A stretch of 64,000 bases of DNA, taken from the IMG/VR virus record IMGVR_UViG_3300042563_002362; one strand, 5' to 3'. Origin of the DNA: a virus. Its lineage: Duplodnaviria > Heunggongvirae > Uroviricota > Caudoviricetes. Below are positions 1 to 64,000 of this stretch, one piece after another. The notes below the pieces were generated by a model, which searched no databases, was not told the origin of the DNA, and was given only the letters and a program-made list of their open reading frames with translations. The position numbers were made by a program, and so were the translations under genes. Each line of letters starts with the position of its first letter. The stretch's first letter is position 1.

Positions 1-2
1 GA

Positions 3-278
3 CTTGGTACGGTTGATTCATATAAGCAAAATGAAGACGATGCTGTCATCTATTACACAAACAGCGCTAAGCACGGATTTGATAAGCCACTCACTACTTC
101 TGGAAATACAATTGTATTTGTAAGTTCAACTGGGGTTGAAACGGCTACATCAATTGTTCCAAGTAGCCCTAGCACTCCAACAGTTAATACCGCCGATGTA
201 CTCTTTATAGATAATCGTGCGACAATTAATCGTAGTGCTGATCAAAACGAAGAACTTAAAATCATCATCCAACTATAA
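3..278 (+). CDS. gp8: Baseplate wedge protein gp8-like, C-terminal fragment (gene starts before the window)
   Basis: Manual translation of frame 3 ends ...VLFIDNRATINRSADQNEELKIIIQL*, the typical C-terminus of T4-like gp8. TAATG overlap with the next gene. Confidence 0.75.
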   Translation, partial: LGTVDSYKQNEDDAVIYYTNSAKHGFDKPLTTSGNTIVFVSSTGVETATSIVPSSPSTPTVNTADVLFIDNRATINRSADQNEELKIIIQL

Positions 279-3200
279 TGGCAATTACTGCATACAATAC
301 AACTTACTGCGACGACGTTAACGTGCCAGACTCTAACGGTAAAACACCGTTGGATAAAAATTACATGCGTATCCTATTTAAGCCAGGATATGCAGTTCAA
401 ACACGTGAACTAAATCAGCTGCAGTCACTCATTCAAGCTCAACTTGATCGTCTCGGCGATAGCATTTATCAGAGCGGTAAGCCAGTAATTGATGGTAGCG
501 CTCGATTTGATGATCAGCTTGAAATCTATAGTGTAGATGTCACAACATCGACTCCGCTGATTGATTTAGACGAAAACCTTACGGATGATGTATTTGATTT
601 TACATCATACAATCGTGTTACTCGCACTACAGTTGGAGTAAGCGCCGAACTACCACTGCGCGCAAAGGTTGTTATAGTTGAGCCGCTAGAGCCGCCTACT
701 ATAGATGGTCAATATCGTTACAAGCTTTTTGTTAAGAATACAAATTCCGAAACAAGTGAAACTCAAACAAATATCTCGAAGTATTCTGTCGGCGATCTTT
801 TATCATTAGATAACAGTCAGGATGATACCGTTGTGTCAATTTCTTTAAACGTTACAGCAGTACATTCTTCGGTGGGAGCACAGGTTGCAAAAGGGGTATA
901 CTTCATCAAAGGATGCTATGTTCCAGTCGATGAGCAGTATGTTGCAACTGATATTCCAGCGAATTCTAAATTCACTGGATATGCAGTTCTTAAAGTAACC
1001 GAAGGCATTGCTACATCTGAGACCGACGAGACTCTTCTTGACAATGCTCGAGGATATCTTAACTACAGCTCACCTGGAGCTGATCGCTATTACATCGATC
1101 TTAAGTTAGAATTGTTAAGCGGAACTGATATACCATCGGATGAAAAATACATTACGATCTTAAAGATTGTTGATGACAAGGTGATGGTCAATTACGCTGA
1201 AGCGGAATTTACTGGGATTGATGATAAACTTGCAAAGCGTACATATGAAGAGTCAGGTAACTATGAGGTTAACCCATTCCCAATTCATATTCGTGAAGCG
1301 TATAACGATCTAACAAATGGTGGTCTCTACGTAGATAACCAATTACTTGATAACGGCTACACAAATGCTGCGGCTGCGCAAGAAGACTTGATATGCACGC
1401 TCGATCCATCGGTTGCATATGTTAAAGGATATCGTGTACAATTGAATTCTGCAATTCCTTTGAAATTTTCTAAAGCCAGAGAAACCGACAGTTTACAAAA
1501 TGTTGGTATTTCAGCTGACATGGGAATGTATGTCGATGGTATATTTGATTCAGGTAGTGATATTCCAGACATTGAGAATGTAGAAACGATCTATACTCTT
1601 AAGTCTGGAACTTACGGCGCTGCGACAATCGGCAGCACTCGCATCCGTTCAATTGAATCAAATGGTGATGGAACATATCGCCTTTTCCTATATGACATAA
1701 AATTTACAGGAACATCTGAAATTCATACTATTCACGAAGATACGAAAATCGTCTTAGGCAGTTCTATTACATTTATCTCAGACACAGTTCTCAAAGATGC
1801 TGATGTTCGCACTGCTCTTTATGATCTTCCATTTTCTCCAATAAAGAACATCGAAGATGTACAAATTCTTAAGAAGAAGGTATTTAGTAATGTATCTGTC
1901 ACAAAGACCAACTCTACGGTTGGCACACTTACAGTTGTAACTGATACTGGGAGCGCATTTGATAAGAGCCCGACAAACATTATTGTTCGAGTCGCTGGTC
2001 TTGTGAGTGGAGCTCCATCAACGGCAATAGTTACATACATAAATGTTACTCAAGGAACCAGTTCAAATACTCTAACCTTGACATTGAACGGTTTACCCGC
2101 AGGCATCACGTCTGTAACGGCAACTGTTATTGCTTCTGTGACTGGCACTGCTAAGCGAGGTAATAAAATTCTTAAGACAGCGACACGCACAATAAGTAAT
2201 CCTGTCAATGGAGTACGTACACTCACTGGCATTAAGCATCTTGTGTCTGTTACTGGTCCTAGTGGTCCTACATATGAAATTGTTAATGATGGACAATATG
2301 ATTCTCATTATGAAGACGCAACGATTAGAATAACTAAAACGAATGGTGACACCGTGCCAGTTACTCTTACGGTTACATACTATGACTTTGATACGTCCGA
2401 CGCGGTTTATTATGACGCTCTCAGTTATAAGAAGACCGTCGTAAGCGGAGGAATAACATCGACAGTTCAAATACCTCTTGAGGATATTCCATCATATGGT
2501 ACTACTCCGCTCATTGACGTTCTTGACTTCCGCTATGTACTTGGCGCATCACAATTTTCTCCAATTGATCCATACAGCACAATCACGTTTGATCTTGAAT
2601 ACTACATTCCTCGAATTGATAGCGTAGTCGTTAACAATATCGGAGAATTTTCAATTCTTAAAGGTGTTGCTTCAACTGAGCCTAGGAAGAGATCTATTCC
2701 ATCAAACGCGATGGAGTTATACACTCTTAACATCGGCCCATATACATTCGGTCCTGACGACGTAGATATAGAAAAGATTGACAATAAGAGATACACAATG
2801 AGTAACATCCGCTCATTAGAAAAACGAATCTCAAATCTTGAATACTACACGACGCTTTCATTGCTTGAAAAGAACGCAAATGATGCGACTATTCTCGATG
2901 ACCTCGGTATTGACCGATTTAAGAATGGTTTTGTAGTCGACAATTTCATAGGTCATAATGTAAGTGATACATCCGAAGGCAACAGCGTGTGCGCGGTTGA
3001 TCCAGATACCAATGAGTGCCGCCCCGCTTTCTCAACAAGAAGTCTTAAACTTAAGGCATTTAGCACCGCTCAGGTAATGCCTGAAGGCTGGTTGAGCGGT
3101 GTACATGATCGTTCAATAACTTTACCGTATAAACCACTTGCTTATATCAAACAGAGCGCGGCAAGCGAATCACGCACAATTGTTCCTCTTGACACAGCAA

Positions 3201-5428
3201 CAGCTGTTGGTAAATTAAGTCTCTACCCATCAGCAGATTATTGGTGTGAGACAAATGAAATTGCACCAAATGTTGTTCAAAATGACTCGCTTAAAGATTC
3301 ATTTATAAACGTTCTAACCGGACTGGAAGACGTGCTTGATGTTGACATTCTTGGCACTGAATGGAATAGCTGGACCGCATACTGGGGCGGGAAGCCGGTG
3401 AACTCATACAGAAAGAAGACTCGTAAGAAAATAAGAAAACGTTTTGCTAATCAGATTGAATACCGCAGAGACGGATTAACCACATCAATTGGTACTGATA
3501 ATACGACCGTCGATTTAGGTGAACGTGTGGTTGACCTTTCGGTTCGACCATATATTCGTCGCCGTTACATTTATTTCAGCGCCAAAGCTCTTAAGGCCAA
3601 CACTATTTACTACCCATTCTTTGATGGAGTTGATGTTGGATTTACTTGTTACAATCTTCTAACTGAAACTGAGTTTAATGCAAAAAAGAATGATGACATC
3701 GTAGGACCATATCTACCTGAAATTACACCAGGCAGCGCAACACAAATTAAGTCAAACGAAGACGGTGAATTATTTGGAGTGTTTGTTGTACCAGACTTCG
3801 CGAAGTCCGGCTTACGATTCTTGACAGGTGAACGCGAATTTAAGTTATCAGATTCTCCAAGAAATTCTTCTCCAGAGATAACGAGTTATGCATCAACTAA
3901 CTATGTTGCGTCTGGAATGACTAAGACGGTTCAGTCAGCGATTCTTTCGACGGCCGTTCCCGAACTTGTAAGAACACCGGTTGCTGAAATCAGAATCAAT
4001 AATGTAACTCATACTGTTGCTAACAGTCATGGTGTATGTGGATATCAAGACCCTATTGCGCAGAGCTTTTTAATCGACAATGATGAAGGTATCTTTGCTG
4101 TTGGTATTGACTTATTCTTTTCCAAGAAATCTTCCACAAATACTCCAGTTGAAATTTATATCGTTACATGTGAAAATGGGATGCCTACGCAAAATGTAGT
4201 TCCACTCTCAACGGTGATTAAGAAGACAGCTGATGTGATTGTATCTGACAATCAACTTCCGGGACCTCCGACATATTTTGAATTTGAACAGCCAGTGTAC
4301 CTATCTCCATATCAAGAATATGCAGTCGTTTGTAAGAGTACTGATGTTGATTACAAAGTATTCACTGCAACATTAGGTCAACCCAACATCGCAGATGCTG
4401 GACAGACTATCTCGAAGAATCCATACGGAGGCGTATTCTTTGTCAGTGCAAACTCATCAACATGGACGCCAGAACAAACAGTAGATCTTACATTTACTTT
4501 ATACCGTGCTCAATTTGATGCAAACTCTCAAAAAGAAGTTGTATTTAATACTCCATCAGTACAAACGCTAAGAAGAATCCAAGTTACAAATGCTGGTTCA
4601 GGTTACACGTCAGCGCCAACAGTCACTATTGATGGTAGCGCAACTGCGTATGCAGTTCGAAATTCAAGTGACGGAATCTCTGAAATTGTTATCACGAATC
4701 AAGGTGAAGGCTATACCAACATTCCAACAGTCACAATTGGGACGCCAGGATCGGGCGGTACACAAGCAACAGCAATAGCAGTGATGGCTAATCATCAGGT
4801 CTCTAACTTCGTCTTAGATCAAGATACAGTTGAGCTTGCAATATCAGCTGACATCAAAACATCAGTTACAAATCAAATCACCATTATTGGTAACAATTAT
4901 AAAGTTGAAGCCGACTCTACATATGAAGCATATAAGAGCAAGAAGGCATGGTCCGATGACGAGGATGGTGTGAATCGTAATAATTTGGTAGAGCTTACTT
5001 CTACTCTATATACTACTTCTGATTATATCACTCCAGTCATTGACACTGACCGCCTAAATGTTAAGTTGATTCGCAACAACATCCAAACGGATACAGCAAA
5101 AACTTCTCGCTATGTTACACGTGACATTCAATTAGCCGAAAAGGCAGATCAGCTTGATATTTACTTTGACGCAAATCGACCATCCACTGCGTGCAATCTA
5201 AACGTGTATGTTAAGTATGATGACACTGGGGATTGGATCAGCGTTCCAATATTGAATCCACGATTCATCCCAGTAAACACCGATCCTGATACGTTTTCTG
5301 AAATTCATTATCAGATTAAATCTACACCTAGCGAATTTGGTTCATTTAGAGTTAAGATTGAATTTGTCGGTGCAAATATTGTTGACGTCCCACGTATTAA
5401 AAACTTCAGAGCAATTGCTACCACATGA
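278..5428 (+). CDS. DUF4815 / VrlC-like large virion (baseplate-associated) structural protein
   Basis: N-terminal YMRILFKPGYAVQTRELNQLQS, DRFKNGFVVDNF and C-terminal DVPRIKNFRAIA motifs. Position after gp8 as in T4-like cyanophages. Confidence 0.8.
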   Translation: MAITAYNTTYCDDVNVPDSNGKTPLDKNYMRILFKPGYAVQTRELNQLQSLIQAQLDRLGDSIYQSGKPVIDGSARFDDQLEIYSVDVTTSTPLIDLDENLTDDVFDFTSYNRVTRTTVGVSAELPLRAKVVIVEPLEPPTIDGQYRYKLFVKNTNSETSETQTNISKYSVGDLLSLDNSQDDTVVSISLNVTAVHSSVGAQVAKGVYFIKGCYVPVDEQYVATDIPANSKFTGYAVLKVTEGIATSETDETLLDNARGYLNYSSPGADRYYIDLKLELLSGTDIPSDEKYITILKIVDDKVMVNYAEAEFTGIDDKLAKRTYEESGNYEVNPFPIHIREAYNDLTNGGLYVDNQLLDNGYTNAAAAQEDLICTLDPSVAYVKGYRVQLNSAIPLKFSKARETDSLQNVGISADMGMYVDGIFDSGSDIPDIENVETIYTLKSGTYGAATIGSTRIRSIESNGDGTYRLFLYDIKFTGTSEIHTIHEDTKIVLGSSITFISDTVLKDADVRTALYDLPFSPIKNIEDVQILKKKVFSNVSVTKTNSTVGTLTVVTDTGSAFDKSPTNIIVRVAGLVSGAPSTAIVTYINVTQGTSSNTLTLTLNGLPAGITSVTATVIASVTGTAKRGNKILKTATRTISNPVNGVRTLTGIKHLVSVTGPSGPTYEIVNDGQYDSHYEDATIRITKTNGDTVPVTLTVTYYDFDTSDAVYYDALSYKKTVVSGGITSTVQIPLEDIPSYGTTPLIDVLDFRYVLGASQFSPIDPYSTITFDLEYYIPRIDSVVVNNIGEFSILKGVASTEPRKRSIPSNAMELYTLNIGPYTFGPDDVDIEKIDNKRYTMSNIRSLEKRISNLEYYTTLSLLEKNANDATILDDLGIDRFKNGFVVDNFIGHNVSDTSEGNSVCAVDPDTNECRPAFSTRSLKLKAFSTAQVMPEGWLSGVHDRSITLPYKPLAYIKQSAASESRTIVPLDTATAVGKLSLYPSADYWCETNEIAPNVVQNDSLKDSFINVLTGLEDVLDVDILGTEWNSWTAYWGGKPVNSYRKKTRKKIRKRFANQIEYRRDGLTTSIGTDNTTVDLGERVVDLSVRPYIRRRYIYFSAKALKANTIYYPFFDGVDVGFTCYNLLTETEFNAKKNDDIVGPYLPEITPGSATQIKSNEDGELFGVFVVPDFAKSGLRFLTGEREFKLSDSPRNSSPEITSYASTNYVASGMTKTVQSAILSTAVPELVRTPVAEIRINNVTHTVANSHGVCGYQDPIAQSFLIDNDEGIFAVGIDLFFSKKSSTNTPVEIYIVTCENGMPTQNVVPLSTVIKKTADVIVSDNQLPGPPTYFEFEQPVYLSPYQEYAVVCKSTDVDYKVFTATLGQPNIADAGQTISKNPYGGVFFVSANSSTWTPEQTVDLTFTLYRAQFDANSQKEVVFNTPSVQTLRRIQVTNAGSGYTSAPTVTIDGSATAYAVRNSSDGISEIVITNQGEGYTNIPTVTIGTPGSGGTQATAIAVMANHQVSNFVLDQDTVELAISADIKTSVTNQITIIGNNYKVEADSTYEAYKSKKAWSDDEDGVNRNNLVELTSTLYTTSDYITPVIDTDRLNVKLIRNNIQTDTAKTSRYVTRDIQLAEKADQLDIYFDANRPSTACNLNVYVKYDDTGDWISVPILNPRFIPVNTDPDTFSEIHYQIKSTPSEFGSFRVKIEFVGANIVDVPRIKNFRAIATT

Positions 5429-5661
5429 GTTTAAGTCATATGGTCCCGGTTGATGAGTATCGCGATTTATGTCGCGATACTCAATCCAACTCTATCGTTA
5501 ATACAAATAGAGATGCATATCTTAATGCTAAGATGAAAAAGAAAGCGATTGCTCAACAAAAGTCTGAACATGCACAAATGAAAAATCAGATTGAAGAATT
5601 GATAAAACGATGCGAAGTGTTAGAACATCAAGTATCAAAGTTAGCAGGTATAAATAGTTAA
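5425..5661 (+). CDS. Small coiled-coil hypothetical protein
   Basis: 78 aa, ATGA overlap with the upstream gene, C-terminal heptad-like helix. Similar small genes follow VrlC-like genes. Confidence 0.7.
   Translation: MSLSHMVPVDEYRDLCRDTQSNSIVNTNRDAYLNAKMKKKAIAQQKSEHAQMKNQIEELIKRCEVLEHQVSKLAGINS
5649..5656 (+). promoter_or_regulatory. T4-type late promoter TATAAATA
   Basis: Exact consensus 10 nt upstream of the fibre gene ATG at 5667. Confidence 0.75.
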
Positions 5662-5666
5662 GATAT

Positions 5667-8450
5667 ATGGAAACAATTGATTTTGACCTATTTGGCGCCA
5701 CTGGTGTATTGGGCACCGATACATTTGAGACATGGAGACTAAAGACCAATGGAATAATCGGAAAGGTTAGCACTATCAATTCTTCATATGCTTCACGCAA
5801 TGATGTTTTGTTATTGGATAATTCCGCACAAACGGTATTAGGTAATAAAATTTTCGGTAACGGGATTACGATTGGCGGGGATGGTGGAAATGTCCCTCTT
5901 ACTGTCAACTCTTCAAGTGAACTTTTGCTGACAAACAACTTAGTAATTGGCGAAGATAAGACTTTATCGGCTACCTCGCTAATCTCAAGAAGTGGTGAGC
6001 TTACTCTCAGCGGAAGAACATATCAGTGGCCAACACTCCAGGCAGACCAAATTGAAGGTTACGTATACCATACACCAGGTGGAGATATCGAATTTAAGAG
6101 CCTAACAACAGTCGTTAGAGAAGTTAAGGCCGGCATCGCTCAGTCCGCTTTAGTATCAGCTCAAGAAATTACTCCAGTTGGAACCGTTATTGGTGTTAGA
6201 CTAGATTCAGCTCCTTCAACTGGATTGATTGAAAACACTTGGTTACTATGCGATGGGTCAACAATCGCTAACATGAGCACCGCTTACCCTCTACTATATG
6301 CTGCTTTAGGAAATAGCAATGTTCTTCCGGATTTAAGAACCAAAGTTCTTATGGGATCAAGCGGAGCAACAGGCTTCATTGGATCAACGGGTGCAACAAG
6401 CGCTCCATCCTATTACTCTGTACATTATTACATTAAAGCTAAAAAGGATGCAACGGTTTCGTTTACACTCAATGGTGGAAACGGCGTAAATCTATTAGGT
6501 AAGGACGCAAGTACTTCAATTGATATTTACGGTGGAACGGTTTCGCTAAACGTAGGCTCTGAATTTACGTTTGATATCAATAAAAAGTTGTTACTATCAA
6601 ACGGTGAAATATCTTATACGAAGTTAGCAAATGCGTCGACGACCGCTGCAACTGGATCTATAGGAATTCCTCTTAGAGATACAAATGGTTATGTTCGAGG
6701 AAACGCACCCGGTATCGTAGGACCTACCGCTGAAGGATCAATTCTCGTCAATAAAGCTTATGTTGATAACCTGGCCGAATCAAAAGATCATAAGATCCGA
6801 AGTCTAAATGGAAAAGGTTATAATTCTTACGGTGTGCAACCATACATCGGAGCAGTATTTGTAAATTACGAAAACCGTGTTAAGGCATATGGAGCATCCG
6901 ACGGTTCTCGTGCATTACGATATGGAGATGTTTATAGTAATGCTCTTGGGTACACACTTCCGATATACTCTAAAAATGCTAAGAACGTTTATTCTGATAC
7001 ATATAACACATACATAAAATATGCAGATGATACTGTATATTCATATGGTTTGAATAACAATCGCAAAACGGGCGTTGCTCTCCCATCGGCATCAGCGACA
7101 TACCTCACTTCACCAAACCTCGCGTTTGGCGGTGAAGCAATTGATGAAGTTATTTTAAGTTACTCCACGGCCGAAACGGTATATGCAAAAACAAAGGATG
7201 GTCGCCTATGGGTTGCAGGAAGCAATCGGTATGGTCAACTAGGGCTTGGCTCAAGTGCTCCAGGCGCCGGCACCTCCACAGCTTACCTTCCCCAAGCAAC
7301 AAATCCAGGTGGAAAGACTGTTAGCAAAGCATGGCTAATTGGAGACGGTAACGCGCAGACTGGATATGTTTTAGCAACAGACGATACATTGTGGGCATGT
7401 GGTTATGGCGGTTATGGTCAAATGGGTCGGATCAATATCAGCAATAGTAATCCGACATGGGTCCCAGTCTTAAATCCAGTAACATCTTCTTATACCGGCG
7501 GTACAACTACATATTCTTTAGGCACATACACCTCTACATCTCCACATGGATTGCAAGATTATGACATCGCCAAGTCCAGTACATTTAATTATGTAGTGAA
7601 AGTTTTATCTGCTAACACCTTCCAATTGTGTAATAGTGACCTGCTAGTGCCTATCACATCGTCGACGGCACCACTAACATTTAGTGGGGGCACGCAAATC
7701 CATAATCGAATGACTGGCATAGCCAATGCTGCTTTTGGCGGAACTGGAGGCGAAACATTTGGTTATATTCAAACAGCAGCTGATGGAACTCTATATGCAT
7801 GGGGTTATGGAACATATGGTCAACTAGGAAATGGATCAACATCTCATAAATCAATTCCAACCGCAGTAGTAAAAACAATTGGTTCAACCGTTAAATCCCA
7901 AGCACTATACACTGGATTAGACCACACGGTACACTTTGTTTCAACGGCCGCAACGGGCAATCATTTGTATGCTTGCGGAGCAAATTACTATGGTCAGTTA
8001 GGTATCGGTAAAAATGGAGGAGAACTAAGTCAATTTGAAAAAGTATCGGTTGCGAATCTAAGCGACAGCGGTCTCCAAATTACAGGCAATGATTACTCAG
8101 TACACCAATTCTTTAGTCCTGGAGCCAATTGTAGATTTTGTGTATTTCAATCAGGCAACAATAAGAAATTAACTGCATGGGGTGAAAATCCATACAACAA
8201 GTTAGGAACACATAATAACGCAGCCTCACACAGTGCTCCACAAAACGTGTATGTTGAAAATGATAGTAATGTAACTGACGTACAAACTACAATTATACGT
8301 GTAAGTAGTGGGCACTTAACAACACTTATGACTGCCGACGATAGCCAAGAATACGGCGATTTGCATACGTGTGGTTATCATTATTATAATGTTGGCGCCT
8401 TCCCGAACGACGCAACGGTTCCATTCTTTACAAAATCTAAAAACATTTAA
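5667..8450 (+). CDS. Tail fibre / receptor-binding protein with collar domain and RCC1-like repeats
   Basis: N-terminal [11 protein letters not shown] anchor motif; collar motif PVGTVI...WLLCDGS...LPDLR; repeated GxNxYGQLG and GYGxYGQ(L/M)G RCC1 motifs. Confidence 0.75.
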
Positions 8451-8456
8451 TAAATA
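8448..8456 (+). promoter_or_regulatory. Late promoter variant TAATAAATA
   Basis: ATAAATA core just upstream of ATG 8462. The same variant recurs at 11166, 25604 and 45701. Confidence 0.6.
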
Positions 8457-8461
8457 CCTTT

Positions 8462-11155
8462 ATGTCAGATATCCCAACACGCGTGATTGTAAAATCAAGC
8501 TCAGTCCCTTCAGCGGTACCAACATCTGCGTTTTTGGAACGCGGTGAATTTGCTTTAAATTATGCTGACGGGAAGCTCTATTACAAAGATGAAGCCGATA
8601 ACATTAAGTTCATTGGTCAAGATCTAATTGGCGCAAGCGGCGCAACTGGCGGTAGTAGTGGAGCAACCGGAGCGACAGGAGCAACCGGTCCAACCGGTCT
8701 TCAAGGCACGCAGGGTCCAATTGGAAACACCGGAGGGACTGGAGCAACTGGAGCAACTGGTGTAAGAGGATCAACTGGTCCAACTGGAGCAACTGGAGCG
8801 ACAATCGTATCAGCTGAAATCGGATATGATGGAAATCTTTTCTTAACGCTATCAAATTCTTCAGTCATTTTAGTCGGAGACGTTGTAGGAGCAACTGGCG
8901 CACCTGGAACAAGTATTACCGTAAAAGGTGCAGTCGATATTTTCGACAACCTTCCTTCATCTGGTAATACGCAAGGTGATTTATGGATTGTTGCCTTCGA
9001 CGGGCATGCATGGGTTTGGGGTGGATCTGGCTGGGTTGATGCTGGAAGTATTGTAGGACCTCAAGGCCCATCTGGAGCAACAGGTGCTACCGGGTCCGCT
9101 GGTCCAACCGGCGCGACTGGGCCGCAGGGATTAGTTGGAGCAGCTGGAGCCGCTGGTCTTAACGGATCGGCAGGCGCAACTGGCGCGAGCGGCGTGGGCG
9201 GCGCGACAGGAGCAACCGGTGCAACAGGCGCAATTGGGGCAACCGGAGTAACTGGAGCACAGGGACCTTCTGGTGATGTTGGGCCAACGGGAGCAACCGG
9301 AGCAACCGGAGCAACCGGCGCAACTGGAGTAACTGGAGCAACTGGTGTAAGAGGATCAACTGGTCCAACTGGAGCAACCGGAGCAACCGGCGCAACCGGA
9401 GCAGCTGGAGCAGCTGGAGCAACCGGCGCAAGTGGAGTAATCGGCGCAAGTGGACCGCGTGGAGCAACAGGTGTGAGTGGACTAATTGGGGCAACTGGTA
9501 TTAGTATAGGGACTATTACTGTCCTATATGACGGCACGTTAATCATCCAGTTTAGCAATGGTACAATTCAAACTTTTGGGAGTATCACTGGACCACAAGG
9601 ACCACCTGGAACGGCATTTACACTAAAAGGAAGTGTTGCTAATTTCGCGGCATTAAATACAATACCGTCTCCAGCCGATGGTGATGCATGGATACTCGCG
9701 GATACAAAGGTTGTTTATATTTACACCGCAGCAAATGCACCAGATCCATGGGAGAATGTTGGATTACTACAAGGAGCACAAGGAGCAACAGGGCCGCAAG
9801 GACCAATCGGTTTGTCCGGAATAAACGGAGCAACAGGCGCAACTGGACCACAAGGGGCAACTGGAACAACTGCATGGGGAGATCTTACTGGAGTGCCAGG
9901 TACGTTTACGCCATCTTCACACACACACGTGAGTTCAGCTATCACAGATGCATCTGCATCTCCATCGGCAAATAAGGTTGTTAAATACGACGGAGATGGT
10001 AGAATAACCGCACCTGTATTTGTTAATAGCATAACTTTACGAAATGGTCCTGGGCGCACTTCTCAACTACAATATACTAGTGAAGCTGATAATGTATTGT
10101 ATTTGCCGCACGCCCTCACCCCCAAAACATTAGCGGTGGTATCAGCATCCGACGGTAAAATCTTTCCAGCTGATATTGAGAACGCAACCGTAGAGCGCAC
10201 GCCAAATACTTTAGCGTTAAGAGATAGTTCTGGTATACTAAGCGCAAATTCATATAAGTTAGGCGGGACTAATTCATTAATAGGTGCATCGGGTGCATCA
10301 GGCATTACTTGGACTTTACCTTCATCATCTGGAAATATAGCATTAACCAGTCAATCGAACGGTGAAATTACACCGGCTGATATTGATGGTGTAGATGTTG
10401 AAGCTACAGCTAATACTATTGCATTAAGAAATGAAAACGGCGATTTAACTGTTAATGAGCTGATTGGTAGCACTGCACAAATTGGAACAACTGAATATGA
10501 TGTGTCAGGTGTTGCCGGATATTCTAAATTATGCAACATTGGAAACTTTATTTCTTATACAACATCGGATGGAGCTGATCAATTTCATGATTTCAATCAG
10601 GCACTAGCCATTCACACAAACGATACTAATAGTTCAGTGAATTCAGTGACAGTCAATGCAACCGCGTTCTTCAGTTCGTCTGTTCAAATGAGTGGAAGCG
10701 TGGTGTATAACGGAGGTAGCACTAAAACAATTACTTTCTCTGGCGTACAATTTGCTTTGACGACTCCTTCTAAAAATTCATTAATATCTCAGTTAACTTC
10801 ATCTACACCGACCGATGGAAATTTAGTTAAGTATGGCGCAGGTGGAATCATAACATCAGCGGGTCAGGTTTATTCTAACAGCGCATCCTTCACATATAAC
10901 AACGCTACAGCTAAAACTAATCATCGAACTGCTCTAGGTATCAAAGGAGAAATTGTTACGATCGTTGAAGGTGAAAGTTCTGTGACTGTATCTGCGACCG
11001 GAGTTACCACAGCGACTCCGATTGTTGGAACTCTGATAACAGATGACACTACATTAAAATACATTCGCATTGTGCCCGGGACTGATTCATATGCGGTGCA
11101 TGGAAACGCTGCTGCTACAGCAGAATGTAAGGTGAGTGTTATGATAATCCAGTGA
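8462..11155 (+). CDS. Collagen-like (Gly-X-Thr) tail fibre protein
   Basis: N-terminal [16 protein letters not shown] fibre-head motif; long [12 protein letters not shown] runs; repeated TANTIALR fibre motifs. Confidence 0.8.
8746..9378 (+). repeat. Exact 48-bp direct repeat (8746-8793 and 9331-9378) in the collagen region
   Basis: aactggagcaactggtgtaagaggatcaactggtccaactggagcaac occurs twice. Confidence 0.9.
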
Positions 11156-11180
11156 AGATCTAATCTAATAAATACAGTGT

Positions 11181-11525
11181 ATGGCCCAGTACACTGATAT
11201 CACCATAGATCAAGGCTCAACATATTCAGGTAAGATTCCCGTAGTTGGCGCAAATAAGTTGCCGGTGAATCTCACCGGATTTGCAGCACGTGGTCAAATC
11301 CGTCGATCATATTCATCATTGACATCTGTAAATTTCTCAACAAGTATTCAGGATCCAGAGTCTGGTGAAATTTACATTAACCTTACACCAACTCAAACCG
11401 GGGCAATGAAGCCTGGTCGATATGTCTTTGATGTCGAAATTTACAATGAAAATGAAACTGATGTGATTCGTGTATGCGAAGGTCAAGCCGAAATTACACC
11501 TCGCGCAACTAAGCCAATAGAATAA
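11181..11525 (+). CDS. Fibre-associated adaptor (BppU N-terminal-like) protein
   Basis: IDQGSTY...[15 protein letters not shown]...[10 protein letters not shown] motif, common beside T4-like fibre genes. Late promoter variant at 11166-11174. Confidence 0.65.
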
Positions 11526-11532
11526 GTTAAAC

Positions 11533-14466
11533 ATGCCTGACATCATCGGTGGCCAAATAATATCAACGCACGTAATAGGTGGAACACTTGTTGAACAAGA
11601 TAGTTTTTCATCTACACTAAATAACACTCTTGCACCTGGACCAATTGGGGCGACGGGTCCTCAAGGTTTAGTTGGTTCAACAGGACCAATTGGGTCTACA
11701 GGTTCAACGGGACCAATTGGGGCGACGGGTTCAACAGGACCAATTGGGTCTACAGGTAGCACAGGACCAATTGGGTCTACAGGTTCAACGGGACCAATTG
11801 GGGCGACGGGACCAATTGGGTCTACAGGTAGCACAGGACCAATTGGGGCGACGGGTCCTCAAGGTTTAGTCGGATCAACTGGACCCCAAGGTCTTGTAGG
11901 AGGAAGCGGTGCGACAGGCGCAACAGGACCGGCTGGTGTGGACGCTTTATGGAATTACACTCACGAGTATAATGGTGGTGTAAGTTATTCGGTTGGCGAT
12001 CTCGCAACATACGGCGGCCAACTGTTTTATCGAAAACATGCCAATGGCGGTAACATAGGAGATACTCCATATGATGGTAGTTTATTTTGGGATCTAATTG
12101 CTTCAAGCGGAGCAACAGGAATTCAAGGTCCGCAAGGCTCAACAGGACCCCAAGGAGCAACTGGCAGCACTGGTATTCAAGGTCTTGTAGGAGGAAGCGG
12201 TGCGACAGGCGCAACTGGGCCCCAAGGATCTACAGGAGCAACTGGCCCTACGCCCGAAGGTGTTGTATATGATACGGGTGATCAGAGCATAGGCGGAACA
12301 AAGACGTTTACTTCTGGATTAACAGTTTCTTCTGGCCAAATACTGGTTCCAGTAGGCCCTATTGCATATTCATTCACGGGAGATACGAACACTGGGTTTG
12401 GGTCTCTAGAGGCTGATAACTTTTCTTTCTTCACAGCCGGTGTAGCTAGAATGACCATGGGAACTGGTTCTTTATCAACAACGGTTCCACAGAGAACGTC
12501 GAATGGTTCCGCTGCTTCGCCCGGTTTCGCCTTTTGGGATGATACAAACACCGGTTTGTTTAGAGCGGCGTCAGATGTATTAGGATTTTCAACGGGTGGT
12601 GTTGAGCACATGAGGCTTGCCGAAGATGCTGGGCTTATGGTGGGAATAAATGCTGGATCTCCATCTGCTTGGCTTCATGTTATTGGTACTACACAACAGC
12701 TTCGCATCGGATATAACACTTCCAATTACTGGTCTTCAACAATTAGTTCAACTGGAGGTCTAACAATGCAAGGGGTTGGAACTGGGGGCGCTCTAACGAT
12801 TTCCCCTACCTCTGGGCAAAACATAAACCTCACGCTATCGGGAACTGGAGATTTTGCGGTGAATACCAATCACCTATATGTTGACACAAGTACTGGAAAT
12901 GTCGGTGTCGGGACAGCTACTCCAAATGAAAAATTAACTGTAGCTGGGAATACTTTTGTTACTGGCGGTTTGGGTATCGGCGCTACAAATACAGCAGCTG
13001 GAACTATACAACTTGGATCAAACGGTTCAAACGGCGCACCTTCTATTGGTTGGGAAACTACTGGATTTTATAAAACAGCTGGTAATTCAGTTGTGTTCAC
13101 AAGTTCTGGTGCAAATGCGACCACTTTTACCGCAGGTGGAGGTATTAGCACTTTAGGTAATGTTGCAGGTGGATCAGGGACGGTAAGTGCTCCTTCTCAT
13201 ACATTTACTGCGGAGTCAAGTTTAGGTATGTGGAGGGCTGGTACAAATATACTAGCTTTCTCTACGGCTAGTTCTGAGAGGTTGAGAATTGATGCTAATG
13301 GAAATGTCGGTGTCGGGTCAACTACTCCAAATGAAAAATTAACAGTCTCGGGAAATATATCTGCCACCAATATATACTCCGGTAATATTGTATATAATAC
13401 AGGTGATCAGAGTATTGCTGGCGATAAAACCTTCACAGATGACTTGATTTGTAATGGACAAATAACAGCACCAAACCAAACGGATACCACCGGAAATTCA
13501 GTTTTAACACGTTCGTTAGCAGATGCACGATACATATCAAATGTTGGATTGTTGAGTTTGGCTTCGATTACTCTTGTGGATGTAGCAATGGGGTTTGCTT
13601 CTCAGGCCATAAACACTACATTAAACCAACCAGCTTCAACAGGTGCAACTGGTCTTAGGCTCACTACGACAGTTGGTATGGTTGTAGGTGCAACAATAGC
13701 AACGAATATATTCACTGGAATTCCGCATAATACATACATCACAGCTATAGATGCGGCTGCTGTTTCACCACTGCCAAACGTTACAATTTCTGCTCCGCTA
13801 ATTGCTGATATTCCATCAGGGCAAGTAATCAACACCGTAGTTGTTGCGGGCGGAAGCGCAACGTCAAGCGGCAGGAGCATGTTCGCTTCTACAAGCACAA
13901 CTCTGGGAAGCGAATCTACTTTGTTGTTCGGCGGATTTAATCCATCTCCCTTTGTATATCCGGGAGAAGTTTCTTCCGGTAGTTCTGGGATCAATTTCAA
14001 CCGGAAAACATACTTTGGATTTAAAATAACAACCGCTCACGGAACTAATAATGGGCCAAACGCTGGTGCTGACGGTTGGGTGCGTATGGGTTGTTCGCGT
14101 CAATATCGAAAGTATGGAGCGCCAGAAGCACCAAATAAAGCGGTTGGTATATGGCGTTCAGCTGGATCATATTATGCGTGGGTGATGGATGGAACCACAC
14201 TAAACATAGGCGCAACTCCTATATTCACGACAATTTCAGGATTGAACCCAGTTACACTTGTAGAAATTACAGGTGACGGGCTAGGAAATTTTACATTCCA
14301 TATAAACGGAGTTGCTATACAAACTTTAACGGGAGGACCAACTGGACAATCTGGACAAGAAGGTACTCAATTTGCATTATGCGTAAGAAATCTTACTGGT
14401 GGTGCATCTAGTAATTGCACTATGTCAATCGTGAACGGACAATTCATTTTCACATACTTAGAATAA
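11533..14466 (+). CDS. Second collagen-like tail fibre protein
   Basis: [15 protein letters not shown] collagen runs; duplicated GDQSIxGxKTF and [19 protein letters not shown] fibre modules; exact 38-bp repeat at 11887 and 12178. Confidence 0.8.
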
Positions 14467-14467
14467 T

Positions 14468-14887
14468 ATGATTACAAACAAAACTCAAACACAAAAGGAT
14501 ATTGATCAGATTGAAAAACTAGCTGACAATACAATCAGAGCTTTAAAGGCGGCGGTTTCATCGTTGAACAACTCTTTTGATTATTTTTGGAATTTACCAG
14601 AAGAAAGACTTGTTAATGTGTTGAATTCATTGATAGAATCTGAAGCCTTACAAAGTGTGTTTAATCGGCACGCCGAAACTGCACAACATTTCAATTCGAT
14701 TCTTCAATCTAATGGGGTGTTTGACGTGAGATGTAAGACAGTTGTTCCCAAGGTATTCACAATAGGAGAAAGTGGAGTGACTATAGTCAAACCAATAATT
14801 GAAGAACCGATGGTCGAATACATCTCTACAGACCAACCAATAATTGAAGAACCGGTTGTCGAATACATCCCCACAGACTTAGAGTAA
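14468..14887 (+). CDS. Hypothetical protein, possible fibre assembly chaperone
   Basis: Immediately follows the fibre gene; C-terminal PIIEEPxVEYIxTD duplication. Confidence 0.55.
   Translation: MITNKTQTQKDIDQIEKLADNTIRALKAAVSSLNNSFDYFWNLPEERLVNVLNSLIESEALQSVFNRHAETAQHFNSILQSNGVFDVRCKTVVPKVFTIGESGVTIVKPIIEEPMVEYISTDQPIIEEPVVEYIPTDLE
14791..14878 (+). repeat. Imperfect 45-bp in-frame tandem duplication
   Basis: accaataattgaagaaccg...gaatacatc..acagac at 14791 and 14836. Confidence 0.85.
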
Positions 14888-14901
14888 ATGATGTCAGTCA
14901 T

Positions 14902-15078
14902 TCATGGAGCTTTCGCTTCAAGTAACTCTTTATGTGTAAGATGGAGTCTTCCGGTATTTGCCGTAAAGTAATAACGATCTCCTTCTACTTTATAGATTGT
15001 GATGTGGTCAACTATGCCTAGACCTAAGTCGCTCAGTTGATTTGCAAACTCTTTCGTAATGTTAATGCGTTCATTCAT
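14902..15078 (-). CDS. 58-aa hypothetical protein on the minus strand (below the ORF-track cutoff)
   Basis: Manual translation MNERINITKEFANQLSDLGLGIVDHITIYKVEGDRYYFTANTGRLHLTHKELLEAKAP*. Fills the intergenic gap. Confidence 0.6.
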   Translation of the reverse strand: MNERINITKEFANQLSDLGLGIVDHITIYKVEGDRYYFTANTGRLHLTHKELLEAKAP

Positions 15079-15093
15079 AATGGATATATCTAA

Positions 15094-15786
15094 ATGAAAG
15101 TAGCGCTAGCATTAAGAGGTCATATAAGAGACGGGTTGATCGATGCACGACTTCGTCAATTTGTAGAAAAGCTAATCTCCACGCGACGTGTCGGTACTCT
15201 TGACATATATTGTCATACATGGAAAGAACATGAGGCCAAGAGTTCATACCGGAAATTGGATCATGGTGTAATTGTAAAGGTTACACCGGATTTGATTAAA
15301 CACTACTTTGGTGAAAGCATCCGAGATAAAATAAAGAGCATTGAAATCGCAGATGACTCTAAGTTAGAGCTTAAAGGAAACCTTGAAGGCAAAGTTGCAA
15401 AATCATTATTACCGATTGTTGCATGGAAGCGAATGTGGGCTGGTAAAAGAAAGTTGATTGACACAATTGCAGAGTCAGGTGTACAATATGATAAGGTAAT
15501 CAACACTCGATACGACTTGTTCACTCATCATTTATGTTTAACGAGTGAACCTTTGCTGATGAGAATTTTCAATTCACCTCGCACCTTAAACTTTAAGTAC
15601 CCAATATATACGCGTAATCCTGTCGGATTAGACAATTTTTATGTTGGACAATTGCAACAAATGCAAAAGCTTATCCATTCATTTGATGATAGTTTAGATG
15701 AAATAGTTAAGATATATCCAAATATTGACGTTCAAGAAAAATTAGTTTATGAATATGCAAAAGACAATAGACTTATACTCCGCTAA
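15094..15786 (+). CDS. Putative glycosyltransferase-like protein (phage/giant-virus type)
   Basis: MKVALALRGHIR...DIYCHTW...YDKVINTRYDL pattern resembles viral GT-like families. Adjacent to glf and a GT14 gene. Confidence 0.5.
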   Translation: MKVALALRGHIRDGLIDARLRQFVEKLISTRRVGTLDIYCHTWKEHEAKSSYRKLDHGVIVKVTPDLIKHYFGESIRDKIKSIEIADDSKLELKGNLEGKVAKSLLPIVAWKRMWAGKRKLIDTIAESGVQYDKVINTRYDLFTHHLCLTSEPLLMRIFNSPRTLNFKYPIYTRNPVGLDNFYVGQLQQMQKLIHSFDDSLDEIVKIYPNIDVQEKLVYEYAKDNRLILR

Positions 15787-16774
15787 GATAGTAGGATGTG
15801 GACTTAGCGGAACTGTTGCGGCAGTATGTCTTGCTCGCAAGGGATACATTGTTGACATCTTTGAAACACGATCTCATATTGGTGGAAATTGCTATGATGC
15901 ACCACTTGGTAATGTAAAGTTTCTTCATCAATATGGACCACACATTTTTCATACCGATGACGAAGAGGTCTGGGATTTTGTTAAGGACTATTCTGAATGG
16001 ACTTCATTCAACCTGCAGCCTAAAGGCCAATCCACTCATTATGGATTGATCAGCCTTCCTTACAGTCAAAAAACAATTAAAGAGATTGGTCATGAATTGT
16101 CACAGGAAGAAATTGTTGATACAATCTTTAAAGACTATTCCGAAAAGCAGTGGGGAGTTCCGTTTGATACTATACCAAAGACAATCACTAATCGCATTCC
16201 AAAGACAGCGAATTGTGAAGACCCTACCTGGTTTGAAGGACAAAAGTATCAGTGCATTCCTAAGGATGGTTATACCGCAATGTTTCGGAAGATGCTTGAC
16301 CACCCTAACATACACGTGCATCTTAATTGTAAGCCAAACGAATGGAGGGAACACGCGGCGACATTAACAGTTTACACTGGAAAAGTTGATGCATACTATG
16401 ACTATAAACACGGTCGTTTGCCATACCGCACGCTTGAATTTCATCATCGCAGTGGAGTTCCAGTTGAAGAACATTTTGTTGTTAATCAAATCAATTCACA
16501 TTCACCTTACACTCGAATTTATGATCATAGCCACTTTGATCAGAATCATACTGGGACGACTACGGTTACATGTGAATACTCAAAGGAATGTGGGAACGAC
16601 GATATTCCATACTACCCAATACCGTGGGGAGAAGGTCAATCGATTTATTCAGCATATGAAGAAATGGCTAAGAATGAAAAGGGTGTTATATTTGTGGGCA
16701 GATTAGCCACCTATAAATATCTTGACATGTGGATGGCAATCAAACATGTTTTAATTAAGCTTAAAAATGTCTAA
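15749..16774 (+). CDS. glf: UDP-galactopyranose mutase
   Basis: FAD-binding VGCGLSG, HIGGNCYD, HQYGPHIFHT, YYPIP and GRLATYKYLDM motifs. Confidence 0.93.
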   Translation: MNMQKTIDLYSAKIVGCGLSGTVAAVCLARKGYIVDIFETRSHIGGNCYDAPLGNVKFLHQYGPHIFHTDDEEVWDFVKDYSEWTSFNLQPKGQSTHYGLISLPYSQKTIKEIGHELSQEEIVDTIFKDYSEKQWGVPFDTIPKTITNRIPKTANCEDPTWFEGQKYQCIPKDGYTAMFRKMLDHPNIHVHLNCKPNEWREHAATLTVYTGKVDAYYDYKHGRLPYRTLEFHHRSGVPVEEHFVVNQINSHSPYTRIYDHSHFDQNHTGTTTVTCEYSKECGNDDIPYYPIPWGEGQSIYSAYEEMAKNEKGVIFVGRLATYKYLDMWMAIKHVLIKLKNV

Positions 16775-17582
16775 GAAAATAGCATTCATCGCGCTAACAT
16801 ATAATAAGTTTGAAAAGGAAGGATTGATGAGTCGGTTCTTTGATGAACGGTATTCACATATGTATAACTTATACATTCATTCAAAGGAAAACCTCGATAC
16901 AAATTCGCGTTTTTCTAAACACTGTTTACCTTATAGCGAACGTGTTCATAATACGGCTTGGGGTTATTTCTCGTTAGTTGAAGCAACTGTAAAATTATTA
17001 CGACATGCGCTTAAGGACCAGGATAATGAGAAATTTATTTTGATAAGCGATTCTCATTGCCCACTGTATAATATCAATAAGATGTGTGATATCTTATGGG
17101 AACATGCAGACATAACATGTTTTAATGTATATGACACTGATAAATTAGCAGCTCATCGGTTTTTCAAAATGTTTAAGTTAGAAAAGTCGCGTGCAATTAT
17201 GGTACCAGTTTCTGTGAAGAATGCGATGTTTTTGTCGCAATGGTTTGTATGTACACGTGAAGCAGCAATTGCATTTATAGCAGAGTATGATCGGACTCAT
17301 CAATTATTTGATAAAGACACTGATACTTATGCAGATGAATGTTGGTTTGGCACTATGGCAAACCATTTACAGATACCATGGAAAAATCGATCATTTTGCT
17401 TTGCTGATTGGAATTGGGAAACTGAACAGTATATGATTGATCGCGGGTGTAAGAAGAATCCGCATACATTTGGCGAAGTTACACATGCTGACATTGATAA
17501 ATATCGCGAGGGCGGAAACGTTTTTATTCGCAAGATCCATTCCAGTACTATAGTTGATGAGGATTATCTCTTAAAGCTATAA
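16767..17582 (+). CDS. Core-2/I-branching beta-1,6-GlcNAc transferase family (GT14-like)
   Basis: YNLYIH, TAWGYFSLVEA, NEKFILISDSHCPLY, SQWF and DECWFGT motifs. Confidence 0.8.
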   Translation: MSKKIAFIALTYNKFEKEGLMSRFFDERYSHMYNLYIHSKENLDTNSRFSKHCLPYSERVHNTAWGYFSLVEATVKLLRHALKDQDNEKFILISDSHCPLYNINKMCDILWEHADITCFNVYDTDKLAAHRFFKMFKLEKSRAIMVPVSVKNAMFLSQWFVCTREAAIAFIAEYDRTHQLFDKDTDTYADECWFGTMANHLQIPWKNRSFCFADWNWETEQYMIDRGCKKNPHTFGEVTHADIDKYREGGNVFIRKIHSSTIVDEDYLLKL

Positions 17583-17584
17583 AA

Positions 17585-17592
17585 TATAAATA
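17585..17592 (+). promoter_or_regulatory. Late promoter TATAAATA
   Basis: Exact consensus 5 nt before the holin ATG. Confidence 0.7.
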
Positions 17593-17597
17593 GTAAC

Positions 17598-17930
17598 ATG
17601 GATCAAGAGAAATCGATGATAAAGGCCTTTATTGAAGGAGGTTGGGTTATACCTCTAATAGGAGCTATCGCTATGATAGCACGTATACTATCGTCTGACG
17701 CAAAGCTGACAACCTGGGATCTTGTTAAGAAGATAACGACAGCCGCAATTGCCAGCGGTATTGCTTGGTTTGTTCTTGAACAAACCGACATCAGCAGTTT
17801 ATACAAAGCAATTACATACGGCATCATCGGTGTTATATCGCCTGAGATCATTAGTGGGATTGTAAAGATTGGTCAGCGTTTCTCTAAAAATCCAACTGCA
17901 TTCTTACCTCTAAACAAAGAAGATAAATAA
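17598..17930 (+). CDS. Putative holin (about 3 transmembrane helices)
   Basis: 110 aa, three hydrophobic segments, basic C-terminal tail, late promoter. Confidence 0.55.
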   Translation: MDQEKSMIKAFIEGGWVIPLIGAIAMIARILSSDAKLTTWDLVKKITTAAIASGIAWFVLEQTDISSLYKAITYGIIGVISPEIISGIVKIGQRFSKNPTAFLPLNKEDK

Positions 17931-17934
17931 CTAT

Positions 17935-18264
17935 ATGAACGTACATATTCGAGAAGCATTGAGAAGTATTTCTTCTGCGTTAAAATATCTACCGCTGAAC
18001 GTCACAACTCTGCCTAACACTTACTATTATCCAAACGCAGCAACCGACGCATTAAGAAATAGATCTACTCCTCTTGTTGATATTAATGATGCCGGTGTGC
18101 CATTTAAGGGTGTACATATAAATGCTGACTGTACACTTAAGATTATTGGAGTTGATGGAGTTGTAGCAACTTTTACTTTAACCGCAGGATGCTGGCCTTA
18201 TGGTGGTCTTGGAATATTCAAGACTGGCTCAACGGGCGCATCTAACATTATCCTACTGTATTGA
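17935..18264 (+). CDS. Head-spike base protein-like (RcGTA Rcc01079-like)
   Basis: C-terminal GVHINADCTLKIIGVDGVVATFTLTAG...IFKTGSTGASNIILLY aligns by eye with the Rcc01079-family pattern as recalled. Confidence 0.55.
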   Translation: MNVHIREALRSISSALKYLPLNVTTLPNTYYYPNAATDALRNRSTPLVDINDAGVPFKGVHINADCTLKIIGVDGVVATFTLTAGCWPYGGLGIFKTGSTGASNIILLY

Positions 18265-18267
18265 TAT

Positions 18268-18396
18268 ATGAATTTAGGTCTTAGTTTAAGCATATCAAAT
18301 CCTAGACCGCCGTCTGCGGCTCCTAGTCAAAATGCTATTACATTCAATGGAACCCCATTAACATATAATGGCCAATCAATAATTTTTACTCCTTAA
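18268..18396 (+). CDS. 42-aa protein with a head-spike-fibre-like N-terminus
   Basis: MNLGLSLSISNPRPPSAAPSQNAITFNGTPLTYNGQSIIFTP*. LGLSLSI resembles the LGLGLGL anchor of Rcc01080-type fibres. Confidence 0.5.
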   Translation: MNLGLSLSISNPRPPSAAPSQNAITFNGTPLTYNGQSIIFTP

Positions 18397-18402
18397 TAAC
18401 AT

Positions 18403-18660
18403 ATGCCAATAGATTTAGGTGATAACCCCATTGGAGCAACTCCAACAATAGCACAAGCAGCACAGATGTGTACTGCTCTTAAAGTAGGAACTGGTAATGA
18501 TGTAACTTTTAATAAAGAAGCTTTTGCAAATTCAGTCTATCCTATAACAGATGTTAAGGGAGCATCACATATTGTCACTGTCACTGAATTACGAAACATT
18601 CTTGTAACATACGGGATGATGTATCAGTCAATTTGGGCTGCGGCTAACACTACTATATAA
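18403..18660 (+). CDS. Small hypothetical structural protein
   Basis: 85 aa with a fibre-like QMCTALKVGTGNDVTFN motif. Confidence 0.55.
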   Translation: MPIDLGDNPIGATPTIAQAAQMCTALKVGTGNDVTFNKEAFANSVYPITDVKGASHIVTVTELRNILVTYGMMYQSIWAAANTTI

Positions 18661-18664
18661 TCAT

Positions 18665-19414
18665 ATGGCTAGACCAGCGTCCAGACAAGAACTTGCCGAA
18701 TATTGCTTACGCAATCTAGGTGCACCCGTTATTGAAATTAACATCGATGAAGATCAAATCGAAGATCGTATCGATGAGGCTATTCAATTTTATCAGGAGT
18801 ATCACGCAGATGCGGTTGTTCGTACTTTCATTAAACATCAAATCACCGAAGAGACTCTTGAGGATAAAGTAATTGTTTTACCTGACGCTGTCCTTAGTGT
18901 AACACGTGTTCTTAACCTTAGTGCAGGTGGGGATGCAGCTGACATGTTTAATGTCAAATATCAGATGTTCCTCAATGACCTTTACGGTTTAAGAAACCCA
19001 AGTGCATTGGTTAACTATGAAATCACTAAGCAATATCTTAGCTTAATTGAGTTAACACTTACAGGTGCATCTCAGCAAGTTACATATACACGTCATAAGA
19101 ATGAATTAACAATTCAAGACGACTGGCATAAGTATCTTAGTGTTGGTGAATACATTATCATTGAATGCTACATGACAGTTGATCCTGAGGATTATACTGA
19201 AGTGTATAATGACATGGCTCTGAAGCGCTACACAACTGCATTGTTTAAGCGTCAGTGGGGAGCTAACCTAATCAAGTTTGAAGGACTCCAACTTCCAGGT
19301 GGTGTTACTCTAAATGGTCGTCAGTTATATGATGACGCGATCAACGATATTGAAAAGATGGAAGAAGCATGGGATTCTAAATACTCATTACCGGTCGACT
19401 TTTTTGTAGGATAA
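18665..19414 (+). CDS. gp13: Neck protein gp13
   Basis: PASRQELAEYCLRNLGAPVIEINIDEDQIEDRIDEA; QWGANLIKFEGLQLPGGVTLNG. Confidence 0.95.
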   Translation: MARPASRQELAEYCLRNLGAPVIEINIDEDQIEDRIDEAIQFYQEYHADAVVRTFIKHQITEETLEDKVIVLPDAVLSVTRVLNLSAGGDAADMFNVKYQMFLNDLYGLRNPSALVNYEITKQYLSLIELTLTGASQQVTYTRHKNELTIQDDWHKYLSVGEYIIIECYMTVDPEDYTEVYNDMALKRYTTALFKRQWGANLIKFEGLQLPGGVTLNGRQLYDDAINDIEKMEEAWDSKYSLPVDFFVG

Positions 19415-19415
19415 T

Positions 19416-20330
19416 ATGGCACGTAACGTATACTTCAGTCACGGAACTCGTTCCGAAAAACACCTCCTCGAGGACATCCTTATTGAGGCAATGAAGATCT
19501 ACGGGCATGACACATACTACATCCCGCGCAAGATTATTCAGATGGATTCCATCTTGAATGAAGATTTTCTTTCGCAGTTTGATAAAGCTTTTAAGATTGA
19601 AATGTACGTCGAAAGTATCGACGGATTTGAAGGAGATGGTAAGTTAGTGTCGAAGTTTGGTCTTGAAATCCGAGATCAAATTACGGTCGTTGTATCAAGA
19701 CGACGTTGGAACGGTCTTATTGGTAAATTTGGATACACTGAAAATAGTGCGCGCCCTCGAGAAGGAGACCTTATATACTTCCCGATGACAGCTGGTCTAT
19801 TCGAGATTAAATGGGTTGAAGATAAGCAACCATTCTTCCAGCTAAATAATACTCCCACATTTAAATTGACATGTGAACTTTATGAATACGGTAATCAAAA
19901 CATTAACACCGGTGTACCAGAAGTTGACATCGTTCAACAGGTTTCTTCGCAGGTTTGGAGAGCATATGTGGAATTTCTTAACAATGAAATTCATACACTT
20001 GATGAATTTTGTACAATCACTCTTCCAAGCGGAATTACCGGTAGTGCTAAGTTTCTTAGCGTCGCGCAATATACTAACATGACCGCTGCTAGCTTTGGTT
20101 CTTTAGTATTTGACGACGGGCAATACCACAGCATTACAATTGGGACTACATTTACCGGTCAAGAATCTGGGTCCGTCTCAACCGTAACACAGTTGATTGA
20201 TCTTAGCGACGGCGATGTTATGACATTCCCAAATGACTACGTTGCACAAAATAGTACTTTTGGAATACAGGGTAATAACTTCATTGACTTTAGCGAGGAT
20301 AATGTGTTTGGAGAACCATTTGACTTTTAA
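19416..20330 (+). CDS. gp14: Neck / head-closure protein gp14
   Basis: YGHDTYYIPR, IEMYVESIDGFEG, RPREGDLIYFP, FIDFSEDNVFG. Confidence 0.95.
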   Translation: MARNVYFSHGTRSEKHLLEDILIEAMKIYGHDTYYIPRKIIQMDSILNEDFLSQFDKAFKIEMYVESIDGFEGDGKLVSKFGLEIRDQITVVVSRRRWNGLIGKFGYTENSARPREGDLIYFPMTAGLFEIKWVEDKQPFFQLNNTPTFKLTCELYEYGNQNINTGVPEVDIVQQVSSQVWRAYVEFLNNEIHTLDEFCTITLPSGITGSAKFLSVAQYTNMTAASFGSLVFDDGQYHSITIGTTFTGQESGSVSTVTQLIDLSDGDVMTFPNDYVAQNSTFGIQGNNFIDFSEDNVFGEPFDF

Positions 20331-20332
20331 TT

Positions 20333-21580
20333 ATGTTAGGCAACACATACTTCTATAATAAGAGCTTAAAAACAATTGTTGCTGTCTTTGGAACGTTGTT
20401 TAACAATATAAGCATTGCTAAGTTAATCAATGGGAAGATGCAGGGCATTTCGCGCGTACCGTTGTCATATGCGCCGCGGCAAAAGTTTCTAGCGCGTCTT
20501 TCTACATATGATGTAAATAATCCAATCGATGTAGCAGTTCGTTTACCACGTATGTCATTTGAAATCACTAGCATTCAATATGACACAAGCTCAAAACTAA
20601 ATCGTCTTAACAGCACTTTATATCCAATTAGTGAGACAAACACAATTGAAAAAGCTAGGGTATATCAAAGCACTCCATACATACTTGGTATGCAGCTTAA
20701 TATCTTAGCACGTCATCAGGACGATGCACTGCAATGCGTTGAGCAAATTTTGCCATACTTTAATCCTGAATACAATATAACTGTAAAAGATCTTGAAGGT
20801 CCAGGCTCGCGAACAGATATTCCAATCACGCTGCAAGGAGTAAGTTTTCAAGACGATTATGAAGGAGACTTTGAGTCTTCGCGTCGCACAATCATTTATA
20901 CACTTGACTTTACAATTCGAGTGAAATTTACAGGTCCGATTGATCAACGTGCTAAGATCATTAAATGGGTTGAAGCTAAGATGCATGCTGATATGAATAT
21001 TTCAGCAACGTCTAAACCCGATGAAATCATTCGTGTTGAAGCAACAAGTGAGCCAGACGCAGAAGGTAACTTCACAGTTTCCACAACATATGGATTCATT
21101 GAAGATCTTCCACCAATATCTGATACTCTATCAGGATTAGAATGGAGAGTTGAAAGAAATGTTGGAGGAGACATAAGTGTTGATAGCTTAAATGGACCTA
21201 CATTAGAATTTGTCTCCGACATGGGAACTGATACGAGTGAATACACCGTAAGTACTCGCTTCTTTAATAACTCCGAAAATCAAGATCCAAATGGAGTATA
21301 TGCACCTTCAGGGGAAGTTACTTTATACCTAAATTGGTTGTCAAATCCACAACATGGAACAAGTACACCTGGTTACCTATCAAGTGATTATGGCGACTAC
21401 ATTAAGGTTTATGCAAATGGAGAACTTATCTTATCTAGTGAAAATGGAGTTAGCACGAAATCCCCACAATCTCAAAGCGTAACAATTCCAGCAAATCAAG
21501 AAGTCATCCTTACATATCGTGTACTTAAAACCAAAGGATCTTCTCTAAACGCAACTGCGCAAATTTCATATTATGAGTAA
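20333..21580 (+). CDS. gp15: Tail sheath stabiliser gp15 with C-terminal extension
   Basis: YFYNKSLKTIVAVFGTLFNNI, RLPRMSFEI, EQILPYFNPEY. About 155 extra C-terminal residues. Confidence 0.92.
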   Translation: MLGNTYFYNKSLKTIVAVFGTLFNNISIAKLINGKMQGISRVPLSYAPRQKFLARLSTYDVNNPIDVAVRLPRMSFEITSIQYDTSSKLNRLNSTLYPISETNTIEKARVYQSTPYILGMQLNILARHQDDALQCVEQILPYFNPEYNITVKDLEGPGSRTDIPITLQGVSFQDDYEGDFESSRRTIIYTLDFTIRVKFTGPIDQRAKIIKWVEAKMHADMNISATSKPDEIIRVEATSEPDAEGNFTVSTTYGFIEDLPPISDTLSGLEWRVERNVGGDISVDSLNGPTLEFVSDMGTDTSEYTVSTRFFNNSENQDPNGVYAPSGEVTLYLNWLSNPQHGTSTPGYLSSDYGDYIKVYANGELILSSENGVSTKSPQSQSVTIPANQEVILTYRVLKTKGSSLNATAQISYYE

Positions 21581-22028
21581 TAAGAAATCAAAAGATGAAA
21601 TACTTGCATCTTTAACAGCAAACTTACCCGCGACGGTATCAGAGAACAACGAAACGGTCGCCCTAGTTGGTCCATCCAATGATGTTATAATTAAGGATAC
21701 AGAAGACGATTATGAATTCGCACGCGCTCATATCAAGAAGCTGATACTCGCAAGTGATGATGCTATTGATCGTCTACATGAACTTGCTACTGACGCAGAA
21801 CATCCACGCGCATTTGAAGTATTGACGGCAATGATCAAGAATACTGCTGATATGAATGCATCGTTACTTGACCTTGTAAAGAATCGAAAGAAAATTGTTC
21901 AAGAGCCAGCTGGCGGCGGTTCTCCATCATCTCCTAGTAACGTGACCACCAATAATTCTATCTTTGTTGGCACAACCGCAGATCTTCAGAAGTTCCTTAA
22001 GTCTCGAGAAGAGCCTATTGATATTTGA
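21573..22028 (+). CDS. gp16: Terminase small subunit gp16
   Basis: DDYEFAR, HPRAFEV, TTNNSIFVGTTADLQKFLK. Confidence 0.93.
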   Translation: MSNKKSKDEILASLTANLPATVSENNETVALVGPSNDVIIKDTEDDYEFARAHIKKLILASDDAIDRLHELATDAEHPRAFEVLTAMIKNTADMNASLLDLVKNRKKIVQEPAGGGSPSSPSNVTTNNSIFVGTTADLQKFLKSREEPIDI

Positions 22029-22097
22029 TGCTCCCTTCGGGAACCTTCGGTCAGCCTTTTATGTAAGCTAGATGGTATCCTTATTTGGAACAGATCA

Positions 22098-22126
22098 ATT
22101 GTAACAACTTTTTGAAAGCTTGTAAA
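22098..22126 (-). promoter_or_regulatory. Antisense sigma70-type promoter TTTACA-N17-TACAAT
   Basis: TGTAAA at 22121-22126 and ATTGTA at 22098-22103 on the + strand, 17-bp spacer. Confidence 0.65.
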
Positions 22127-22140
22127 TAAAAAAATGCATT

Positions 22141-23736
22141 ATGACCTTAGAAACTTCATATAATGGCAACCCATACGTCAAACGTGATGGCGTCGTTCAA
22201 AACTATACTGCACATGAACTGGATGAGTACATCAAGTGCCGCGATGACGTTGCTTACTTTTGTGAACACTACGTAAAGGTAATTAGTCTTGACAAAGGTC
22301 TTGTTCCATTTAAGTTGCGTGGATATCAGACGAAGATGGTGCAGCACTTCAATGATAACAAATTCAACATCGTTCTTGCATGTCGCCAAAGCGGCAAGAG
22401 TATTACAAGCGTTGCATGGTTGTTACACTACGTCATATTCAATTCTGAAAAGAAGATTGGTATGCTTGCTAACAAAGGAGCAACTGCTCGTGAAATGTTA
22501 GCACGTCTAACGCTGATGCTCGAAAACCTTCCGTTCTTTCTTCAGCCTGGTTGTAAGGTTCTTAACAAAGGTAGCATCAAGTTCTCAAATAACTCCGAAG
22601 TTATTGCGGCTGCAACAAGTGGTAGTTCTATTCGTGGTCTTTCGCTTAACGTTGTTTTCCTTGACGAGTTTGCGTTCGTTCACAAGGCAAATGAATTCTA
22701 TACAAGTACATATCCTGTTATTACATCAGGTAAGGATACTAAAGTAATCATTACATCTACTCCAAATGGTGTAGGCAATATGTTCTATAAACTTTGGCAA
22801 GGTTCAATTCAAAACGCAAATTCATTCAAACCGTTTACGATTAAATGGTGGGAAGTACCAGGCCGCGATGAAGCTTGGAAGCAACAGACTATCGAGAATA
22901 CAAGCGAGCTGCAGTTCCGCCAAGAATTTGAAGTTGACTTCATTGGTAGTAGCTTAACGCTGATCGCGTCTGATACACTACTTGCATTGCAAGCTCGTTC
23001 TCCAATTAAAGAATGGCAGGATACGCGTTACTATGTAGAACCAAAGGCAGGTCATAACTATATTATGACAGTTGACGTTAGTAAAGGTCGCGGTCAAGAC
23101 TATAGTACTTTTACGGTCTTTGACGTAACATCAACTACATTCTCAACTGTATGCATCTATCGTAGCAACATGATATCTCCACTGATGTTTCCTGAGTACA
23201 TCACACGTGCTGCCAAGGTTTACAATGATGCATTGGTTGTTATTGAAAATAATGATGCAGGTCAGGTTGTATGTAACAGCGTATATTATGATTATGAATA
23301 TGATAATACTTTTGTATCAAGCGCTGTTAAGAATAACGGGATTGGTGTTACAATGACTAAGCGTGTTAAGCGTATTGGATGCAGTAACCTTAAGGACCTA
23401 ATTGAACGCGGACGACTTGAAGTTTGTGATGCTGATGCAGTTACTGAACTATCATCGTTTGAACCAAAAGGCGATAGTTATGCAGCATCTGGAGGATGTC
23501 ACGATGACCTTGTTATGAACATGGTGCTCTTTGCATGGTATGTAAGTACTGATTCATTTACATCTCTAACTAATCATGAACTTAAGGATTTGTTATATGC
23601 CGAAAAGATTCGTGAAATGGAAGAAGACCTCCCACCGTTTGGATTCATATCGCGCGCTTCTAATTCTGATAAGCCAGATAGTGCAGTTCACTATGAACAA
23701 CAAATAAGTGATTTACGTGAGTGGAATACTTTATAA
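22141..23736 (+). CDS. gp17: Terminase large subunit gp17
   Basis: Walker A region ACRQSGKS, VFLDEFAF, TSTPNG, DVSKGRGQDYS, HDDLVM. Confidence 0.97.
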   Translation: MTLETSYNGNPYVKRDGVVQNYTAHELDEYIKCRDDVAYFCEHYVKVISLDKGLVPFKLRGYQTKMVQHFNDNKFNIVLACRQSGKSITSVAWLLHYVIFNSEKKIGMLANKGATAREMLARLTLMLENLPFFLQPGCKVLNKGSIKFSNNSEVIAAATSGSSIRGLSLNVVFLDEFAFVHKANEFYTSTYPVITSGKDTKVIITSTPNGVGNMFYKLWQGSIQNANSFKPFTIKWWEVPGRDEAWKQQTIENTSELQFRQEFEVDFIGSSLTLIASDTLLALQARSPIKEWQDTRYYVEPKAGHNYIMTVDVSKGRGQDYSTFTVFDVTSTTFSTVCIYRSNMISPLMFPEYITRAAKVYNDALVVIENNDAGQVVCNSVYYDYEYDNTFVSSAVKNNGIGVTMTKRVKRIGCSNLKDLIERGRLEVCDADAVTELSSFEPKGDSYAASGGCHDDLVMNMVLFAWYVSTDSFTSLTNHELKDLLYAEKIREMEEDLPPFGFISRASNSDKPDSAVHYEQQISDLREWNTL

Positions 23737-23739
23737 ATA
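23732..23739 (+). promoter_or_regulatory. Late promoter TATAAATA for gp18
   Basis: Exact consensus at the gp17 stop codon. Confidence 0.7.
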
Positions 23740-23818
23740 TGCCTTTGAATAAATACAATTATTGATGTACTCCTTATAATGATTCACTTAAAATTAAACT
23801 ACTGACGAAAGGAAAAAC

Positions 23819-25588
23819 ATGGGATTCTTAGTATCACCTGGTGTCGAGGTCAACGAAATCGACATGACAAATATCATCCCAGCTGTATCCACCTCTATTG
23901 GTGCATATGCTGGCGAATTCAACTGGGGTCCATCTGGCCGCATTGTTACCGTCTCATCTGAGGCTGAACTTGCAAGTACATTTGGCGCACCATCCGTAAG
24001 TGGGACTGACGCAGACAGAAAAGCTCGTTCATTCTTCACAGCCGCAAGCTTTTTAAAGTATGGAAATACCCTGCGCGTTTCTCGTGCTGTTCCAAACGAT
24101 GCAGTTAATGCATACTCTGGTTTGACTGACATTGATATTATTACTGACATCGATGATTTTGAAAATACTGCAAATAAGCCAGCAGGAGCGTATGCTCGAT
24201 ATGCAGGCAGCCTCGGCAATGGCTTGAAAGTTGTTGTTATCACTGAAAACAATGATGGAGATTCTTACTATGGAACTGGATCTGGATCAACAGTAAGCGA
24301 ATATGTTTCGCAACTATCATATCTTCCAGGTACAACTGAATGGGCTGAAAATTTAACTGGAGATGCAGATGTATTTGATGAATGTGCAGTTCTTGTTATC
24401 GACACCGAAGCAAAGTTTAGCTCAACACGCGATGCCGTTCTTGAACGCTTTGAAGGTCTTAGCCTTGCAAAGAATGCAAAGACTGTTGACGGCGCAAATA
24501 ACTATTTCATCGATGTAATTAATACACAATCACAGTACGTATATGCTTATGACTTAGAAACAAAATTCCTTACGGCGACTACTCCGGTGGAACTAAGTAC
24601 AACTTCAGATTCGACGGCATTCACATATAAGACATCCGGTGCAGAGTTTGCATTTACGCTTGATAACGGTAGTGACGGTACACTCATAGCAGGTACAGTT
24701 ACGGCTGCGCTTGACTTATTTGATGAAGGTGACGCAGTTGACATTAACTTTATTTTTGCTCAGACTATATCTGAAACTGAAAATGTTCAAAAACCAATTG
24801 ACGATGAATTAATCGAAATTGCCATGGATCGTAGAGATGTAATTGCGTTTATCTCAGCGCCACTTATCATTGCAACAACTGGACTTAGCGGAACAGCTGA
24901 CACAAAGAAAAACACTGTTACTGAATACTTCGATAGTCTCTCTAGCACAAGTTACGCTGTGTTTGGAAGCACTCCAGTTCAGATGTACAATAAGTACACT
25001 GACCGTTTCATTTGGGTTCCTGATAGCGGTCACGTTGCAGGCCTATGTGCATACACCGATGATGTTACTGAGCCATGGTTCAGCCCCGCTGGATTAAACC
25101 GCGGACAACTTCGTGGTGTATCTAAGCTTGCACTAAATCCAAATAAGACTCAACGTGATGACCTTTACAAGGCACGTGTTAATCCAATTGTTAGCTTCCC
25201 AGGTGAAGGCATCGTTCTTTACGGTGATAAGACTGCGCTATCTCGCCCAAGTGCGTTTGATCGTATCAATGTACGTCGCTTATTCATTACTCTTGAAAAG
25301 GCGATTGCTACATTTGCTAAGTACCAGCTGTTTGAACTTAATGATGAGTTTACTCGCAGTGCATTCCGTGCAGCGGTTGAGCCTTATCTTCGTATCGTTC
25401 AGGCTCGTCGTGGTATCACTGACTTCCGCGTTATCTGCGACACTACCAATAACACTGGTGCTGTAATTGATAGTAACGGATTCGTCGCTGATATCTACAT
25501 TAAGCCTGCTCGCTCTATCAACTTCATTACTCTTAACTTCATTGCTACCCGCACCGGTGTTGAGTTCAAGGAAATTGTTGGAGGCTAA
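23819..25588 (+). CDS. gp18: Tail sheath protein gp18
   Basis: SPGVEVNEID, PWFSPAGLNRG, AFDRINVRRLF, IKPARSINFITLNF. Confidence 0.97.
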   Translation: MGFLVSPGVEVNEIDMTNIIPAVSTSIGAYAGEFNWGPSGRIVTVSSEAELASTFGAPSVSGTDADRKARSFFTAASFLKYGNTLRVSRAVPNDAVNAYSGLTDIDIITDIDDFENTANKPAGAYARYAGSLGNGLKVVVITENNDGDSYYGTGSGSTVSEYVSQLSYLPGTTEWAENLTGDADVFDECAVLVIDTEAKFSSTRDAVLERFEGLSLAKNAKTVDGANNYFIDVINTQSQYVYAYDLETKFLTATTPVELSTTSDSTAFTYKTSGAEFAFTLDNGSDGTLIAGTVTAALDLFDEGDAVDINFIFAQTISETENVQKPIDDELIEIAMDRRDVIAFISAPLIIATTGLSGTADTKKNTVTEYFDSLSSTSYAVFGSTPVQMYNKYTDRFIWVPDSGHVAGLCAYTDDVTEPWFSPAGLNRGQLRGVSKLALNPNKTQRDDLYKARVNPIVSFPGEGIVLYGDKTALSRPSAFDRINVRRLFITLEKAIATFAKYQLFELNDEFTRSAFRAAVEPYLRIVQARRGITDFRVICDTTNNTGAVIDSNGFVADIYIKPARSINFITLNFIATRTGVEFKEIVGG

Positions 25589-25638
25589 TATCTATAGTAA
25601 AGCTAATAAATACTCATAACAGAAAGGCATAAAAGAAT

Positions 25639-26178
25639 ATGGCAGGAATAGATAATTTCAAAGGTAAGTTAGTTGGAGGCGGTGCTCGCCCTAACCTTTT
25701 CAAAGCATTGGTTAACTTCCCTATTGGTGTCGGTGGCAGTACCGAATTGGCAAGCTTTATGATTAAGGGTGCACAGCTTCCAGCAAGTGTTATCGCTCCG
25801 ATCGAAGTTCCATTTCGTGGTCGCAAGTTGAAGATTGCGGGTGACCGTACATTTGAACCTTGGACCATTACCGTTATCAATGATACTGGTATGGAAATTC
25901 GCCGCGCGTTTGAACGATGGATGCACCTTATCAATGCTAACCAAGAAAACGTATCCAATTACCAGTCTGGTGTCGGTTCACTTGGTTACATGACTGATAT
26001 GGACGTCATTCAGCTTGATCGCAGTGGAGATGAAAATGGAACACATAGTTACAGAATAATCGATGCGTTCCCAACTAACATTAGCGCAATTGACCTTAAT
26101 TACGAAACTAACGATACGATTGAAGAGTTCACGGTTGAACTCAACTATCAGTATTGGATTTCCGCGGATACGGTCTAA
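25639..26178 (+). CDS. gp19: Tail tube protein gp19
   Basis: GGARPNLF, FRGRKLKIAGDRTFEPWTITVIND, IEEFTVELNYQYW. Confidence 0.97.
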   Translation: MAGIDNFKGKLVGGGARPNLFKALVNFPIGVGGSTELASFMIKGAQLPASVIAPIEVPFRGRKLKIAGDRTFEPWTITVINDTGMEIRRAFERWMHLINANQENVSNYQSGVGSLGYMTDMDVIQLDRSGDENGTHSYRIIDAFPTNISAIDLNYETNDTIEEFTVELNYQYWISADTV

Positions 26179-26187
26179 GCAATGATT

Positions 26188-26232
26188 GAGGCGGCACATG
26201 AAAGTTTGTAGTAATGTGCCGCCTCTTTCTTT
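26188..26232 (+). terminator. Rho-independent terminator after gp19
   Basis: gaggcggcacat / atgtgccgcctc 12-bp stem followed by tttcttt. Confidence 0.8.
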
Positions 26233-26244
26233 AATATATAGAGT

Positions 26245-27837
26245 ATGAGGTTATTCGGATTTGAGATTGGGCGAAAGATTGATGGAGCTAAGCCTAGCTC
26301 TGATGAGCGCGAAGGGACAGTGAAGTCATTCGCGTCGCCTTATGGTGCAGATGATGCAGCTGTTATCTCAAGTTCATCTACATCTGGTTATTATGGCCAG
26401 GTGTTAAACATTGATGGAGTCAGTTTCAATAATGAAAAGGACCTCATCTTAAAGTATCGTGGTGCAAGTACACAACCTGAATGCGACAACGCGATTACCG
26501 AAATCGTAAACGCATCTATCGTCAATGACAGTGACGGTATGCCAATTCGACTAATCCTGGATAACGTTGAGTTATCGGAGTCGATCAAAACAAAGATTCA
26601 TGCTGAATTCCAAAATCTGTTAACACTGCTTGATTTCAATTTCAATGGATCTGATATTTTCCGCCGTTGGTACATTGACGGCCGTCTATACTATCATAAG
26701 GTAATTGATCCTAAAAAGACAAAGGACGGGATCAAAGAAATTCGCATGATTGATCCGCTGCGAATTAAGAAGGTTAAAGAAGTAACTACGAAGCTTGATA
26801 AAGTTACAGGTGTAAAGACCGTTGAAGTTTCAAATGAGTATTACCTTTACACTGATGATATTGGATCGTTGACCACGTCACAGTCCCCACCAATGATGAG
26901 TGCAGGTATCAAGATTGATCCTGAGGTTGTAACATATGTTCCTTCAGGATTAACTGACGAAACTGGACGTGTAACCGTTTCTTATCTACACAAGAGCATT
27001 AAGCTGGTTAATCAGCTACGCATGATGGAAGACAGTCTTGTCATCTATCGTATTTCACGCGCGCCTGAGCGTCGTATCTTCTACATTGATATTGGTAACC
27101 TTCCAAAAGGAAAAGCCGAAGAATATGTTCAGGGGATCATGGCTAAGTATCGCAACAAGTTGGTTTATGATGTCAACACTGGCGAAATTAGCGATGACCG
27201 TAAGAGCATGAGTATACTTGAAGACTTTTGGTTACCGCGCCGTGAAGGTGGTAAAGGTACCGAAATTACAACTCTACCGGGCGGTGAAAACCTCAGCCAA
27301 ATTGAGGACGTCCTATTCTTCCAAAAGAAACTACATCGCAGTCTTAACGTTCCTCAAAATCGACTTGATAGCGAATCTATGTTTAACATGGGTCGTGTTA
27401 GCGAAATTTCTCGAGAAGAAGTTAAGTTCCAAAAGTTTGTCAATCGCTTACGTAAGAAGTTTGCGATCCTGTTTATTGACATGCTACGCACTCAGATTAT
27501 TCTTAAAGGCATAATTACTCCACAAGATTGGCAAGGTATTAAAGAAAACCTTAACGTCGACTACATTGAGGATAACTACTTTAGTGAACTAAAAGACTTT
27601 GAAATTCTTAAAGAACGCATTGCAACCGTCGATCAACTCGGTGATAAGATAGGTAAATACTATAGCGAAAAGTGGGTTCGTTCAAATGTACTTAATCAAA
27701 GTGATGAAGAAATTCATCAAATGGATGAAGAAATTGCTGAAGAAAAAGCTAAAGCTGATGCTGCGTCTGCACCAGATGAATCTGAAATGGATGCAGACCA
27801 ACCCGACGAAGAACAACAACAACCAGACGAAGAATAA
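26245..27837 (+). CDS. gp20: Portal protein gp20
   Basis: FRRWYIDGR, QLRMMEDSLVIYRISRAPERRIFYIDIGNLPK, EDFWLPRREGGKGTEI. Confidence 0.97.
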   Translation: MRLFGFEIGRKIDGAKPSSDEREGTVKSFASPYGADDAAVISSSSTSGYYGQVLNIDGVSFNNEKDLILKYRGASTQPECDNAITEIVNASIVNDSDGMPIRLILDNVELSESIKTKIHAEFQNLLTLLDFNFNGSDIFRRWYIDGRLYYHKVIDPKKTKDGIKEIRMIDPLRIKKVKEVTTKLDKVTGVKTVEVSNEYYLYTDDIGSLTTSQSPPMMSAGIKIDPEVVTYVPSGLTDETGRVTVSYLHKSIKLVNQLRMMEDSLVIYRISRAPERRIFYIDIGNLPKGKAEEYVQGIMAKYRNKLVYDVNTGEISDDRKSMSILEDFWLPRREGGKGTEITTLPGGENLSQIEDVLFFQKKLHRSLNVPQNRLDSESMFNMGRVSEISREEVKFQKFVNRLRKKFAILFIDMLRTQIILKGIITPQDWQGIKENLNVDYIEDNYFSELKDFEILKERIATVDQLGDKIGKYYSEKWVRSNVLNQSDEEIHQMDEEIAEEKAKADAASAPDESEMDADQPDEEQQQPDEE

Positions 27838-27840
27838 TAT

Positions 27841-28017
27841 ATGAGTGATGTAAATATCCAATCAATGATTGACAGTGTTCAATCAAATAATACCGAATCG
27901 GCTGACACTGCATTCAAAAATGCAATTATGTCAAAGATTACAACTGCGCTTGATGTTAAGCGTGTTGAGCTAGCGTCGACTGTGTATAATCAAGCTATTC
28001 AAAATGATGCAAAATAA
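27841..28017 (+). CDS. Small prohead core protein (gp67-position)
   Basis: Manual translation, 58 aa MSDVNIQSMIDSVQ...KITTALDVKRVELA, between gp20 and gp21. Confidence 0.65.
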   Translation: MSDVNIQSMIDSVQSNNTESADTAFKNAIMSKITTALDVKRVELASTVYNQAIQNDAK

Positions 28018-28039
28018 TGCATCTTAAGAAGAGCATTTG

Positions 28040-28047
28040 TATAAATA
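28040..28047 (+). promoter_or_regulatory. Late promoter TATAAATA
   Basis: Exact consensus upstream of gp21. Confidence 0.75.
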
Positions 28048-28056
28048 AATTCCATA

Positions 28057-28704
28057 ATGAAATTAATCACCGAGCATATTGAAGACCTTAGCTACTCTAT
28101 TGTTGAGAGCGCACAGGGTGGTGAAAAGAAATATATCATTGATGGAGTCTTTATGCAGGCTGAGCAGGTAAACCGTAATCGTCGAGTTTACCCAAAGAAA
28201 GTTTTAGAAAACGCCGTAAGTAAATACCTTACGGAATATGTTAATAAAGGACGCGCCGTTGGTGAGTTAAATCATCCAGATGGTCCTACTATTAACCTTG
28301 ATAAAGTTTCACATCGCATTACCGAACTATCATGGAACGGTAATGATGTTGTTGGAAAGGCGCTTATACTCAACACACCGATGGGCAACATCGTGAAAGG
28401 ACTACTTGAAGGTGGTTGTCAGTTGGGCGTCTCTAGTCGTGGTATGGGAACCGTTGCATCTAAGAACGGCCGCAGTGAAGTTAATGATGACTTCACGCTA
28501 TCTACAATTGATATTGTACAAGATCCAAGTGCTCCATCGGCGTTCGTCAATGGGATACTTGAGGGAGTAGAATACTTCTGGGATAACGGTCTACTAAAGC
28601 CGCAACAAATTGAGAAATATGAGACTGAAATTAGAAAAACATCTTCACCAAATTTGGCTGAAGCCCAGGTGCGTATCTGGAATGATTTCCTCTCCAACCT
28701 GTAA
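28057..28704 (+). CDS. gp21: Prohead protease gp21
   Basis: MKLITE, GELNHP, GVSSRGMG, DIVQDPSAPSAFV. Confidence 0.96.
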   Translation: MKLITEHIEDLSYSIVESAQGGEKKYIIDGVFMQAEQVNRNRRVYPKKVLENAVSKYLTEYVNKGRAVGELNHPDGPTINLDKVSHRITELSWNGNDVVGKALILNTPMGNIVKGLLEGGCQLGVSSRGMGTVASKNGRSEVNDDFTLSTIDIVQDPSAPSAFVNGILEGVEYFWDNGLLKPQQIEKYETEIRKTSSPNLAEAQVRIWNDFLSNL

Positions 28705-28718
28705 TTAAGAAAAACACA

Positions 28719-30176
28719 ATGGAAAATAACCTAGATAACCTACATGAAGACGAAGTCATTATTGAAGACATCGACGTTGACGCCTTGGAAACTCTTGATG
28801 AAACTTTGGAACAGGACATCACTGAAGCCAAAGTTAATCCAAAAGAGATTGACGGTGAAGACGACGACGACAAAGAAGACGATGGCGAAGGTTTAGACGA
28901 CCTCGGCGACGAAGATTCTGACGTTGACAATGATGGAGACAGCGACGAAGCTGATGAATATCTTACTAAGCGTCGTAAGACGGTTGCTAAGAAGATTGCA
29001 AAGGAAGACACTGACATGAACGAATCTGAAGATGATATTGATTTAACTGAAGCGTCTCCGTTTATTACCCATGGAACAAACAGATGGCGAGCGTATTATC
29101 CTGGCGCTTACAGCGGCACAGGTTATACCAAATATTTCAAAGATGAAGCATCTGCTAAAGCATGGGCTGCAAAGAAAGGTCATGGAACTAAAGTTACTAA
29201 AGTTAGTGATGTCAGCAAAAAAGACCATGATGCAATCATTAAAAAGGGCAAGGAAGAAATGCAAAAATCTGGAAAGAATACTGTATTCATTCGGCATGGT
29301 AGTAATACACATACGGTAGCTAAGATCAATAAGAAGGGTGAAGCTGGAAGACACCAAGAAGGTGGTACTTATGTGCGTGAAAGCCTTACCGTCGATGAAT
29401 CATTTGAATCTGAAGATATCACTCGTCTAATTGAAAGCGAAGAAGGACTAACCGAAGAATTTAAGGATAAGGCCGCTATCATTTTTGAAGCTGCAGTATC
29501 TTCTAAGGTTAACGAAATCGAAGCAACGTTGGTAGAGCAGTATGAGTCCCGTCTTGCCGAAGAAGTCGAAAGCGCTAAGAGCGTTCTTGAAGAACAAGTT
29601 GACAGCTATCTCACCTATGCAGTTGAATCCTGGATGGAAGAGAACAAGGTTGCAGTTGAATCTTCACTACGCACCCAACTTGCCGAAAACTTCATCTCAG
29701 CATTGAAGACCGTATTCGTCGAAAACTATGTCGACGTACCTGACAGCAAGGTTGACCTATTTGCACAGCTCGAAGCTGAAAATGGTAACCTTAAGGAAGA
29801 ATCCGCGAAGTTTAGCCGCATCGCAGAATCTCTCGCAGACCGTGTTGATACACTTGTTCGCGAACAGATTGTAACAGAAGCTTCCACTGGTCTTGCAGAT
29901 ACACAAGTCGACAGACTAAAGAAGCTCGTTGAAGACATTGAATTTGTTGATGCAGCTACCTATCGCAAGAAGGTACAAACCATCAAGGAATTCTACCTTA
30001 ACGTCTCGCAAGAAACTGAAGATACAACATTAACCGAAGGCGCCGATGATTCTTTCATCAGCACTGAAACAATCGTTGAAGGAGAGTCAATGAATGACAA
30101 CCTATCTCCTGAAATGAAATCCTATTTGACCGCTCTATCAAGAATGAACAAGGCAGTAACTGCCGACCTTCTATAA
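28719..30176 (+). CDS. gp22: Prohead scaffold gp22 with a basic 110-aa insert
   Basis: LTEEFKDKAAIIFEAAV, WMEENKVAVE, YRKKVQTIKEFY, MKSYLTAL. Confidence 0.92.
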   Translation: MENNLDNLHEDEVIIEDIDVDALETLDETLEQDITEAKVNPKEIDGEDDDDKEDDGEGLDDLGDEDSDVDNDGDSDEADEYLTKRRKTVAKKIAKEDTDMNESEDDIDLTEASPFITHGTNRWRAYYPGAYSGTGYTKYFKDEASAKAWAAKKGHGTKVTKVSDVSKKDHDAIIKKGKEEMQKSGKNTVFIRHGSNTHTVAKINKKGEAGRHQEGGTYVRESLTVDESFESEDITRLIESEEGLTEEFKDKAAIIFEAAVSSKVNEIEATLVEQYESRLAEEVESAKSVLEEQVDSYLTYAVESWMEENKVAVESSLRTQLAENFISALKTVFVENYVDVPDSKVDLFAQLEAENGNLKEESAKFSRIAESLADRVDTLVREQIVTEASTGLADTQVDRLKKLVEDIEFVDAATYRKKVQTIKEFYLNVSQETEDTTLTEGADDSFISTETIVEGESMNDNLSPEMKSYLTALSRMNKAVTADLL

Positions 30177-30225
30177 GATAACGGTTTCCCAAACCCCAAA
30201 ACAACAACAAAAGAAATAGACTATT

Positions 30226-31545
30226 ATGTTTAACTCCGATAACGCACAAAAAAATTGGGCACCGGTACTTGACGCGCCAGACGCACCTAAGTTCAAGGAT
30301 AACTACCGTCGTGCAATCACCGCCGTTCTTCTTGAAAACCAAAAGAAGGCTCTTGCTGAAGAACGCGCTCACTCATCCTTCCTTACCGAAGGTAACGCAA
30401 TTGGTGGCTCCAACACCGGTGGAACACAAACTGGTGGTACTGGTATCCAAACTTGGGACCCAGTTCTCATCAGCCTTGTTCGTCGTGCAATGCCTAACAT
30501 CGTTGCTTATGACATCGCTGGCGTTCAGCCAATGACCATGCCAACTGGTTTGATCTTCGCAATGCGTAGTCAATATCAGAATGCTTCCGGTGCAAATAGC
30601 GCTGAAGCTCTCTTCAACAAGCCAGATACTTTATTCTCTGGTAAGGTGACAACAGCTCAAGGTGAAGCTCTAACAGGCAATTCAGCTGATACCGTTGGTA
30701 CTGCAGCTGGTTCCGGTGCGCGCACCGTTGCTGGTGGTGGTTTCGGCCAAATGGGTTTCACAGTCGACAAGACCACGGTTACTGCAAAGACCCGTGCGCT
30801 TAAGGCTGAGTACACCATGGAACTTGCACAGGACCTCAAGGCTGTTCACGGTCTTGATGCTGAAGCAGAACTTGCTAACATCCTCTCTGTTGAAATCCTT
30901 GCGGAAATCAACCGTGAAGTTATTGAAACAATTAACCTTAAGGCTATTGCTGGTGGTTATAATGGTTCCGGTAACTACGACATCGACCAAGACTCCGATG
31001 GTCGTTGGGCTGTTGAAAAGTTCAAGACTCTTGGCTTCCAACTTGATGTTGAAGCCAACGCGGTTGCTAAGGCAACACGTCGTGGTAAGGGTAACTTCAT
31101 TGTTTGCTCCAGCAACGTTGCTTCCGCACTTGCTGCATCAGGTGTACTTAACTACGCTCCAGCACTTAGCACCAACCTAAACGTTGATGACACTGGTAAC
31201 GTATTCGCAGGTGTTCTTAACGGTCGCCTTAAGGTCTTCATCGACCCATTCAGCACCGAAGACTACATCACTGTAGGTTACAAGGGTGCAAATGCATACG
31301 ATGCTGGTATGTTCTACTGCCCATACGTTCCACTTACTATGGTTCGTGCAGTTGACACTGACACATTCCAACCAAAGATTGGTTTCAAGACTCGCTACGG
31401 CTTGGTTGCGAACCCATTCGCAGGTGGTGCAGATTCAAGCGACACCGGAACCAACAGCGCAAACCCATACTACCGTACATTCACTGTCACTGGTCTTTCT
31501 GGTGCAAACGGATTCGGTTACAATGGTGAAGCTAACCTTGCATAA
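30226..31545 (+). CDS. gp23: Major capsid protein gp23
   Basis: LISLVRRAMP, GVQPMTMPTGLIFAMR, RALKAEYTMELAQDLKAVHGLDAE, FQPKIGFKTRYG. Confidence 0.98.
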   Translation: MFNSDNAQKNWAPVLDAPDAPKFKDNYRRAITAVLLENQKKALAEERAHSSFLTEGNAIGGSNTGGTQTGGTGIQTWDPVLISLVRRAMPNIVAYDIAGVQPMTMPTGLIFAMRSQYQNASGANSAEALFNKPDTLFSGKVTTAQGEALTGNSADTVGTAAGSGARTVAGGGFGQMGFTVDKTTVTAKTRALKAEYTMELAQDLKAVHGLDAEAELANILSVEILAEINREVIETINLKAIAGGYNGSGNYDIDQDSDGRWAVEKFKTLGFQLDVEANAVAKATRRGKGNFIVCSSNVASALAASGVLNYAPALSTNLNVDDTGNVFAGVLNGRLKVFIDPFSTEDYITVGYKGANAYDAGMFYCPYVPLTMVRAVDTDTFQPKIGFKTRYGLVANPFAGGADSSDTGTNSANPYYRTFTVTGLSGANGFGYNGEANLA

Positions 31546-31570
31546 TCCTTAACGGATAACGTATATTCAT

Positions 31571-31602
31571 GGGGAGCTACTCGAAAGGGTAGCTCCCTTT
31601 TT
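31571..31602 (+). terminator. Terminator after gp23
   Basis: gggagctac...gaaa...gtagctccc stem followed by a T-tract. Confidence 0.88.
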
Positions 31603-31605
31603 GTC

Positions 31606-31613
31606 TATAAATA
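31606..31613 (+). promoter_or_regulatory. Late promoter TATAAATA
   Basis: Exact consensus 5 nt before ATG 31619. Confidence 0.75.
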
Positions 31614-31618
31614 CAACT

Positions 31619-32077
31619 ATGGTAACATCCAATAAAAACCTATTATCGCTTACTGGATTTAAGTTGCAAATTTCCGGAAATGATTATAGAAATACCGAAT
31701 ACTTTGCGGTATCAGCAACACTACCAAGTATTAACCTTCCAGAAATTGAATTACACTATCGTAACCAACATGGATTCCTACCTGGTGAAAAGATTCAATA
31801 TGATCCAATAAGCATTCGTATTGCAGTTGACGAAGAACTTAAAGTATATGATGAGCTTTATCAATGGATATTAACTAATGCAAAATCTAAAACTTTAGAC
31901 GTTCGTGAAATGTCTTTAGTCTTTTTGACTAGCCATAACAATGTGTCGCGAGTAATGCGATTCACAAATGCATTTCCAACTAGCGTAGGTTCCGTTGAGT
32001 TTAATACCCAGATGTCCGACGTCGAATATGCATACGTTGATGTTTCTTTTCGTTATGATCGTTTTGAGTTTGTATAA
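31619..32077 (+). CDS. gp3: Tail completion / sheath stabiliser gp3-like
   Basis: NLLSLTGFKL, LPSINLP, VDEELKVY, DVSFRYDRF. Start reassigned to the ATG after the late promoter. Confidence 0.85.
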   Translation: MVTSNKNLLSLTGFKLQISGNDYRNTEYFAVSATLPSINLPEIELHYRNQHGFLPGEKIQYDPISIRIAVDEELKVYDELYQWILTNAKSKTLDVREMSLVFLTSHNNVSRVMRFTNAFPTSVGSVEFNTQMSDVEYAYVDVSFRYDRFEFV

Positions 32078-32084
32078 TTAAATT

Positions 32085-32531
32085 ATGACATTAGATGATA
32101 TCTTAGTGATGTGGGGTGCTGACTCCAAAATTGATGAAGTGAATCTTGATGAGACAAGTATTAAGAGCGCGAGTTTACATGCTAAATACCTTGAACTCTA
32201 CAGCCACGCTAAGCTTCGCCTAAAGAAGCGCGATCATGAACTTGCAGTCTTAAAGAAGGACAAGTGGCTGTATTACAACGGCAAAATGAGTAAAGAAGAA
32301 ATGGACGCGAAAGGTTGGCCATATGATCCATTCAACGGCCTGACAAAACCGCTCAAAAGCGACATGGATATATACTACGACACTGACTCCGACGTAGTAA
32401 AATTGAAAATGGTTGTTGAGTATCAGCAAAACATAGTTGAAACACTAAAAGAAATTCTTGACACTTTACGTTGGAGACACACTGTAATTAAAAACATTTT
32501 AGACTTTAAACGATTCACTGCTGGAGTATGA
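32085..32531 (+). CDS. uvsY: Recombination mediator UvsY
   Basis: LHAKYLELY, KWLYYNGK, IKNILDFKRF; precedes uvsW. Confidence 0.9.
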   Translation: MTLDDILVMWGADSKIDEVNLDETSIKSASLHAKYLELYSHAKLRLKKRDHELAVLKKDKWLYYNGKMSKEEMDAKGWPYDPFNGLTKPLKSDMDIYYDTDSDVVKLKMVVEYQQNIVETLKEILDTLRWRHTVIKNILDFKRFTAGV

Positions 32532-34027
32532 GCAACGTAACCTTCTACAAAGTGGACGAAACGAAAGTCCACGTGAAGTCAACTGATAGTGGTGCACTGA
32601 TGGAACTTAGTGAACACTTCAGCTTTTTCGTTGATGGTTATAAGTTCATGCCAGCATATCGTAATAAGCTTTGGAATGGAAAAATATATCTGTACGATTC
32701 CCGCACCCACACGTTACCGTATGGATTAGTACCTGATGCAATGGGATTCTTACAAAAGCGCGGATATAAGGTTGCGGCCGACAACTCAATGCGCGATACT
32801 TTTCCGGTTGATAAGAAAGAATTGGTCACATGTGCAACCGAACGCGATATTCGTTTCCGCGGTCAACGCATCACTCCTTATGATTATCAGCTCGATGCAT
32901 ACAGTCATGCATTATCCGAAAAACGTAGTTTAGTTATTAGCCCAACGGGTTCAGGTAAGTCGTTGATCATTTATTTGATGATGCGTTGGTATCTTGAAGA
33001 ACATGAAGATAAGGTGTTAATCGTTGTTCCAACAACTTCTTTGGTCGAACAGATGACTAAAGATTTTGCTGAATATAGTTCACACGACTCTACTTTTAAT
33101 GTTTCAGAAGAAGTTCATGGAATCTATAGTGGCAAAGAAAAGATTGGATTAGAGCAACGTGTAATTATTACTACGTGGCAGAGCGCTATTAAATTACCTA
33201 AGAATTGGTTTAATGTCTATGGGATGACTATCGGGGACGAAAGCCATTTATTCAAAGCAAAATCGCTAAACACGATTATGAATAATCTGACCCGCTCAGG
33301 CTATCGTATTGGAACAACTGGAACACTTGACGGAAGTCTCACCAATGAAAAAGTTTTAGTTGGTAATTTTGGACCAGTTCATAAAGTCATTACAACTAAA
33401 GAACTTATTGATAACGAAACATTAGCTGACCTTAAGATTAAGTGTCTTGTATTGAAATATCCAGACGAGTTACGTAAGATTGTTTCGAAGCTTGAATATC
33501 AAGCAGAGATTGATGCTATTGTTTCGCATGAAGGTCGTAACCGTTTTATCGTGAACCTTGCAAAAAGCTTAAGCGGAAATACACTGGTACTGTTTAACCT
33601 TGTTCAAAAGCATGGTAAGCCGCTATACGAAAAAATTAAAGCAGCCGTTGGTGATGAGCGAAAAACCTTTTATGTCAGTGGCGAAGTTGATGCAACCGAT
33701 CGTGAATCTATCCGTGAGATTGTTGAAAAAGAAAAGGACTCAATCATTGTTGCAAGTAGTGGGACGTTCTCAACAGGTATTAACATTAAAAATCTACATT
33801 CAATCATATTCGCGGCGCCAAATAAAAGCCAAATTCGAGTACTACAGAGTATTGGTCGGGGCCTTCGTAAATCAGATGACGGTCGTGCAACAACCGTTTA
33901 TGACATATCCGACAATTTCGGATGGAAAAGCAAAAAGAATTACACGATGAAACATGCGATTGAACGAATCAAAATTTATTCCCGTGAAGAATTTGATCAT
34001 AAAGTATATGAAATTGAATTACCATGA
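32528..34027 (+). CDS. uvsW: SF2 DNA helicase UvsW
   Basis: SPTGSGKS, GDESH, GTTGT, QSIGRGLR. Confidence 0.95.
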   Translation: MSNVTFYKVDETKVHVKSTDSGALMELSEHFSFFVDGYKFMPAYRNKLWNGKIYLYDSRTHTLPYGLVPDAMGFLQKRGYKVAADNSMRDTFPVDKKELVTCATERDIRFRGQRITPYDYQLDAYSHALSEKRSLVISPTGSGKSLIIYLMMRWYLEEHEDKVLIVVPTTSLVEQMTKDFAEYSSHDSTFNVSEEVHGIYSGKEKIGLEQRVIITTWQSAIKLPKNWFNVYGMTIGDESHLFKAKSLNTIMNNLTRSGYRIGTTGTLDGSLTNEKVLVGNFGPVHKVITTKELIDNETLADLKIKCLVLKYPDELRKIVSKLEYQAEIDAIVSHEGRNRFIVNLAKSLSGNTLVLFNLVQKHGKPLYEKIKAAVGDERKTFYVSGEVDATDRESIREIVEKEKDSIIVASSGTFSTGINIKNLHSIIFAAPNKSQIRVLQSIGRGLRKSDDGRATTVYDISDNFGWKSKKNYTMKHAIERIKIYSREEFDHKVYEIELP

Positions 34028-34437
34028 AGACTCTATCTGCTGAACTGATATCTAAGATTAATGATCTAAACATTCGAGTCTATGGACTATCCAGCGGAAA
34101 GGTGATCATCGGCGAAGTACTTGACATCTACGAAAATGGTGTAGAACTTAACTATGCTTCAATCATATCTGAATCGGGCGATGACATATTGTTCGCGCCT
34201 GCGGCGCTTGGGGAAACTGTGGCAACTCCGGCTATCATATATTCCAATCATGTAGAGTTTGAATCAATCGCTACAATCCGCCTTAAAAAGTACTATTGTG
34301 ATTACCTCACTGCCTCAAAGGTTTCGGCATATACTGATGAGGATATCGGAGAACCTATGAATATACATCAGCCACTTGATCCTAAAGGTTATACGGAAGA
34401 TTATTGGAAGAAAATAGCAGAACTGTTAGTACAGTAG
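34024..34437 (+). CDS. Hypothetical protein between uvsW and gp55
   Basis: 137 aa, ATGA overlap with uvsW. Confidence 0.7.
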   Translation: MKTLSAELISKINDLNIRVYGLSSGKVIIGEVLDIYENGVELNYASIISESGDDILFAPAALGETVATPAIIYSNHVEFESIATIRLKKYYCDYLTASKVSAYTDEDIGEPMNIHQPLDPKGYTEDYWKKIAELLVQ

Positions 34438-34450
34438 CGAACTTGATATT

Positions 34451-34479
34451 ATTATAACGGTAGTCCTTTAGGATGTAAA
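34451..34479 (-). promoter_or_regulatory. Antisense sigma70-type promoter TTTACA-N17-TATAAT
   Basis: TGTAAA at 34474-34479 and ATTATA at 34451-34456 on +, 17-bp spacer; divergent from the gp55 promoter. Confidence 0.7.
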
Positions 34480-34509
34480 TAATAAAATTCATCAAAGAGA
34501 AAAAAGTTA

Positions 34510-34538
34510 TTTACATGCGCGTGATATTATAATAATAT
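34510..34538 (+). promoter_or_regulatory. Early promoter TTTACA-N17-TAATAT, leaderless gp55 mRNA
   Basis: 6 nt between the -10 box and ATG 34545. Confidence 0.65.
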
Positions 34539-34544
34539 ACTAAT

Positions 34545-35177
34545 ATGAACGAAGATACGAGCGTACTCGCTAAACCAACAAAAACTGCTACGAAGAGACG
34601 ATCGCGTGGCGATGACTATGTCAACAATAAAGATTTGAGCGCTGCAGTTATTGAGCATGCAATAAAAGTTTCTGAAGCAAAGAAAGCCGAATGTGATCCG
34701 CCTCAGCCAAACGATTACATTGCTACTTCAATTATGAAAATTTCAAATGGGCTATCACGTAGCCCGAGTTACGTAAGCTATCCATACCGCGAAGACATGG
34801 TCATGGACGGCGTAATTGACTGTATTAAAGCTCTTAAGAATTTTGACGCAAATGCGGAAACACGCGGCGGCTCTCCAAATGCTTTTGGCTACTTTACTCA
34901 AATTTGCTACTTTGCTTTCCTCCGCCGAATTGCAAAAGAAAAGCGACAGTTGGATATCAAAATGAAAATGATTGACAACGGATCAATTGGCGCTTTCATT
35001 GATATGGATGACGATGAAGCACATATCGGCGAAAATCTTGTTGAAAAGGTTCGCAGACGAAACGCTGCATTTTATGACATTCGAAAAGAAACAGCCAGCG
35101 AACCTGCACCTAAGAAACAAGCGAAGCGAGCTGTAAAGTCTGCACGTGTTGGTCCACTTTCAGATTTTATTCAATAA
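34545..35177 (+). CDS. gp55: Late transcription sigma factor gp55
   Basis: YVNNKDL, YPYREDMVMDG, PNAFGYFTQICYFAFLRRIAKEK; clamp-binding tail LSDFI. Confidence 0.95.
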   Translation: MNEDTSVLAKPTKTATKRRSRGDDYVNNKDLSAAVIEHAIKVSEAKKAECDPPQPNDYIATSIMKISNGLSRSPSYVSYPYREDMVMDGVIDCIKALKNFDANAETRGGSPNAFGYFTQICYFAFLRRIAKEKRQLDIKMKMIDNGSIGAFIDMDDDEAHIGENLVEKVRRRNAAFYDIRKETASEPAPKKQAKRAVKSARVGPLSDFIQ

Positions 35178-35178
35178 G

Positions 35179-36258
35179 ATGCAAATTGCAATCATTACTG
35201 ACACTCACGCTGGAGTCAAAAACGGCAGCGACATCTTTCTTGATTATGCAGAACGATTTTACGAGGAAGTATTTTTCCCATACATTCGTGATCGAGGAAT
35301 AACCAAGATCATCCACCTTGGAGATTACTATGATAATCGTAGAGTAATCAATTACAAAGTACTGCGACGTAATCGCGAAATGTTCCTTGAAAAATTGAGG
35401 CAGTACGAATTGACGATGGATATTATTTGTGGAAATCATGATGTCGCATACAAAAACACAAATGATCTTTGCAGCTTGGTTGAAATCCTAACGCATTATT
35501 CTGATGTTGTTAATCTATACATGCAGCCAACTGTTAATGAATATGACGGCTTGCGGATTGCCTTGTTACCTTGGATCAATGCTGAAAATTATGCAGAGAG
35601 CGTAAAGTTTATTGAGACTGCTGATGCTCCAATTCTTGGCGGCCACCTTGAGCTCTGTGGATTTGAGATGATGAAAGGCGCGCCAGCGATTAGCCACGGC
35701 ATGGATTCTGATCTTTTCAAGCGTTATGAAATGGTCTTGTCAGGACACTATCATACAAAGAGCGCGCGTGGAAACATTACATATCTTGGAGTTCCATTTG
35801 AGCAAACGTGGGCTGACTGCAATGATCCAAAGTATTTCCATATTCTTGACACTAGCACTCGAGAGCTGCTTCCGGTTCGCAATGACATGACAATCTTTAA
35901 GCGATTAGTTTATGATGATTCATTGTTTATTAATCCAGTCTCCGATGTTGCAGAGATGGACCTATCACATGTCCGCGGATCTTTTGTTAAGATCATCGTG
36001 GCAAGTAAGAAAGATCCTTATGCTTTCGACAAGTACCTTGACAAGATTGTAGCAAATGAACCGTTTGAGTACAAGATTGTTGAAAACCTAAATGAGTACA
36101 ATGCTGATAATGTTGCGGACGATGATGTCAATATCAGCGATACCGTTACTCTTCTTAATACATACGTCGATGCGGTAGACACAACTCTTGATAAAGAACG
36201 AATTAAACGTCGTCTTCAGGAGCTATACGTTGAAGCACAAACCCTTGATTCTATTTGA
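35179..36258 (+). CDS. gp47: Recombination endonuclease subunit gp47 (Mre11/SbcD-like)
   Basis: ITDTHAG, HLGDYYD, GNHD, SGHYH. Confidence 0.95.
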   Translation: MQIAIITDTHAGVKNGSDIFLDYAERFYEEVFFPYIRDRGITKIIHLGDYYDNRRVINYKVLRRNREMFLEKLRQYELTMDIICGNHDVAYKNTNDLCSLVEILTHYSDVVNLYMQPTVNEYDGLRIALLPWINAENYAESVKFIETADAPILGGHLELCGFEMMKGAPAISHGMDSDLFKRYEMVLSGHYHTKSARGNITYLGVPFEQTWADCNDPKYFHILDTSTRELLPVRNDMTIFKRLVYDDSLFINPVSDVAEMDLSHVRGSFVKIIVASKKDPYAFDKYLDKIVANEPFEYKIVENLNEYNADNVADDDVNISDTVTLLNTYVDAVDTTLDKERIKRRLQELYVEAQTLDSI

Positions 36259-36259
36259 T

Positions 36260-37981
36260 ATGCTAGTCTTTAAGAAACTAAGATACAAGAACTTCCTAAG
36301 CGTTGGTGACAACGAAATTGAAATTGACCTTGACAATGTCCGCAGTACGTTGATCGTCGGGCACAATGGCAGCGGCAAAAGTCTAATGCTTGATGCATTG
36401 TCCTTTGTGTTGTTTGGTAAACCGCATCGTGCAATTAACAAGCCACAGCTGATTAACAGCATCAATGGCAAAGGTACACGTGTCGAGATTGAATTTCAAA
36501 ATGGACCGTCTGAATACAAAATCATACGAGGGCTTAAACCCAACATCTTTGAGATTTGGGTAAATGGTGTAATGATCAATCAAGAAAGTCATTCACGTGA
36601 CTATCAGAAATTGCTTGAGACAAACATTCTGAAATTAAATCATAAGAGCTTTCACCAGGTGGTGGTACTAGGTAGCAGCAACTTCGTTCCATTTATGCAA
36701 CTTAGTGCCTACCACCGACGTGAAGTTATTGAGGACCTGCTTGACATCATTATCTTCTCAAGAATGAATGGTGTGCTAAAGGAAAGCACCGCAAAGATAA
36801 AGGACTCGATCAAAGACACTGAATATCAGCATAGCCTAATCAATGAGAAGATTGTCATGCAGCGTAAATACATCGATAGCTTAAAGTCTATTGGTGAAAC
36901 AAATGCAGCAAAGTATGATGACGAGATACTCCACCTACGTGAACAGATAGACGAGCTTCTTAAGAAGAATGAAGATATGCTTGTTGAATACAACGGTGCA
37001 TACGAATCGACACGCGCAACATTAAAGTCGACTGAACAGACACGCACAAAGCTAAAAGGATACGAACATCAGATTAAGGACAACATCAAAAAGATTGTTA
37101 CGGAATCTAAGTTCTACGAGCATAACACCGAATGCCCAACTTGTAGTCAAAAGATTGAAGAAAGCGTCCGTGACTCAAAACTTGAAGATTGCCGCTGCCG
37201 CGCAAAAGAATTGGCAGAAGGTCGTGAACAGTTGCTGCGCAGTATAATTGATGCAGATGCAAAGTTTGTTGAATATGAATCTAAGCTATCTGCTCTACTA
37301 AAGCTAAACAACCAAGTAAGCAGTAACAATACCGTTGTTGGCAACTATGAACGTCGTATTCGCGATCTTGAAGGACTGAAGAAAAAGGAATGTAACCATG
37401 ATGATCTACGTAAAGCCGAAAACGAGCTACAAATTATTGACGACGATCGCGACTTGCTAAGCAACCTTAAGAGTTCGCAACTTGAGGAACGTACATATAA
37501 TGAAGTCATTGCAGAACTCCTAAAGGACACTGGCATCAAGACTAAAATCATTCGGCAGTATCTTCCGGTTATGAATAAGATGATTAATCACTATCTTCAA
37601 ATTCTTGACTTCTTTGTTTCATTTGAGCTTGACGAAAACTTCTCGGAAACTATCCGCAGCCGCTATCGTGACGATTTTAGTTATGCAAGTTTTAGCGAAG
37701 GGGAAAAGCAAAGAATAAATTTAAGCATATTGTTTGCATGGCGCCAAATTGCTAAGATGAAGAATAGCGCAAATACAAATCTTCTTATTCTTGATGAAGT
37801 TTTTGACGCAAGCCTTGACACCGACGGTATTGACAACCTGCTAAAAATCATGAACACGCTTGATCCTGAAACTCGAGTATTTGTGATTAGTCATAAGCAG
37901 GATTTGTTGGAAGGTAAGTTTGATCAGAAGATCGAGTTCGAAAGACGTCAAAATTTTACACGCATTAAAAGCATCACGTAA
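36260..37981 (+). CDS. gp46: Recombination ATPase subunit gp46 (Rad50/SbcC-like)
   Basis: GHNGSGKS, zinc hook CPTC, SFSEGEKQRI, LILDEVFD. Confidence 0.96.
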   Translation: MLVFKKLRYKNFLSVGDNEIEIDLDNVRSTLIVGHNGSGKSLMLDALSFVLFGKPHRAINKPQLINSINGKGTRVEIEFQNGPSEYKIIRGLKPNIFEIWVNGVMINQESHSRDYQKLLETNILKLNHKSFHQVVVLGSSNFVPFMQLSAYHRREVIEDLLDIIIFSRMNGVLKESTAKIKDSIKDTEYQHSLINEKIVMQRKYIDSLKSIGETNAAKYDDEILHLREQIDELLKKNEDMLVEYNGAYESTRATLKSTEQTRTKLKGYEHQIKDNIKKIVTESKFYEHNTECPTCSQKIEESVRDSKLEDCRCRAKELAEGREQLLRSIIDADAKFVEYESKLSALLKLNNQVSSNNTVVGNYERRIRDLEGLKKKECNHDDLRKAENELQIIDDDRDLLSNLKSSQLEERTYNEVIAELLKDTGIKTKIIRQYLPVMNKMINHYLQILDFFVSFELDENFSETIRSRYRDDFSYASFSEGEKQRINLSILFAWRQIAKMKNSANTNLLILDEVFDASLDTDGIDNLLKIMNTLDPETRVFVISHKQDLLEGKFDQKIEFERRQNFTRIKSIT

Positions 37982-37990
37982 CTTATTCAA

Positions 37991-38311
37991 ATCCAATAGG
38001 TTAGTAAGCCCATTTCTGTGATTTTATGCGGAAATGGGCTTTTTTGTGCTTTTCTACATTTGACGGTAGTTTACCCATTCGGGATCATTAAAATGCCCAA
38101 ATTTCACGCTTTTCATAAAATGTTCATTTCCAACAGGTTACGATGGTTTTTAGCAGAAATACTGTCGGATTCCCGTTTAGTCGAATGAGCGGATAAATTT
38201 CACAAGACGTTCATTTCCAACAAGTTACGGCTTTCTATGAAAAGCTCTGCCCGAATGTGAATTTTCCGTCAGCCGCCCAATTTTAAGAAACCGTTAATTT
38301 TCAATAAGTTG
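37991..38311 (+). repeat. Four IHF-like motifs, including a 21-bp direct repeat gttcatttccaaca(g/a)gttacg
   Basis: Copies at 37991, 38128, 38215 and 38299; related inverted copies at 51748 and 62954. Confidence 0.7.
38006..38045 (+). terminator. Terminator after gp46
   Basis: aagcccatttc / gaaatgggctt stem followed by a T-tract. Confidence 0.85.
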
Positions 38312-38354
38312 CGGGTTTTTACGAAAATACTATGAAAATTTGTGAAAAAATATA

Positions 38355-38383
38355 TTTACATCGGTCCGGTTTCCGTTTATAAT
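38355..38383 (+). promoter_or_regulatory. Early promoter TTTACA-N17-TATAAT with A-rich UP element; leaderless
   Basis: ATG 38390 lies 6 nt after the -10 box. Confidence 0.85.
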
Positions 38384-38389
38384 TCTGTC

Positions 38390-40804
38390 ATGCCGATTGG
38401 AACTACTGTTCAGAAACCACGCGAAGCGCACCAAAGCATGCTCGCGAAACTCCTTGCTAGGGAGAACATTACCGTCCGTTTCGGTAATTATCAAACCGCG
38501 TTCTTTGAGCCAAAAACTCGCGTGTTGGGCATGCCGATGTGGAACGCTGAAAGCAAGCAAGTTTCGGACCTGCTTGTTGGCCACGAAGTTGGCCATGCGC
38601 TTTACACGCCGCAAGACGGAATCGAAAAGTTTCAGAAGCGCTTTCCTGACATTCCGTTTGATATTTGCAATGTGATCGAAGACGTCCGCATTGAGCGAAT
38701 GATTCAGAGTACTTACCCTGGGCTTATCCATTCCTTCCGTGAAGGATACCGCTCCTTCGTTGCAAAGGACCTTTTCAAAATCAACGGTGTCGATCTCGCC
38801 AAGCTGTCGGTCGCGGACCGCATTAACCTGCATGCTAAGGTTGGTCACCTTGTGGATGTTCCGCTTTCTGCTGAGGAACGCGTGATTTACGAATCTGCTT
38901 ATGCAGCCGAAAGCTTCGATGATGTTTTGGAAATTTGTCAGCGGCTTTACAATCTTGTCGAAAAATCTCAGCAGTCTCAAAGCGAGGATGATTCCCCGCA
39001 GCCCAACAAGAGTGGAGACAAGCAAGAACAGATCGGTCAATCCGGTGCATCTAGGCAGAAGCAACCTAGTGAACGTGCCGAAAAAACTGAATCGGAAAAA
39101 TCTGGCGCTGATTCTAAATCTGATGCCGCCGACTCTGACTCTTCGGAATCCGATTCCAATAAGTCCGCCCTAAAGTCAAATACTAAAGGTGATAAGTCGG
39201 AATCCAAGTCGGGCCAAGCCGAAGAATCTAAGTCGGGCCAAGCCGAAGACACTGATGATTCTGGCGATGGTGAAGATGGCGATGATAATCATGTACCAAG
39301 CCCCGATGACAAGAATTCATCGGACGATCAATCCTCTAATGCAGAGAGTCAATATTCTCCGAAAATGTCTGACAACTTTTCGGCTACTCATCAGCGCGAA
39401 TTTGACAAAGGTACTGCACAAATGCAAGAGCGCATTAATACTAATCAGGTTAATGTTCCAACGAGCGCACAAATGCTCCGTGCTGTTGCGCCTCTTAAGA
39501 AGGTGTTGGATTCTCGTCGTGCAGACTCAAAGTACGACGAAATTATGTCCAATCCTCAACTCACCGAGGCATATGGAAAGTTCAAAGATTCAACCAAAAA
39601 GCATGTGCAGGTCCTCATCAAGGAATTTGAACGTCGCAAGGCTGCATATCAATACAGTCGCGCGCGGCGCTCAACAAACGGCACGCTTGACGTAAACCGC
39701 TTGCATTCATACAAGTACGAAGATCAAATTTTCCGTAGCGTGACTACTTTAGCCGAAGCTAAAAATCATGGCATGGCATTTTTCATCGACTATAGCGGGT
39801 CTATGGTTCGCACTCTCGGATCGGTCATTGAGCAGACTATTCAGCTTGTGACCTTCTGTAAGGCAGTGAACATCCCGTTCGTTGTGTATGGCTTCACTAG
39901 CCGCTGTGAAGATACCGGTTCTTGTGAGCCGGTATCGTATGCTCCGGGTATGACGATGGACTTTGACAACGTGAACATCTTTGAGATTCTCAATTCTTCA
40001 CTGAAGAAGATTGAATTTGACAAGTGCATCAAGGAAATGTACGCAATGTCCTGGTATCGCCGCTCGCATGGTACTTACTCATACCACCGCAGCACAACGT
40101 ATGTTCTCTTTGCGTCAAACTACGAAGTCTTCGGTGGAACTCCTCTTGTCGAGACGGTTGTTATTGCAAGCGAATTGGTTAAGCGATTCCGCTCGGCGCA
40201 CAACATCCAGAAGATGAGCACGACGTTCCTTACTGACGGTGACCCTTGCTTTATCCGCATGCATGATAATAATATCGACAGGCTTTTTCGTAAGAATACT
40301 GAGGGTTGGGGTAACGGTTATGAAATGCGGTTCGGTAACGAAATCATTAATTGGACTCATCAATATCCTAAGAACGCGATGGCGGCGGCCATCCGCGCCT
40401 TCCGCACGATTACTCAGAGCACTGTGATTGGCTACTTCATTGCTGACAATCAGAAATCGTTTAAGTCTCACTGTATTGATTCTATCCGCAATGTTGATCG
40501 TAAGATGATCAGCTGGACTGATGGTGCCGAAAAGTTCAAGGGTTGCTTTCGTGAAATTCGTGCAAACGACGGTGTTCTTACCGTTAAGAACGGCGGAGGA
40601 TATGATATGTTCTTTGCATTTGATGGCCGCGACGGTCTTACAATTAAGGACGACGAAGACTCTGACTTTACAACCAAGATGGACATGGACAACCTTGACA
40701 CTGTAGCTGCTCATAATAAGCTTGCTAAGGAATTTACGAAATTCTCCTCTTCTAAGAAGTCCTCGCGGGTATTCGTTCACAAATTTGCCGAAATGATCAG
40801 CTAA
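38390..40804 (+). CDS. HExxH-domain plus VWA protein (CobT-like partner of the MoxR ATPase)
   Basis: HEVGH motif, acidic Ser/Asp linker, MIDAS FFIDYSGSM, GGTPL, FLTDGD. Confidence 0.85.
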   Translation: MPIGTTVQKPREAHQSMLAKLLARENITVRFGNYQTAFFEPKTRVLGMPMWNAESKQVSDLLVGHEVGHALYTPQDGIEKFQKRFPDIPFDICNVIEDVRIERMIQSTYPGLIHSFREGYRSFVAKDLFKINGVDLAKLSVADRINLHAKVGHLVDVPLSAEERVIYESAYAAESFDDVLEICQRLYNLVEKSQQSQSEDDSPQPNKSGDKQEQIGQSGASRQKQPSERAEKTESEKSGADSKSDAADSDSSESDSNKSALKSNTKGDKSESKSGQAEESKSGQAEDTDDSGDGEDGDDNHVPSPDDKNSSDDQSSNAESQYSPKMSDNFSATHQREFDKGTAQMQERINTNQVNVPTSAQMLRAVAPLKKVLDSRRADSKYDEIMSNPQLTEAYGKFKDSTKKHVQVLIKEFERRKAAYQYSRARRSTNGTLDVNRLHSYKYEDQIFRSVTTLAEAKNHGMAFFIDYSGSMVRTLGSVIEQTIQLVTFCKAVNIPFVVYGFTSRCEDTGSCEPVSYAPGMTMDFDNVNIFEILNSSLKKIEFDKCIKEMYAMSWYRRSHGTYSYHRSTTYVLFASNYEVFGGTPLVETVVIASELVKRFRSAHNIQKMSTTFLTDGDPCFIRMHDNNIDRLFRKNTEGWGNGYEMRFGNEIINWTHQYPKNAMAAAIRAFRTITQSTVIGYFIADNQKSFKSHCIDSIRNVDRKMISWTDGAEKFKGCFREIRANDGVLTVKNGGGYDMFFAFDGRDGLTIKDDEDSDFTTKMDMDNLDTVAAHNKLAKEFTKFSSSKKSSRVFVHKFAEMIS
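39200..39247 (+). repeat. 24-bp in-frame tandem duplication (ESKSGQAE x2)
   Basis: The two copies differ at one synonymous base (tcc/tct). Confidence 0.85.
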
Positions 40805-40840
40805 CCGTGAAAATACTATGAAAATTTATGAAAAAAGTTA

Positions 40841-40869
40841 TTTACATTCCATGAAATTTGGTTTATAAT
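40841..40869 (+). promoter_or_regulatory. Early promoter TTTACA-N17-TATAAT
   Basis: Preceded by gaaaatactatgaaaattt, as at 38323. Confidence 0.85.
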
Positions 40870-40898
40870 AAATCCGTACCAATTGAATAACCCACTAT

Positions 40899-42107
40899 AT
40901 GACTGACCGAACCAAAGCAATCAATACGCTTAACGCAATTTATGCCAACGGCATGCACGCTTCCGTGACCACAAAAGAACTCTATGAAGTTGGGCGTGCG
41001 CATGGGCTCACTTATAGCAGCGTGAAAACGCAGCTTATGCATGACCGCTATAAGGCAGGGCGAGGTAAATTTGACCTCCGCAAGCTCCATGCACAACTTA
41101 CATCTGACGGTGAATCATCGCCTGCCGTCGAGACTCAGGTCACAATTCCTAAGCCCGTCCCTGCACATGCTATTCGTCAAAGCATGCCGACCATCACCGC
41201 GGTTGTCAATGACGACATCTACATTCCCGACGCCGATCCTACTTTCGTTCCGTGGGGCGACTACAAGACCGTCCGTCGTGTCATTGAGTCGCGACTCTTC
41301 TTTCCTCTTTACATCAGCGGTCTGTCCGGAAACGGCAAGACCATGATGGTTGAGCAGGCATGTGCCAAGCTCAAGCGTGAATATGTCCGCGTTCAAATCA
41401 GCCCTGAGACTGACGAAGACGACCTTATTGGTGGATTCCGTCTTATCAATGGCGAAACCGTTTTCCACAAAGGTCCTGTCATCAAGGCCATGGAGCGCGG
41501 CTGCATTCTTCTGATCGACGAGCTCGACCGTGGCTCAAACAAGATCATGTGCCTTCAGGGCGTTCTTGAAGGTAAGCCTGTCCTCGTGAAAAAGATTGGT
41601 CAGGTGGTCTGCCCGGCTCCCGGGTTCAACGTAATTGCTACGGCAAATACCAAGGGCCGTGGAAGTGATGACGGCCGATATAGTGCCGCCAATATCATCG
41701 ACGACGCGTTCATTGAGCGTTTCGTTGCTACGATTGATCAGCCGTATCCGAATTTTAAGATCGAGCGTAACATCGTCGGCAAGCACATGGAAATGTATGA
41801 CGTCGAGGACGATGACTTTGCCAACAAGCTTGTCAACTGGTCCAGTGTTATCCGCAAGACCTATGAAAGCGAAGGCATTGATGAACTCATCAGTACACGC
41901 CGCCTGTGCCACATCGTGAAGGCCTTCAGTATCTTCCGCGATCGACTGGCGTCCATTACCATGTGCATCTCTCGATTTGAGACCGAAACACGCGAGGCGT
42001 TCTTGGATCTTTATACTAAGATCGATGCGGGTATTCTTAAGGCCGATGATGCAACTTCGGCTGACGACGCTGTTGCTAAAGTCAACGAAGTTGACGCACC
42101 ATTCTAA
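40899..42107 (+). CDS. cobS: CobS-like MoxR-family AAA+ ATPase
   Basis: GLSGNGKT, TDEDDLIGG, LLIDELD, ATANTKGRGSDDGRY, STRRL. Confidence 0.88.
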   Translation: MTDRTKAINTLNAIYANGMHASVTTKELYEVGRAHGLTYSSVKTQLMHDRYKAGRGKFDLRKLHAQLTSDGESSPAVETQVTIPKPVPAHAIRQSMPTITAVVNDDIYIPDADPTFVPWGDYKTVRRVIESRLFFPLYISGLSGNGKTMMVEQACAKLKREYVRVQISPETDEDDLIGGFRLINGETVFHKGPVIKAMERGCILLIDELDRGSNKIMCLQGVLEGKPVLVKKIGQVVCPAPGFNVIATANTKGRGSDDGRYSAANIIDDAFIERFVATIDQPYPNFKIERNIVGKHMEMYDVEDDDFANKLVNWSSVIRKTYESEGIDELISTRRLCHIVKAFSIFRDRLASITMCISRFETETREAFLDLYTKIDAGILKADDATSADDAVAKVNEVDAPF

Positions 42108-42171
42108 ACTTTAGCGGATGAGTTCCCGCTAAAACGTGAACCTGAACTCAATAACAAAACAAAACAACACA

Positions 42172-42429
42172 ATGACAAAGACTGAAATTAAGAAAGTATC
42201 CACTATGTTAAAGAACAACTCTCAGAAGCAGGCCGTGTATGCGGTTCTCGAGAGCGGTTATGAGCCATCCGTTGAAGACCTGAAGGCCGCTGGGATTGCC
42301 GACCCACGCCGGGTCGTCAATCAGCTTCGTAATGATCACGGTTTTGCGATCTATTTAAACGATCGTAAGGATCGTCGTGGCAACGTTACTCGTCGTTTCC
42401 GCCTCGGTACTCACCGTCGTAACGGCTAA
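42172..42429 (+). CDS. Small winged-HTH-like hypothetical protein
   Basis: DPRRVVNQLRNDHGFAIYLN...RFRLG pattern, following cobS. Confidence 0.6.
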   Translation: MTKTEIKKVSTMLKNNSQKQAVYAVLESGYEPSVEDLKAAGIADPRRVVNQLRNDHGFAIYLNDRKDRRGNVTRRFRLGTHRRNG

Positions 42430-42447
42430 TCATTTTTGGTGGTACAT

Positions 42448-42488
42448 GCGGCAGGAGCGTTCTTTGGTCAGGCGCTCCTGCCGTTTTT
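42448..42488 (+). terminator. Terminator after the cobS operon
   Basis: cggcaggagcg / cgctcctgccg stem followed by ttttt. Confidence 0.88.
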
Positions 42489-42495
42489 ACATTTA

Positions 42496-42816
42496 ATGCA
42501 TGCATAAAAAACCGAAACACCTACAGTTGGGATTAAATTTGATTCTGAGAAACCCGACTATAGTCTACTTCCTCCACATGCTCTTGATGAGTTGGTGAAG
42601 GTATTGACTATGGGAAAGGTTAAGTATTCTCGTGAGAATTGACGACTGCTTGAGGACGGAGAGAACCGTTACTTTGCGGCCGCACAGCGCCACCTATGGG
42701 CTCTTCGTAAAGGAGAAACGTATGATCCTGAGAGCGGACTACATCACGCTGCACATGCTGCTGCTTGCGTGTTGTTTTTGATTGAACTGCAAGCAACACA
42801 AAACCAAAAAATCTAA
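42496..42816 (+). pseudogene. dATP/dGTP diphosphohydrolase (DUF5664-like), disrupted
   Basis: GIKFDSEKPDYSLLP...KYSREN*RLL...RYFAAAQRHL...GETYDPESGLHHAAHA. TGA at 42640 sits at the conserved NW tryptophan, and no ATG opens the coding frame without hitting the TAA at 42505. Confidence 0.85.
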
Positions 42817-42845
42817 TTTACATTTGGACACTGTCCTGTTAATAT
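42817..42845 (+). promoter_or_regulatory. Early promoter TTTACA-N17-TAATAT for gp45
   Basis: 9 nt from the -10 box to ATG 42855. Confidence 0.7.
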
Positions 42846-42854
42846 AACTCTAAT

Positions 42855-43526
42855 ATGAAACTATCTACATCCACACTTGATGTCCTCAAGAACTTCGCCT
42901 CAATCAATCCCAACCTGGTTGTTAAGAGCGGAGAACCTTTGGGCACAATCTCCGAAGCAAAGAACATTATGGCAACTGCCGAAATTCCCGAGTCATTCAC
43001 TACGGATTTTGGCATTTATGATCTTAATGAATTCATCAGTATGTTTAACTTGATGGCTGATCCTGATCTTACGTTTGGTGACAGCTCTGTTCAGTTTACA
43101 TCTGGCCGTTCACGTGCATCATATCGCTTTGCTGATCCAAGCGTCTTAACTTCTCCGAAGAATAAGATCAATATGCCAAGCACCGATCTCACTGTGACAA
43201 TCACTGGTGATATTCTTACTCAAATTCGTAAGGCCGCGGGTGTTCTTGGTCATAGCATTGTTTCCATCCAAGGTAAGAACGGAACGGTTACTCTTTCGGT
43301 TGTTGATCCAAAGAACAGCGCTGCAAACACTTTCTCGGTTGTCATTGATGAAAGCAACGATCAGACTGGTTCGTTTGATCTGCAGTTCCTTATCTCTAAC
43401 CTCAAGGTTATCCCAGGTGACTATGAGGTCAAGATCAGCTCTAAGTTGATCTCGCATTGGAAGCATGTATCTGCGTCTGTAAACTATTACATTGCTCTCG
43501 AAAAGAGTTCAACCTTTAACGGTTAA
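42855..43526 (+). CDS. gp45: Sliding clamp gp45
   Basis: MKLSTSTLDVLKNFASINP, FGIYDLNEF, YYIALE. Confidence 0.95.
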   Translation: MKLSTSTLDVLKNFASINPNLVVKSGEPLGTISEAKNIMATAEIPESFTTDFGIYDLNEFISMFNLMADPDLTFGDSSVQFTSGRSRASYRFADPSVLTSPKNKINMPSTDLTVTITGDILTQIRKAAGVLGHSIVSIQGKNGTVTLSVVDPKNSAANTFSVVIDESNDQTGSFDLQFLISNLKVIPGDYEVKISSKLISHWKHVSASVNYYIALEKSSTFNG

Positions 43527-43530
43527 TCAC

Positions 43531-43725
43531 ATGAAAGTACCAATTGACATTGACGACGCCCTTGAAATTGGGGACCTGCTGTATGTCATGGTGCGCATGA
43601 AAAAGCTTTCAGAGAATGGCGCGCGCATTGCAAATGGCATCATGTCGCGTCTCTCTAAGGTAATTCCTATGCAATATCACACTGACCCAAATCAGCTTGA
43701 ATTTGAATTTGTAAAATCTCTATAA
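43531..43725 (+). CDS. 64-aa hypothetical protein with a C-terminal QLEFEF motif
   Basis: ATG 43531 directly after gp45. Confidence 0.65.
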   Translation: MKVPIDIDDALEIGDLLYVMVRMKKLSENGARIANGIMSRLSKVIPMQYHTDPNQLEFEFVKSL

Positions 43726-43747
43726 GTAAAACATACGCACACTAGTT

Positions 43748-44008
43748 ATGAGTAACATTGACATTGATGACCCAAAGACCAAACAAGAAATGCTTGACGC
43801 TGTTCGTGAGATTTGCGAGCAGTTTCGTATCATGGATGATGCGCGCGATCAAGTAAAGGAAATCATTATTGCTGCACATGACGCATTGGACATCCCAAAG
43901 CCAATGATTCGTAAGGTTGCTCGACTTTATCACAAGAAGAACGCAAGCGCAGTTGAAGCTGAAAATGCAGCAATTAAATCCCTTTACACCGTCATCACTT
44001 CCCGATAA
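43748..44008 (+). CDS. dsbA: DsbA-like dsDNA-binding protein
   Basis: IRKVARLYHKKN...EAE...LY resembles T4 DsbA LLALYHKDN...EAE...LY. Confidence 0.75.
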   Translation: MSNIDIDDPKTKQEMLDAVREICEQFRIMDDARDQVKEIIIAAHDALDIPKPMIRKVARLYHKKNASAVEAENAAIKSLYTVITSR

Positions 44009-44017
44009 AATAATAGC

Positions 44018-44959
44018 ATGAGTAATACTGAATGGCTTTGGACCGAAAAATATAGACCTCAGAGTGTAGACGAATGCATTCTTCCAGCAGATCTTAAGAA
44101 GACTCTTAATGCATTAGTGAAAGGTGGTCAGCTACCAAACCTGATGTTCGCTGGGTCCGCGGGTCTTGGTAAAACCACAGTTGCTAAGGCGTTGTGTAAT
44201 ATGCTTGACCTCGATTACATTCTTATCAACGGGTCTGAAGAAAGTGGTATTGATGTACTTCGCAACAAGATTAAACAATTTGCGAGTACAGTCTCGTTGC
44301 GAGGTGGATACAAGGTTGTCATTCTTGACGAGGCCGACTATCTACAGGCAAACAGTACACAGGTAGCTTTGCGCGGCTTTATCGAGGAGTTCAGTAATAA
44401 CTGCAGATTTATTCTTACATGTAACTTTAAGAATCGAATCATTGAGCCGCTTCATTCACGATGCAGCGTGATTGAATTTAATACTACTAAGAAGCAACTT
44501 GCAAGCTTGGCTGGCGAATTCATGAAGCGGCTTACTTTTATTCTCAAGACAGAAGGAATTAAGTATGACGATAAGACGGTTGCAGAACTGATCATTCGGT
44601 ATGCGCCCGATTGGCGTCGTGTTCTTAATGAGTGTCAACGTTATAGCGGCACAGGTGAACTCCCTTCGGCTATTCTCGTTGGTGCGAGCGATCAAAGTAT
44701 AGCCGAACTTGTAAGCTATCTGAAGAGCAAGGACTTCAAGAATATGCGTTCTTGGATTGTCAATAACAGCACTCTTGATAGTTCGGTAATCTTCCGTAAG
44801 ATTTATGACGGGCTGTATGACTATGCTGTTCCTTCGAGCATTCCAGGTATTGTGTTGATCCTTGCGGACTATAGTTACAAAGCTGGTTTTATGAGTGACA
44901 AAGAACTAAACATGGTTGCTTGTATGACCGAACTTATGGGGAACGCTGAGTGGCGCTAA
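44018..44959 (+). CDS. gp44: Clamp loader large subunit gp44
   Basis: LWTEKYRP, GSAGLGKTT, VVILDEAD, LHSRC. Confidence 0.96.
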   Translation: MSNTEWLWTEKYRPQSVDECILPADLKKTLNALVKGGQLPNLMFAGSAGLGKTTVAKALCNMLDLDYILINGSEESGIDVLRNKIKQFASTVSLRGGYKVVILDEADYLQANSTQVALRGFIEEFSNNCRFILTCNFKNRIIEPLHSRCSVIEFNTTKKQLASLAGEFMKRLTFILKTEGIKYDDKTVAELIIRYAPDWRRVLNECQRYSGTGELPSAILVGASDQSIAELVSYLKSKDFKNMRSWIVNNSTLDSSVIFRKIYDGLYDYAVPSSIPGIVLILADYSYKAGFMSDKELNMVACMTELMGNAEWR

Positions 44960-44964
44960 AAATT

Positions 44965-45453
44965 ATGGCTGCTACGAAAAAAATAACCGCTCCCAAAGAA
45001 CCAACGGCGCCGAAAAACGACAAACCTAAAACATTAGGTCCCTTCGACTTCCTCAACTCTATCAATGCCGGGCAATCGTCTACGAACTTGATGGAAGGCT
45101 GCTATGCCGAAAGTGGCGAAGGTGCAACACCTGACAGTCCTGATCGTGCTTATGTACCATTCATGGTCAATCGTGGCTTGTCATACTTCAATGATACTGT
45201 AATGTTTGCAAACGAAATGAATCGTTATGCATCATTACCTGCCAAAATGCAGTATGACTTTTACCGACATGGCATTCGTCCTCGTAAACGTTTTAGTAAG
45301 TGGAGTAAACGCGCAGATGATACATCCGATGTACAACTGTTAATGAAACACTATGGATACAATTCCGATCGAGCGCGTGAAGTTATTGTATTTTACCCTG
45401 AAGAAGAACTATCTAAACTCCGAAAACAATATGACCGCGGCGGAAAATCTTGA
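44965..45453 (+). CDS. gp62: Clamp loader small subunit gp62
   Basis: YVPFMVNRGLSY...ANEMN...QYDFY...RPRKRFSKW. Confidence 0.92.
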   Translation: MAATKKITAPKEPTAPKNDKPKTLGPFDFLNSINAGQSSTNLMEGCYAESGEGATPDSPDRAYVPFMVNRGLSYFNDTVMFANEMNRYASLPAKMQYDFYRHGIRPRKRFSKWSKRADDTSDVQLLMKHYGYNSDRAREVIVFYPEEELSKLRKQYDRGGKS

Positions 45454-45703
45454 CTATCGTAACGTCTTTTATCGTAGAGGATCAACGATGCCGGAATGGT
45501 TTGATCCTTCTGCAACGGACGTTCCTCTATTTCTTCAATTCTCGCAATATGATGACATTCCAGTTGCATGGCGTGACTCTCCAAAGAATTCACCAAATCC
45601 TCGTAACCGTAGCATGAAGAACCTTTCTCCAAAGCGTTTTGTTAAAGCTAAAGCGAAGGCTAAGATTGCAAAGGAGTCGCGAAAAAGAAATCGAAAGAAG
45701 TAA
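45431..45703 (+). CDS. Hypothetical protein with a basic C-terminal tail
   Basis: Fills the gap between gp62 and regA; start uncertain (45431 or 45488). Confidence 0.55.
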   Translation: MTAAENLDYRNVFYRRGSTMPEWFDPSATDVPLFLQFSQYDDIPVAWRDSPKNSPNPRNRSMKNLSPKRFVKAKAKAKIAKESRKRNRKK

Positions 45704-45720
45704 TAAATAAGAGTATCGCT

Positions 45721-46149
45721 ATGAATATAGATACTCAAGAAAATATTGAATGGTCGCCAAGTGAAATGTTAGAAGTTCAACTTAACGCACCTGATGACTT
45801 TCTAAAGATCAAAGAAACCTTAACGCGAATCGGAGTTTCATCTAAGAAGGATTACAATACGCTGTATCAAAGCTGTCACATCTTACATAAGCAAGGGCGA
45901 TACTTCATTGTGCACTTTAAGGAGTTGTTTATGTTGGATGGGAAGCCTAGTACGTTTACTGCCGATGATCGTAATCGTCGTAACACAATTGCTATCCTAT
46001 TATCCGACTGGGGATTGCTTACAATCGTTAAAAAGATCGAATCTACTGACACGACTAATCTTAAGATGATCAAAATCATCTCACATCGTGACAAGGCAGA
46101 TTGGACATTGATTTCGAAATATGCTATAGGAAACGTGAAAAAGAGCTAA
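45721..46149 (+). CDS. regA: Translational repressor RegA
   Basis: PDDFLKIKETLTRIG, LYQSCHILHKQGRYFIVHFKELF. Confidence 0.97.
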   Translation: MNIDTQENIEWSPSEMLEVQLNAPDDFLKIKETLTRIGVSSKKDYNTLYQSCHILHKQGRYFIVHFKELFMLDGKPSTFTADDRNRRNTIAILLSDWGLLTIVKKIESTDTTNLKMIKIISHRDKADWTLISKYAIGNVKKS

Positions 46150-46171
46150 ACGATAAATAGCAATAACTCCT

Positions 46172-47092
46172 ATGTGTGTTGTCGCAGTTAAATATCTAGA
46201 TAAGTATGGTTGGGTCGGTGCGAAGAATCGTGACCGCAATTATATAGTTGGAATCGACGTTGTCCGATCTGATCGTGGCGGTGTACAGCGAATGTACATT
46301 GATGATCAGACCACGCGATGGACCGAAGGCATCAACGAACATGGACTGGGTATTCTTAGTGCATCTCTCACAGTAAAGGATGATGAAAAGGAAGGCGGTA
46401 AAGTTGCGTCATCGGGCCTAAAGCCAGGCGAACGCAATCCAATAGTATCACCTGATGGTCTTGCTATCCGTCGTGCTCTATTGCTGAAAGATCCAAAGAA
46501 AGCAGCACAGAGTTTGATTGACGATAAACTTGCAGGCGCAACTTACATCTTCAACAAGGACACTTGTTATTTACTTGAAGGTGGCTTTAACATCAGGAAG
46601 GATAAGGACTCTAAAGAAACTCCACGTAAGTATGTCTATGTGCTAAAGGAAATCTCGAAAGATGATGACCATTCAGTGCGTACTAATCACGGTATTGATA
46701 TTCCACAGCTAGGTTATTCAAAAGATTCATCTGATGCGGCAACGCAAAGAAATCGCACAAGTAGTGAATCTCGCTGGTCCGCTGTTGAGACTGCATTTGA
46801 TAAGACATCTGTTATTGATCCGCATGGTGTATTGGAATGCATGAGTGTAAAGCCTAACAAGGACTTATTCCTTAATCCAGTTCGTCTCGGCAATCCAAAG
46901 AAAGGCGACATGGTTACAACTGGACAGCTGCTCTTGGTTCCATCGGAATGCACTTTACACTATCGCCCAATTTACTCAAGTGTATCTTTTGACTATCCAA
47001 ACTTAAACAGTAAAGATGGTACAAAGGTATACTTTGAAATCATCTCAAGCCGTAAACTACTTTCCTTTCAAGACTTTACAAAGAAAAAATAA
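46172..47092 (+). CDS. Putative Ntn-hydrolase-fold protein
   Basis: Cys2 after Met, KNRDR and EGINEHG motifs as in NRDE/C45-like Ntn hydrolases. Confidence 0.55.
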   Translation: MCVVAVKYLDKYGWVGAKNRDRNYIVGIDVVRSDRGGVQRMYIDDQTTRWTEGINEHGLGILSASLTVKDDEKEGGKVASSGLKPGERNPIVSPDGLAIRRALLLKDPKKAAQSLIDDKLAGATYIFNKDTCYLLEGGFNIRKDKDSKETPRKYVYVLKEISKDDDHSVRTNHGIDIPQLGYSKDSSDAATQRNRTSSESRWSAVETAFDKTSVIDPHGVLECMSVKPNKDLFLNPVRLGNPKKGDMVTTGQLLLVPSECTLHYRPIYSSVSFDYPNLNSKDGTKVYFEIISSRKLLSFQDFTKKK

Positions 47093-47093
47093 A

Positions 47094-47243
47094 ATGAAGA
47101 AATTATTCGTTATGCTAACATTTGCTTTGCTGCTCTGCAGTTGTGCTGCAGACAGAATCCATAGTACATCATATGATCACTTTGGACATACACAATGTAA
47201 CACGCATTTTCGATGCGTTGACGGACACATCGTGTATAAATAA
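47094..47243 (+). CDS. 49-aa putative lipoprotein
   Basis: MKKLFVMLTFALLLCSC signal peptide with a lipobox. Confidence 0.55.
   Translation: MKKLFVMLTFALLLCSCAADRIHSTSYDHFGHTQCNTHFRCVDGHIVYK
47235..47242 (+). promoter_or_regulatory. Late promoter TATAAATA upstream of hsp20
   Basis: Exact consensus. Confidence 0.7.
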
Positions 47244-47244
47244 T

Positions 47245-47292
47245 TTTGCAGACACGGTGTCTGCAAACATCAATGCTCGTTTGAGGTTGATG
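47245..47292 (+). ncRNA. Candidate structured leader of hsp20 (two hairpins)
   Basis: tttgcagaca-cgg-tgtctgcaaa and catcaa-tg-ctc-gttt-gag-g-ttgatg. Confidence 0.45.
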
Positions 47293-47333
47293 AAAACAAC
47301 AAACTAAACTTGCTTAATAAGGAGTTAATGACA

Positions 47334-47732
47334 ATGAATAAACTAAACTACTACGCCCCATTGGCGATTGGAATTGATCGCTTCTTTACTGAAGTCGAAA
47401 ACGCGATCAAAGGTAACACGACATATCCACCTCATAACGTCATCAAAGACGGAGAGGATTCATACGGAATCGAATTAGCAGTTGCTGGTTTCTCTCGTGA
47501 TCAAATCTCGATTGAAACTCAAGACCGTCTGCTAAAGATCACTGGTGAAGCACAAAAGGATGAACGTGAATATACCTACAAAGGAATTAGTACACGCAGC
47601 TTCACTCGCCAATTTACTTTGGCTGAATATGTTGAAGTTACGGATGCTACGTTGCAAGACGGTATTCTTAGCGTTTCATTGAAGCGCAATGTGCCTGAAG
47701 AAAAGCAACCACGTAAGGTTAAGATTGGCTAA
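47334..47732 (+). CDS. Small heat-shock protein Hsp20
   Basis: YPPHNV, IELAVAGF, KGISTRSFTRQFTLA, DGILSVSL; SD AAGGAG. Confidence 0.93.
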   Translation: MNKLNYYAPLAIGIDRFFTEVENAIKGNTTYPPHNVIKDGEDSYGIELAVAGFSRDQISIETQDRLLKITGEAQKDEREYTYKGISTRSFTRQFTLAEYVEVTDATLQDGILSVSLKRNVPEEKQPRKVKIG

Positions 47733-47757
47733 AAGATAGGTTCTTAGAAAATATGCC

Positions 47758-47793
47758 AATGGGAGGTTTGTTATTTACAAGCCTCCCATTTTT
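47758..47793 (+). terminator. Stem-loop terminator overlapping the gp43 -35 box
   Basis: aatgggaggtttgt-tattt-acaagcctcccatt followed by Ts. Confidence 0.8.
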
Positions 47794-47802
47794 GATTATA
47801 AT
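47774..47802 (+). promoter_or_regulatory. Early promoter TTTACA-N17-TATAAT, leaderless gp43 mRNA
   Basis: ATG 47809 lies 6 nt after the -10 box. Confidence 0.85.
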
Positions 47803-47808
47803 AAGTAC

Positions 47809-50358
47809 ATGATTAATGGATTTTACACGTGTGTTGATAGATTCCAGAATAGCCTAAAGTACCGAGGCTATGACGAAAACGGTTCCAAAGTATATCAGTC
47901 TTACAAATTCAGACCAGTCTTTTATCTCGAAAGCAAGAATCCAAGTAAAGCAACGTGGCGTTCGCTTGACGGGAAGGCACTTGAGCCGATGCGCTTTGAT
48001 AGCATGAGTGCAGCTCGAGAATTCTCTAAGACGTATGAAGGCATTCGCGAGTTTAAGATTTACGGCAATGACCGTCATATTCCTGCTTTCATTCAGGCTG
48101 AGTTTCCAAACAAGATTGATTATGATCGCCGCCTGATTGACATTGCATACTTGGATATTGAATGTCCAACTGGTGTTAATGGCGCTCCTGGTGGATTCCC
48201 ACATCCAGGCGAAGCGAAGCATCCAGTCACTACAATTGCGCTTAAGAGTTCTCGACTTGGTCATTACATCATTTGGGGTCTTAAGGAATATGATGTAGGC
48301 GCAAGTAGCATTCCTCACATCGCAAAGGAATACCGCGAGTTTGAGTCTGAAGCCGAAATGCTACAGGATTTTGTTGATTGGTGGTTTGATCCTGTTAACA
48401 CTCCAGATGTAATCACTGGATGGAACGTTCGTCTGTTTGACGTTCCGTATCTTGTGAACCGCATCTCTCGCGTCCATGGGTCTGACTATGCTATGAAGCT
48501 GTCTCCGTGGGGCAAGGTTGAGCAAAAGAACATTGTGATTAAAGGTAAGGAAAATGCTCTGTATGAAATCATGGGCGTTCAGCAGCTGGATTATCTTGAC
48601 CTCTTCAAGAAGTTCACTGTGAATACTTACGGTGCTCAAGAATCATATAAGCTCGACAACATTGCTGAGGTTGTGCTGAATGAACATAAGTTGGATTACA
48701 CCGACGTTGGTTCACTGACCAAGCTATATGAAACCGATCACCAAAAGTTTACGGACTACTGTATCAAGGACGTTGAACTGATTGAACGCTTCGAGGAAAA
48801 GCTCGGACTAATCAATCTTGTCTTTACTCTTGCTTACTTTGGAGGTGTCAACTACACTGACACTCTTGGAACGGTTGCTATCTGGGATAGTATCATCTTC
48901 CGCCATCTTGCTAAGAAAAAGATTGCAGTTCCGCCAAGCCGCCCAAGCGCCAAGACAAGTTACCCAGGTGGTTATGTTAAGGAAGTAACTCCAGGCGTGT
49001 ATGATTGGATTATGAGCTTCGACCTTAACAGCTTGTATCCTAACCTCATCATTCAATACAACATGTCGCCTGAAACTCTTGTGCGTCATATGCAAGTTCC
49101 AGGTATTGATCCTGATCGCATCTTGCGTGAAAAGGGTTCAATCAGTCCTGAGCCAAATCTTGCGATTGCTGCAAACGGCGCTGCATTCCGTCGTGACAAG
49201 CAGGGTTTCCTTCCAGAGATTATTGAAGAACTCTATAACCGTCGTGTTGGCATCAAGAAGGAAATGCTTGGTAAGAAACAAGAAAAGGAAAAGCTATCAA
49301 AGACTGATCCTAAACTCGAGTCAGTCGAAAAGGATATTGCCCGTCTTGACACCGAGCAAATGTGTATCAAGATTTTGATGAACTCGTGTTACGGTGCAAT
49401 CGGAAATTCCTTTTTCCGTTACTTTGATATCGCAATTGCCGAAGGTATTACACTTAGCGGTCAGCTGACAGTGCGTTGGGCCGAAGAAGCAATTAACAAG
49501 TATCTTGACAAAGTGACAGGCGTCAAAAAGGATCGTTTGGTTGCTATTGATACCGACGGTGTATATGTTGACGTATCGGACGTCATCAATAAGTTTAAGC
49601 CCGCCGATCCAATTACATTCCTGTCTGAATTTGGCGGATCACGTGGCATTGAGAACATACTGACAAACGCATATGCTGAACTGCATACCACCGTGAATGG
49701 CTACAAAAACACAATGGGTATGAAACGCGAAGTCATCGCGGACAAAGGTATTTGGATGGCTAAGAAGCGATACATTCTAAATGTTCACAACAGCGAAGGC
49801 GTTCAATATGCTGAGCCTAAGATTAAGATCATGGGTATTGAAGCTATCAAAAGCAGTACTCCAAAGGTTTGTCGCGAAGCATTCCGAGAAATGTTTAAGG
49901 TAATCATCAGCGGCGATGAAGGTAAAACTCAAAAGGCTATCAAGCAATTCAGAGAAGCATTTTGTAAAATGTCGCCTGAAGCTATCGCGACTCCTCGTGG
50001 TGTATCGGACATAATGAAATGGCGTGATAAGACTAGCATATATTCAAAAGGTACTCCGATGCATGTCCGTGCTTCGCTGATGCATAATCATATGATTAAT
50101 TCTTTGGGCTTAGAAGACAAGTATCAGCCTATTCAAAGTGGAGATAAGATAAAATACATTTCGTTGTCTTTGCCAAATCCAACAGGAGAAAACGTAATTG
50201 CTTTCACTGATAAGTTACCGTCTGAATTTGGATTGCATCGCTACATCGACTATGATCATCAGTTTAACAAGGCATTCCTTGAACCTCTTGAATTGATTCT
50301 TCATGCAATTCAATGGAGTGCTGAACCACGCGCTAGCCTTGAGGACTTTTTCGCTTAA
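47809..50358 (+). CDS. gp43: Family B DNA polymerase gp43
   Basis: Exo DIE, SFDLNSLYP, KILMNSCYG, DTDG; clamp-binding tail SLEDFF. Confidence 0.97.
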   Translation: MINGFYTCVDRFQNSLKYRGYDENGSKVYQSYKFRPVFYLESKNPSKATWRSLDGKALEPMRFDSMSAAREFSKTYEGIREFKIYGNDRHIPAFIQAEFPNKIDYDRRLIDIAYLDIECPTGVNGAPGGFPHPGEAKHPVTTIALKSSRLGHYIIWGLKEYDVGASSIPHIAKEYREFESEAEMLQDFVDWWFDPVNTPDVITGWNVRLFDVPYLVNRISRVHGSDYAMKLSPWGKVEQKNIVIKGKENALYEIMGVQQLDYLDLFKKFTVNTYGAQESYKLDNIAEVVLNEHKLDYTDVGSLTKLYETDHQKFTDYCIKDVELIERFEEKLGLINLVFTLAYFGGVNYTDTLGTVAIWDSIIFRHLAKKKIAVPPSRPSAKTSYPGGYVKEVTPGVYDWIMSFDLNSLYPNLIIQYNMSPETLVRHMQVPGIDPDRILREKGSISPEPNLAIAANGAAFRRDKQGFLPEIIEELYNRRVGIKKEMLGKKQEKEKLSKTDPKLESVEKDIARLDTEQMCIKILMNSCYGAIGNSFFRYFDIAIAEGITLSGQLTVRWAEEAINKYLDKVTGVKKDRLVAIDTDGVYVDVSDVINKFKPADPITFLSEFGGSRGIENILTNAYAELHTTVNGYKNTMGMKREVIADKGIWMAKKRYILNVHNSEGVQYAEPKIKIMGIEAIKSSTPKVCREAFREMFKVIISGDEGKTQKAIKQFREAFCKMSPEAIATPRGVSDIMKWRDKTSIYSKGTPMHVRASLMHNHMINSLGLEDKYQPIQSGDKIKYISLSLPNPTGENVIAFTDKLPSEFGLHRYIDYDHQFNKAFLEPLELILHAIQWSAEPRASLEDFFA

Positions 50359-50374
50359 TACATAACATAACACT

Positions 50375-50818
50375 ATGGAAATAACATACACAATGGACAA
50401 ACGGGTGTCGGTTGCAGCTGACATGGCTAAAATGCACGCTTACTACGAAGCAGACGAAGCAGTGCTTGGATTAGATAACGAGAAGCTAAAGTCATTCCTG
50501 GACTTCAGATTCAATTTCCTACAAGAAGAACTGAATGAAGGTCGTGATGCAATCGCTGCAGGTAACTCTGAGGAAATCGTTGATAGCCTGATCGACTTGG
50601 TTGTTGTCGCGGTTGGCACTCTTGACTTGTATGGCGTAGATTTTGATCGCGCTTGGAACGAGGTGCTACTCGCAAATATGAACAAGCGAGTTGGCGTTAA
50701 GGAAGGCAGAGAAAATCCTTATGGCTTACCCGACTTGGTAAAGGGACCAGATTGGATTCCACCGTGTCATGAAGGTAATCACGGTCTAATCGGAAAAATG
50801 TTTGAAGAACAATCATGA
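50375..50818 (+). CDS. MazG-like / PRA-PH-family nucleotide pyrophosphohydrolase
   Basis: FLQEELNE...EEIVDSLIDLVVVAVG...EVLLANMNK...PDLVK. Confidence 0.8.
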   Translation: MEITYTMDKRVSVAADMAKMHAYYEADEAVLGLDNEKLKSFLDFRFNFLQEELNEGRDAIAAGNSEEIVDSLIDLVVVAVGTLDLYGVDFDRAWNEVLLANMNKRVGVKEGRENPYGLPDLVKGPDWIPPCHEGNHGLIGKMFEEQS

Positions 50819-51750
50819 CTTATTCGTTCACTATCTTTAAAAGTATCTTTGACAACAAGACTCACCGTCGTATGGACTTTGGTTCATGGGAGGAGTTTGA
50901 AAAGCTGCTATACAAGCTTAGTGCACAACCGGGTTACAAGCCAAAGAAAGATGAGCGGCGACTAGGTTCTCCGCTCATCTCTCCAGCAATCTTTGAGGCT
51001 AATACAACTCGTAAGAATGATAATGTAAAGGCTTGGGGTGGTTGGGCTGCGCTTGATGTTGATGACTATGAAGGTGATTGGCAGGAAGCATGCAATATCT
51101 TTATGCCTTATAAGCATGTTCGGTATTCGTCTGCAAGCAGCACAATTGTAAAGCCGAAGTTCCGTGTCGTCTTACCGTTAACGCGAACAGTAAATGCAGA
51201 CGAGATTCGCCACCTTTGGTATGCGTTGAACAAGGAGTTCAATAGCTTAGGCGATCCTCAGACAAAGGATCTTAGTCGAATGTATTATGTTCCAGCTGAT
51301 TATCCTGACAGCTTTCATTTCATCGAGAGTAATCATGGCACATTCATTGATCCGTCTGAACTTATGAGCAAGCATGCCTTTGTTCGTGAGGCGAGATCGA
51401 CATTTATGGAGTCGCTACCTGAAGCAATGCGTGAACGTATCATCGAGTATCGCAAGGAAAGTCTAAATAATCGTAACTATAAGTGGAGCGGCTATCGCGA
51501 TTGCCCATTCGTAAATAAGGACATGGTGTCAAAATACTTTGCTCTACAAGGAACGGGTTGGTATCGTCAAATGTACTCAATCATGGTCAGTATTGCAGGA
51601 AAGGCTGTTCGTTGCGGATATCCGATCACTCCATCCGAAATAGCGAACCTATGCCGTGAAATTGACACGGAAAGCGGCGGATGGTACAAAAACCGCAATC
51701 TTGAGACCGAAAGTCTCCGAGCCATCGAATTTGCGGTCGGAAATATGTAA
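50815..51750 (+). CDS. Putative AEP-superfamily primase-polymerase
   Basis: ALDVDD, KFRVVLP and DPQTKDLSRMYY motifs followed by a helical C-terminal domain. Confidence 0.65.
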   Translation: MTYSFTIFKSIFDNKTHRRMDFGSWEEFEKLLYKLSAQPGYKPKKDERRLGSPLISPAIFEANTTRKNDNVKAWGGWAALDVDDYEGDWQEACNIFMPYKHVRYSSASSTIVKPKFRVVLPLTRTVNADEIRHLWYALNKEFNSLGDPQTKDLSRMYYVPADYPDSFHFIESNHGTFIDPSELMSKHAFVREARSTFMESLPEAMRERIIEYRKESLNNRNYKWSGYRDCPFVNKDMVSKYFALQGTGWYRQMYSIMVSIAGKAVRCGYPITPSEIANLCREIDTESGGWYKNRNLETESLRAIEFAVGNM

Positions 51751-51844
51751 CTTATTGAAAATCAGTGTTTTGACGATTTTTGACGAAAAAAAGTGAAAAT
51801 TTGTGAAAAAAGATATTTACATCGGGTAGGTTTCCGTTTATAAT
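51748..51844 (+). promoter_or_regulatory. Early promoter cassette: IHF-like motif, UP element, TTTACA-N17-TATAAT (51816-51844)
   Basis: Spacer tcgggtaggtttccgtt is similar to those at 38355 and 63021. Confidence 0.85.
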
Positions 51845-51871
51845 GATCTTGTAAGGAAACCACTACAATAT

Positions 51872-52057
51872 ATGACTGAAGCTGCTAAAATCGCCCGCAA
51901 GAATCTGATCGCCGAAATCGCCAAACGCCACGCCGCTGAGCGCGAGTTCGTAAAATCTGTCTCCGTCAAGGAGTCGACCGGCACCACTGCCGAACATGAC
52001 ACAATCATTGCTGAAGAATTTGAACGCCTCGAAAAGGCCAGCGTGATCCTCAGCTAA
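51872..52057 (+). CDS. Early hypothetical protein
   Basis: 61 aa, first gene after the promoter cassette. Confidence 0.7.
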   Translation: MTEAAKIARKNLIAEIAKRHAAEREFVKSVSVKESTGTTAEHDTIIAEEFERLEKASVILS

Positions 52058-52089
52058 TCCTCAATCCTCAATCATTCACTCAATACATT

Positions 52090-52245
52090 ATGTCCATTTA
52101 CATTATTGCTGCTTCCTTTATCGGCTATCTTTTTCCGGAGTTTCTTAGAATGATTGCTCCTCGGAATTACACCGTCCCTTGGCTAATGAAAGCGCAGTGC
52201 GCTTTCATTGGAGCTGCGGTTGCACATTATCTTCTTACTCACTAA
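52090..52245 (+). CDS. 51-aa membrane protein
   Basis: Manual translation MSIYIIAASFIGYLFPEF..., two hydrophobic segments. Confidence 0.55.
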   Translation: MSIYIIAASFIGYLFPEFLRMIAPRNYTVPWLMKAQCAFIGAAVAHYLLTH

Positions 52246-52332
52246 TCAATACGAGCGGCAATCATCAGCGAGCTGCGTGCTGAACTTCATGCCGCGGTCG
52301 ACAACATCGAAATCTAAAATACACACTACATT

Positions 52333-52521
52333 ATGAAAACCAAAGGATTCACCTTCATCGAACTTCTTATCACGCTTGTGATTGCCGCCATCGAACTTCT
52401 TATCACTCTTGTGATTGCCGCCATCGAACTTCTTATCACTCTTGTGATTGCCGCCATCACCCTCATTATAAAGTTCTTCCGTCCAAAAACAATCGTTCCT
52501 AACATTGAGGTTCAAAATTGA
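52333..52521 (+). CDS. Prepilin-like peptide (class III signal) with a triplicated hydrophobic segment
   Basis: MKTKG|FTFIELLITLVIAA; IELLITLVIAA occurs three times. Confidence 0.7.
   Translation: MKTKGFTFIELLITLVIAAIELLITLVIAAIELLITLVIAAITLIIKFFRPKTIVPNIEVQN
52357..52455 (+). repeat. Three tandem 33-bp repeats without spacers
   Basis: atcgaacttcttatcac(g/t)cttgtgattgccgcc at 52357, 52390 and 52423. Confidence 0.95.
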
Positions 52522-52522
52522 T

Positions 52523-52669
52523 ATGAAACGCCTTGCACAAAATTCCCTTGAGATGCGAAACCTTACCCGTCATCGCATGCCATCTCCTACGTTTTCTTTC
52601 AAAGACCGTAAGAAGGAAATGAAGCGCAAGGCTTGCCGTAAGAAAGACTATAATTATGTATCCAAGTAA
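52523..52669 (+). CDS. 48-aa highly basic peptide
   Basis: Manual translation MKRLAQNSLEMRNLTRHRMPSPTFSFKDRKKEMKRKACRKKDYNYVSK. Confidence 0.55.
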   Translation: MKRLAQNSLEMRNLTRHRMPSPTFSFKDRKKEMKRKACRKKDYNYVSK

Positions 52670-52856
52670 CCAACGACGAATGTGCAACACTCCACGTGAG
52701 GAGCTACATGAAAGCGACTACACTACGCGTATCGAACGCTCACCTTCAACTGGATCAAAAGAACGCATTACACGCTTCAAAGATGGGTCTTCAATTTGGC
52801 ATGGTGGCATGGGAGGTCCTGATATGCACTTTGACGAGTATGGCGAGGAATGTTAA
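52656..52856 (+). CDS. Hypothetical protein
   Basis: ORF track; tiles with its neighbours. Confidence 0.55.
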   Translation: MYPSNQRRMCNTPREELHESDYTTRIERSPSTGSKERITRFKDGSSIWHGGMGGPDMHFDEYGEEC

Positions 52857-52868
52857 ATAATTAAAACC

Positions 52869-53558
52869 GTGGGAATGTTCGATTACTTTCAGATTGAGGT
52901 GTCTCTCCTACCGACGGTTCCAAGCGAACTGAAAGTAGGAGAAGATGACCGCTTTACTTTTCAGACAAAAGACACATCAATGCAAGCGATGTGTGTATAC
53001 ATCCAAGAGCGCGGCCAGGCGCTGAAGCTCAAACGAACTTCAGGTGAATGGGTTCCAGGTGAACCTGCCGATGAAAACGCTGACTTCTTTAGCAGTCTTT
53101 CATCTCTTGGATCATATGTCGTAAAGGAAACGTGGTATGAGGACCAGGATATCAATAACGTCATCACATTTTACACCGATTTGGCACACTGTGACAGTGA
53201 TGGAACTGATAGGTACGTCTCTGGGTGGATTGAATATAATGCGGTGTATCGCAACGGTATTCCTGTTTGGATAACGGTTTCCGATTATACCAAACCAACA
53301 ATTCTTAGTGATGATCAGCTACATGAACGTGAAGAATTGTTTCAAGCCTCGAAACGTGATGCACTGGAAAGGATGATTGATCGTAGGATGAATGCGCCTA
53401 CGGCTCAAGAGCATATTATTGATTTAATTGATCAGCTTGCAAGCAACAAACTTTCATTATATGATGAAACGGATTTAGCTAAAGCGCTAAATGATATAAC
53501 AGCAATAATTAAAGAATATAGGAACAAACATGATCCACACTACAAACAACAAAGATGA
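52869..53558 (+). CDS. Phage hypothetical protein
   Basis: MGMFD...FQTKD N-terminal pattern seen in phage hypothetical proteins. Confidence 0.65.
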   Translation: MGMFDYFQIEVSLLPTVPSELKVGEDDRFTFQTKDTSMQAMCVYIQERGQALKLKRTSGEWVPGEPADENADFFSSLSSLGSYVVKETWYEDQDINNVITFYTDLAHCDSDGTDRYVSGWIEYNAVYRNGIPVWITVSDYTKPTILSDDQLHEREELFQASKRDALERMIDRRMNAPTAQEHIIDLIDQLASNKLSLYDETDLAKALNDITAIIKEYRNKHDPHYKQQR

Positions 53559-53706
53559 AGGTCTCTATGAATTTAGAGGCAAACAATTTACATGTGACGC
53601 CGATACAATTCGACGTTTGAACTATGCATTAGCATTAAATGATAGCGATGAAAGATATGTCACTGTTGGCAATTTAATCAAAGAAAACGATGGCGGCGAC
53701 AAATGA
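53530..53706 (+). CDS. 58-aa hypothetical protein
   Basis: Manual translation MIHTTNNKDEGLYEFRGKQF... Confidence 0.5.
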   Translation: MIHTTNNKDEGLYEFRGKQFTCDADTIRRLNYALALNDSDERYVTVGNLIKENDGGDK

Positions 53707-53971
53707 CATTACCGGTGACGTGATCAAAAGCGGAATTTATACAACCAATGGACGATTCAATTATGATTTGATCTTTGCTAAAAAAACAGCACAGGAATGG
53801 ATTGATTTTCATCCCGATTACCGCGGAGCACAAATCATAGATGCAGACGGTTGGCGCAACGGCGATGGGATTACTCTTGAGTCGAAAATTTCTTTCAATG
53901 ATTTTAAGATTCGCTTTAATCATGCTACCGTTTGCACTAACCTAATCAAAAAGAATGACTCCAAAGTATAA
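53690..53971 (+). CDS. Hypothetical protein
   Basis: ORF track; contains IIDADGW. Confidence 0.6.
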   Translation: MAATNDITGDVIKSGIYTTNGRFNYDLIFAKKTAQEWIDFHPDYRGAQIIDADGWRNGDGITLESKISFNDFKIRFNHATVCTNLIKKNDSKV

Positions 53972-54239
53972 CATCATCATCAGCGAAGGCTGTACTGCTT
54001 TCTACACTGACGTGAATGGAAAGACTGTTGGCGGGAGCTATGAACCAACACGATTGACGGACGAAGAAGAAAACGAATTGGTTGACTATCTTCTAATTAA
54101 AGTTAAGGAAGGTATCACAGACGGCGAGATTGATCTTAACGCATTGATTGGTCTTTTTCAATATGATGACTATGAGACAGACGACACGTCATGTGAAACA
54201 TGTGGAGATTCCGTAAGCCGAACAATTTACAACATATGA
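53955..54239 (+). CDS. Hypothetical protein with a C-terminal CxxC
   Basis: CETCGD motif. Confidence 0.6.
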   Translation: MTPKYNIIISEGCTAFYTDVNGKTVGGSYEPTRLTDEEENELVDYLLIKVKEGITDGEIDLNALIGLFQYDDYETDDTSCETCGDSVSRTIYNI

Positions 54240-54631
54240 GTTACAATTTATTTCTCGATGATGTCCGCATGCCTAAAGATGGATACCTATATGATCAAAA
54301 GGTAGATCTATGTCAAGCAAGCAACATTCACAACTGGGTAATTGTCCGCGACTATGATGAATTTACATCTATGATTCGTAATGGTGGTATTCCAACAGTT
54401 GTCTCGTTTGACCATGATCTTCATTTTGAACATATGCGACATTACTATGATGTAACGTCAGTTTGCGGAGTTGTTGAATACGGCAACTTGAAGTATAAGA
54501 CTGGACTGGCATGCGCGCAATACTTGATTGATGCATGCCGTGAAAAAGATGTCCCACTTCCACGCTGCTATGTTCATAGCGCAAATGAATGGGGTCGAGA
54601 AAACATTAAGAAACTACTTGGGATAGTTTGA
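54236..54631 (+). CDS. Cyclic-phosphate-processing receiver-like domain protein
   Basis: LFLDDVRMP, VRDYDEF, VSFDHDL, KTGLACAQYL, VHSAN. Confidence 0.75.
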   Translation: MSYNLFLDDVRMPKDGYLYDQKVDLCQASNIHNWVIVRDYDEFTSMIRNGGIPTVVSFDHDLHFEHMRHYYDVTSVCGVVEYGNLKYKTGLACAQYLIDACREKDVPLPRCYVHSANEWGRENIKKLLGIV

Positions 54632-54641
54632 TGCTTTCTTG

Positions 54642-54669
54642 TTTACATTTGTGTATAAGTATTTATAAT
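54642..54669 (+). promoter_or_regulatory. Early promoter TTTACA-N16-TATAAT
   Basis: 8 nt from the -10 box to ATG 54678. Confidence 0.7.
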
Positions 54670-54677
54670 ATACTCGA

Positions 54678-55076
54678 ATGACTGACATTTACTACACCTA
54701 TGCTTCTAAGCAAGAACTCCTTGACATTGGAGTAAAAGAGGATACAATCTTTGAAGACATCAGCGAATTGTCTGAAATGTGTGATCATAAAGATGCTCCA
54801 AAATTGAATCAAGCTGAACTCACTGTAGAACAGTGTATGAAATTGATTCCCGAAGGAGAATACTGCTATGCTGTGAACATTTTGGAAGATGGGTTTGTAG
54901 CAAGACCACATTGTCCCTTTTGGGATAAAATGCTTGAGTTCCCAAAACAAAACAATGGATACTGTCACTACCGAAAACAAGGAGACTGGCAAATGGGTAG
55001 TGTTGGACTACTATGGGATCAGTGTAAGTGCTGTGGTATTAATGAAACCCGTGAAGAAGATTTGATTCTTGAATAA
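54678..55076 (+). CDS. Cys-rich hypothetical protein
   Basis: IPEGEYCY, CPFW, GYCHY, LLWDQCKCCG. Confidence 0.65.
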   Translation: MTDIYYTYASKQELLDIGVKEDTIFEDISELSEMCDHKDAPKLNQAELTVEQCMKLIPEGEYCYAVNILEDGFVARPHCPFWDKMLEFPKQNNGYCHYRKQGDWQMGSVGLLWDQCKCCGINETREEDLILE

Positions 55077-55191
55077 TATGAATATATTTTTAATTTTATG
55101 GCAGATATGGGCTGATGTTTAAATTGTGGATTGCTATTATACTAAACGCTATTGCTTTTCTTGCTCAACTATATGTTAACCTTTTTTAATT

Positions 55192-55332
55192 ATGTACGGT
55201 GGTCCTAATTTTTCAGAAAAGACAGAAAATAGATTAACCATTCTTGCTGCTGTTTTATTTGTTCTTGTATTCGGAGGGGGGATAATGAGCATAATAGGCT
55301 GGACAGTTTATCACATAATCACACACATTTAA
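55192..55332 (+). CDS. 46-aa membrane peptide
   Basis: Manual translation with one long hydrophobic segment; TAATG overlap with the next ORF. Confidence 0.5.
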   Translation: MYGGPNFSEKTENRLTILAAVLFVLVFGGGIMSIIGWTVYHIITHI

Positions 55333-55469
55333 TGTCTAACCTGCCAACTCAAAGCAATGGCTTTTGTCATTACCTTAAGTGCGGTGACTTCACATCCCCT
55401 GGAACCGATCTGCTTTGGGATAGTTGTAAACACTGTGGAGTAAACGATAACGACGAAGATTATGAATAA
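55332..55469 (+). CDS. 45-aa truncated paralogue of the 54678 protein
   Basis: QSNGFCHYLKCGD...LLWDSCKHCGVND versus QNNGYCHYRKQGD...LLWDQCKCCGINE. Confidence 0.6.
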   Translation: MSNLPTQSNGFCHYLKCGDFTSPGTDLLWDSCKHCGVNDNDEDYE

Positions 55470-55626
55470 TAACCTAACACCATTTTCTATCCGCGGCCAG
55501 GTCATCTATGACAACATGAAGAAGTTTGCGTCTCAACTACCTCCAGGTCGTTCACGTCGAATTGCATTCAGTGAATTTTGTAAAGGTATTCGGCAAGGAA
55601 CCTCAGAACGTAGTTGTGGTATGTAA
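55462..55626 (+). CDS. 54-aa hypothetical protein
   Basis: Manual translation MNNNLTPFSIRGQVIYDNMKK... Confidence 0.45.
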   Translation: MNNNLTPFSIRGQVIYDNMKKFASQLPPGRSRRIAFSEFCKGIRQGTSERSCGM

Positions 55627-55693
55627 AACACACACACACATGTTGATTAAAAATTATTGAAGAGTTGACAAAGCAAACAATTAAGGTAAACTG

Positions 55694-56083
55694 ATGAGAA
55701 ATCCAAAATTTAGAGTGTGGGACAAATTAGACCAACGTATGATTTGTCCAGATGTAGGATATCAAGGTCATTATGCTTTAAGTCTCGATGGTCATTTTCA
55801 TAATCTCCAAAATGGTAGTGGAGGTAAAGAATATATCATTCAACAATTCACTGGTCTGAAAGATAAGAACGGTAAGAAAATCTGTGAAGGTGATATTATC
55901 CAACTAGAAGGATCACCTATCTCCTATTCTATTGAGTGGGACAAGTATCAATGGGCTATCAATGCTCATGGAGCATTGGGATACGATCCTGACTGGAATA
56001 TTCAGCCGTTTAATCATTGTGTTTATGAACGAGCGATTGTTGTTGGAAATATCTTTGAGAACCCTGAACTCCTACGCACATGA
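55694..56083 (+). CDS. YopX-family protein
   Basis: KFRVWDK, QFTGLKDKNGKKICEGDII, VVGNIFENPELL. Confidence 0.9.
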   Translation: MRNPKFRVWDKLDQRMICPDVGYQGHYALSLDGHFHNLQNGSGGKEYIIQQFTGLKDKNGKKICEGDIIQLEGSPISYSIEWDKYQWAINAHGALGYDPDWNIQPFNHCVYERAIVVGNIFENPELLRT

Positions 56084-56448
56084 AAGACATCGTTCCTATC
56101 CTAACTTTCCCATCTCGCTTCGCTGAAACACCAGAATCTTTTATTCGTAGAGAATGGAGCGCTGACCAATCATGCCCTACGTTTTGGGAAAGTTTCTTAA
56201 AGGATAATGAAGTTGCAGCTGACTTCGAATTCTTTACAGATGAGCTTGTGGTTAAGCATTGGTTTTATTGCGGTTCATCATGCCCAGATACAAACATATA
56301 TTCGGACAAAGCAGACTTTATGAAGGAAATCCAATCTGGTTATGCTGGTGACATTTTTGAAATTTGGATCTTATCTGACAATCCAAAGTACTATACGTTC
56401 AAGTGTCCAGACGCGGATGGTAACTCACCCGGACGAGGATCATACTAA
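56080..56448 (+). CDS. Hypothetical protein
   Basis: ORF track; ATGA overlap with the upstream gene. Confidence 0.6.
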   Translation: MKDIVPILTFPSRFAETPESFIRREWSADQSCPTFWESFLKDNEVAADFEFFTDELVVKHWFYCGSSCPDTNIYSDKADFMKEIQSGYAGDIFEIWILSDNPKYYTFKCPDADGNSPGRGSY

Positions 56449-56449
56449 G

Positions 56450-56896
56450 ATGACAACACCCTCTGCTTCGCTATTTAAGATTTGGAACAAAGCTCTGCGT
56501 CGTTATGATGATCCATCTGACTATGCATTGCGATGTGAAGGATATGCACTATCTTACGATTGGCATAATGACCACGGAAAATCATATGGACCAGCCTTTC
56601 ATGAATATGCTGTTCAGCTCTTTAGTGGACTATTTGACATTGATCGTAATCCAATTTATGACGGCGATTACCTAGCTGACCCAGCTGAACAATTTCATAA
56701 AGTACATGACATGTATTTCATTTATGAGGTTGGTCTATATTGCGGTAGTTACCGTAAGCCATACATATACAAAGCATTCTCTAAGTCCGACGAAGTTCAT
56801 GTTGTTGGGCGCGTGAACCACGAAGATGCACTTGATTTCTCTAAGCTTCGTATCATTGGAAGCATCCATAAAACACCGTTAAACATATACCGATGA
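56450..56896 (+). CDS. Diverged YopX-like protein
   Basis: FKIWNK, QLFSGLFDIDRNPIYDGD, RIIGSIH. Confidence 0.65.
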   Translation: MTTPSASLFKIWNKALRRYDDPSDYALRCEGYALSYDWHNDHGKSYGPAFHEYAVQLFSGLFDIDRNPIYDGDYLADPAEQFHKVHDMYFIYEVGLYCGSYRKPYIYKAFSKSDEVHVVGRVNHEDALDFSKLRIIGSIHKTPLNIYR

Positions 56897-57078
56897 CATT
56901 ACTAACTGAGTATCCTGTTATTCTAGGAGCTGAATACGTTTACAATGAAGATGAAACTGTAGCTACGTTAGAAAGCTGCGACCTAAAGAAAGATTGGATT
57001 CGCTTAAAATGTAAAGACTCTCCGTGGATTTTTGAGTCCAACCACTTTACTTTTTCGTGCTATTGGAAATTAAAGTAA
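56893..57078 (+). CDS. Hypothetical protein
   Basis: ORF track; tiles with its neighbours. Confidence 0.55.
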   Translation: MTLLTEYPVILGAEYVYNEDETVATLESCDLKKDWIRLKCKDSPWIFESNHFTFSCYWKLK

Positions 57079-57079
57079 T

Positions 57080-57340
57080 ATGACAATATACCCTGAAGAC
57101 TCTGAAGCACTTTATTACATCGAGCTTAACGCTGAAGAAAACGAAGTGACTCTTTATCGTCGTCATTTCTTTATGCCTCATGAGGAATTCAAGAAGCTAC
57201 AAGATGAATTTGGCTTCCGGTTCCTTAGTAATGAAGGCCATCCTTACCAAATATTTCGTCTACCCGTTCCTCCGCTAGGATGTGTACCTGACGTTTCTTG
57301 GTACAAGTGGATGGTAAACAGATTAAATCTATGCGCGTGA
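57080..57340 (+). CDS. Hypothetical protein
   Basis: ORF track; tiles with its neighbours. Confidence 0.6.
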   Translation: MTIYPEDSEALYYIELNAEENEVTLYRRHFFMPHEEFKKLQDEFGFRFLSNEGHPYQIFRLPVPPLGCVPDVSWYKWMVNRLNLCA

Positions 57341-57349
57341 ATTTTCTTG

Positions 57350-57378
57350 TTTACATTTAAACATTTTTTGATTATAAT
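57350..57378 (+). promoter_or_regulatory. Early promoter TTTACA-N17-TATAAT, leaderless
   Basis: ATG 57385 lies 6 nt after the -10 box. Confidence 0.85.
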
Positions 57379-57384
57379 AACTAC

Positions 57385-57912
57385 ATGATTGATCGAGTAT
57401 TCTGGGACATTGACGAAACGCTAATTCACACTGAGATGCGGCCTTTTGGCGAAGGTTATGGGGAAGTTGAGTTTAAGCTTGACGGTGTTAGCTATTACAC
57501 TAAGATTCGCCCATGCAGCTCTGATCTTGTTGCTTTTAGTCGTGACCTTGTTGGTGCCGATAATGTCTACATCTTGACAACTGCCACACGCGACTATGCA
57601 CGTGAAATCAATCGGATTGCCGGTTGGAATTTTGAGCATGATCATATCTTCTCTCGGGAGGATTTGCATGAACATCGTTGCAGCACTGCATATGGTGGTT
57701 CTACAACTGCACAAAATCAACAAGTTTCTTCAGCTAGAAACGTTATCATTGACAACCTGCCGCCTCGTGACAATTGGAACAAGATGAGTTTCACTGGAAT
57801 CGACAGTGAGCGTTACTTGAAGATTAACGACTACTATGGAGTTCAATTTGCAAGTTGTACTTTCGTTGAAGACGTCAAAGAATTCTTAACCAAGCTACAC
57901 GCCGATGCATAA
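57385..57912 (+). CDS. HAD-superfamily (NIF/FCP1-like) phosphatase
   Basis: WDIDETLIH, KIRP, ILTTATRDYA, IIDN. Confidence 0.8.
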   Translation: MIDRVFWDIDETLIHTEMRPFGEGYGEVEFKLDGVSYYTKIRPCSSDLVAFSRDLVGADNVYILTTATRDYAREINRIAGWNFEHDHIFSREDLHEHRCSTAYGGSTTAQNQQVSSARNVIIDNLPPRDNWNKMSFTGIDSERYLKINDYYGVQFASCTFVEDVKEFLTKLHADA

Positions 57913-58267
57913 TGTACCTGAAACCGTAATGAATGCTGCGTTACGAAATGCAGAGATCGTCGCTGAAACTTTGTCGATTCTACCAGTTGGTTACCTACCA
58001 GCTCATACTCCTGAGTCTATTCCTGGCCGTGTCAAAGATCTTGTGACAGAGCATGTAAAGTATTTTAACGCTCTTGAAAGAATTGCTGCAGGAACAAAAC
58101 ACTCAAAAGAAATTGCAAACAGCGTACTTGGTTATACTGACAACCACGAACAACAAATCGAGCTACTACGTGAAGAGAACCTGCGCCTCAAACTGAAGCT
58201 TGAGGAACTTGAAAACAAAGCTGCACAAACAATCCTATCACACACATACGCTAATGAACAACACTGA
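57905..58267 (+). CDS. Hypothetical protein with a C-terminal coiled coil
   Basis: ORF track. Confidence 0.6.
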   Translation: MHNVPETVMNAALRNAEIVAETLSILPVGYLPAHTPESIPGRVKDLVTEHVKYFNALERIAAGTKHSKEIANSVLGYTDNHEQQIELLREENLRLKLKLEELENKAAQTILSHTYANEQH

Positions 58268-59231
58268 AGACATCCGAAAGAAGGAAAAGAAACTGAATCG
58301 CGAGCATTGGATGTGTCGCGTCCAAATGTATACGTTTGGAATTGACGCACCTAACTATTACATGGGATACTGTCCATTCTTTTGGATGACATGGGTCTCA
58401 TTGCTTGTCCTACCAATTGTGTTTCTTGGCAAGACGTTTGTCAAACTAACGAGTATTCTGATTAGACCAGTGACACGATACATAGACACTCGTGCCAAAG
58501 CCCGTGAAGCGGAATTGATAAAGACTCCGCTTGAGCCAACCTACAATACAATTCTTGATGTGTATGGAGTGTTTGGCAAAGATGATTTTGTGTTGGGTTT
58601 AGATGGACAAAAGATTACTTTAGAAGATTATTCTAGACTTATATTCTGTTACGATTATGTTCGTGATGAAAGATTCCGTCTATGGTTCCTACAAAATCCA
58701 AATTGGAGAGACACACATCTCGAGAAAGCGCGCGCCGAAAGACAACGTGTAGAAGGTGAAGAACGTGAACGTCGTAAAAAACGAGAAGCGCGTAATCGCA
58801 AATTGTCAAACGTCGCAGGCCTATGTGGACGTGGATTGTTTAAGCTGCTTATTCCAACAGTGATCATTGCATTAGGAGCGTTGGCCTATTATGGTATCAT
58901 CAAGCTATGCAGCGTTGTTGAGCTTGCAGACGTTGTGTTAGTATTCTCTATCATTGGGTTTATCGTTGCTGGGTTCCTTGCATGTCGAATCTTAGGTGAC
59001 TTCTTGTCTACGTTCGTATTCACTGAACCTGTCAAAGATAAGATCTCTCGTGTATTGGGACGTATCTTTGATGATGGTGGAATATGTGATGGTCTCACCA
59101 ATAAGATTCGTAATGTCAGGGAATTTATCATCGACACCGTTGCACTAACTTATAAAGCAGAATGTCCTCTTATCCTATGGGGTGACGAAACTGGAAACAT
59201 TACACGTCGTAACAAATCAAAGAACAAATAA
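58254..59231 (+). CDS. Multi-pass membrane protein
   Basis: Three hydrophobic segments; CPFFW motif. Confidence 0.7.
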   Translation: MNNTEDIRKKEKKLNREHWMCRVQMYTFGIDAPNYYMGYCPFFWMTWVSLLVLPIVFLGKTFVKLTSILIRPVTRYIDTRAKAREAELIKTPLEPTYNTILDVYGVFGKDDFVLGLDGQKITLEDYSRLIFCYDYVRDERFRLWFLQNPNWRDTHLEKARAERQRVEGEERERRKKREARNRKLSNVAGLCGRGLFKLLIPTVIIALGALAYYGIIKLCSVVELADVVLVFSIIGFIVAGFLACRILGDFLSTFVFTEPVKDKISRVLGRIFDDGGICDGLTNKIRNVREFIIDTVALTYKAECPLILWGDETGNITRRNKSKNK

Positions 59232-59416
59232 TGAAAAAGAAATGCAACTATGAGTATGATCAGTCTGCCTGCATGTTTATATGTGGCGCATGTAAGAACG
59301 AAATAGTTGCACATAGTCAAAGTGATTTCAACCGAAAGAAAAGACAAAAGAAATGCCGTAAGCCTCAAACGTTTGTGGAGAATTTGGGCAAAAGCGATGG
59401 GCCAAAAGGCAACTGA
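59231..59416 (+). CDS. Small Cys-rich basic protein
   Basis: CxxxC...CGAC...KCRK. Confidence 0.45.
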   Translation: MKKKCNYEYDQSACMFICGACKNEIVAHSQSDFNRKKRQKKCRKPQTFVENLGKSDGPKGN

Positions 59417-59524
59417 TCATGATGGAGAAGCAGACATTGCGGCAATCATACGGACTGTGTTCTGGGTGGTTAACCTCATTACCTGCTTCTTCATTATCGC
59501 TAACACGCTAAGACACTGGTAAAC

Positions 59525-59935
59525 ATGAATACAAAACAAGTCATTGTAATGCGTAAGGATTTGAACATGCGCAAAGGAAAAATGATTGCACAGGGCAGTC
59601 ACGCGTGTATGTCGTTCTTAACAAAGAGTGGATCAAATGTCTTTGATGATCATCATTGGGCATATTACCGAACCTCAAATTTCAACAAGAATTGGGTTTA
59701 TGAACTTGCACATTGGCTCAACAATTCTTTTCGCAAGATCACTGTCTATGTGAATAGCCAAGAAGAACTTGAAGAGGTTCATCAGGCAGCACTTGACGCT
59801 GGGCTAATCTCACATTTAGTTACTGACAACGGAGCAACCGAATTCAATGGAGTTCCTACGATGACATGCTGTGCAATTGGACCACACTGGGACTCCAAGT
59901 TTGAAGGAATCACTGACCAACTACCATTACTATGA
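59525..59935 (+). CDS. pth2: Peptidyl-tRNA hydrolase, PTH2 family
   Basis: KQVIVMRKDLNMRKGKMIAQGSHA, KITVYV, DNGATEF...PTMTCCAIGP. Confidence 0.9.
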   Translation: MNTKQVIVMRKDLNMRKGKMIAQGSHACMSFLTKSGSNVFDDHHWAYYRTSNFNKNWVYELAHWLNNSFRKITVYVNSQEELEEVHQAALDAGLISHLVTDNGATEFNGVPTMTCCAIGPHWDSKFEGITDQLPLL

Positions 59936-60153
59936 ACGAGGAAGAACAAAGCAAAGAAATTATCAAAGCTATCGATGATGCTATGATGGGCAAAAAGACC
60001 GAAAGGATCAATGTTACTCTACCTCACAAGTTTGACATCAGCTTTACGGTTGCACATCGAGAGTATTGGACAACCGATGATGTTGTTGAAGTTCTTTCGG
60101 AATTGATTGAATTTCTTAAAGCACCAGTTGAAGAAGACACTGAAATTTTTTAA
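59932..60153 (+). CDS. Hypothetical protein
   Basis: ORF track. Confidence 0.6.
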   Translation: MNEEEQSKEIIKAIDDAMMGKKTERINVTLPHKFDISFTVAHREYWTTDDVVEVLSELIEFLKAPVEEDTEIF

Positions 60154-60155
60154 GT

Positions 60156-60488
60156 ATGAATGAAGAAGATGCTGATGTGGTTAACAAAATTGTTGCCAAA
60201 CATCTAAAAGAATACGAACCTAAGGACTTCATTACTCCACGCATCATTGATACGCTTCCGACTGGATACATACTAAATAGCAAGGACATCGTTCATCCGC
60301 GCCACAGTTACTATGATCCTGAAGGAGAATGCAATTTTCATATTTGGGCTGATAAGCGCTGCTATTACTGGGGAGTTGAAATTGAAGCACGTTACACTGG
60401 TCTTGGTGAAGGTACTCCTAAGATCAGGCGATGCGAACACATCAGTCCAAAACTGCATGCGATCTTTAAAGAACTTCCATCTTTATGA
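60156..60488 (+). CDS. Hypothetical protein
   Basis: ORF track. Confidence 0.6.
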   Translation: MNEEDADVVNKIVAKHLKEYEPKDFITPRIIDTLPTGYILNSKDIVHPRHSYYDPEGECNFHIWADKRCYYWGVEIEARYTGLGEGTPKIRRCEHISPKLHAIFKELPSL

Positions 60489-60497
60489 AGATTTTTA

Positions 60498-60526
60498 TTT
60501 ACATCGGCGTTCTTTTGTGTTAAAAT
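60498..60526 (+). promoter_or_regulatory. Early promoter TTTACA-N17-TAAAAT
   Basis: Spacer begins tcgg, as in the cassette promoters. Confidence 0.75.
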
Positions 60527-60554
60527 AATTCAGCAATGGAAGATATTCAACGCT

Positions 60555-61082
60555 ATGAAAAAACCACGTGAATTAACGCCTCCACCAAAAGACGCTCGAA
60601 AAGAACTCTATTTCGAGATCGAGAATGATTGTGTTCGTGACTGGCATGATGGCAAAGAATATGGTTCCTGGGAAAGAACCTATAATTCTTCTCTAAAGAA
60701 GATCTCACGTAATAAAGATTTACTTAGCAAGTGGAATTTCGAAGCTCATCGGGTCAATGATGAAGTTTACGATGCACAGAACCTCTATGCCGTCGTTGTT
60801 ACTTATAGTAGCGGAGATACATTTGGAACTTCTGTAGGCAATCTGGCACTTGCTTTTGTCACCGAAAAGGCTGATGAAGCAATTGAAGCAAAAGATTCAA
60901 TTCTTGAGCAAGAACAGTATGAATATGAAAGCAAGTATTCCTTCAGAGAAAAGACTGGAAAGAAACCTAAGTGGAACGAATCTTTTAGGGATCATCCAAA
61001 AAGCACAGGACGTTCGCCTTGGAATGGTTATTTCGAACATGTAACATCGGTAGATATTGTATTCTTACCAGTGATGGGGTAA
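60555..61082 (+). CDS. Hypothetical protein
   Basis: YAVVVTYSSGDTFG...WNGYFE pattern. Confidence 0.65.
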   Translation: MKKPRELTPPPKDARKELYFEIENDCVRDWHDGKEYGSWERTYNSSLKKISRNKDLLSKWNFEAHRVNDEVYDAQNLYAVVVTYSSGDTFGTSVGNLALAFVTEKADEAIEAKDSILEQEQYEYESKYSFREKTGKKPKWNESFRDHPKSTGRSPWNGYFEHVTSVDIVFLPVMG

Positions 61083-61084
61083 TT

Positions 61085-61297
61085 ATGAACTGCTTTGACG
61101 ACTCGCCCAATCTAAAAGGAAAAAGCAAAGACGAAATAATTCGCATCTTAGCTAAAGAACGAAATCGTTTTGCGCGTTCTCGACAAGAATGGATCGCTGC
61201 TGCATTTTTGCTAAACCGTGGAGAACGTTCGGACTATGATCGTCTAGTCTTTGAAGAACTTTGTCCAACCTGTATTAAATACTATGATGAAATTTAG
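61085..61297 (+). CDS. Hypothetical protein
   Basis: ATG 61085, in the frame of the track ORF 61019. Confidence 0.55.
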   Translation: MNCFDDSPNLKGKSKDEIIRILAKERNRFARSRQEWIAAAFLLNRGERSDYDRLVFEELCPTCIKYYDEI

Positions 61298-61535
61298 AAT
61301 CGTTGCAAGATATTGTACCTTGGATGATCCATATTACATCGTTCAACAAAAACGATGGTATGGCTGGGGGTTTCCTAGTAATCGTTATTCAAACAAATTG
61401 TCGCCGGATAGTTATTACGAAATATTTTTTACTGTTGAATCAGCTGAAACCGCGCTGAACGATTACATCAAAGAGTTAAAGAATGTAAAGCGTAAGAGCG
61501 AGATAATTAAGGTATATGAAGAACCTTCGTCTTAA
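61284..61535 (+). CDS. Hypothetical protein
   Basis: KFRIV...YIVQQKRWYGW pattern common in small phage ORFs. Confidence 0.55.
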   Translation: MMKFRIVARYCTLDDPYYIVQQKRWYGWGFPSNRYSNKLSPDSYYEIFFTVESAETALNDYIKELKNVKRKSEIIKVYEEPSS

Positions 61536-61631
61536 AGCAATTGCTACAGCTATCATGCTTGCAGCCAATGCATACATCGTAACTGACATGATCACAACCA
61601 CAAAAGAACGACTACTAAAACATCAAAGAAA

Positions 61632-62159
61632 ATGAGAATCTGCCTCTATGCCGGACCTGGTGCCGGTAAAAGTACAACATCATCATGGCTGTTTGCTGAG
61701 CTAAAGAAACGCGGACACAGCGTTGAACTCGTCAGCGAATATGTTAAAAGCTGGGCAATTGCCAAACGCGATGTCATTGGTTTTGACCAAGTGTATCTTA
61801 TGGGGAAACAATTAAATTATGAATACCGCTTTCTTGCACATGGCATACAGCATATTGTGACCGACAGTCCAGTGTTGTTATCTGCATGCTACACTCGATC
61901 ATACTTTAATGACCTCAAGATTGCAGACCACATGGAAGCAATCATTGCTGAATATGAAAGTCGCCATCCAAGTCTTAACATCTTTCTGAATCGTGATGGT
62001 AAAGAATACCGCACCGAAGGACGCTGGCAAGATGCTGAAGCTGCGAAGAATATTGACGGTATTGTAAAAGATACTCTAGAGCGTAACGGTTTGCCATACA
62101 CTGAGTTTTCTTTCTATGATACCGAAGACATCTTGAAACACGTAATACAAAACATATGA
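61632..62159 (+). CDS. AAA_28 / NadR-kinase-like P-loop protein
   Basis: GPGAGKST, ELVSEYVK, IVTDSPVLL. Confidence 0.8.
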   Translation: MRICLYAGPGAGKSTTSSWLFAELKKRGHSVELVSEYVKSWAIAKRDVIGFDQVYLMGKQLNYEYRFLAHGIQHIVTDSPVLLSACYTRSYFNDLKIADHMEAIIAEYESRHPSLNIFLNRDGKEYRTEGRWQDAEAAKNIDGIVKDTLERNGLPYTEFSFYDTEDILKHVIQNI

Positions 62160-62494
62160 GTAGAGAAATCAAGTTTAAAACATGGCATCCGGAAACATCA
62201 AGGATGAGTGACAAATCTTATTCTTGGGAAATGATTATGAGATTTGGTTTTAAAGAATTTGTTCCTCTCCAATACACTGGCTTCAAAGATAGAAATGGTG
62301 TAGAGATTTACGATGGTCATATATTACGGCATGATATTGGCCTAGGTCCACTCTACTATGTCGTTTATTGGTGCTCAGCCGACGGGCAATGGAAAATCGA
62401 CAAAGAACACGGCGGTAACACTGGGCCATGGTTTGACTACTATGAAGTAGTCGGTAACACATTTGAACACAGTGAATTATTAAAAATCATATGA
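62156..62494 (+). CDS. YopX-family protein
   Basis: IKFKTW, LQYTGFKDRNGVEIYDG, EVVGNTFEHSELL. Confidence 0.85.
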   Translation: MSREIKFKTWHPETSRMSDKSYSWEMIMRFGFKEFVPLQYTGFKDRNGVEIYDGHILRHDIGLGPLYYVVYWCSADGQWKIDKEHGGNTGPWFDYYEVVGNTFEHSELLKII

Positions 62495-62949
62495 ATGAAG
62501 AACTACTACATCACGACAGCGAAACATTGAAACATGTCAATGAAGTTCGCGCAAACATTTGGACTCTAATCAAAGAACTTGATCGCCGCGCCGCGGTTCA
62601 TGATGCATCCAAATTTGAGGAACCCGAACGCAGCATCTTTGCGGCAAACACTACAAAGCTAGCAAAGACCGAATATGGAACTCCTGCATACCAGGAACTC
62701 CTTAATGAAGTGCAGCCTGCAATCACTCATCACTACAGCAAGAACACTCACCATCCTGAACATTGGCCAAATGGAGTAAATGGTATGGATCTCCTTGACG
62801 TCATGGAAATGCTTGCGGATTGGGCCGCCGCCGTAAAGCGGAACAAAAACGGAAATGTCCATAAGTCCATACAGGTAAACCGTGAAAGGTTCGGACTCTC
62901 GGATCAACTCGTTTCAATCCTGGAAAATACCGTCAATCGACACTTCTGA
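62491..62949 (+). CDS. DUF5662-like HD-domain protein
   Basis: HDASKF, HHYSKNTHHPEHW, MDLLDVMEMLADW. Confidence 0.8.
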   Translation: MNEELLHHDSETLKHVNEVRANIWTLIKELDRRAAVHDASKFEEPERSIFAANTTKLAKTEYGTPAYQELLNEVQPAITHHYSKNTHHPEHWPNGVNGMDLLDVMEMLADWAAAVKRNKNGNVHKSIQVNRERFGLSDQLVSILENTVNRHF

Positions 62950-62953
62950 CACG

Positions 62954-63049
62954 TAACTTATTGAAAATCAGCGTAAATTGTGAAATTTTGAACTTTTTTC
63001 ACAATTTACGCATTTTCTTGTTTACATCGGTCGGTTTTCCGTATATAAT
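62954..63049 (+). promoter_or_regulatory. Early promoter cassette: IHF-like motif plus TTTACA-N17-TATAAT (63021-63049)
   Basis: gtaacttattgaaaatcag is identical to the copy at 51747. Confidence 0.85.
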
Positions 63050-63076
63050 GATTCTGTAAGGCAACCACCACAAAGT

Positions 63077-63241
63077 ATGACCACAGAAGATCCACAAAAG
63101 CAGCTCGAAAAATTCCAAAAGGCTTTTGACGCGCTAATGAAGAAGTTTCCTAAAATCTCTGTATATGGTGACAGAAACGGCGATCCTATTGCCATGATCT
63201 TCGATGGTGTACGCAGCAAGTCTATTAAACTCTCTAAGTAA
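63077..63241 (+). CDS. 54-aa early hypothetical protein
   Basis: Manual translation MTTEDPQKQLEKFQKAFDALMKKFP... Confidence 0.6.
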   Translation: MTTEDPQKQLEKFQKAFDALMKKFPKISVYGDRNGDPIAMIFDGVRSKSIKLSK

Positions 63242-63330
63242 TCGGAACTCTAATAAAATCTAAATATGACCACCTACAACGATTTCGCAGTTCCATACGG
63301 TTATGATTCTGCATCACGTAATTACTAAGT

Positions 63331-63510
63331 ATGAAAAATCTAATCCTCGTTCTAATTGCATGTGCCGTTCATATCGGCATTCACCAAGTCGCTCGTTACT
63401 ACAGTCTTCTTAGTGACGATGCAAATGCTACCTTGCTGTTTCTTGCACTCTTTGCAAGCTTCGCTGTCGGATTCACCGCTGATCTCAAAACCGAAAATTC
63501 TACACTATGA
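63331..63510 (+). CDS. 59-aa membrane protein
   Basis: Manual translation with two hydrophobic segments. Confidence 0.55.
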   Translation: MKNLILVLIACAVHIGIHQVARYYSLLSDDANATLLFLALFASFAVGFTADLKTENSTL

Positions 63511-64000
63511 ATACTAAACGCCTACACATCACCTGGAAGACCTCTACTCATCAGACCTATTTCGCTTCTTTGGACGGCGAGTATTGTCCAGTCTCTAACG
63601 TCGATTCTCTTAAGCCGATCGCCGTAAAGGAAAATACCTTTCCAGGCGGCGAACAGCATCTGCGCCTAGACATTGCCGAAGACTCCATTACCGATGACGC
63701 TCATCTTGTTCTTGCGGCTCGTTACAATACAGCCGCTGATCTGATTAAGATTGTTCTTGCGGCTGACGCTGCCCGCCGTCTTGGATTCTCTAAGACTACG
63801 CTCATTCTTCCATACTTCCCTGCTGCTCGTCAAGATCGTGTCTGCAATGTCGGCGAGCCACTTACCGTTAAGATCTTTGCGGATATGATTAACAGCTGTG
63901 GCTTTGACGCAGTTCATATTCTCAGCCCACACAGCGAAGTCACTCCAGCATTGCTTAATAACGTCGTAGTTCACGATGAATGCGAGCTTGTTGAAACTAT
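63507..64000 (+). CDS. prs: PRPP-synthetase-like protein (Prs/Adps), truncated by the window end
   Basis: Manual translation: TFPGGEQH, LILPYFPAARQDRVCNVGEPLTVKIFADMIN, SPHSEV. Absent from the ORF track because it has no stop in the window. Confidence 0.88.
   Translation, partial: MNTKRLHITWKTSTHQTYFASLDGEYCPVSNVDSLKPIAVKENTFPGGEQHLRLDIAEDSITDDAHLVLAARYNTAADLIKIVLAADAARRLGFSKTTLILPYFPAARQDRVCNVGEPLTVKIFADMINSCGFDAVHILSPHSEVTPALLNNVVVHDECELVET

Follow-up and report, generated by a model that had tools for sequence, protein, structure and literature searches.

A widespread T4-like myophage of lake water carries, at the end of a string of fibre genes, three overlapping genes for a UDP-galactopyranose mutase (Glf), a glycosyltransferase of the GT-A fold (P0003) and an enzyme of glycosyltransferase family GT14 (P0005). 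The evidence that couples these three functions is strong, and the sugar chain that they make should contain galactofuranose (Galf). The acceptor may lie on the fibres, in phage DNA or at the surface of the host. The reading that we prefer, tentatively and with somewhat less than even confidence, is that the cassette glycosylates virion proteins.

Genomic setting of the cassette

The window, that is, the whole stretch of 64,000 nucleotides that was analysed, contains the following features in the region of the cassette. A sequence-only reading had named five of them (two fibres, a GT-like gene, glf and a GT14 gene), all of which are found on the + strand at the positions given here.

5649..5656, + strand: T4-type late promoter motif TATAAATA, 10 nt ahead of the 927-aa gene
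5667..8450, + strand: RCC1/WD40-like structural protein, 927 aa, which opens the fibre string (RCC1-type PHROG matches; homologues match Pfam RCC1/WD40_RLD and Collar)
8462..11155, + strand: P0001, collagen-like fibre 1, 897 aa, with a non-collagen C-terminal part (Pfam Collagen)
11181..11525, + strand: LtfC-like tail-fibre assembly protein, 114 aa (phrog_1084, E 6e-27; phrog_3304, E 7e-23; weak Pfam LtfC match)
11533..14466, + strand: P0002, collagen-like fibre 2, 977 aa (Collagen and two BppL_N motifs)
14468..14887, + strand: acidic protein, 139 aa, pI 4.6, always next after the variable fibre; possibly a fibre chaperone
14902..15078, - strand: conserved ORF, 58 aa, on the opposite strand, which in most related loci delimits the cassette slot upstream
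15094..15786, + strand: P0003, glycosyltransferase of predicted GT-A fold, 230 aa, soluble, pI 9.4
15749..16774, + strand: Glf, UDP-galactopyranose mutase, 341 aa (PF03275), with a 38-nt overlap with P0003
16767..17582, + strand: P0005, GT14 (Core-2/I-branching / xylosyltransferase family), 271 aa, without a membrane anchor (PF02485), with an 8-nt overlap with Glf
17585..17930, + strand: holin-like membrane protein, 110 aa; late promoter TATAAATA 5 nt ahead of its ATG; downstream border of the cassette slot

Upstream of the cassette lie the RCC1-like and LtfC-like proteins, and downstream the holin-like gene, gp13, gp14, gp15, terminase, sheath and portal, so that the late structural setting claimed earlier is borne out by structural neighbours on both sides. 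In T4, holin t follows gene 38, and here the holin-like gene likewise closes the cassette slot. The motif at 5649..5656 is the only canonical promoter detected upstream of the fibre-to-cassette gene string, within which the reverse-strand ORF separates fibres from cassette. No early-type promoter is detected upstream of P0003 in the window, whereas the replication genes have one 6–8 nt before the ATG. This lack of promoter motifs is the basis on which the cassette is predicted to be expressed late.

The cassette enzymes

Glf matches the full PF03275 domain (E 3e-59), which confirms the proposed glf, as well as PF13450 (E 2e-18) and the solved mutases 4MO2, 1WAM and 1I8T (E 1e-60). The FAD-binding Rossmann motif GxGxxG is present as GCGLSG (residues 16–21). 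The protein is ∼25 residues shorter than the solved bacterial enzymes, with the gap in the helical domain, and its score against NCBIfam equivalog TIGR00031 is 273.5 bits, below the cut-off of 303.75 and in two stretches owing to the deletion. The substrate-binding residues of the K. pneumoniae mutase are Arg174, Arg280, Tyr314, Tyr349, Asp351, Trp160, Tyr155 and Tyr185. In an HMMER alignment to 1WAM, with positions counted by hand, R174 (context NRIP), W160, Y155, R280 (YRTL), Y314 (PYTRI), and Y349 and D351 (YKYLDM) appear to be kept, and the equivalent of Tyr185 appears to be Trp. The substrate might instead be a related UDP-sugar.

The GT14 assignment of P0005 is likewise upheld, by PF02485 (Branch; E 1.4e-24, 87.5 bits against a gathering score of 23.4, profile positions 1–248 of 250) and by a fold match that, ahead of a 10^5 gap in E value, is to solved GT14 enzymes only. 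The best 18 Foldseek matches of the model (pLDDT 92) are all XT1 or C2GnT-L; matches to solved GT14 structures have E values of 3e-11 to 7e-10 and TM scores of 0.64–0.69 by query, and the next family follows at 1e-5. D190-E191 and R255-K256 are invariant in 19 P0005 homologues and, mapped by motif, may correspond to Glu320 and Lys401 of C2GnT-L, in the metal-independent type of site that has a catalytic Glu in a D-E motif and basic residues instead of DXD; the motifs SDSH-PL, SQWF-C-R, DE-WF and F-RK are conserved, as in GT14. P0005 shares its fold and Pfam family with the eukaryotic enzymes xylosyltransferase 1 and core-2 GlcNAc-transferase (PDB 6EJ7-6EJE, 2GAK, 3OTK), but is phage-encoded, cytoplasmic and only 271 aa long, and lacks the signal anchor, stem and Xylo_C.

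P0003, described earlier only as GT-like, is without matches in Pfam, NCBIfam, PHROGs and PDB sequences at a threshold of E 0.01, but its model (pLDDT 91) adopts a GT-A fold and in this respect supports the description. The predicted structure is the single Rossmann-like alpha/beta/alpha domain of nucleotide-diphospho-sugar transferases. In VIA-align it scores Z 11.0–10.4 against ArnC, GtrB, mannosylglycerate synthase and hyaluronan synthases, with similar values for nucleotidyltransferases of the same fold, and Foldseek retrieves mannosylglycerate synthase and glycogenin (E 1e-4). The only profile trace is DUF7796, at an 11% share in one neighbouring Atlas cluster. Residues R8-G9-H10-x-R12, W43, E47, W111-K-R-M-W115, R139-x-D141 and D180-N181 are invariant in the family. 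At the position of the metal-binding DXD motif, after the fourth strand, only R139-Y-D141 is invariant, with Asp141 at the strand's end, and D180-N181 forms a second invariant acidic pair. The family comprises 563 clusters from phages and giant-virus-like contigs and is absent from 185,579 prokaryote genomes in a pattern scan; by sequence it appears to be virus-restricted and previously unnamed. Neither P0003 nor the GT14 enzyme has a homologue among 50,697 deposited phage genomes, which include all known DNA-glycosylating phages.

Genes of the P0003 family adjoin glf in ∼45 loci, which show two gene orders and represent at least three genomic contexts. Natural fusion proteins link a P0003 domain and Glf, with either one first (P0266, found intact on two contigs, and P0244), or a P0003 domain and GT14 (P0271); other fusion partners are GT61, GT41, GT92, Caps_synth and a ricin lectin domain. 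Distant homologues stand beside GT10-like genes in giant-virus contigs, and one is found with glf in a cluster that also holds GT90, pyruvyl-transferase, GT2/GT92, sulfotransferase and GT25 genes. Because it is tied to Glf by synteny and by fusion proteins, P0003 is a strong candidate galactofuranosyltransferase that would use UDP-Galf as donor. Bacterial galactofuranosyltransferases include GlfT1/GlfT2, WbbI and similar enzymes. They share the GT-A fold with P0003, for which use of the UDP-Galf from the adjacent Glf is proposed, but P0003 differs in its virus-only family, its single invariant Asp at the DXD position and its lack of detectable Pfam or NCBIfam similarity.

The overlapping genes at 15094–17582 would act as a single cytoplasmic unit that builds a sugar chain. 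Glf would convert host UDP-galactopyranose to UDP-galactofuranose, P0003 would transfer Galf onto the acceptor, and P0005 would add or start a second sugar; among its solved GT14 relatives, some branch O-glycans and others attach xylose directly to a Ser that precedes Gly.

Collagen-like fibres and their association with the cassette

The two fibres with long Gly-X-Thr runs are present as claimed, including the strings GATGATGPT and GSTGPIGST. P0001 matches Pfam Collagen with E 3e-29, and P0002 with E 1.4e-16 in addition to BppL_N. Both contain the long uninterrupted Gly-X-Y runs of the collagen triple-helix repeat (PF01391), by which they are predicted to form such helices: 17, 50 and 11 triplets in P0001 (residues 64–114, 199–348 and 438–470; 78 in total) and 34 and 16 in P0002 (residues 36–137 and 193–240; 50 in total). 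Thr occupies position Y in 42 of the 78 triplets and in 26 of the 50, and Thr or Ser together in 65% and 56%, respectively. The distal part of P0002 is swapped between near-identical strains.

Among phages with the Glf cassette, GT14 occurs only in the clade with Thr/Ser-rich collagen fibres (4/4 phages), in which the upstream fibres of all four have T+S fractions at Y of 0.56–0.84. Relatives without GT14 have either charge-rich collagen ORFs, with fractions of 0.07–0.15, or no collagen. On the Glf tree the loci with GT14 group as one clade, so that this association counts as one evolutionary event rather than as independent support. In another phage, which has no collagen, a GT14 homologue stands by itself in this slot (locus L006). 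The pair of Glf and GT-A enzyme, for its part, occurs without a collagen ORF in ∼30 related loci (flanks of at most 10 kb upstream), in the relative G002 (97% complete), which has no Collagen match genome-wide, and, in locus L024, between uvsW and gp47/gp46, distant from the fibres. The proposed co-occurrence with Gly-X-Thr fibres therefore holds for GT14, within a single clade and with the exception of L006, and fails for the core pair, whose occurrence independently of collagen fibres is an outcome that the sequence-only reading had named as a refutation. The accompanying proposal of fibre glycosylation is accordingly retained in part: the cassette should make and transfer Galf and GT14 tracks Thr-rich fibres in one clade, but the core pair does not depend on them.

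DNA or the host envelope as possible acceptor

The alternatives considered earlier omitted DNA glycosylation, which is a real rival because the phage population encodes a T4-type dCMP hydroxymethylase. P0003 would then put Galf on 5-hydroxymethylcytosine of phage DNA and GT14 would add a second sugar, by analogy with T-even glucosylation and with Rhizobium phage RL38J1, whose DNA has mono- to tri-hexosyl cytosines; the genome would thereby be protected from host nucleases. The gp42 homologue (235 aa, E 1e-85 to 1B49) is known from contigs other than the window's own record and lies ∼17 kb beyond the end of the window; these contigs overlap at 100% identity (L062 and L061 with the window, and L066 with L061). 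It shows the D169/D177 pattern of hmC synthases (rule of PMC13326640), and gp42 is also present in G002 and in contig L004. A phage-encoded mutase has been proposed to supply UDP-Galf for DNA glycosylation in Pootjesviridae (PMC13326640, a 2026 paper). Relatives without GT14 carry a conserved TTTACA-N17-TAnAAT 8 nt before the glf ATG, a promoter of the same type as those of DNA polymerase, clamp loader and gp55. The position of the L024 pair, an early-region glf beside motA in Aeromonas phage AS-gz, the basic pI of P0003 and the lack of PF09198, PF11440, PF00535 and PF00534 matches in G002 point the same way.

The gp42-uvsX slot of the phage population, however, already holds an early-promoter cluster of a GT-B enzyme, an SDR and a C5-methylase, and on the T4 map beta-gt sits between these same two genes. 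In G002 the slot encodes a protein of 342 aa with language-model features close to those of T4 beta-glucosyltransferase clusters, which is a lead only. Known hmC/5hoC DNA glycosylation systems are the T4 alpha/beta-glucosyltransferases and the Pootjesviridae pathway with its phage Glf (PMC13326640). The phage population resembles them in its T4-type dCMP hydroxymethylase and in a phage-encoded mutase, the unusual component in common, but their DNA transferases are of GT-B type, in contrast to the GT-A cassette enzymes. P0003 and P0005 have no match to the alpha- and beta-glucosyltransferase families PF11440 and PF09198, which are absent from relatives G001–G004 and likewise from the control genomes. 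The lack of homologues in known DNA-glycosylating phages and of an early promoter in the window cassette also argue against DNA, and no GT14 enzyme is known to act on DNA. A glycan or protein acceptor is favoured over DNA because of the giant-virus contigs and the sulfated or pyruvylated glycan clusters in which distant P0003 family members occur, their fusions to glycan transferases and a lectin domain, the other contents of the cassette slot (a sulfotransferase, or deacetylases and epimerases) and the separate GT-B cluster by the hydroxymethylase. We consider DNA modification by the cassette rather unlikely.

The host surface was the alternative named in the sequence-only reading. During infection, the enzymes would add Galf-containing side groups to host lipid-linked O-antigen, capsule, cell-wall polysaccharide or S-layer glycan. 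This would block superinfection or prevent the adsorption of progeny to lysing cells. Galf is typical of bacterial surfaces, and cyanophage surface-polysaccharide genes were reportedly proposed by Sullivan in 2005 to alter the host surface. The early promoter of most relatives suits an exclusion function, and the epimerases, deacetylases and sulfotransferase that occupy the slot in other phages are of types seen in surface-glycan loci. T4-like cyanophages carry surface-polysaccharide genes, GDP-fucose-pathway genes in P-SSM2 being mentioned in PMC10611076. Against this, P0003, Glf and GT14 have no membrane segment, and no flippase, GtrA/GtrB/GtrC-type or Wzx/Wzy-type partner is found among the neighbours; the sole membrane protein is the holin-like one, under its own late promoter. 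The phage is lytic with an apparently late cassette, and the pattern scan finds no P0003 family in prokaryotes, which would not be expected of a surface-glycan enzyme borrowed from the host. Envelope remodelling seems somewhat less likely still. Serotype conversion of the gtrABC type does not fit: of the membrane flippase, bactoprenol transferase and membrane transferase that it requires, none is detected in the cassette, which lacks membrane segments, or by Pfam scans of the neighbours.

Virion proteins as the preferred candidate acceptor

We infer that virion proteins are the most likely target, because the unit, lacking a separate early promoter, comes last in the late string of fibre genes. 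It would decorate virion proteins made concurrently, and the Thr/Ser-rich collagen stalks are the best candidate acceptors because every Y-position Thr or Ser in them precedes Gly. Thr-rich Gly-X-Y repeats are also common in phage fibres without glycosyltransferases, which counts against the fibres as acceptors, as do the conserved early-type promoter of the core pair in relatives that lack collagen fibres and the reverse-strand ORF between the fibres and the cassette.

Mycobacteriophages Che8, Corndog and Myrna glycosylate their virions, as demonstrated by mass spectrometry (Freeman et al., 2023, as cited in PMC12619734). They resemble the present phage in having glycosyltransferases among structural genes and in the proposed outcome, O-glycans on virion surface proteins, but their enzymes are unrelated to the new GT-A family, GT14 and mutase of the cassette. 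Their sugars are carried by C-terminal extensions of capsid and tail-tube subunits, whereas the candidates here are collagen-like fibres of a T4-like myophage. Collagen-like surface fibre repeats carry, or are proposed to carry, sugars in the Gly-X-Thr protein BclA of B. anthracis and the targets of mimivirus L230, as proposed here. L230 is virus-encoded, hydroxylates Lys and adds glucose (PMC9614988), whereas the rhamnose-anthrose chains of BclA come from host operons. Genes for lysyl hydroxylase, rhamnose or anthrose are lacking here, and the predicted sugar is, unlike in either system, galactofuranose; a 2022 review of giant-virus glycans makes no mention of galactofuranose, mutase or GT14. 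On the collagen stalks of this phage, the glycan would stabilise or shield a triple helix that is proline-poor and hydroxyproline-free.

The phage and its collagen-like fibres

The window belongs to a divergent myophage of the T4-like type, and its portal protein shares ∼52% identity with the counterparts in Methylophilales phage Melnitz, Pelagibacter phage Mosig, and cyanomyophages. Its genes follow the T4 order, with the fibres, a holin-like gene, gp13, gp14, gp15, terminase, sheath, tube, portal, prohead genes, and major head protein, and then uvsW, gp55, gp47/46, clamp loader, and DNA polymerase. A 199,678-bp JGI contig matches the window at 100% identity across 14.7 kb, the sugar-enzyme cassette among them, and the window stretch is contained in at least 18 runs of lake-water metagenomes drawn from many studies; no RNA runs with the cassette are among the runs listed. 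Window positions 38342-42107 encode a PHROG 'peptidase' protein of 820 aa and, after it, a CobS-like ATPase of 402 aa (PHROG 'porphyrin biosynthesis'), a pair that is common in marine T4-like phages. Just beyond the 3' end of the window, the overlapping contig L061 (10576-16444) carries genes of NAD-salvage type, namely PRPP-synthetase-like, NAMPT, nucleoside deoxyribosyltransferase-like, and NADAR genes.

The sequence-only reading described two Gly-X-Thr fibres followed by a glycosyltransferase-like gene, glf, and a GT14 gene. Pfam and PHROG matches and triplet counts place all five genes and the collagen repeats as described, and that description is therefore correct. The features are:

8462-11155, + strand: P0001, collagen-like fibre (Pfam Collagen E 3e-29; many PHROG tail-fibre families)
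11533-14466, + strand: P0002, collagen-like fibre (Pfam Collagen E 1.4e-16; many PHROG tail-fibre families)
14902-15078, - strand: 58-aa ORF, which most related loci retain as the upstream border of the cassette slot
15094-15786, + strand: P0003, GT-A-fold protein
15749-16774, + strand: Glf, UDP-galactopyranose mutase
16767-17582, + strand: P0005, GT14 enzyme

Gly-X-Y triplets number 78 in P0001 and 50 in P0002, with a longest run of 50; the Y position is Thr or Ser in 65% and 56%, respectively, and is never Pro. An LtfC-like assembly gene lies between the two fibre genes, and a gene for a 139-aa acidic protein follows P0002. The genes for P0003, Glf, and P0005 overlap one another in series. 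Strains having identical P0003 and flanks 95-100% identical differ in the second fibre (P0002 vs loci L051 and L052-L060), which measures 977 aa in the window vs 1283 aa plus 362 aa in L051; this variation is receptor-binding-module swapping beside an invariant cassette.

The cassette enzymes

Glf contains the FAD motif and the GLF domain. An alignment read against the K. pneumoniae mutase numbering suggests that the equivalents of Arg174, Arg280, Tyr314, Tyr349, and Asp351 are retained and that Trp replaces Tyr185. In the helical domain ∼25 residues are missing, and the score of the protein does not reach the NCBIfam equivalog cut-off; this short form, of 332-341 aa, is common to all cassette Glf proteins.

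P0005 matches Pfam GT14 over its full length. The first 18 PDB matches of its structural model (pLDDT 92) are all human xylosyltransferase 1 (XT1) or murine C2GnT-L, other families follow after a 10^5 gap in E-value, and no membrane anchor is present. P0005 is a true GT14 member. Otherwise the GT14 family is known from the glycosylation of proteins and O-glycans in eukaryotes, and against that range the presence of such an enzyme in a phage is notable. No counterpart of P0005 was found by tblastn in 50,697 deposited phage genomes, no match to the cassette by megablast against deposited phages, and nothing meaningful in PDB sequence searches with P0003 and P0005.

The sequence of P0003 has no match in Pfam, NCBIfam, PHROGs, or PDB sequences. 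Its model (pLDDT 91) is a GT-A domain with Z ∼11 to ArnC, GtrB, mannosylglycerate synthase, and hyaluronan synthases. Searching a profile of 30 homologues against 1.84 billion representatives yielded a family of 563 clusters (50% identity) at E 1e-3, of which 249 reach E 1e-30 or better. Atlas neighbours of P0003 are 89-100% viral, tblastn against deposited phage genomes found no relative, and a pattern scan of 185,579 prokaryote genomes returned 29 pattern matches and 0 relatives, a weak absence given that two short patterns only were used. P0003 defines a new, sizeable, virus-restricted family of predicted GT-A fold. Distant homologues adjoin GT10-like genes in contigs with giant-virus hallmarks (L047, with Rpb2, and L044, from a giant-virus MAG), and P0271, a fusion of a P0003 domain to GT14, adjoins a eukaryote-type protein kinase on a giant-virus-like contig from sample 3300010885. 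The occurrence of family domains in these three contigs indicates that the family spans phages and Nucleocytoviricota.

P0003-family genes adjoin glf in ∼45 fetched loci, and two of the 34 long family members are fusions with complete Glf, one in each order: P0266, an intact ORF on two contigs, has the P0003 domain first and Glf second, and in P0244 the order is reversed, with Glf preceding the P0003 domain. The strongest computational support to be had for use of the mutase product by P0003 comes from adjacency conserved in several gene orders together with these fusions, and on this basis P0003 is a candidate galactofuranosyltransferase, with the GT14 enzyme predicted to act on the same product. 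The assignment by which Glf makes UDP-galactofuranose (UDP-Galf), P0003 transfers Galf, and the GT14 enzyme extends or starts the chain is very probable. To our knowledge no virus-encoded galactofuranosyltransferase is known, and a literature search found none. Galf is not mentioned at all in a 2022 review of giant-virus glycans.

Two architectures and their association with collagen

In the Glf tree the GT14-bearing clade, with gene order P0003-Glf-GT14, forms one branch (support 95/89) made up of the window and its strains and the loci L003/L077, L002/L011, and L010. The majority of the tree lacks GT14 and has the order Glf-P0003-like, to which a second paralogue may be added. Both architectures occupy a common slot consisting of the reverse small ORF, the cassette, the holin-like gene, and gp13; in L024, the sister of the GT14 clade, P0003-Glf is placed between uvsW and gp47/gp46. 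In the same slot locus L006 has GT14 alone with a sulfotransferase nearby, and locus L008 has added epimerases and two deacetylases, one of the PIG-L type and one for polysaccharide. Sugar enzymes thus have a hot spot in this slot.

Collagen ORFs were found in 0 of ∼30 majority-type loci, with flanks of up to 10 kb upstream, and the related genome G002 (173.8 kb, 97% complete) has no Collagen match anywhere; the core pair of Glf and a P0003-like protein is independent of collagen fibres. Thr/Ser-rich collagen fibres are present just upstream of the cassette in 4/4 phages having GT14 plus Glf (Thr plus Ser at Y 0.56-0.84), whereas the collagen ORFs of two genomes lacking GT14 (G003 and G004) lie elsewhere and are charge-rich, with Glu at X, Gln, Arg, or Lys at Y, and Thr plus Ser at Y of 0.07-0.15. 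This contrast is suggestive, but a single evolutionary event accounts for it. L006 has GT14 without collagen. The proposal that the fibres carry a branched Galf glycan, and the co-occurrence of glf and GT14 with Gly-X-Thr fibres that it implies, are partly supported: the association stands for GT14 in the four phages of one clade, and this clade-level association is the only specific support for fibre glycosylation, but it does not extend to the core pair, which is found without collagen fibres.

Locus L003 was at one stage taken as a GT14 phage without collagen; this was withdrawn when the extended locus revealed a collagen frame just upstream. In L077, a relative with a 71% identical GT14, the frame (5358-9977) is open from stop to stop over 1539 aa and contains 251 Gly-X-Y triplets; the gene caller split it into many small genes and one of 616 aa. 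The frame may encode a single giant collagen fibre, or else a fibre whose starts are unusual.

Promoters and predicted timing

Early and middle genes of the window and G002 (gp55, clamp loader, DNA polymerase, primase) are preceded by TTTACA-N17-TAtAAT ending 6-11 nt before the ATG, and late genes by TATAAATA 5-11 nt before the ATG. Early-type promoters (TTTACA-N17-TAtAAT) whose end is exactly 7 nt ahead of the ATG, an arrangement seen in G002 too, are in the window at:

34510-34538
38355-38383
43983-44011
47774-47802
54642-54671
57350-57378

Transcripts would have little or no leader, an unusual feature among T4-like phages that may hint at the host.

The majority-type glf has the early-type promoter or a one-base variant 8 nt before its ATG in 12/12 distinct upstream regions, and would constitute an early island among late genes. 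In the majority architecture the 58-aa reverse ORF is preceded on its own strand by the near-late-promoter motif CATAAATA. In the GT14 clade a motif search found no early-type promoter before the cassette, and only 15 nt separate the start codons of the reverse ORF and P0003. The nearest canonical promoter upstream of P0003 is a late one at 5649, and the holin-like gene after the cassette has its own late promoter. Judged by promoter motifs only, the cassette of the window phage would be late and co-transcribed with the fibres. A copy of TATAAATA at 16712, which lies 47 nt ahead of the GT14 start and is shared by L077, was not counted as a late promoter because in frame it encodes Tyr322-Lys323-Tyr324 of the conserved Glf active-site motif YKYLDM.

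DNA as a possible alternative acceptor

The cassette might instead glycosylate hmC DNA, a role that we consider unlikely although several observations favour it. Contig L062 shares 100% identity with the window over 52,491-64,000, L061 is 99-100% identical to the window, and contig L066 is 100% identical to L061 over 6.8 kb. Among the best 120 of 6,996 gp42 homologues listed, none was on a contig of ∼199 kb, and the link between gp42 and the cassette is by this chain of overlaps. Linked to the window population in this way, L066 has a gp42 homologue (E 1e-85 to T4 dCMP hydroxymethylase) with Asp at both diagnostic positions, which is the hmC type under the rule of PMC13326640, and the same paper proposes exactly such a DNA-glycosylation role for the Glf of Rhizobium phage RL38J1. 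G002 also has gp42 (relatives G005-G009 gave no match, which is uninformative as these genomes are fragmentary), glf is in the early region of Aeromonas phage AS-gz, and the majority-type glf promoter is early. The gp42 region of L066 nevertheless offers a separate, probably DNA-directed locus:

L066:7351-14215: gp42-uvsX cluster, ∼17-24 kb past the window 3' end via the L062/L061 overlaps

This slot presumably corresponds to the position of beta-gt on the T4 map. Between gp42 and uvsX the cluster encodes 162-aa and 295-aa proteins and a 462-aa GT-B enzyme (PF13524); it also includes a 320-aa protein similar to PDB 7XPR 'transglycosylase' (E 5e-19), an SDR epimerase/reductase, a C5-cytosine methylase, and two early promoters 6-7 nt before ATGs. 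It is the probable DNA-hypermodification locus of the phage, and a DNA role for the Glf cassette is therefore not required. In the same slot of G002 a 342-aa protein resembles T4 beta-glucosyltransferase clusters by language-model features, which is a lead only. Also counting against a DNA acceptor is locus L046, in which a P0003 homologue and glf are inside a cluster with GT90, pyruvyl transferase, GT2/GT92, sulfotransferase, GT25, and another GT-A enzyme; this cluster is decorated-polysaccharide machinery, not base modification. The phage carries at least two, and probably three, separate sugar-transferase sets.

Proposed acceptor and implications

A glycan or protein acceptor is favoured by the giant-virus and L046 contexts, by the fusions of P0003-family domains to glycan transferases (partners are GT61, GT41, GT92, Caps_synth, mannosyltransferase, and a ricin lectin domain), and by the substrates of GT14 enzymes, which are proteins and O-glycans. 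The enzyme that P0005 matches best in fold, XT1, xylosylates Ser followed by Gly, and every Ser/Thr at the Y position of the collagen repeat precedes Gly; by analogy with XT1, the Ser/Thr-Gly of collagen could be a GT14 site. The likelihood that virion proteins or fibres are the acceptor falls somewhat short of even, modification of the host envelope is improbable, and another acceptor is more improbable still.

Fibre glycosylation is put forward as a hypothesis. In its full form, which is tentative and on balance doubtful, a T4-like phage would attach a branched Galf glycan through O-linkage to Thr/Ser in the collagen stalks of its own Gly-X-Thr fibres, using a virus-only galactofuranosyltransferase family and a GT14 enzyme by which the chain is begun or branched at Ser/Thr-Gly. 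Helix stabilisation, otherwise the part of hydroxyproline or charge pairs, would fall to the sugars, which would also shield the fibres. Stabilisation of collagen by glycosylated Thr is known from deep-sea worm cuticle collagen, and if the fibres are the target they would be a viral example of it. If true, the hypothesis would give viruses their first Galf glycoconjugate and the T4 superfamily its first glycosylated fibre. The finding is more interesting on the enzyme side than the sequence-only reading knew. Common in lake metagenomes, the phage is an accessible test case, and its several transferase sets make it a good system for examining how phages divide glycosylation among DNA, virion, and host.

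Follow-up and report, generated by a model that had tools for sequence, protein, structure and literature searches.

A truncated, repeat-expanded mini-pilin gene of a T4-like lake phage and its possible role as a pilin-stalk mimic

An uncultured T4-like phage of lake water carries an open reading frame (ORF) of 62 amino acids that combines the N-terminus of a type IV prepilin with a long hydrophobic helix, in which an 11-residue unit is repeated in tandem. Judged by profile alignment and gene order, the ORF is a truncated, repeat-expanded positional ortholog of a family of phage mini-pilins typified by an 83-amino-acid protein. A sequence-only reading of this DNA had taken the ORF for a purpose-built decoy with a triplicated pilin helix; this does not hold for a positional ortholog that has lost the most conserved part of its family. 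The ORF is quite possibly a real gene, descended from mini-pilins, whose product still acts as a mimic of pilin stalks and may plausibly interfere with type IV pili or type II secretion. New here are the repeat-lengthened stalk, its polymorphism and its origin as a truncated derivative. Interference by phage pilin stalks is a hypothesis already in print (PMC12952977) and is here applied to a new case.

Phage-made pilin look-alikes are an emerging route by which host pili may be reshaped or shut down and rival phages kept out. About 84 short mini-pilins from T4-like phages of lakes and other habitats share a strongly conserved helix that is not of the pilin type. A natural series, which runs from full-length proteins to tail-less ones with two, three or four helix units and on to a start-less gene, offers a direct means of finding out which of the parts of a mini-pilin are important.

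The phage and the neighbourhood of the ORF

The window, i.e. the whole stretch of 64,000 nucleotides that was analysed, comes from a phage whose DNA polymerase matches phrog_262 and is 44–47% identical to the polymerases of Kyanoviridae. Metagenome runs from lake water or freshwater, at least 17 of them and probably for the most part from one campaign, contain DNA of the window. All credible genes are on the + strand, and reverse-strand ORFs at 52246–52515 and 52326–52505 were set aside as by-products of the repeat. Lysogeny genes were not seen within the window, an observation that covers the window alone and does not establish virulence. The ORF is situated in a region of phage replication and small genes, which includes the DNA polymerase, a MazG-like gene, a primase-like gene and small ORFs; pilus or secretion assembly genes are not found near it. 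Table 1 gives the features of the locus.

A megablast search of positions 51800–53600 gave no match among cultured phages. IMG/VR gave no match to the core of the repeat, and a metagenome contig collection gave none to the conserved 25-nt upstream anchor; contigs of this phage are evidently absent from both, and these results therefore have no bearing on its rarity. A search of IMG/VR for related loci with a 229-aa neighbour protein likewise found none.

Table 1. Features of the mini-pilin locus in the window
Feature	Position	Strand	Basis or remarks
Sigma-70-type promoter cassette (TTTACA, 17 nt, TATAAT)	51816..51844	+	11 of 12 consensus positions; heads the transcription unit that holds the ORF
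61-aa gene, left anchor of the slot	51872..52057	+	Product 74% identical to that of L010 5060–5248; present in many relatives
Non-coding remnant, 3′ end (~66 bases, last ~22 codons) of a 110-aa gene deleted here	52252..52317	+	Identity to sibling contigs
Headless prepilin-like ORF (truncated mini-pilin), 62 aa	52333..52521	+	Profiles; AlphaFold2; exact protein in 43 contig blocks
Class III signal, leader M-K-T-K-G followed by F1-T2-F3-I4-E5	52333..52362	+	PF07963; TIGR02532; hhalign
Three in-frame 33-bp tandem units, each I-E-L-L-I-T-L-V-I-A-A (11 residues)	52357..52455	+	Tandem Repeats Finder; copy number polymorphic
Short tail, P-N-I-E-V remnant of the family P-Q-V-E-T; C-terminal helix missing	52456..52518	+	Alignment; family column counts
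48-aa basic gene, right anchor of the slot	52523..52669	+	Product 65% identical to that directly after the 83-aa mini-pilin in L010

The small genes around the ORF differ in how they are distributed. The 48-aa protein is very basic, with the motif F-K-D-R-K-K ... A-C-R, and is kept in many relatives (L010–L013, L019 and L021). In related phages its gene lies directly downstream of the 61-aa gene or of a mini-pilin gene, and in one sibling lineage (L005–L008) it is deleted. A hydrophobic 51-aa ORF at 52090–52245, between the 61-aa gene and the mini-prepilin, has no family match; it is conserved in the sibling lineage (L005 288–443) and missing from L010. At 54200–54631 is a 143-aa protein that matches phrog_1479. 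Its counterparts in L002, L094 and L095 carry the Pfam domain cREC_REC and are found a few genes downstream of the mini-pilin slot.

Expression signals

The promoter cassette upstream of the 61-aa gene belongs to a 29-nt sequence (TTTACA, a spacer with GGTTTCCG, then TATAAT) that is present three times in the window, at 38355–38383, 51816–51844 and 63021–63049, each time just upstream of a gene start. Positions 51794–51871 are also aligned by contigs from other parts of the genome. In being dispersed, the cassette recalls the promoter-early stem-loops by which genes are shuffled among T4-like phages. On the + strand, a terminator-like site was not found between the 51816 promoter and the next promoter of this type at 54642. 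An early operon, as first proposed for the ORF, is consistent with the early-type promoter and the uninterrupted unit and is a reasonable reading of the sequence, but early and middle timing are not separable.

A Shine–Dalgarno sequence was not recognisable upstream of any of the 81 listed + strand gene starts. This absence is phage-wide, and evidence from ribosome sites is therefore uninformative for the ORF. Structural genes have a motif of the ATAAATA type, which resembles a late promoter, only about 10–15 nt before the ATG (e.g. upstream of 5667, 8462, 11181, 28057 and 31619). Together, the spacing of this motif and the missing Shine–Dalgarno sequences would imply that leaders are very short and that translation in the host can start without such sequences. 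In an RNA-library run (X20), contigs of a related phage extend over the 61-aa and 48-aa genes and over just the last 24 bases of the ORF.

A prepilin signal and helix without a pilin head

Prepilins insert into the inner membrane with the leader on the cytoplasmic side, and the prepilin peptidase PilD/GspO cuts them after Gly-1. Glu5 and the hydrophobic alpha-1N segment serve in recognition by the assembly machinery and in packing within the filament core.

The ORF product has a basic leader of five residues that ends in Gly-1; Phe is the first residue after the leader and Glu the fifth, and the hydrophobic run extends to residue 49. It scores above the curated cut-offs of two profile libraries, with 28.1 bits for Pfam PF07963 N_methyl (cut-off 21.2) and 26.4 for NCBIfam TIGR02532 IV_pilin_GFxxxE (cut-off 16.3). 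With the family alignment, AlphaFold2 models a single unbroken helix from residue 8 to residue 48, at a pLDDT of about 97, which is followed by a disordered tail of 14 residues; the globular alpha-beta head of pilins is absent from the model of the 62-residue protein. Both the class III signal with its Glu5 and the lack of a globular domain, which had been read from the letters, are thus upheld. A structure search of the ESM Atlas returned pilins, all of them matches of the generic long-helix type. With phmmer, nothing meaningful was found among solved structures, and in PHROGs the ORF was without a match at E 0.01; up to E 10 the matches were only weak ones, to small, pilin-like families. PHROGs also includes small families with pilin-like N-termini and no assigned function (phrog_13280, phrog_11263 and phrog_10597).

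The mini-pilin family and the ancestry of the ORF

Eighty related phage loci were collected by way of the neighbouring primase-like gene. One of them, L010, whose primase is 74% identical, has an 83-aa gene that lacks the repeat and whose product begins with the leader M-K-L-K-G and then F-T-L-V-E-L-L. Orthologs of the two anchors flank the gene, that of the 61-aa gene upstream and that of the 48-aa gene directly behind it, and it thus occupies the slot of the ORF; the window differs in having the 51-aa ORF and a gene remnant between the two anchors. In L094 and L095 the order of the region is that of the window, with DNA polymerase, PRA-PH, primase-like gene, small ORFs, mini-pilin and cREC_REC. 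A mini-pilin gene lies within 4 kb of the primase in just one of the 80 relatives.

The 83-aa protein (P0004) has 20 close relatives, and a profile made from these matched 92 representatives among 1.84 billion proteins, most of them 70–94 residues long. All genomic contexts that were read are clusters of small genes that share a strand, on phage or phage-like contigs. In an alignment of 84 short members, 53 have Gly and 14 have Ala at position −1, and Phe1, Thr2 and Glu5 are kept by 72, 79 and 80, respectively. A variable linker leads to the C-terminus, where a Pro is followed by A-R-S-Q-R and then R-Q-N-D-L, the Asn being present in all members but one (83/84). For a full-length member AlphaFold2 gives two helices, residues 8–34 and 44–82. 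Against solved structures the family profile has its best matches, through the N-terminus, in the Geobacter 'geopilin domain 1' and type IV pilins (E = 0.003–0.05) or GspG. A tblastn search of phage records with P0004 gave chance-level matches alone (E ≥ 0.4), and one of these, inside a 420-aa Dolichospermum phage protein, was dismissed.

The remaining 17 of the 84 members have Asn, His, Lys or a gap at −1 in place of Gly or Ala, with Phe1, Thr2 and Glu5 retained. Cleavage is thus not universally needed in the family, which argues against incorporation into a filament for those members. Such variants are compatible with an inhibitor that acts in the inner membrane and is possibly uncleavable. 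One sub-clade (P0008–P0012, P0014–P0020 and P0023; e.g. L091 5001–5252) has Asn or His for Gly-1 and a three-residue leader, and retains Phe1, Thr2 and Glu5. Its members are presumably not cleavable by prepilin peptidase.

The ORF aligns to the family profile with a probability of 96.5% (hhalign, E = 7e-10) over residues 1–20 only. Its start follows the family pattern of K-G/A and then F-T-L-I/V-E-L-L-V, and it sits at the position of the L010 gene in a region ordered as in L094 and L095. The R-Q-N-D-L helix is missing, with P-N-I-E-V alone left of the tail. The stop codon (52519–52521) is one base before the ATG of the next gene at 52523, and it follows that the DNA for the family helix was deleted in the ORF and not frameshifted.

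Decay of the gene in a sibling lineage

The closely related lineage L005–L008, seen in five samples, has 4.1 copies of the repeat. Its sequence matches that of the window without a difference in the 95 bases that precede the ORF, but in the next 22 bases it has ATA for ATG, GAA for AAA (Lys-2 to Glu) and GCC for TTC (Phe to Ala). An in-frame stop codon is present six codons upstream. With the start codon changed to ATA and a stop upstream, the prepilin start is gone in this lineage. In addition, a deletion of about 290 bases has taken the 3′ end of the ORF, the whole 48-aa gene and the start of the gene after it. A start-less sibling without a 3′ end indicates that the gene is dispensable and can decay.

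The window has had a loss of its own. The remnant upstream of the ORF is identical to the end of an ORF of 110/123 aa that is intact in L005–L008, and a homolog of the 110-aa gene is found near the mini-pilin gene of L090 (4200–4535). Since the window has lost the 110-aa gene, and the sibling the 3′ end of the ORF together with the 48-aa gene, the region is a gene-loss zone in both lineages.

The sibling also bears on the meaning of the repeat. A four-copy array in a lineage with a broken gene indicates that the array expands regardless of gene integrity. The expansion looks like replication slippage under relaxed constraint and not like a tuned number, and weak constraint is also suggested by the tolerated lengths of the membrane helix, 22, 33 or 44 hydrophobic residues. 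A tunable repeat count had been proposed for the ORF. The variation it presupposes is found in nature, as two, three and four copies, but the growth of the array in a broken gene speaks for slippage and not for tuning.

Active mimic, remnant or membrane peptide

How might such a protein act? The ancestor would have been a mini-pilin of ~80 residues, in which a class III signal and a membrane helix of the pilin type are joined by a short linker to a charged C-terminal helix that presumably faces the periplasm. In the lineage of the window, the C-terminal helix would have been deleted first, and an 11-codon piece of the membrane helix would then have been duplicated by replication slippage, to give two, three or four in-frame copies. 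The product is predicted to insert into the inner membrane in the manner of prepilins, where the host prepilin peptidase may recognise it and possibly cut it after Gly-1. The headless stalk could then take up the peptidase or the assembly platform at the expense of host pilins or pseudopilins, or could enter a filament and stall it. Type IV pili or type II secretion would be damped in the infected cell, perhaps to the exclusion of rival phages. The number of repeats would be a tolerated by-product of slippage and not calibrated. Of all this, gene anatomy, signal, polymorphism, family, synteny and loss of the tail are observed, and translation, membrane insertion, processing and any action on pili or secretion are inferred.

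That the ORF is a real gene with a still-active product of this kind is the reading we prefer, tentatively and with slightly more doubt than confidence. In its favour are the signal above curated cut-offs in two libraries, the positional orthology, the promoter cassette, the persistence of the ORF and the precedent in other phages. Against it stand the loss of the best-conserved segment of the family, with which the ancestral activity may have gone, the tolerated changes in copy number and the decay of the gene in the sibling lineage.

The same ancestry could instead have left a decaying remnant without a selected function, its frame kept open by the chance of deletion and slippage. This is a serious possibility, though one to which we give less credence. 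The near-invariant C-terminal helix has been lost, and in the sibling the start codon, the Lys and the Phe have changed and ~290 bases have gone while the array grew to four copies. The gene remnant at 52252–52317 shows that the region sheds DNA, and the family is patchy, as seen in its presence near the primase in a single relative. Against a remnant, start codon, Lys-Gly leader, Phe1, Thr2 and Glu5 are intact, the ORF is tightly packed against the next gene, and the exact protein is present in 43 blocks of assembled contigs, with runs dated 2016 and 2023–2024. Moreover, truncated pilin stalks are kept in virulent phages (PMC12952977).

A generic membrane-active peptide unrelated to pili, be it viroporin-, holin- or antiholin-like or another superinfection-exclusion protein, would also account for a small hydrophobic product. 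The modelled helix is continuous over 41 residues at high confidence, and one of its faces carries a stripe of Glu, Thr and Ala, spaced i, i+4, i+8 and i+11 in the sequence, by which the peptide could form oligomers that depolarise the inner membrane or make it permeable. In favour of this explanation, T4-type phages have Imm, Sp and RI, all of them small membrane proteins made early. Nevertheless it is unlikely. The N-terminus is not merely hydrophobic but specifically pilin-like, above curated cut-offs; Glu5 is near-universal among the family members counted above; and PHROGs gave no match to a holin or lysis family at E 0.01.

The 33-bp array

Tandem Repeats Finder reports a period of 33, 3.1 copies and 98% matches at 52356–52458, in agreement with the threefold IELLITLVIAA that had been described. 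The unit begins at 52357, 52390 and 52423 and occurs nowhere else in the window; shuffled sequences are expected to have none. Its copies have a single synonymous difference, ACG versus ACT, both of which encode Thr. Three copies are the common allele, L005–L008 have four and L004 has two, the latter by a clean 33-bp deletion that yields a 51-aa protein. A word-based search of proteins of 34–109 aa found just the three-copy, the two-copy and the start-less four-copy forms. The same three-copy ORF was recovered from a freshwater run of 2016 and from lake-water runs of 2023–2024.

If the repeat were functional, the acidic residues might form a 'Glu ladder' on the headless stalk. With every unit of 11 residues the helix would grow by three turns and its acidic face by one Glu, and the ladder could engage at once the N-terminal amines of several host pilins, or the peptidase or platform. 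Slippage would supply a length series of inhibitors, of which the start-less four-copy lineage would be a loser. The phage population would then gain, if this is true, ready-made inhibitors of differing length and strength against the type IV filament systems of its hosts. The alignment of the three Glu on one face, as originally put forward, agrees with arithmetic (11 residues at 100 degrees leave an offset of 20 degrees per unit), but the structural model supports helicity only. We regard a functional repeat as improbable. The triplication is most likely a tolerated product of slippage and for that reason does not, by itself, reveal a new mechanism.

It is very improbable that the array is an element at the DNA or RNA level, such as protein-binding iterons or a structured RNA, to which the ORF is incidental. 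By inspection, ATCAC...GTGAT forms an inverted repeat of 5 bp in each unit, and the sibling lineage with the broken ORF keeps the array and has it even longer. The fold energy is nevertheless ordinary (z = −0.55), a search of the region against Rfam gave no match, and the unit is confined to this site in the window. The L010 relative carries the gene without any repeat. Furthermore, the period is divisible by three and the unit consists of copied codons of the pilin-like helix.

Copy number was checked against Logan contigs, in which a two-copy allele gives no 31-mers beyond those of a three-copy allele. In runs X1 and X17 the 31-mer contigs are interrupted at 52404, 52375–52425, 52396–52437 and 52429. 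A simulated de Bruijn graph of the three-copy allele reproduces these breaks exactly, and a simulated two-copy allele on its own gives one unbroken contig. A 42-nt unitig at 52396–52437, which needs at least three copies, was found in X1 and X14. Mixtures of the two alleles would show in unitig depths alone, and these disagree from one unitig to another, being 0.9 times the flank depth for one unitig and 0.5 times for another in X14. The array is called real on the basis of the identical protein in 43 contig blocks and of a break pattern that equals that of the simulated three-copy allele. Short-read assemblers can miscount tandem repeats, but an assembly artefact is scarcely credible here, given an array of 99 bp that is shorter than a typical read, an identical ORF in all of those blocks (the three contigs that were read come from three different samples), the 42-nt unitig and the matching breaks.

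Comparison with known systems

With type IV pilins and pseudopilins (PilA, GspG and the short Geobacter PilA-N), the ORF product shares the class III signal, Phe1, Thr2, Glu5 and a hydrophobic alpha-1N. It differs from them in having neither an alpha-beta head nor a partner PilA-C, in the absence of nearby pilus or secretion genes, in being phage-encoded and in a hydrophobic helix of roughly double the usual length.

PfsE of Pf phages and Tip and Aqs1 of Pseudomonas phages are small proteins with which phages switch off type IV pili and so prevent superinfection. PfsE is a tiny inner-membrane peptide. None of the three is known to be pilin-like, and they act on PilC or PilB. The ORF product resembles them in small size and in its proposed action on pili, and homology to them is not expected.

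The closest likeness is to the mini-pilin family itself (P0004–P0105). The ORF sits in the slot of the L010 gene, agrees with the family in the leader and the first 20 residues, comes from a similar phage and retains P-x-x-E from the linker motif; it is without the R-Q-N-D-L helix and has 22 extra helix residues contributed by the repeat.

Among phage mimics of pilins, only a full-length FimU mimic has to our knowledge been tested so far. The P-FimU mimics of prophages are incorporated into pili and block phage adsorption (Sztanko et al., Cell Rep 2026, PMC12952977). Database searches have in addition found truncated PilA-like proteins of ~60 N-terminal residues in six virulent Pseudomonas phages, and these are proposed to join or inhibit the pilus (PMC12952977). 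Headless prepilins in phages had been suggested as an object of search; a tblastn search of 50,697 phage records with the 62-aa ORF gave no match, and PilA-like stalks exist in these six phages. Like the truncated P-PilA proteins (PMC12952977), the ORF product is phage-encoded, has ~60 residues and consists only of a prepilin signal and a helical stalk; the role proposed for it is also the same, to join or block the type IV pilus against other phages. The likeness is architectural only, as the ORF has no detectable sequence relation to cultured phage proteins in those records. Unlike truncated P-PilA, the ORF goes back not to a host PilA but to a family whose C-terminal helix is not of the pilin type, and its stalk carries a polymorphic 33-bp repeat.
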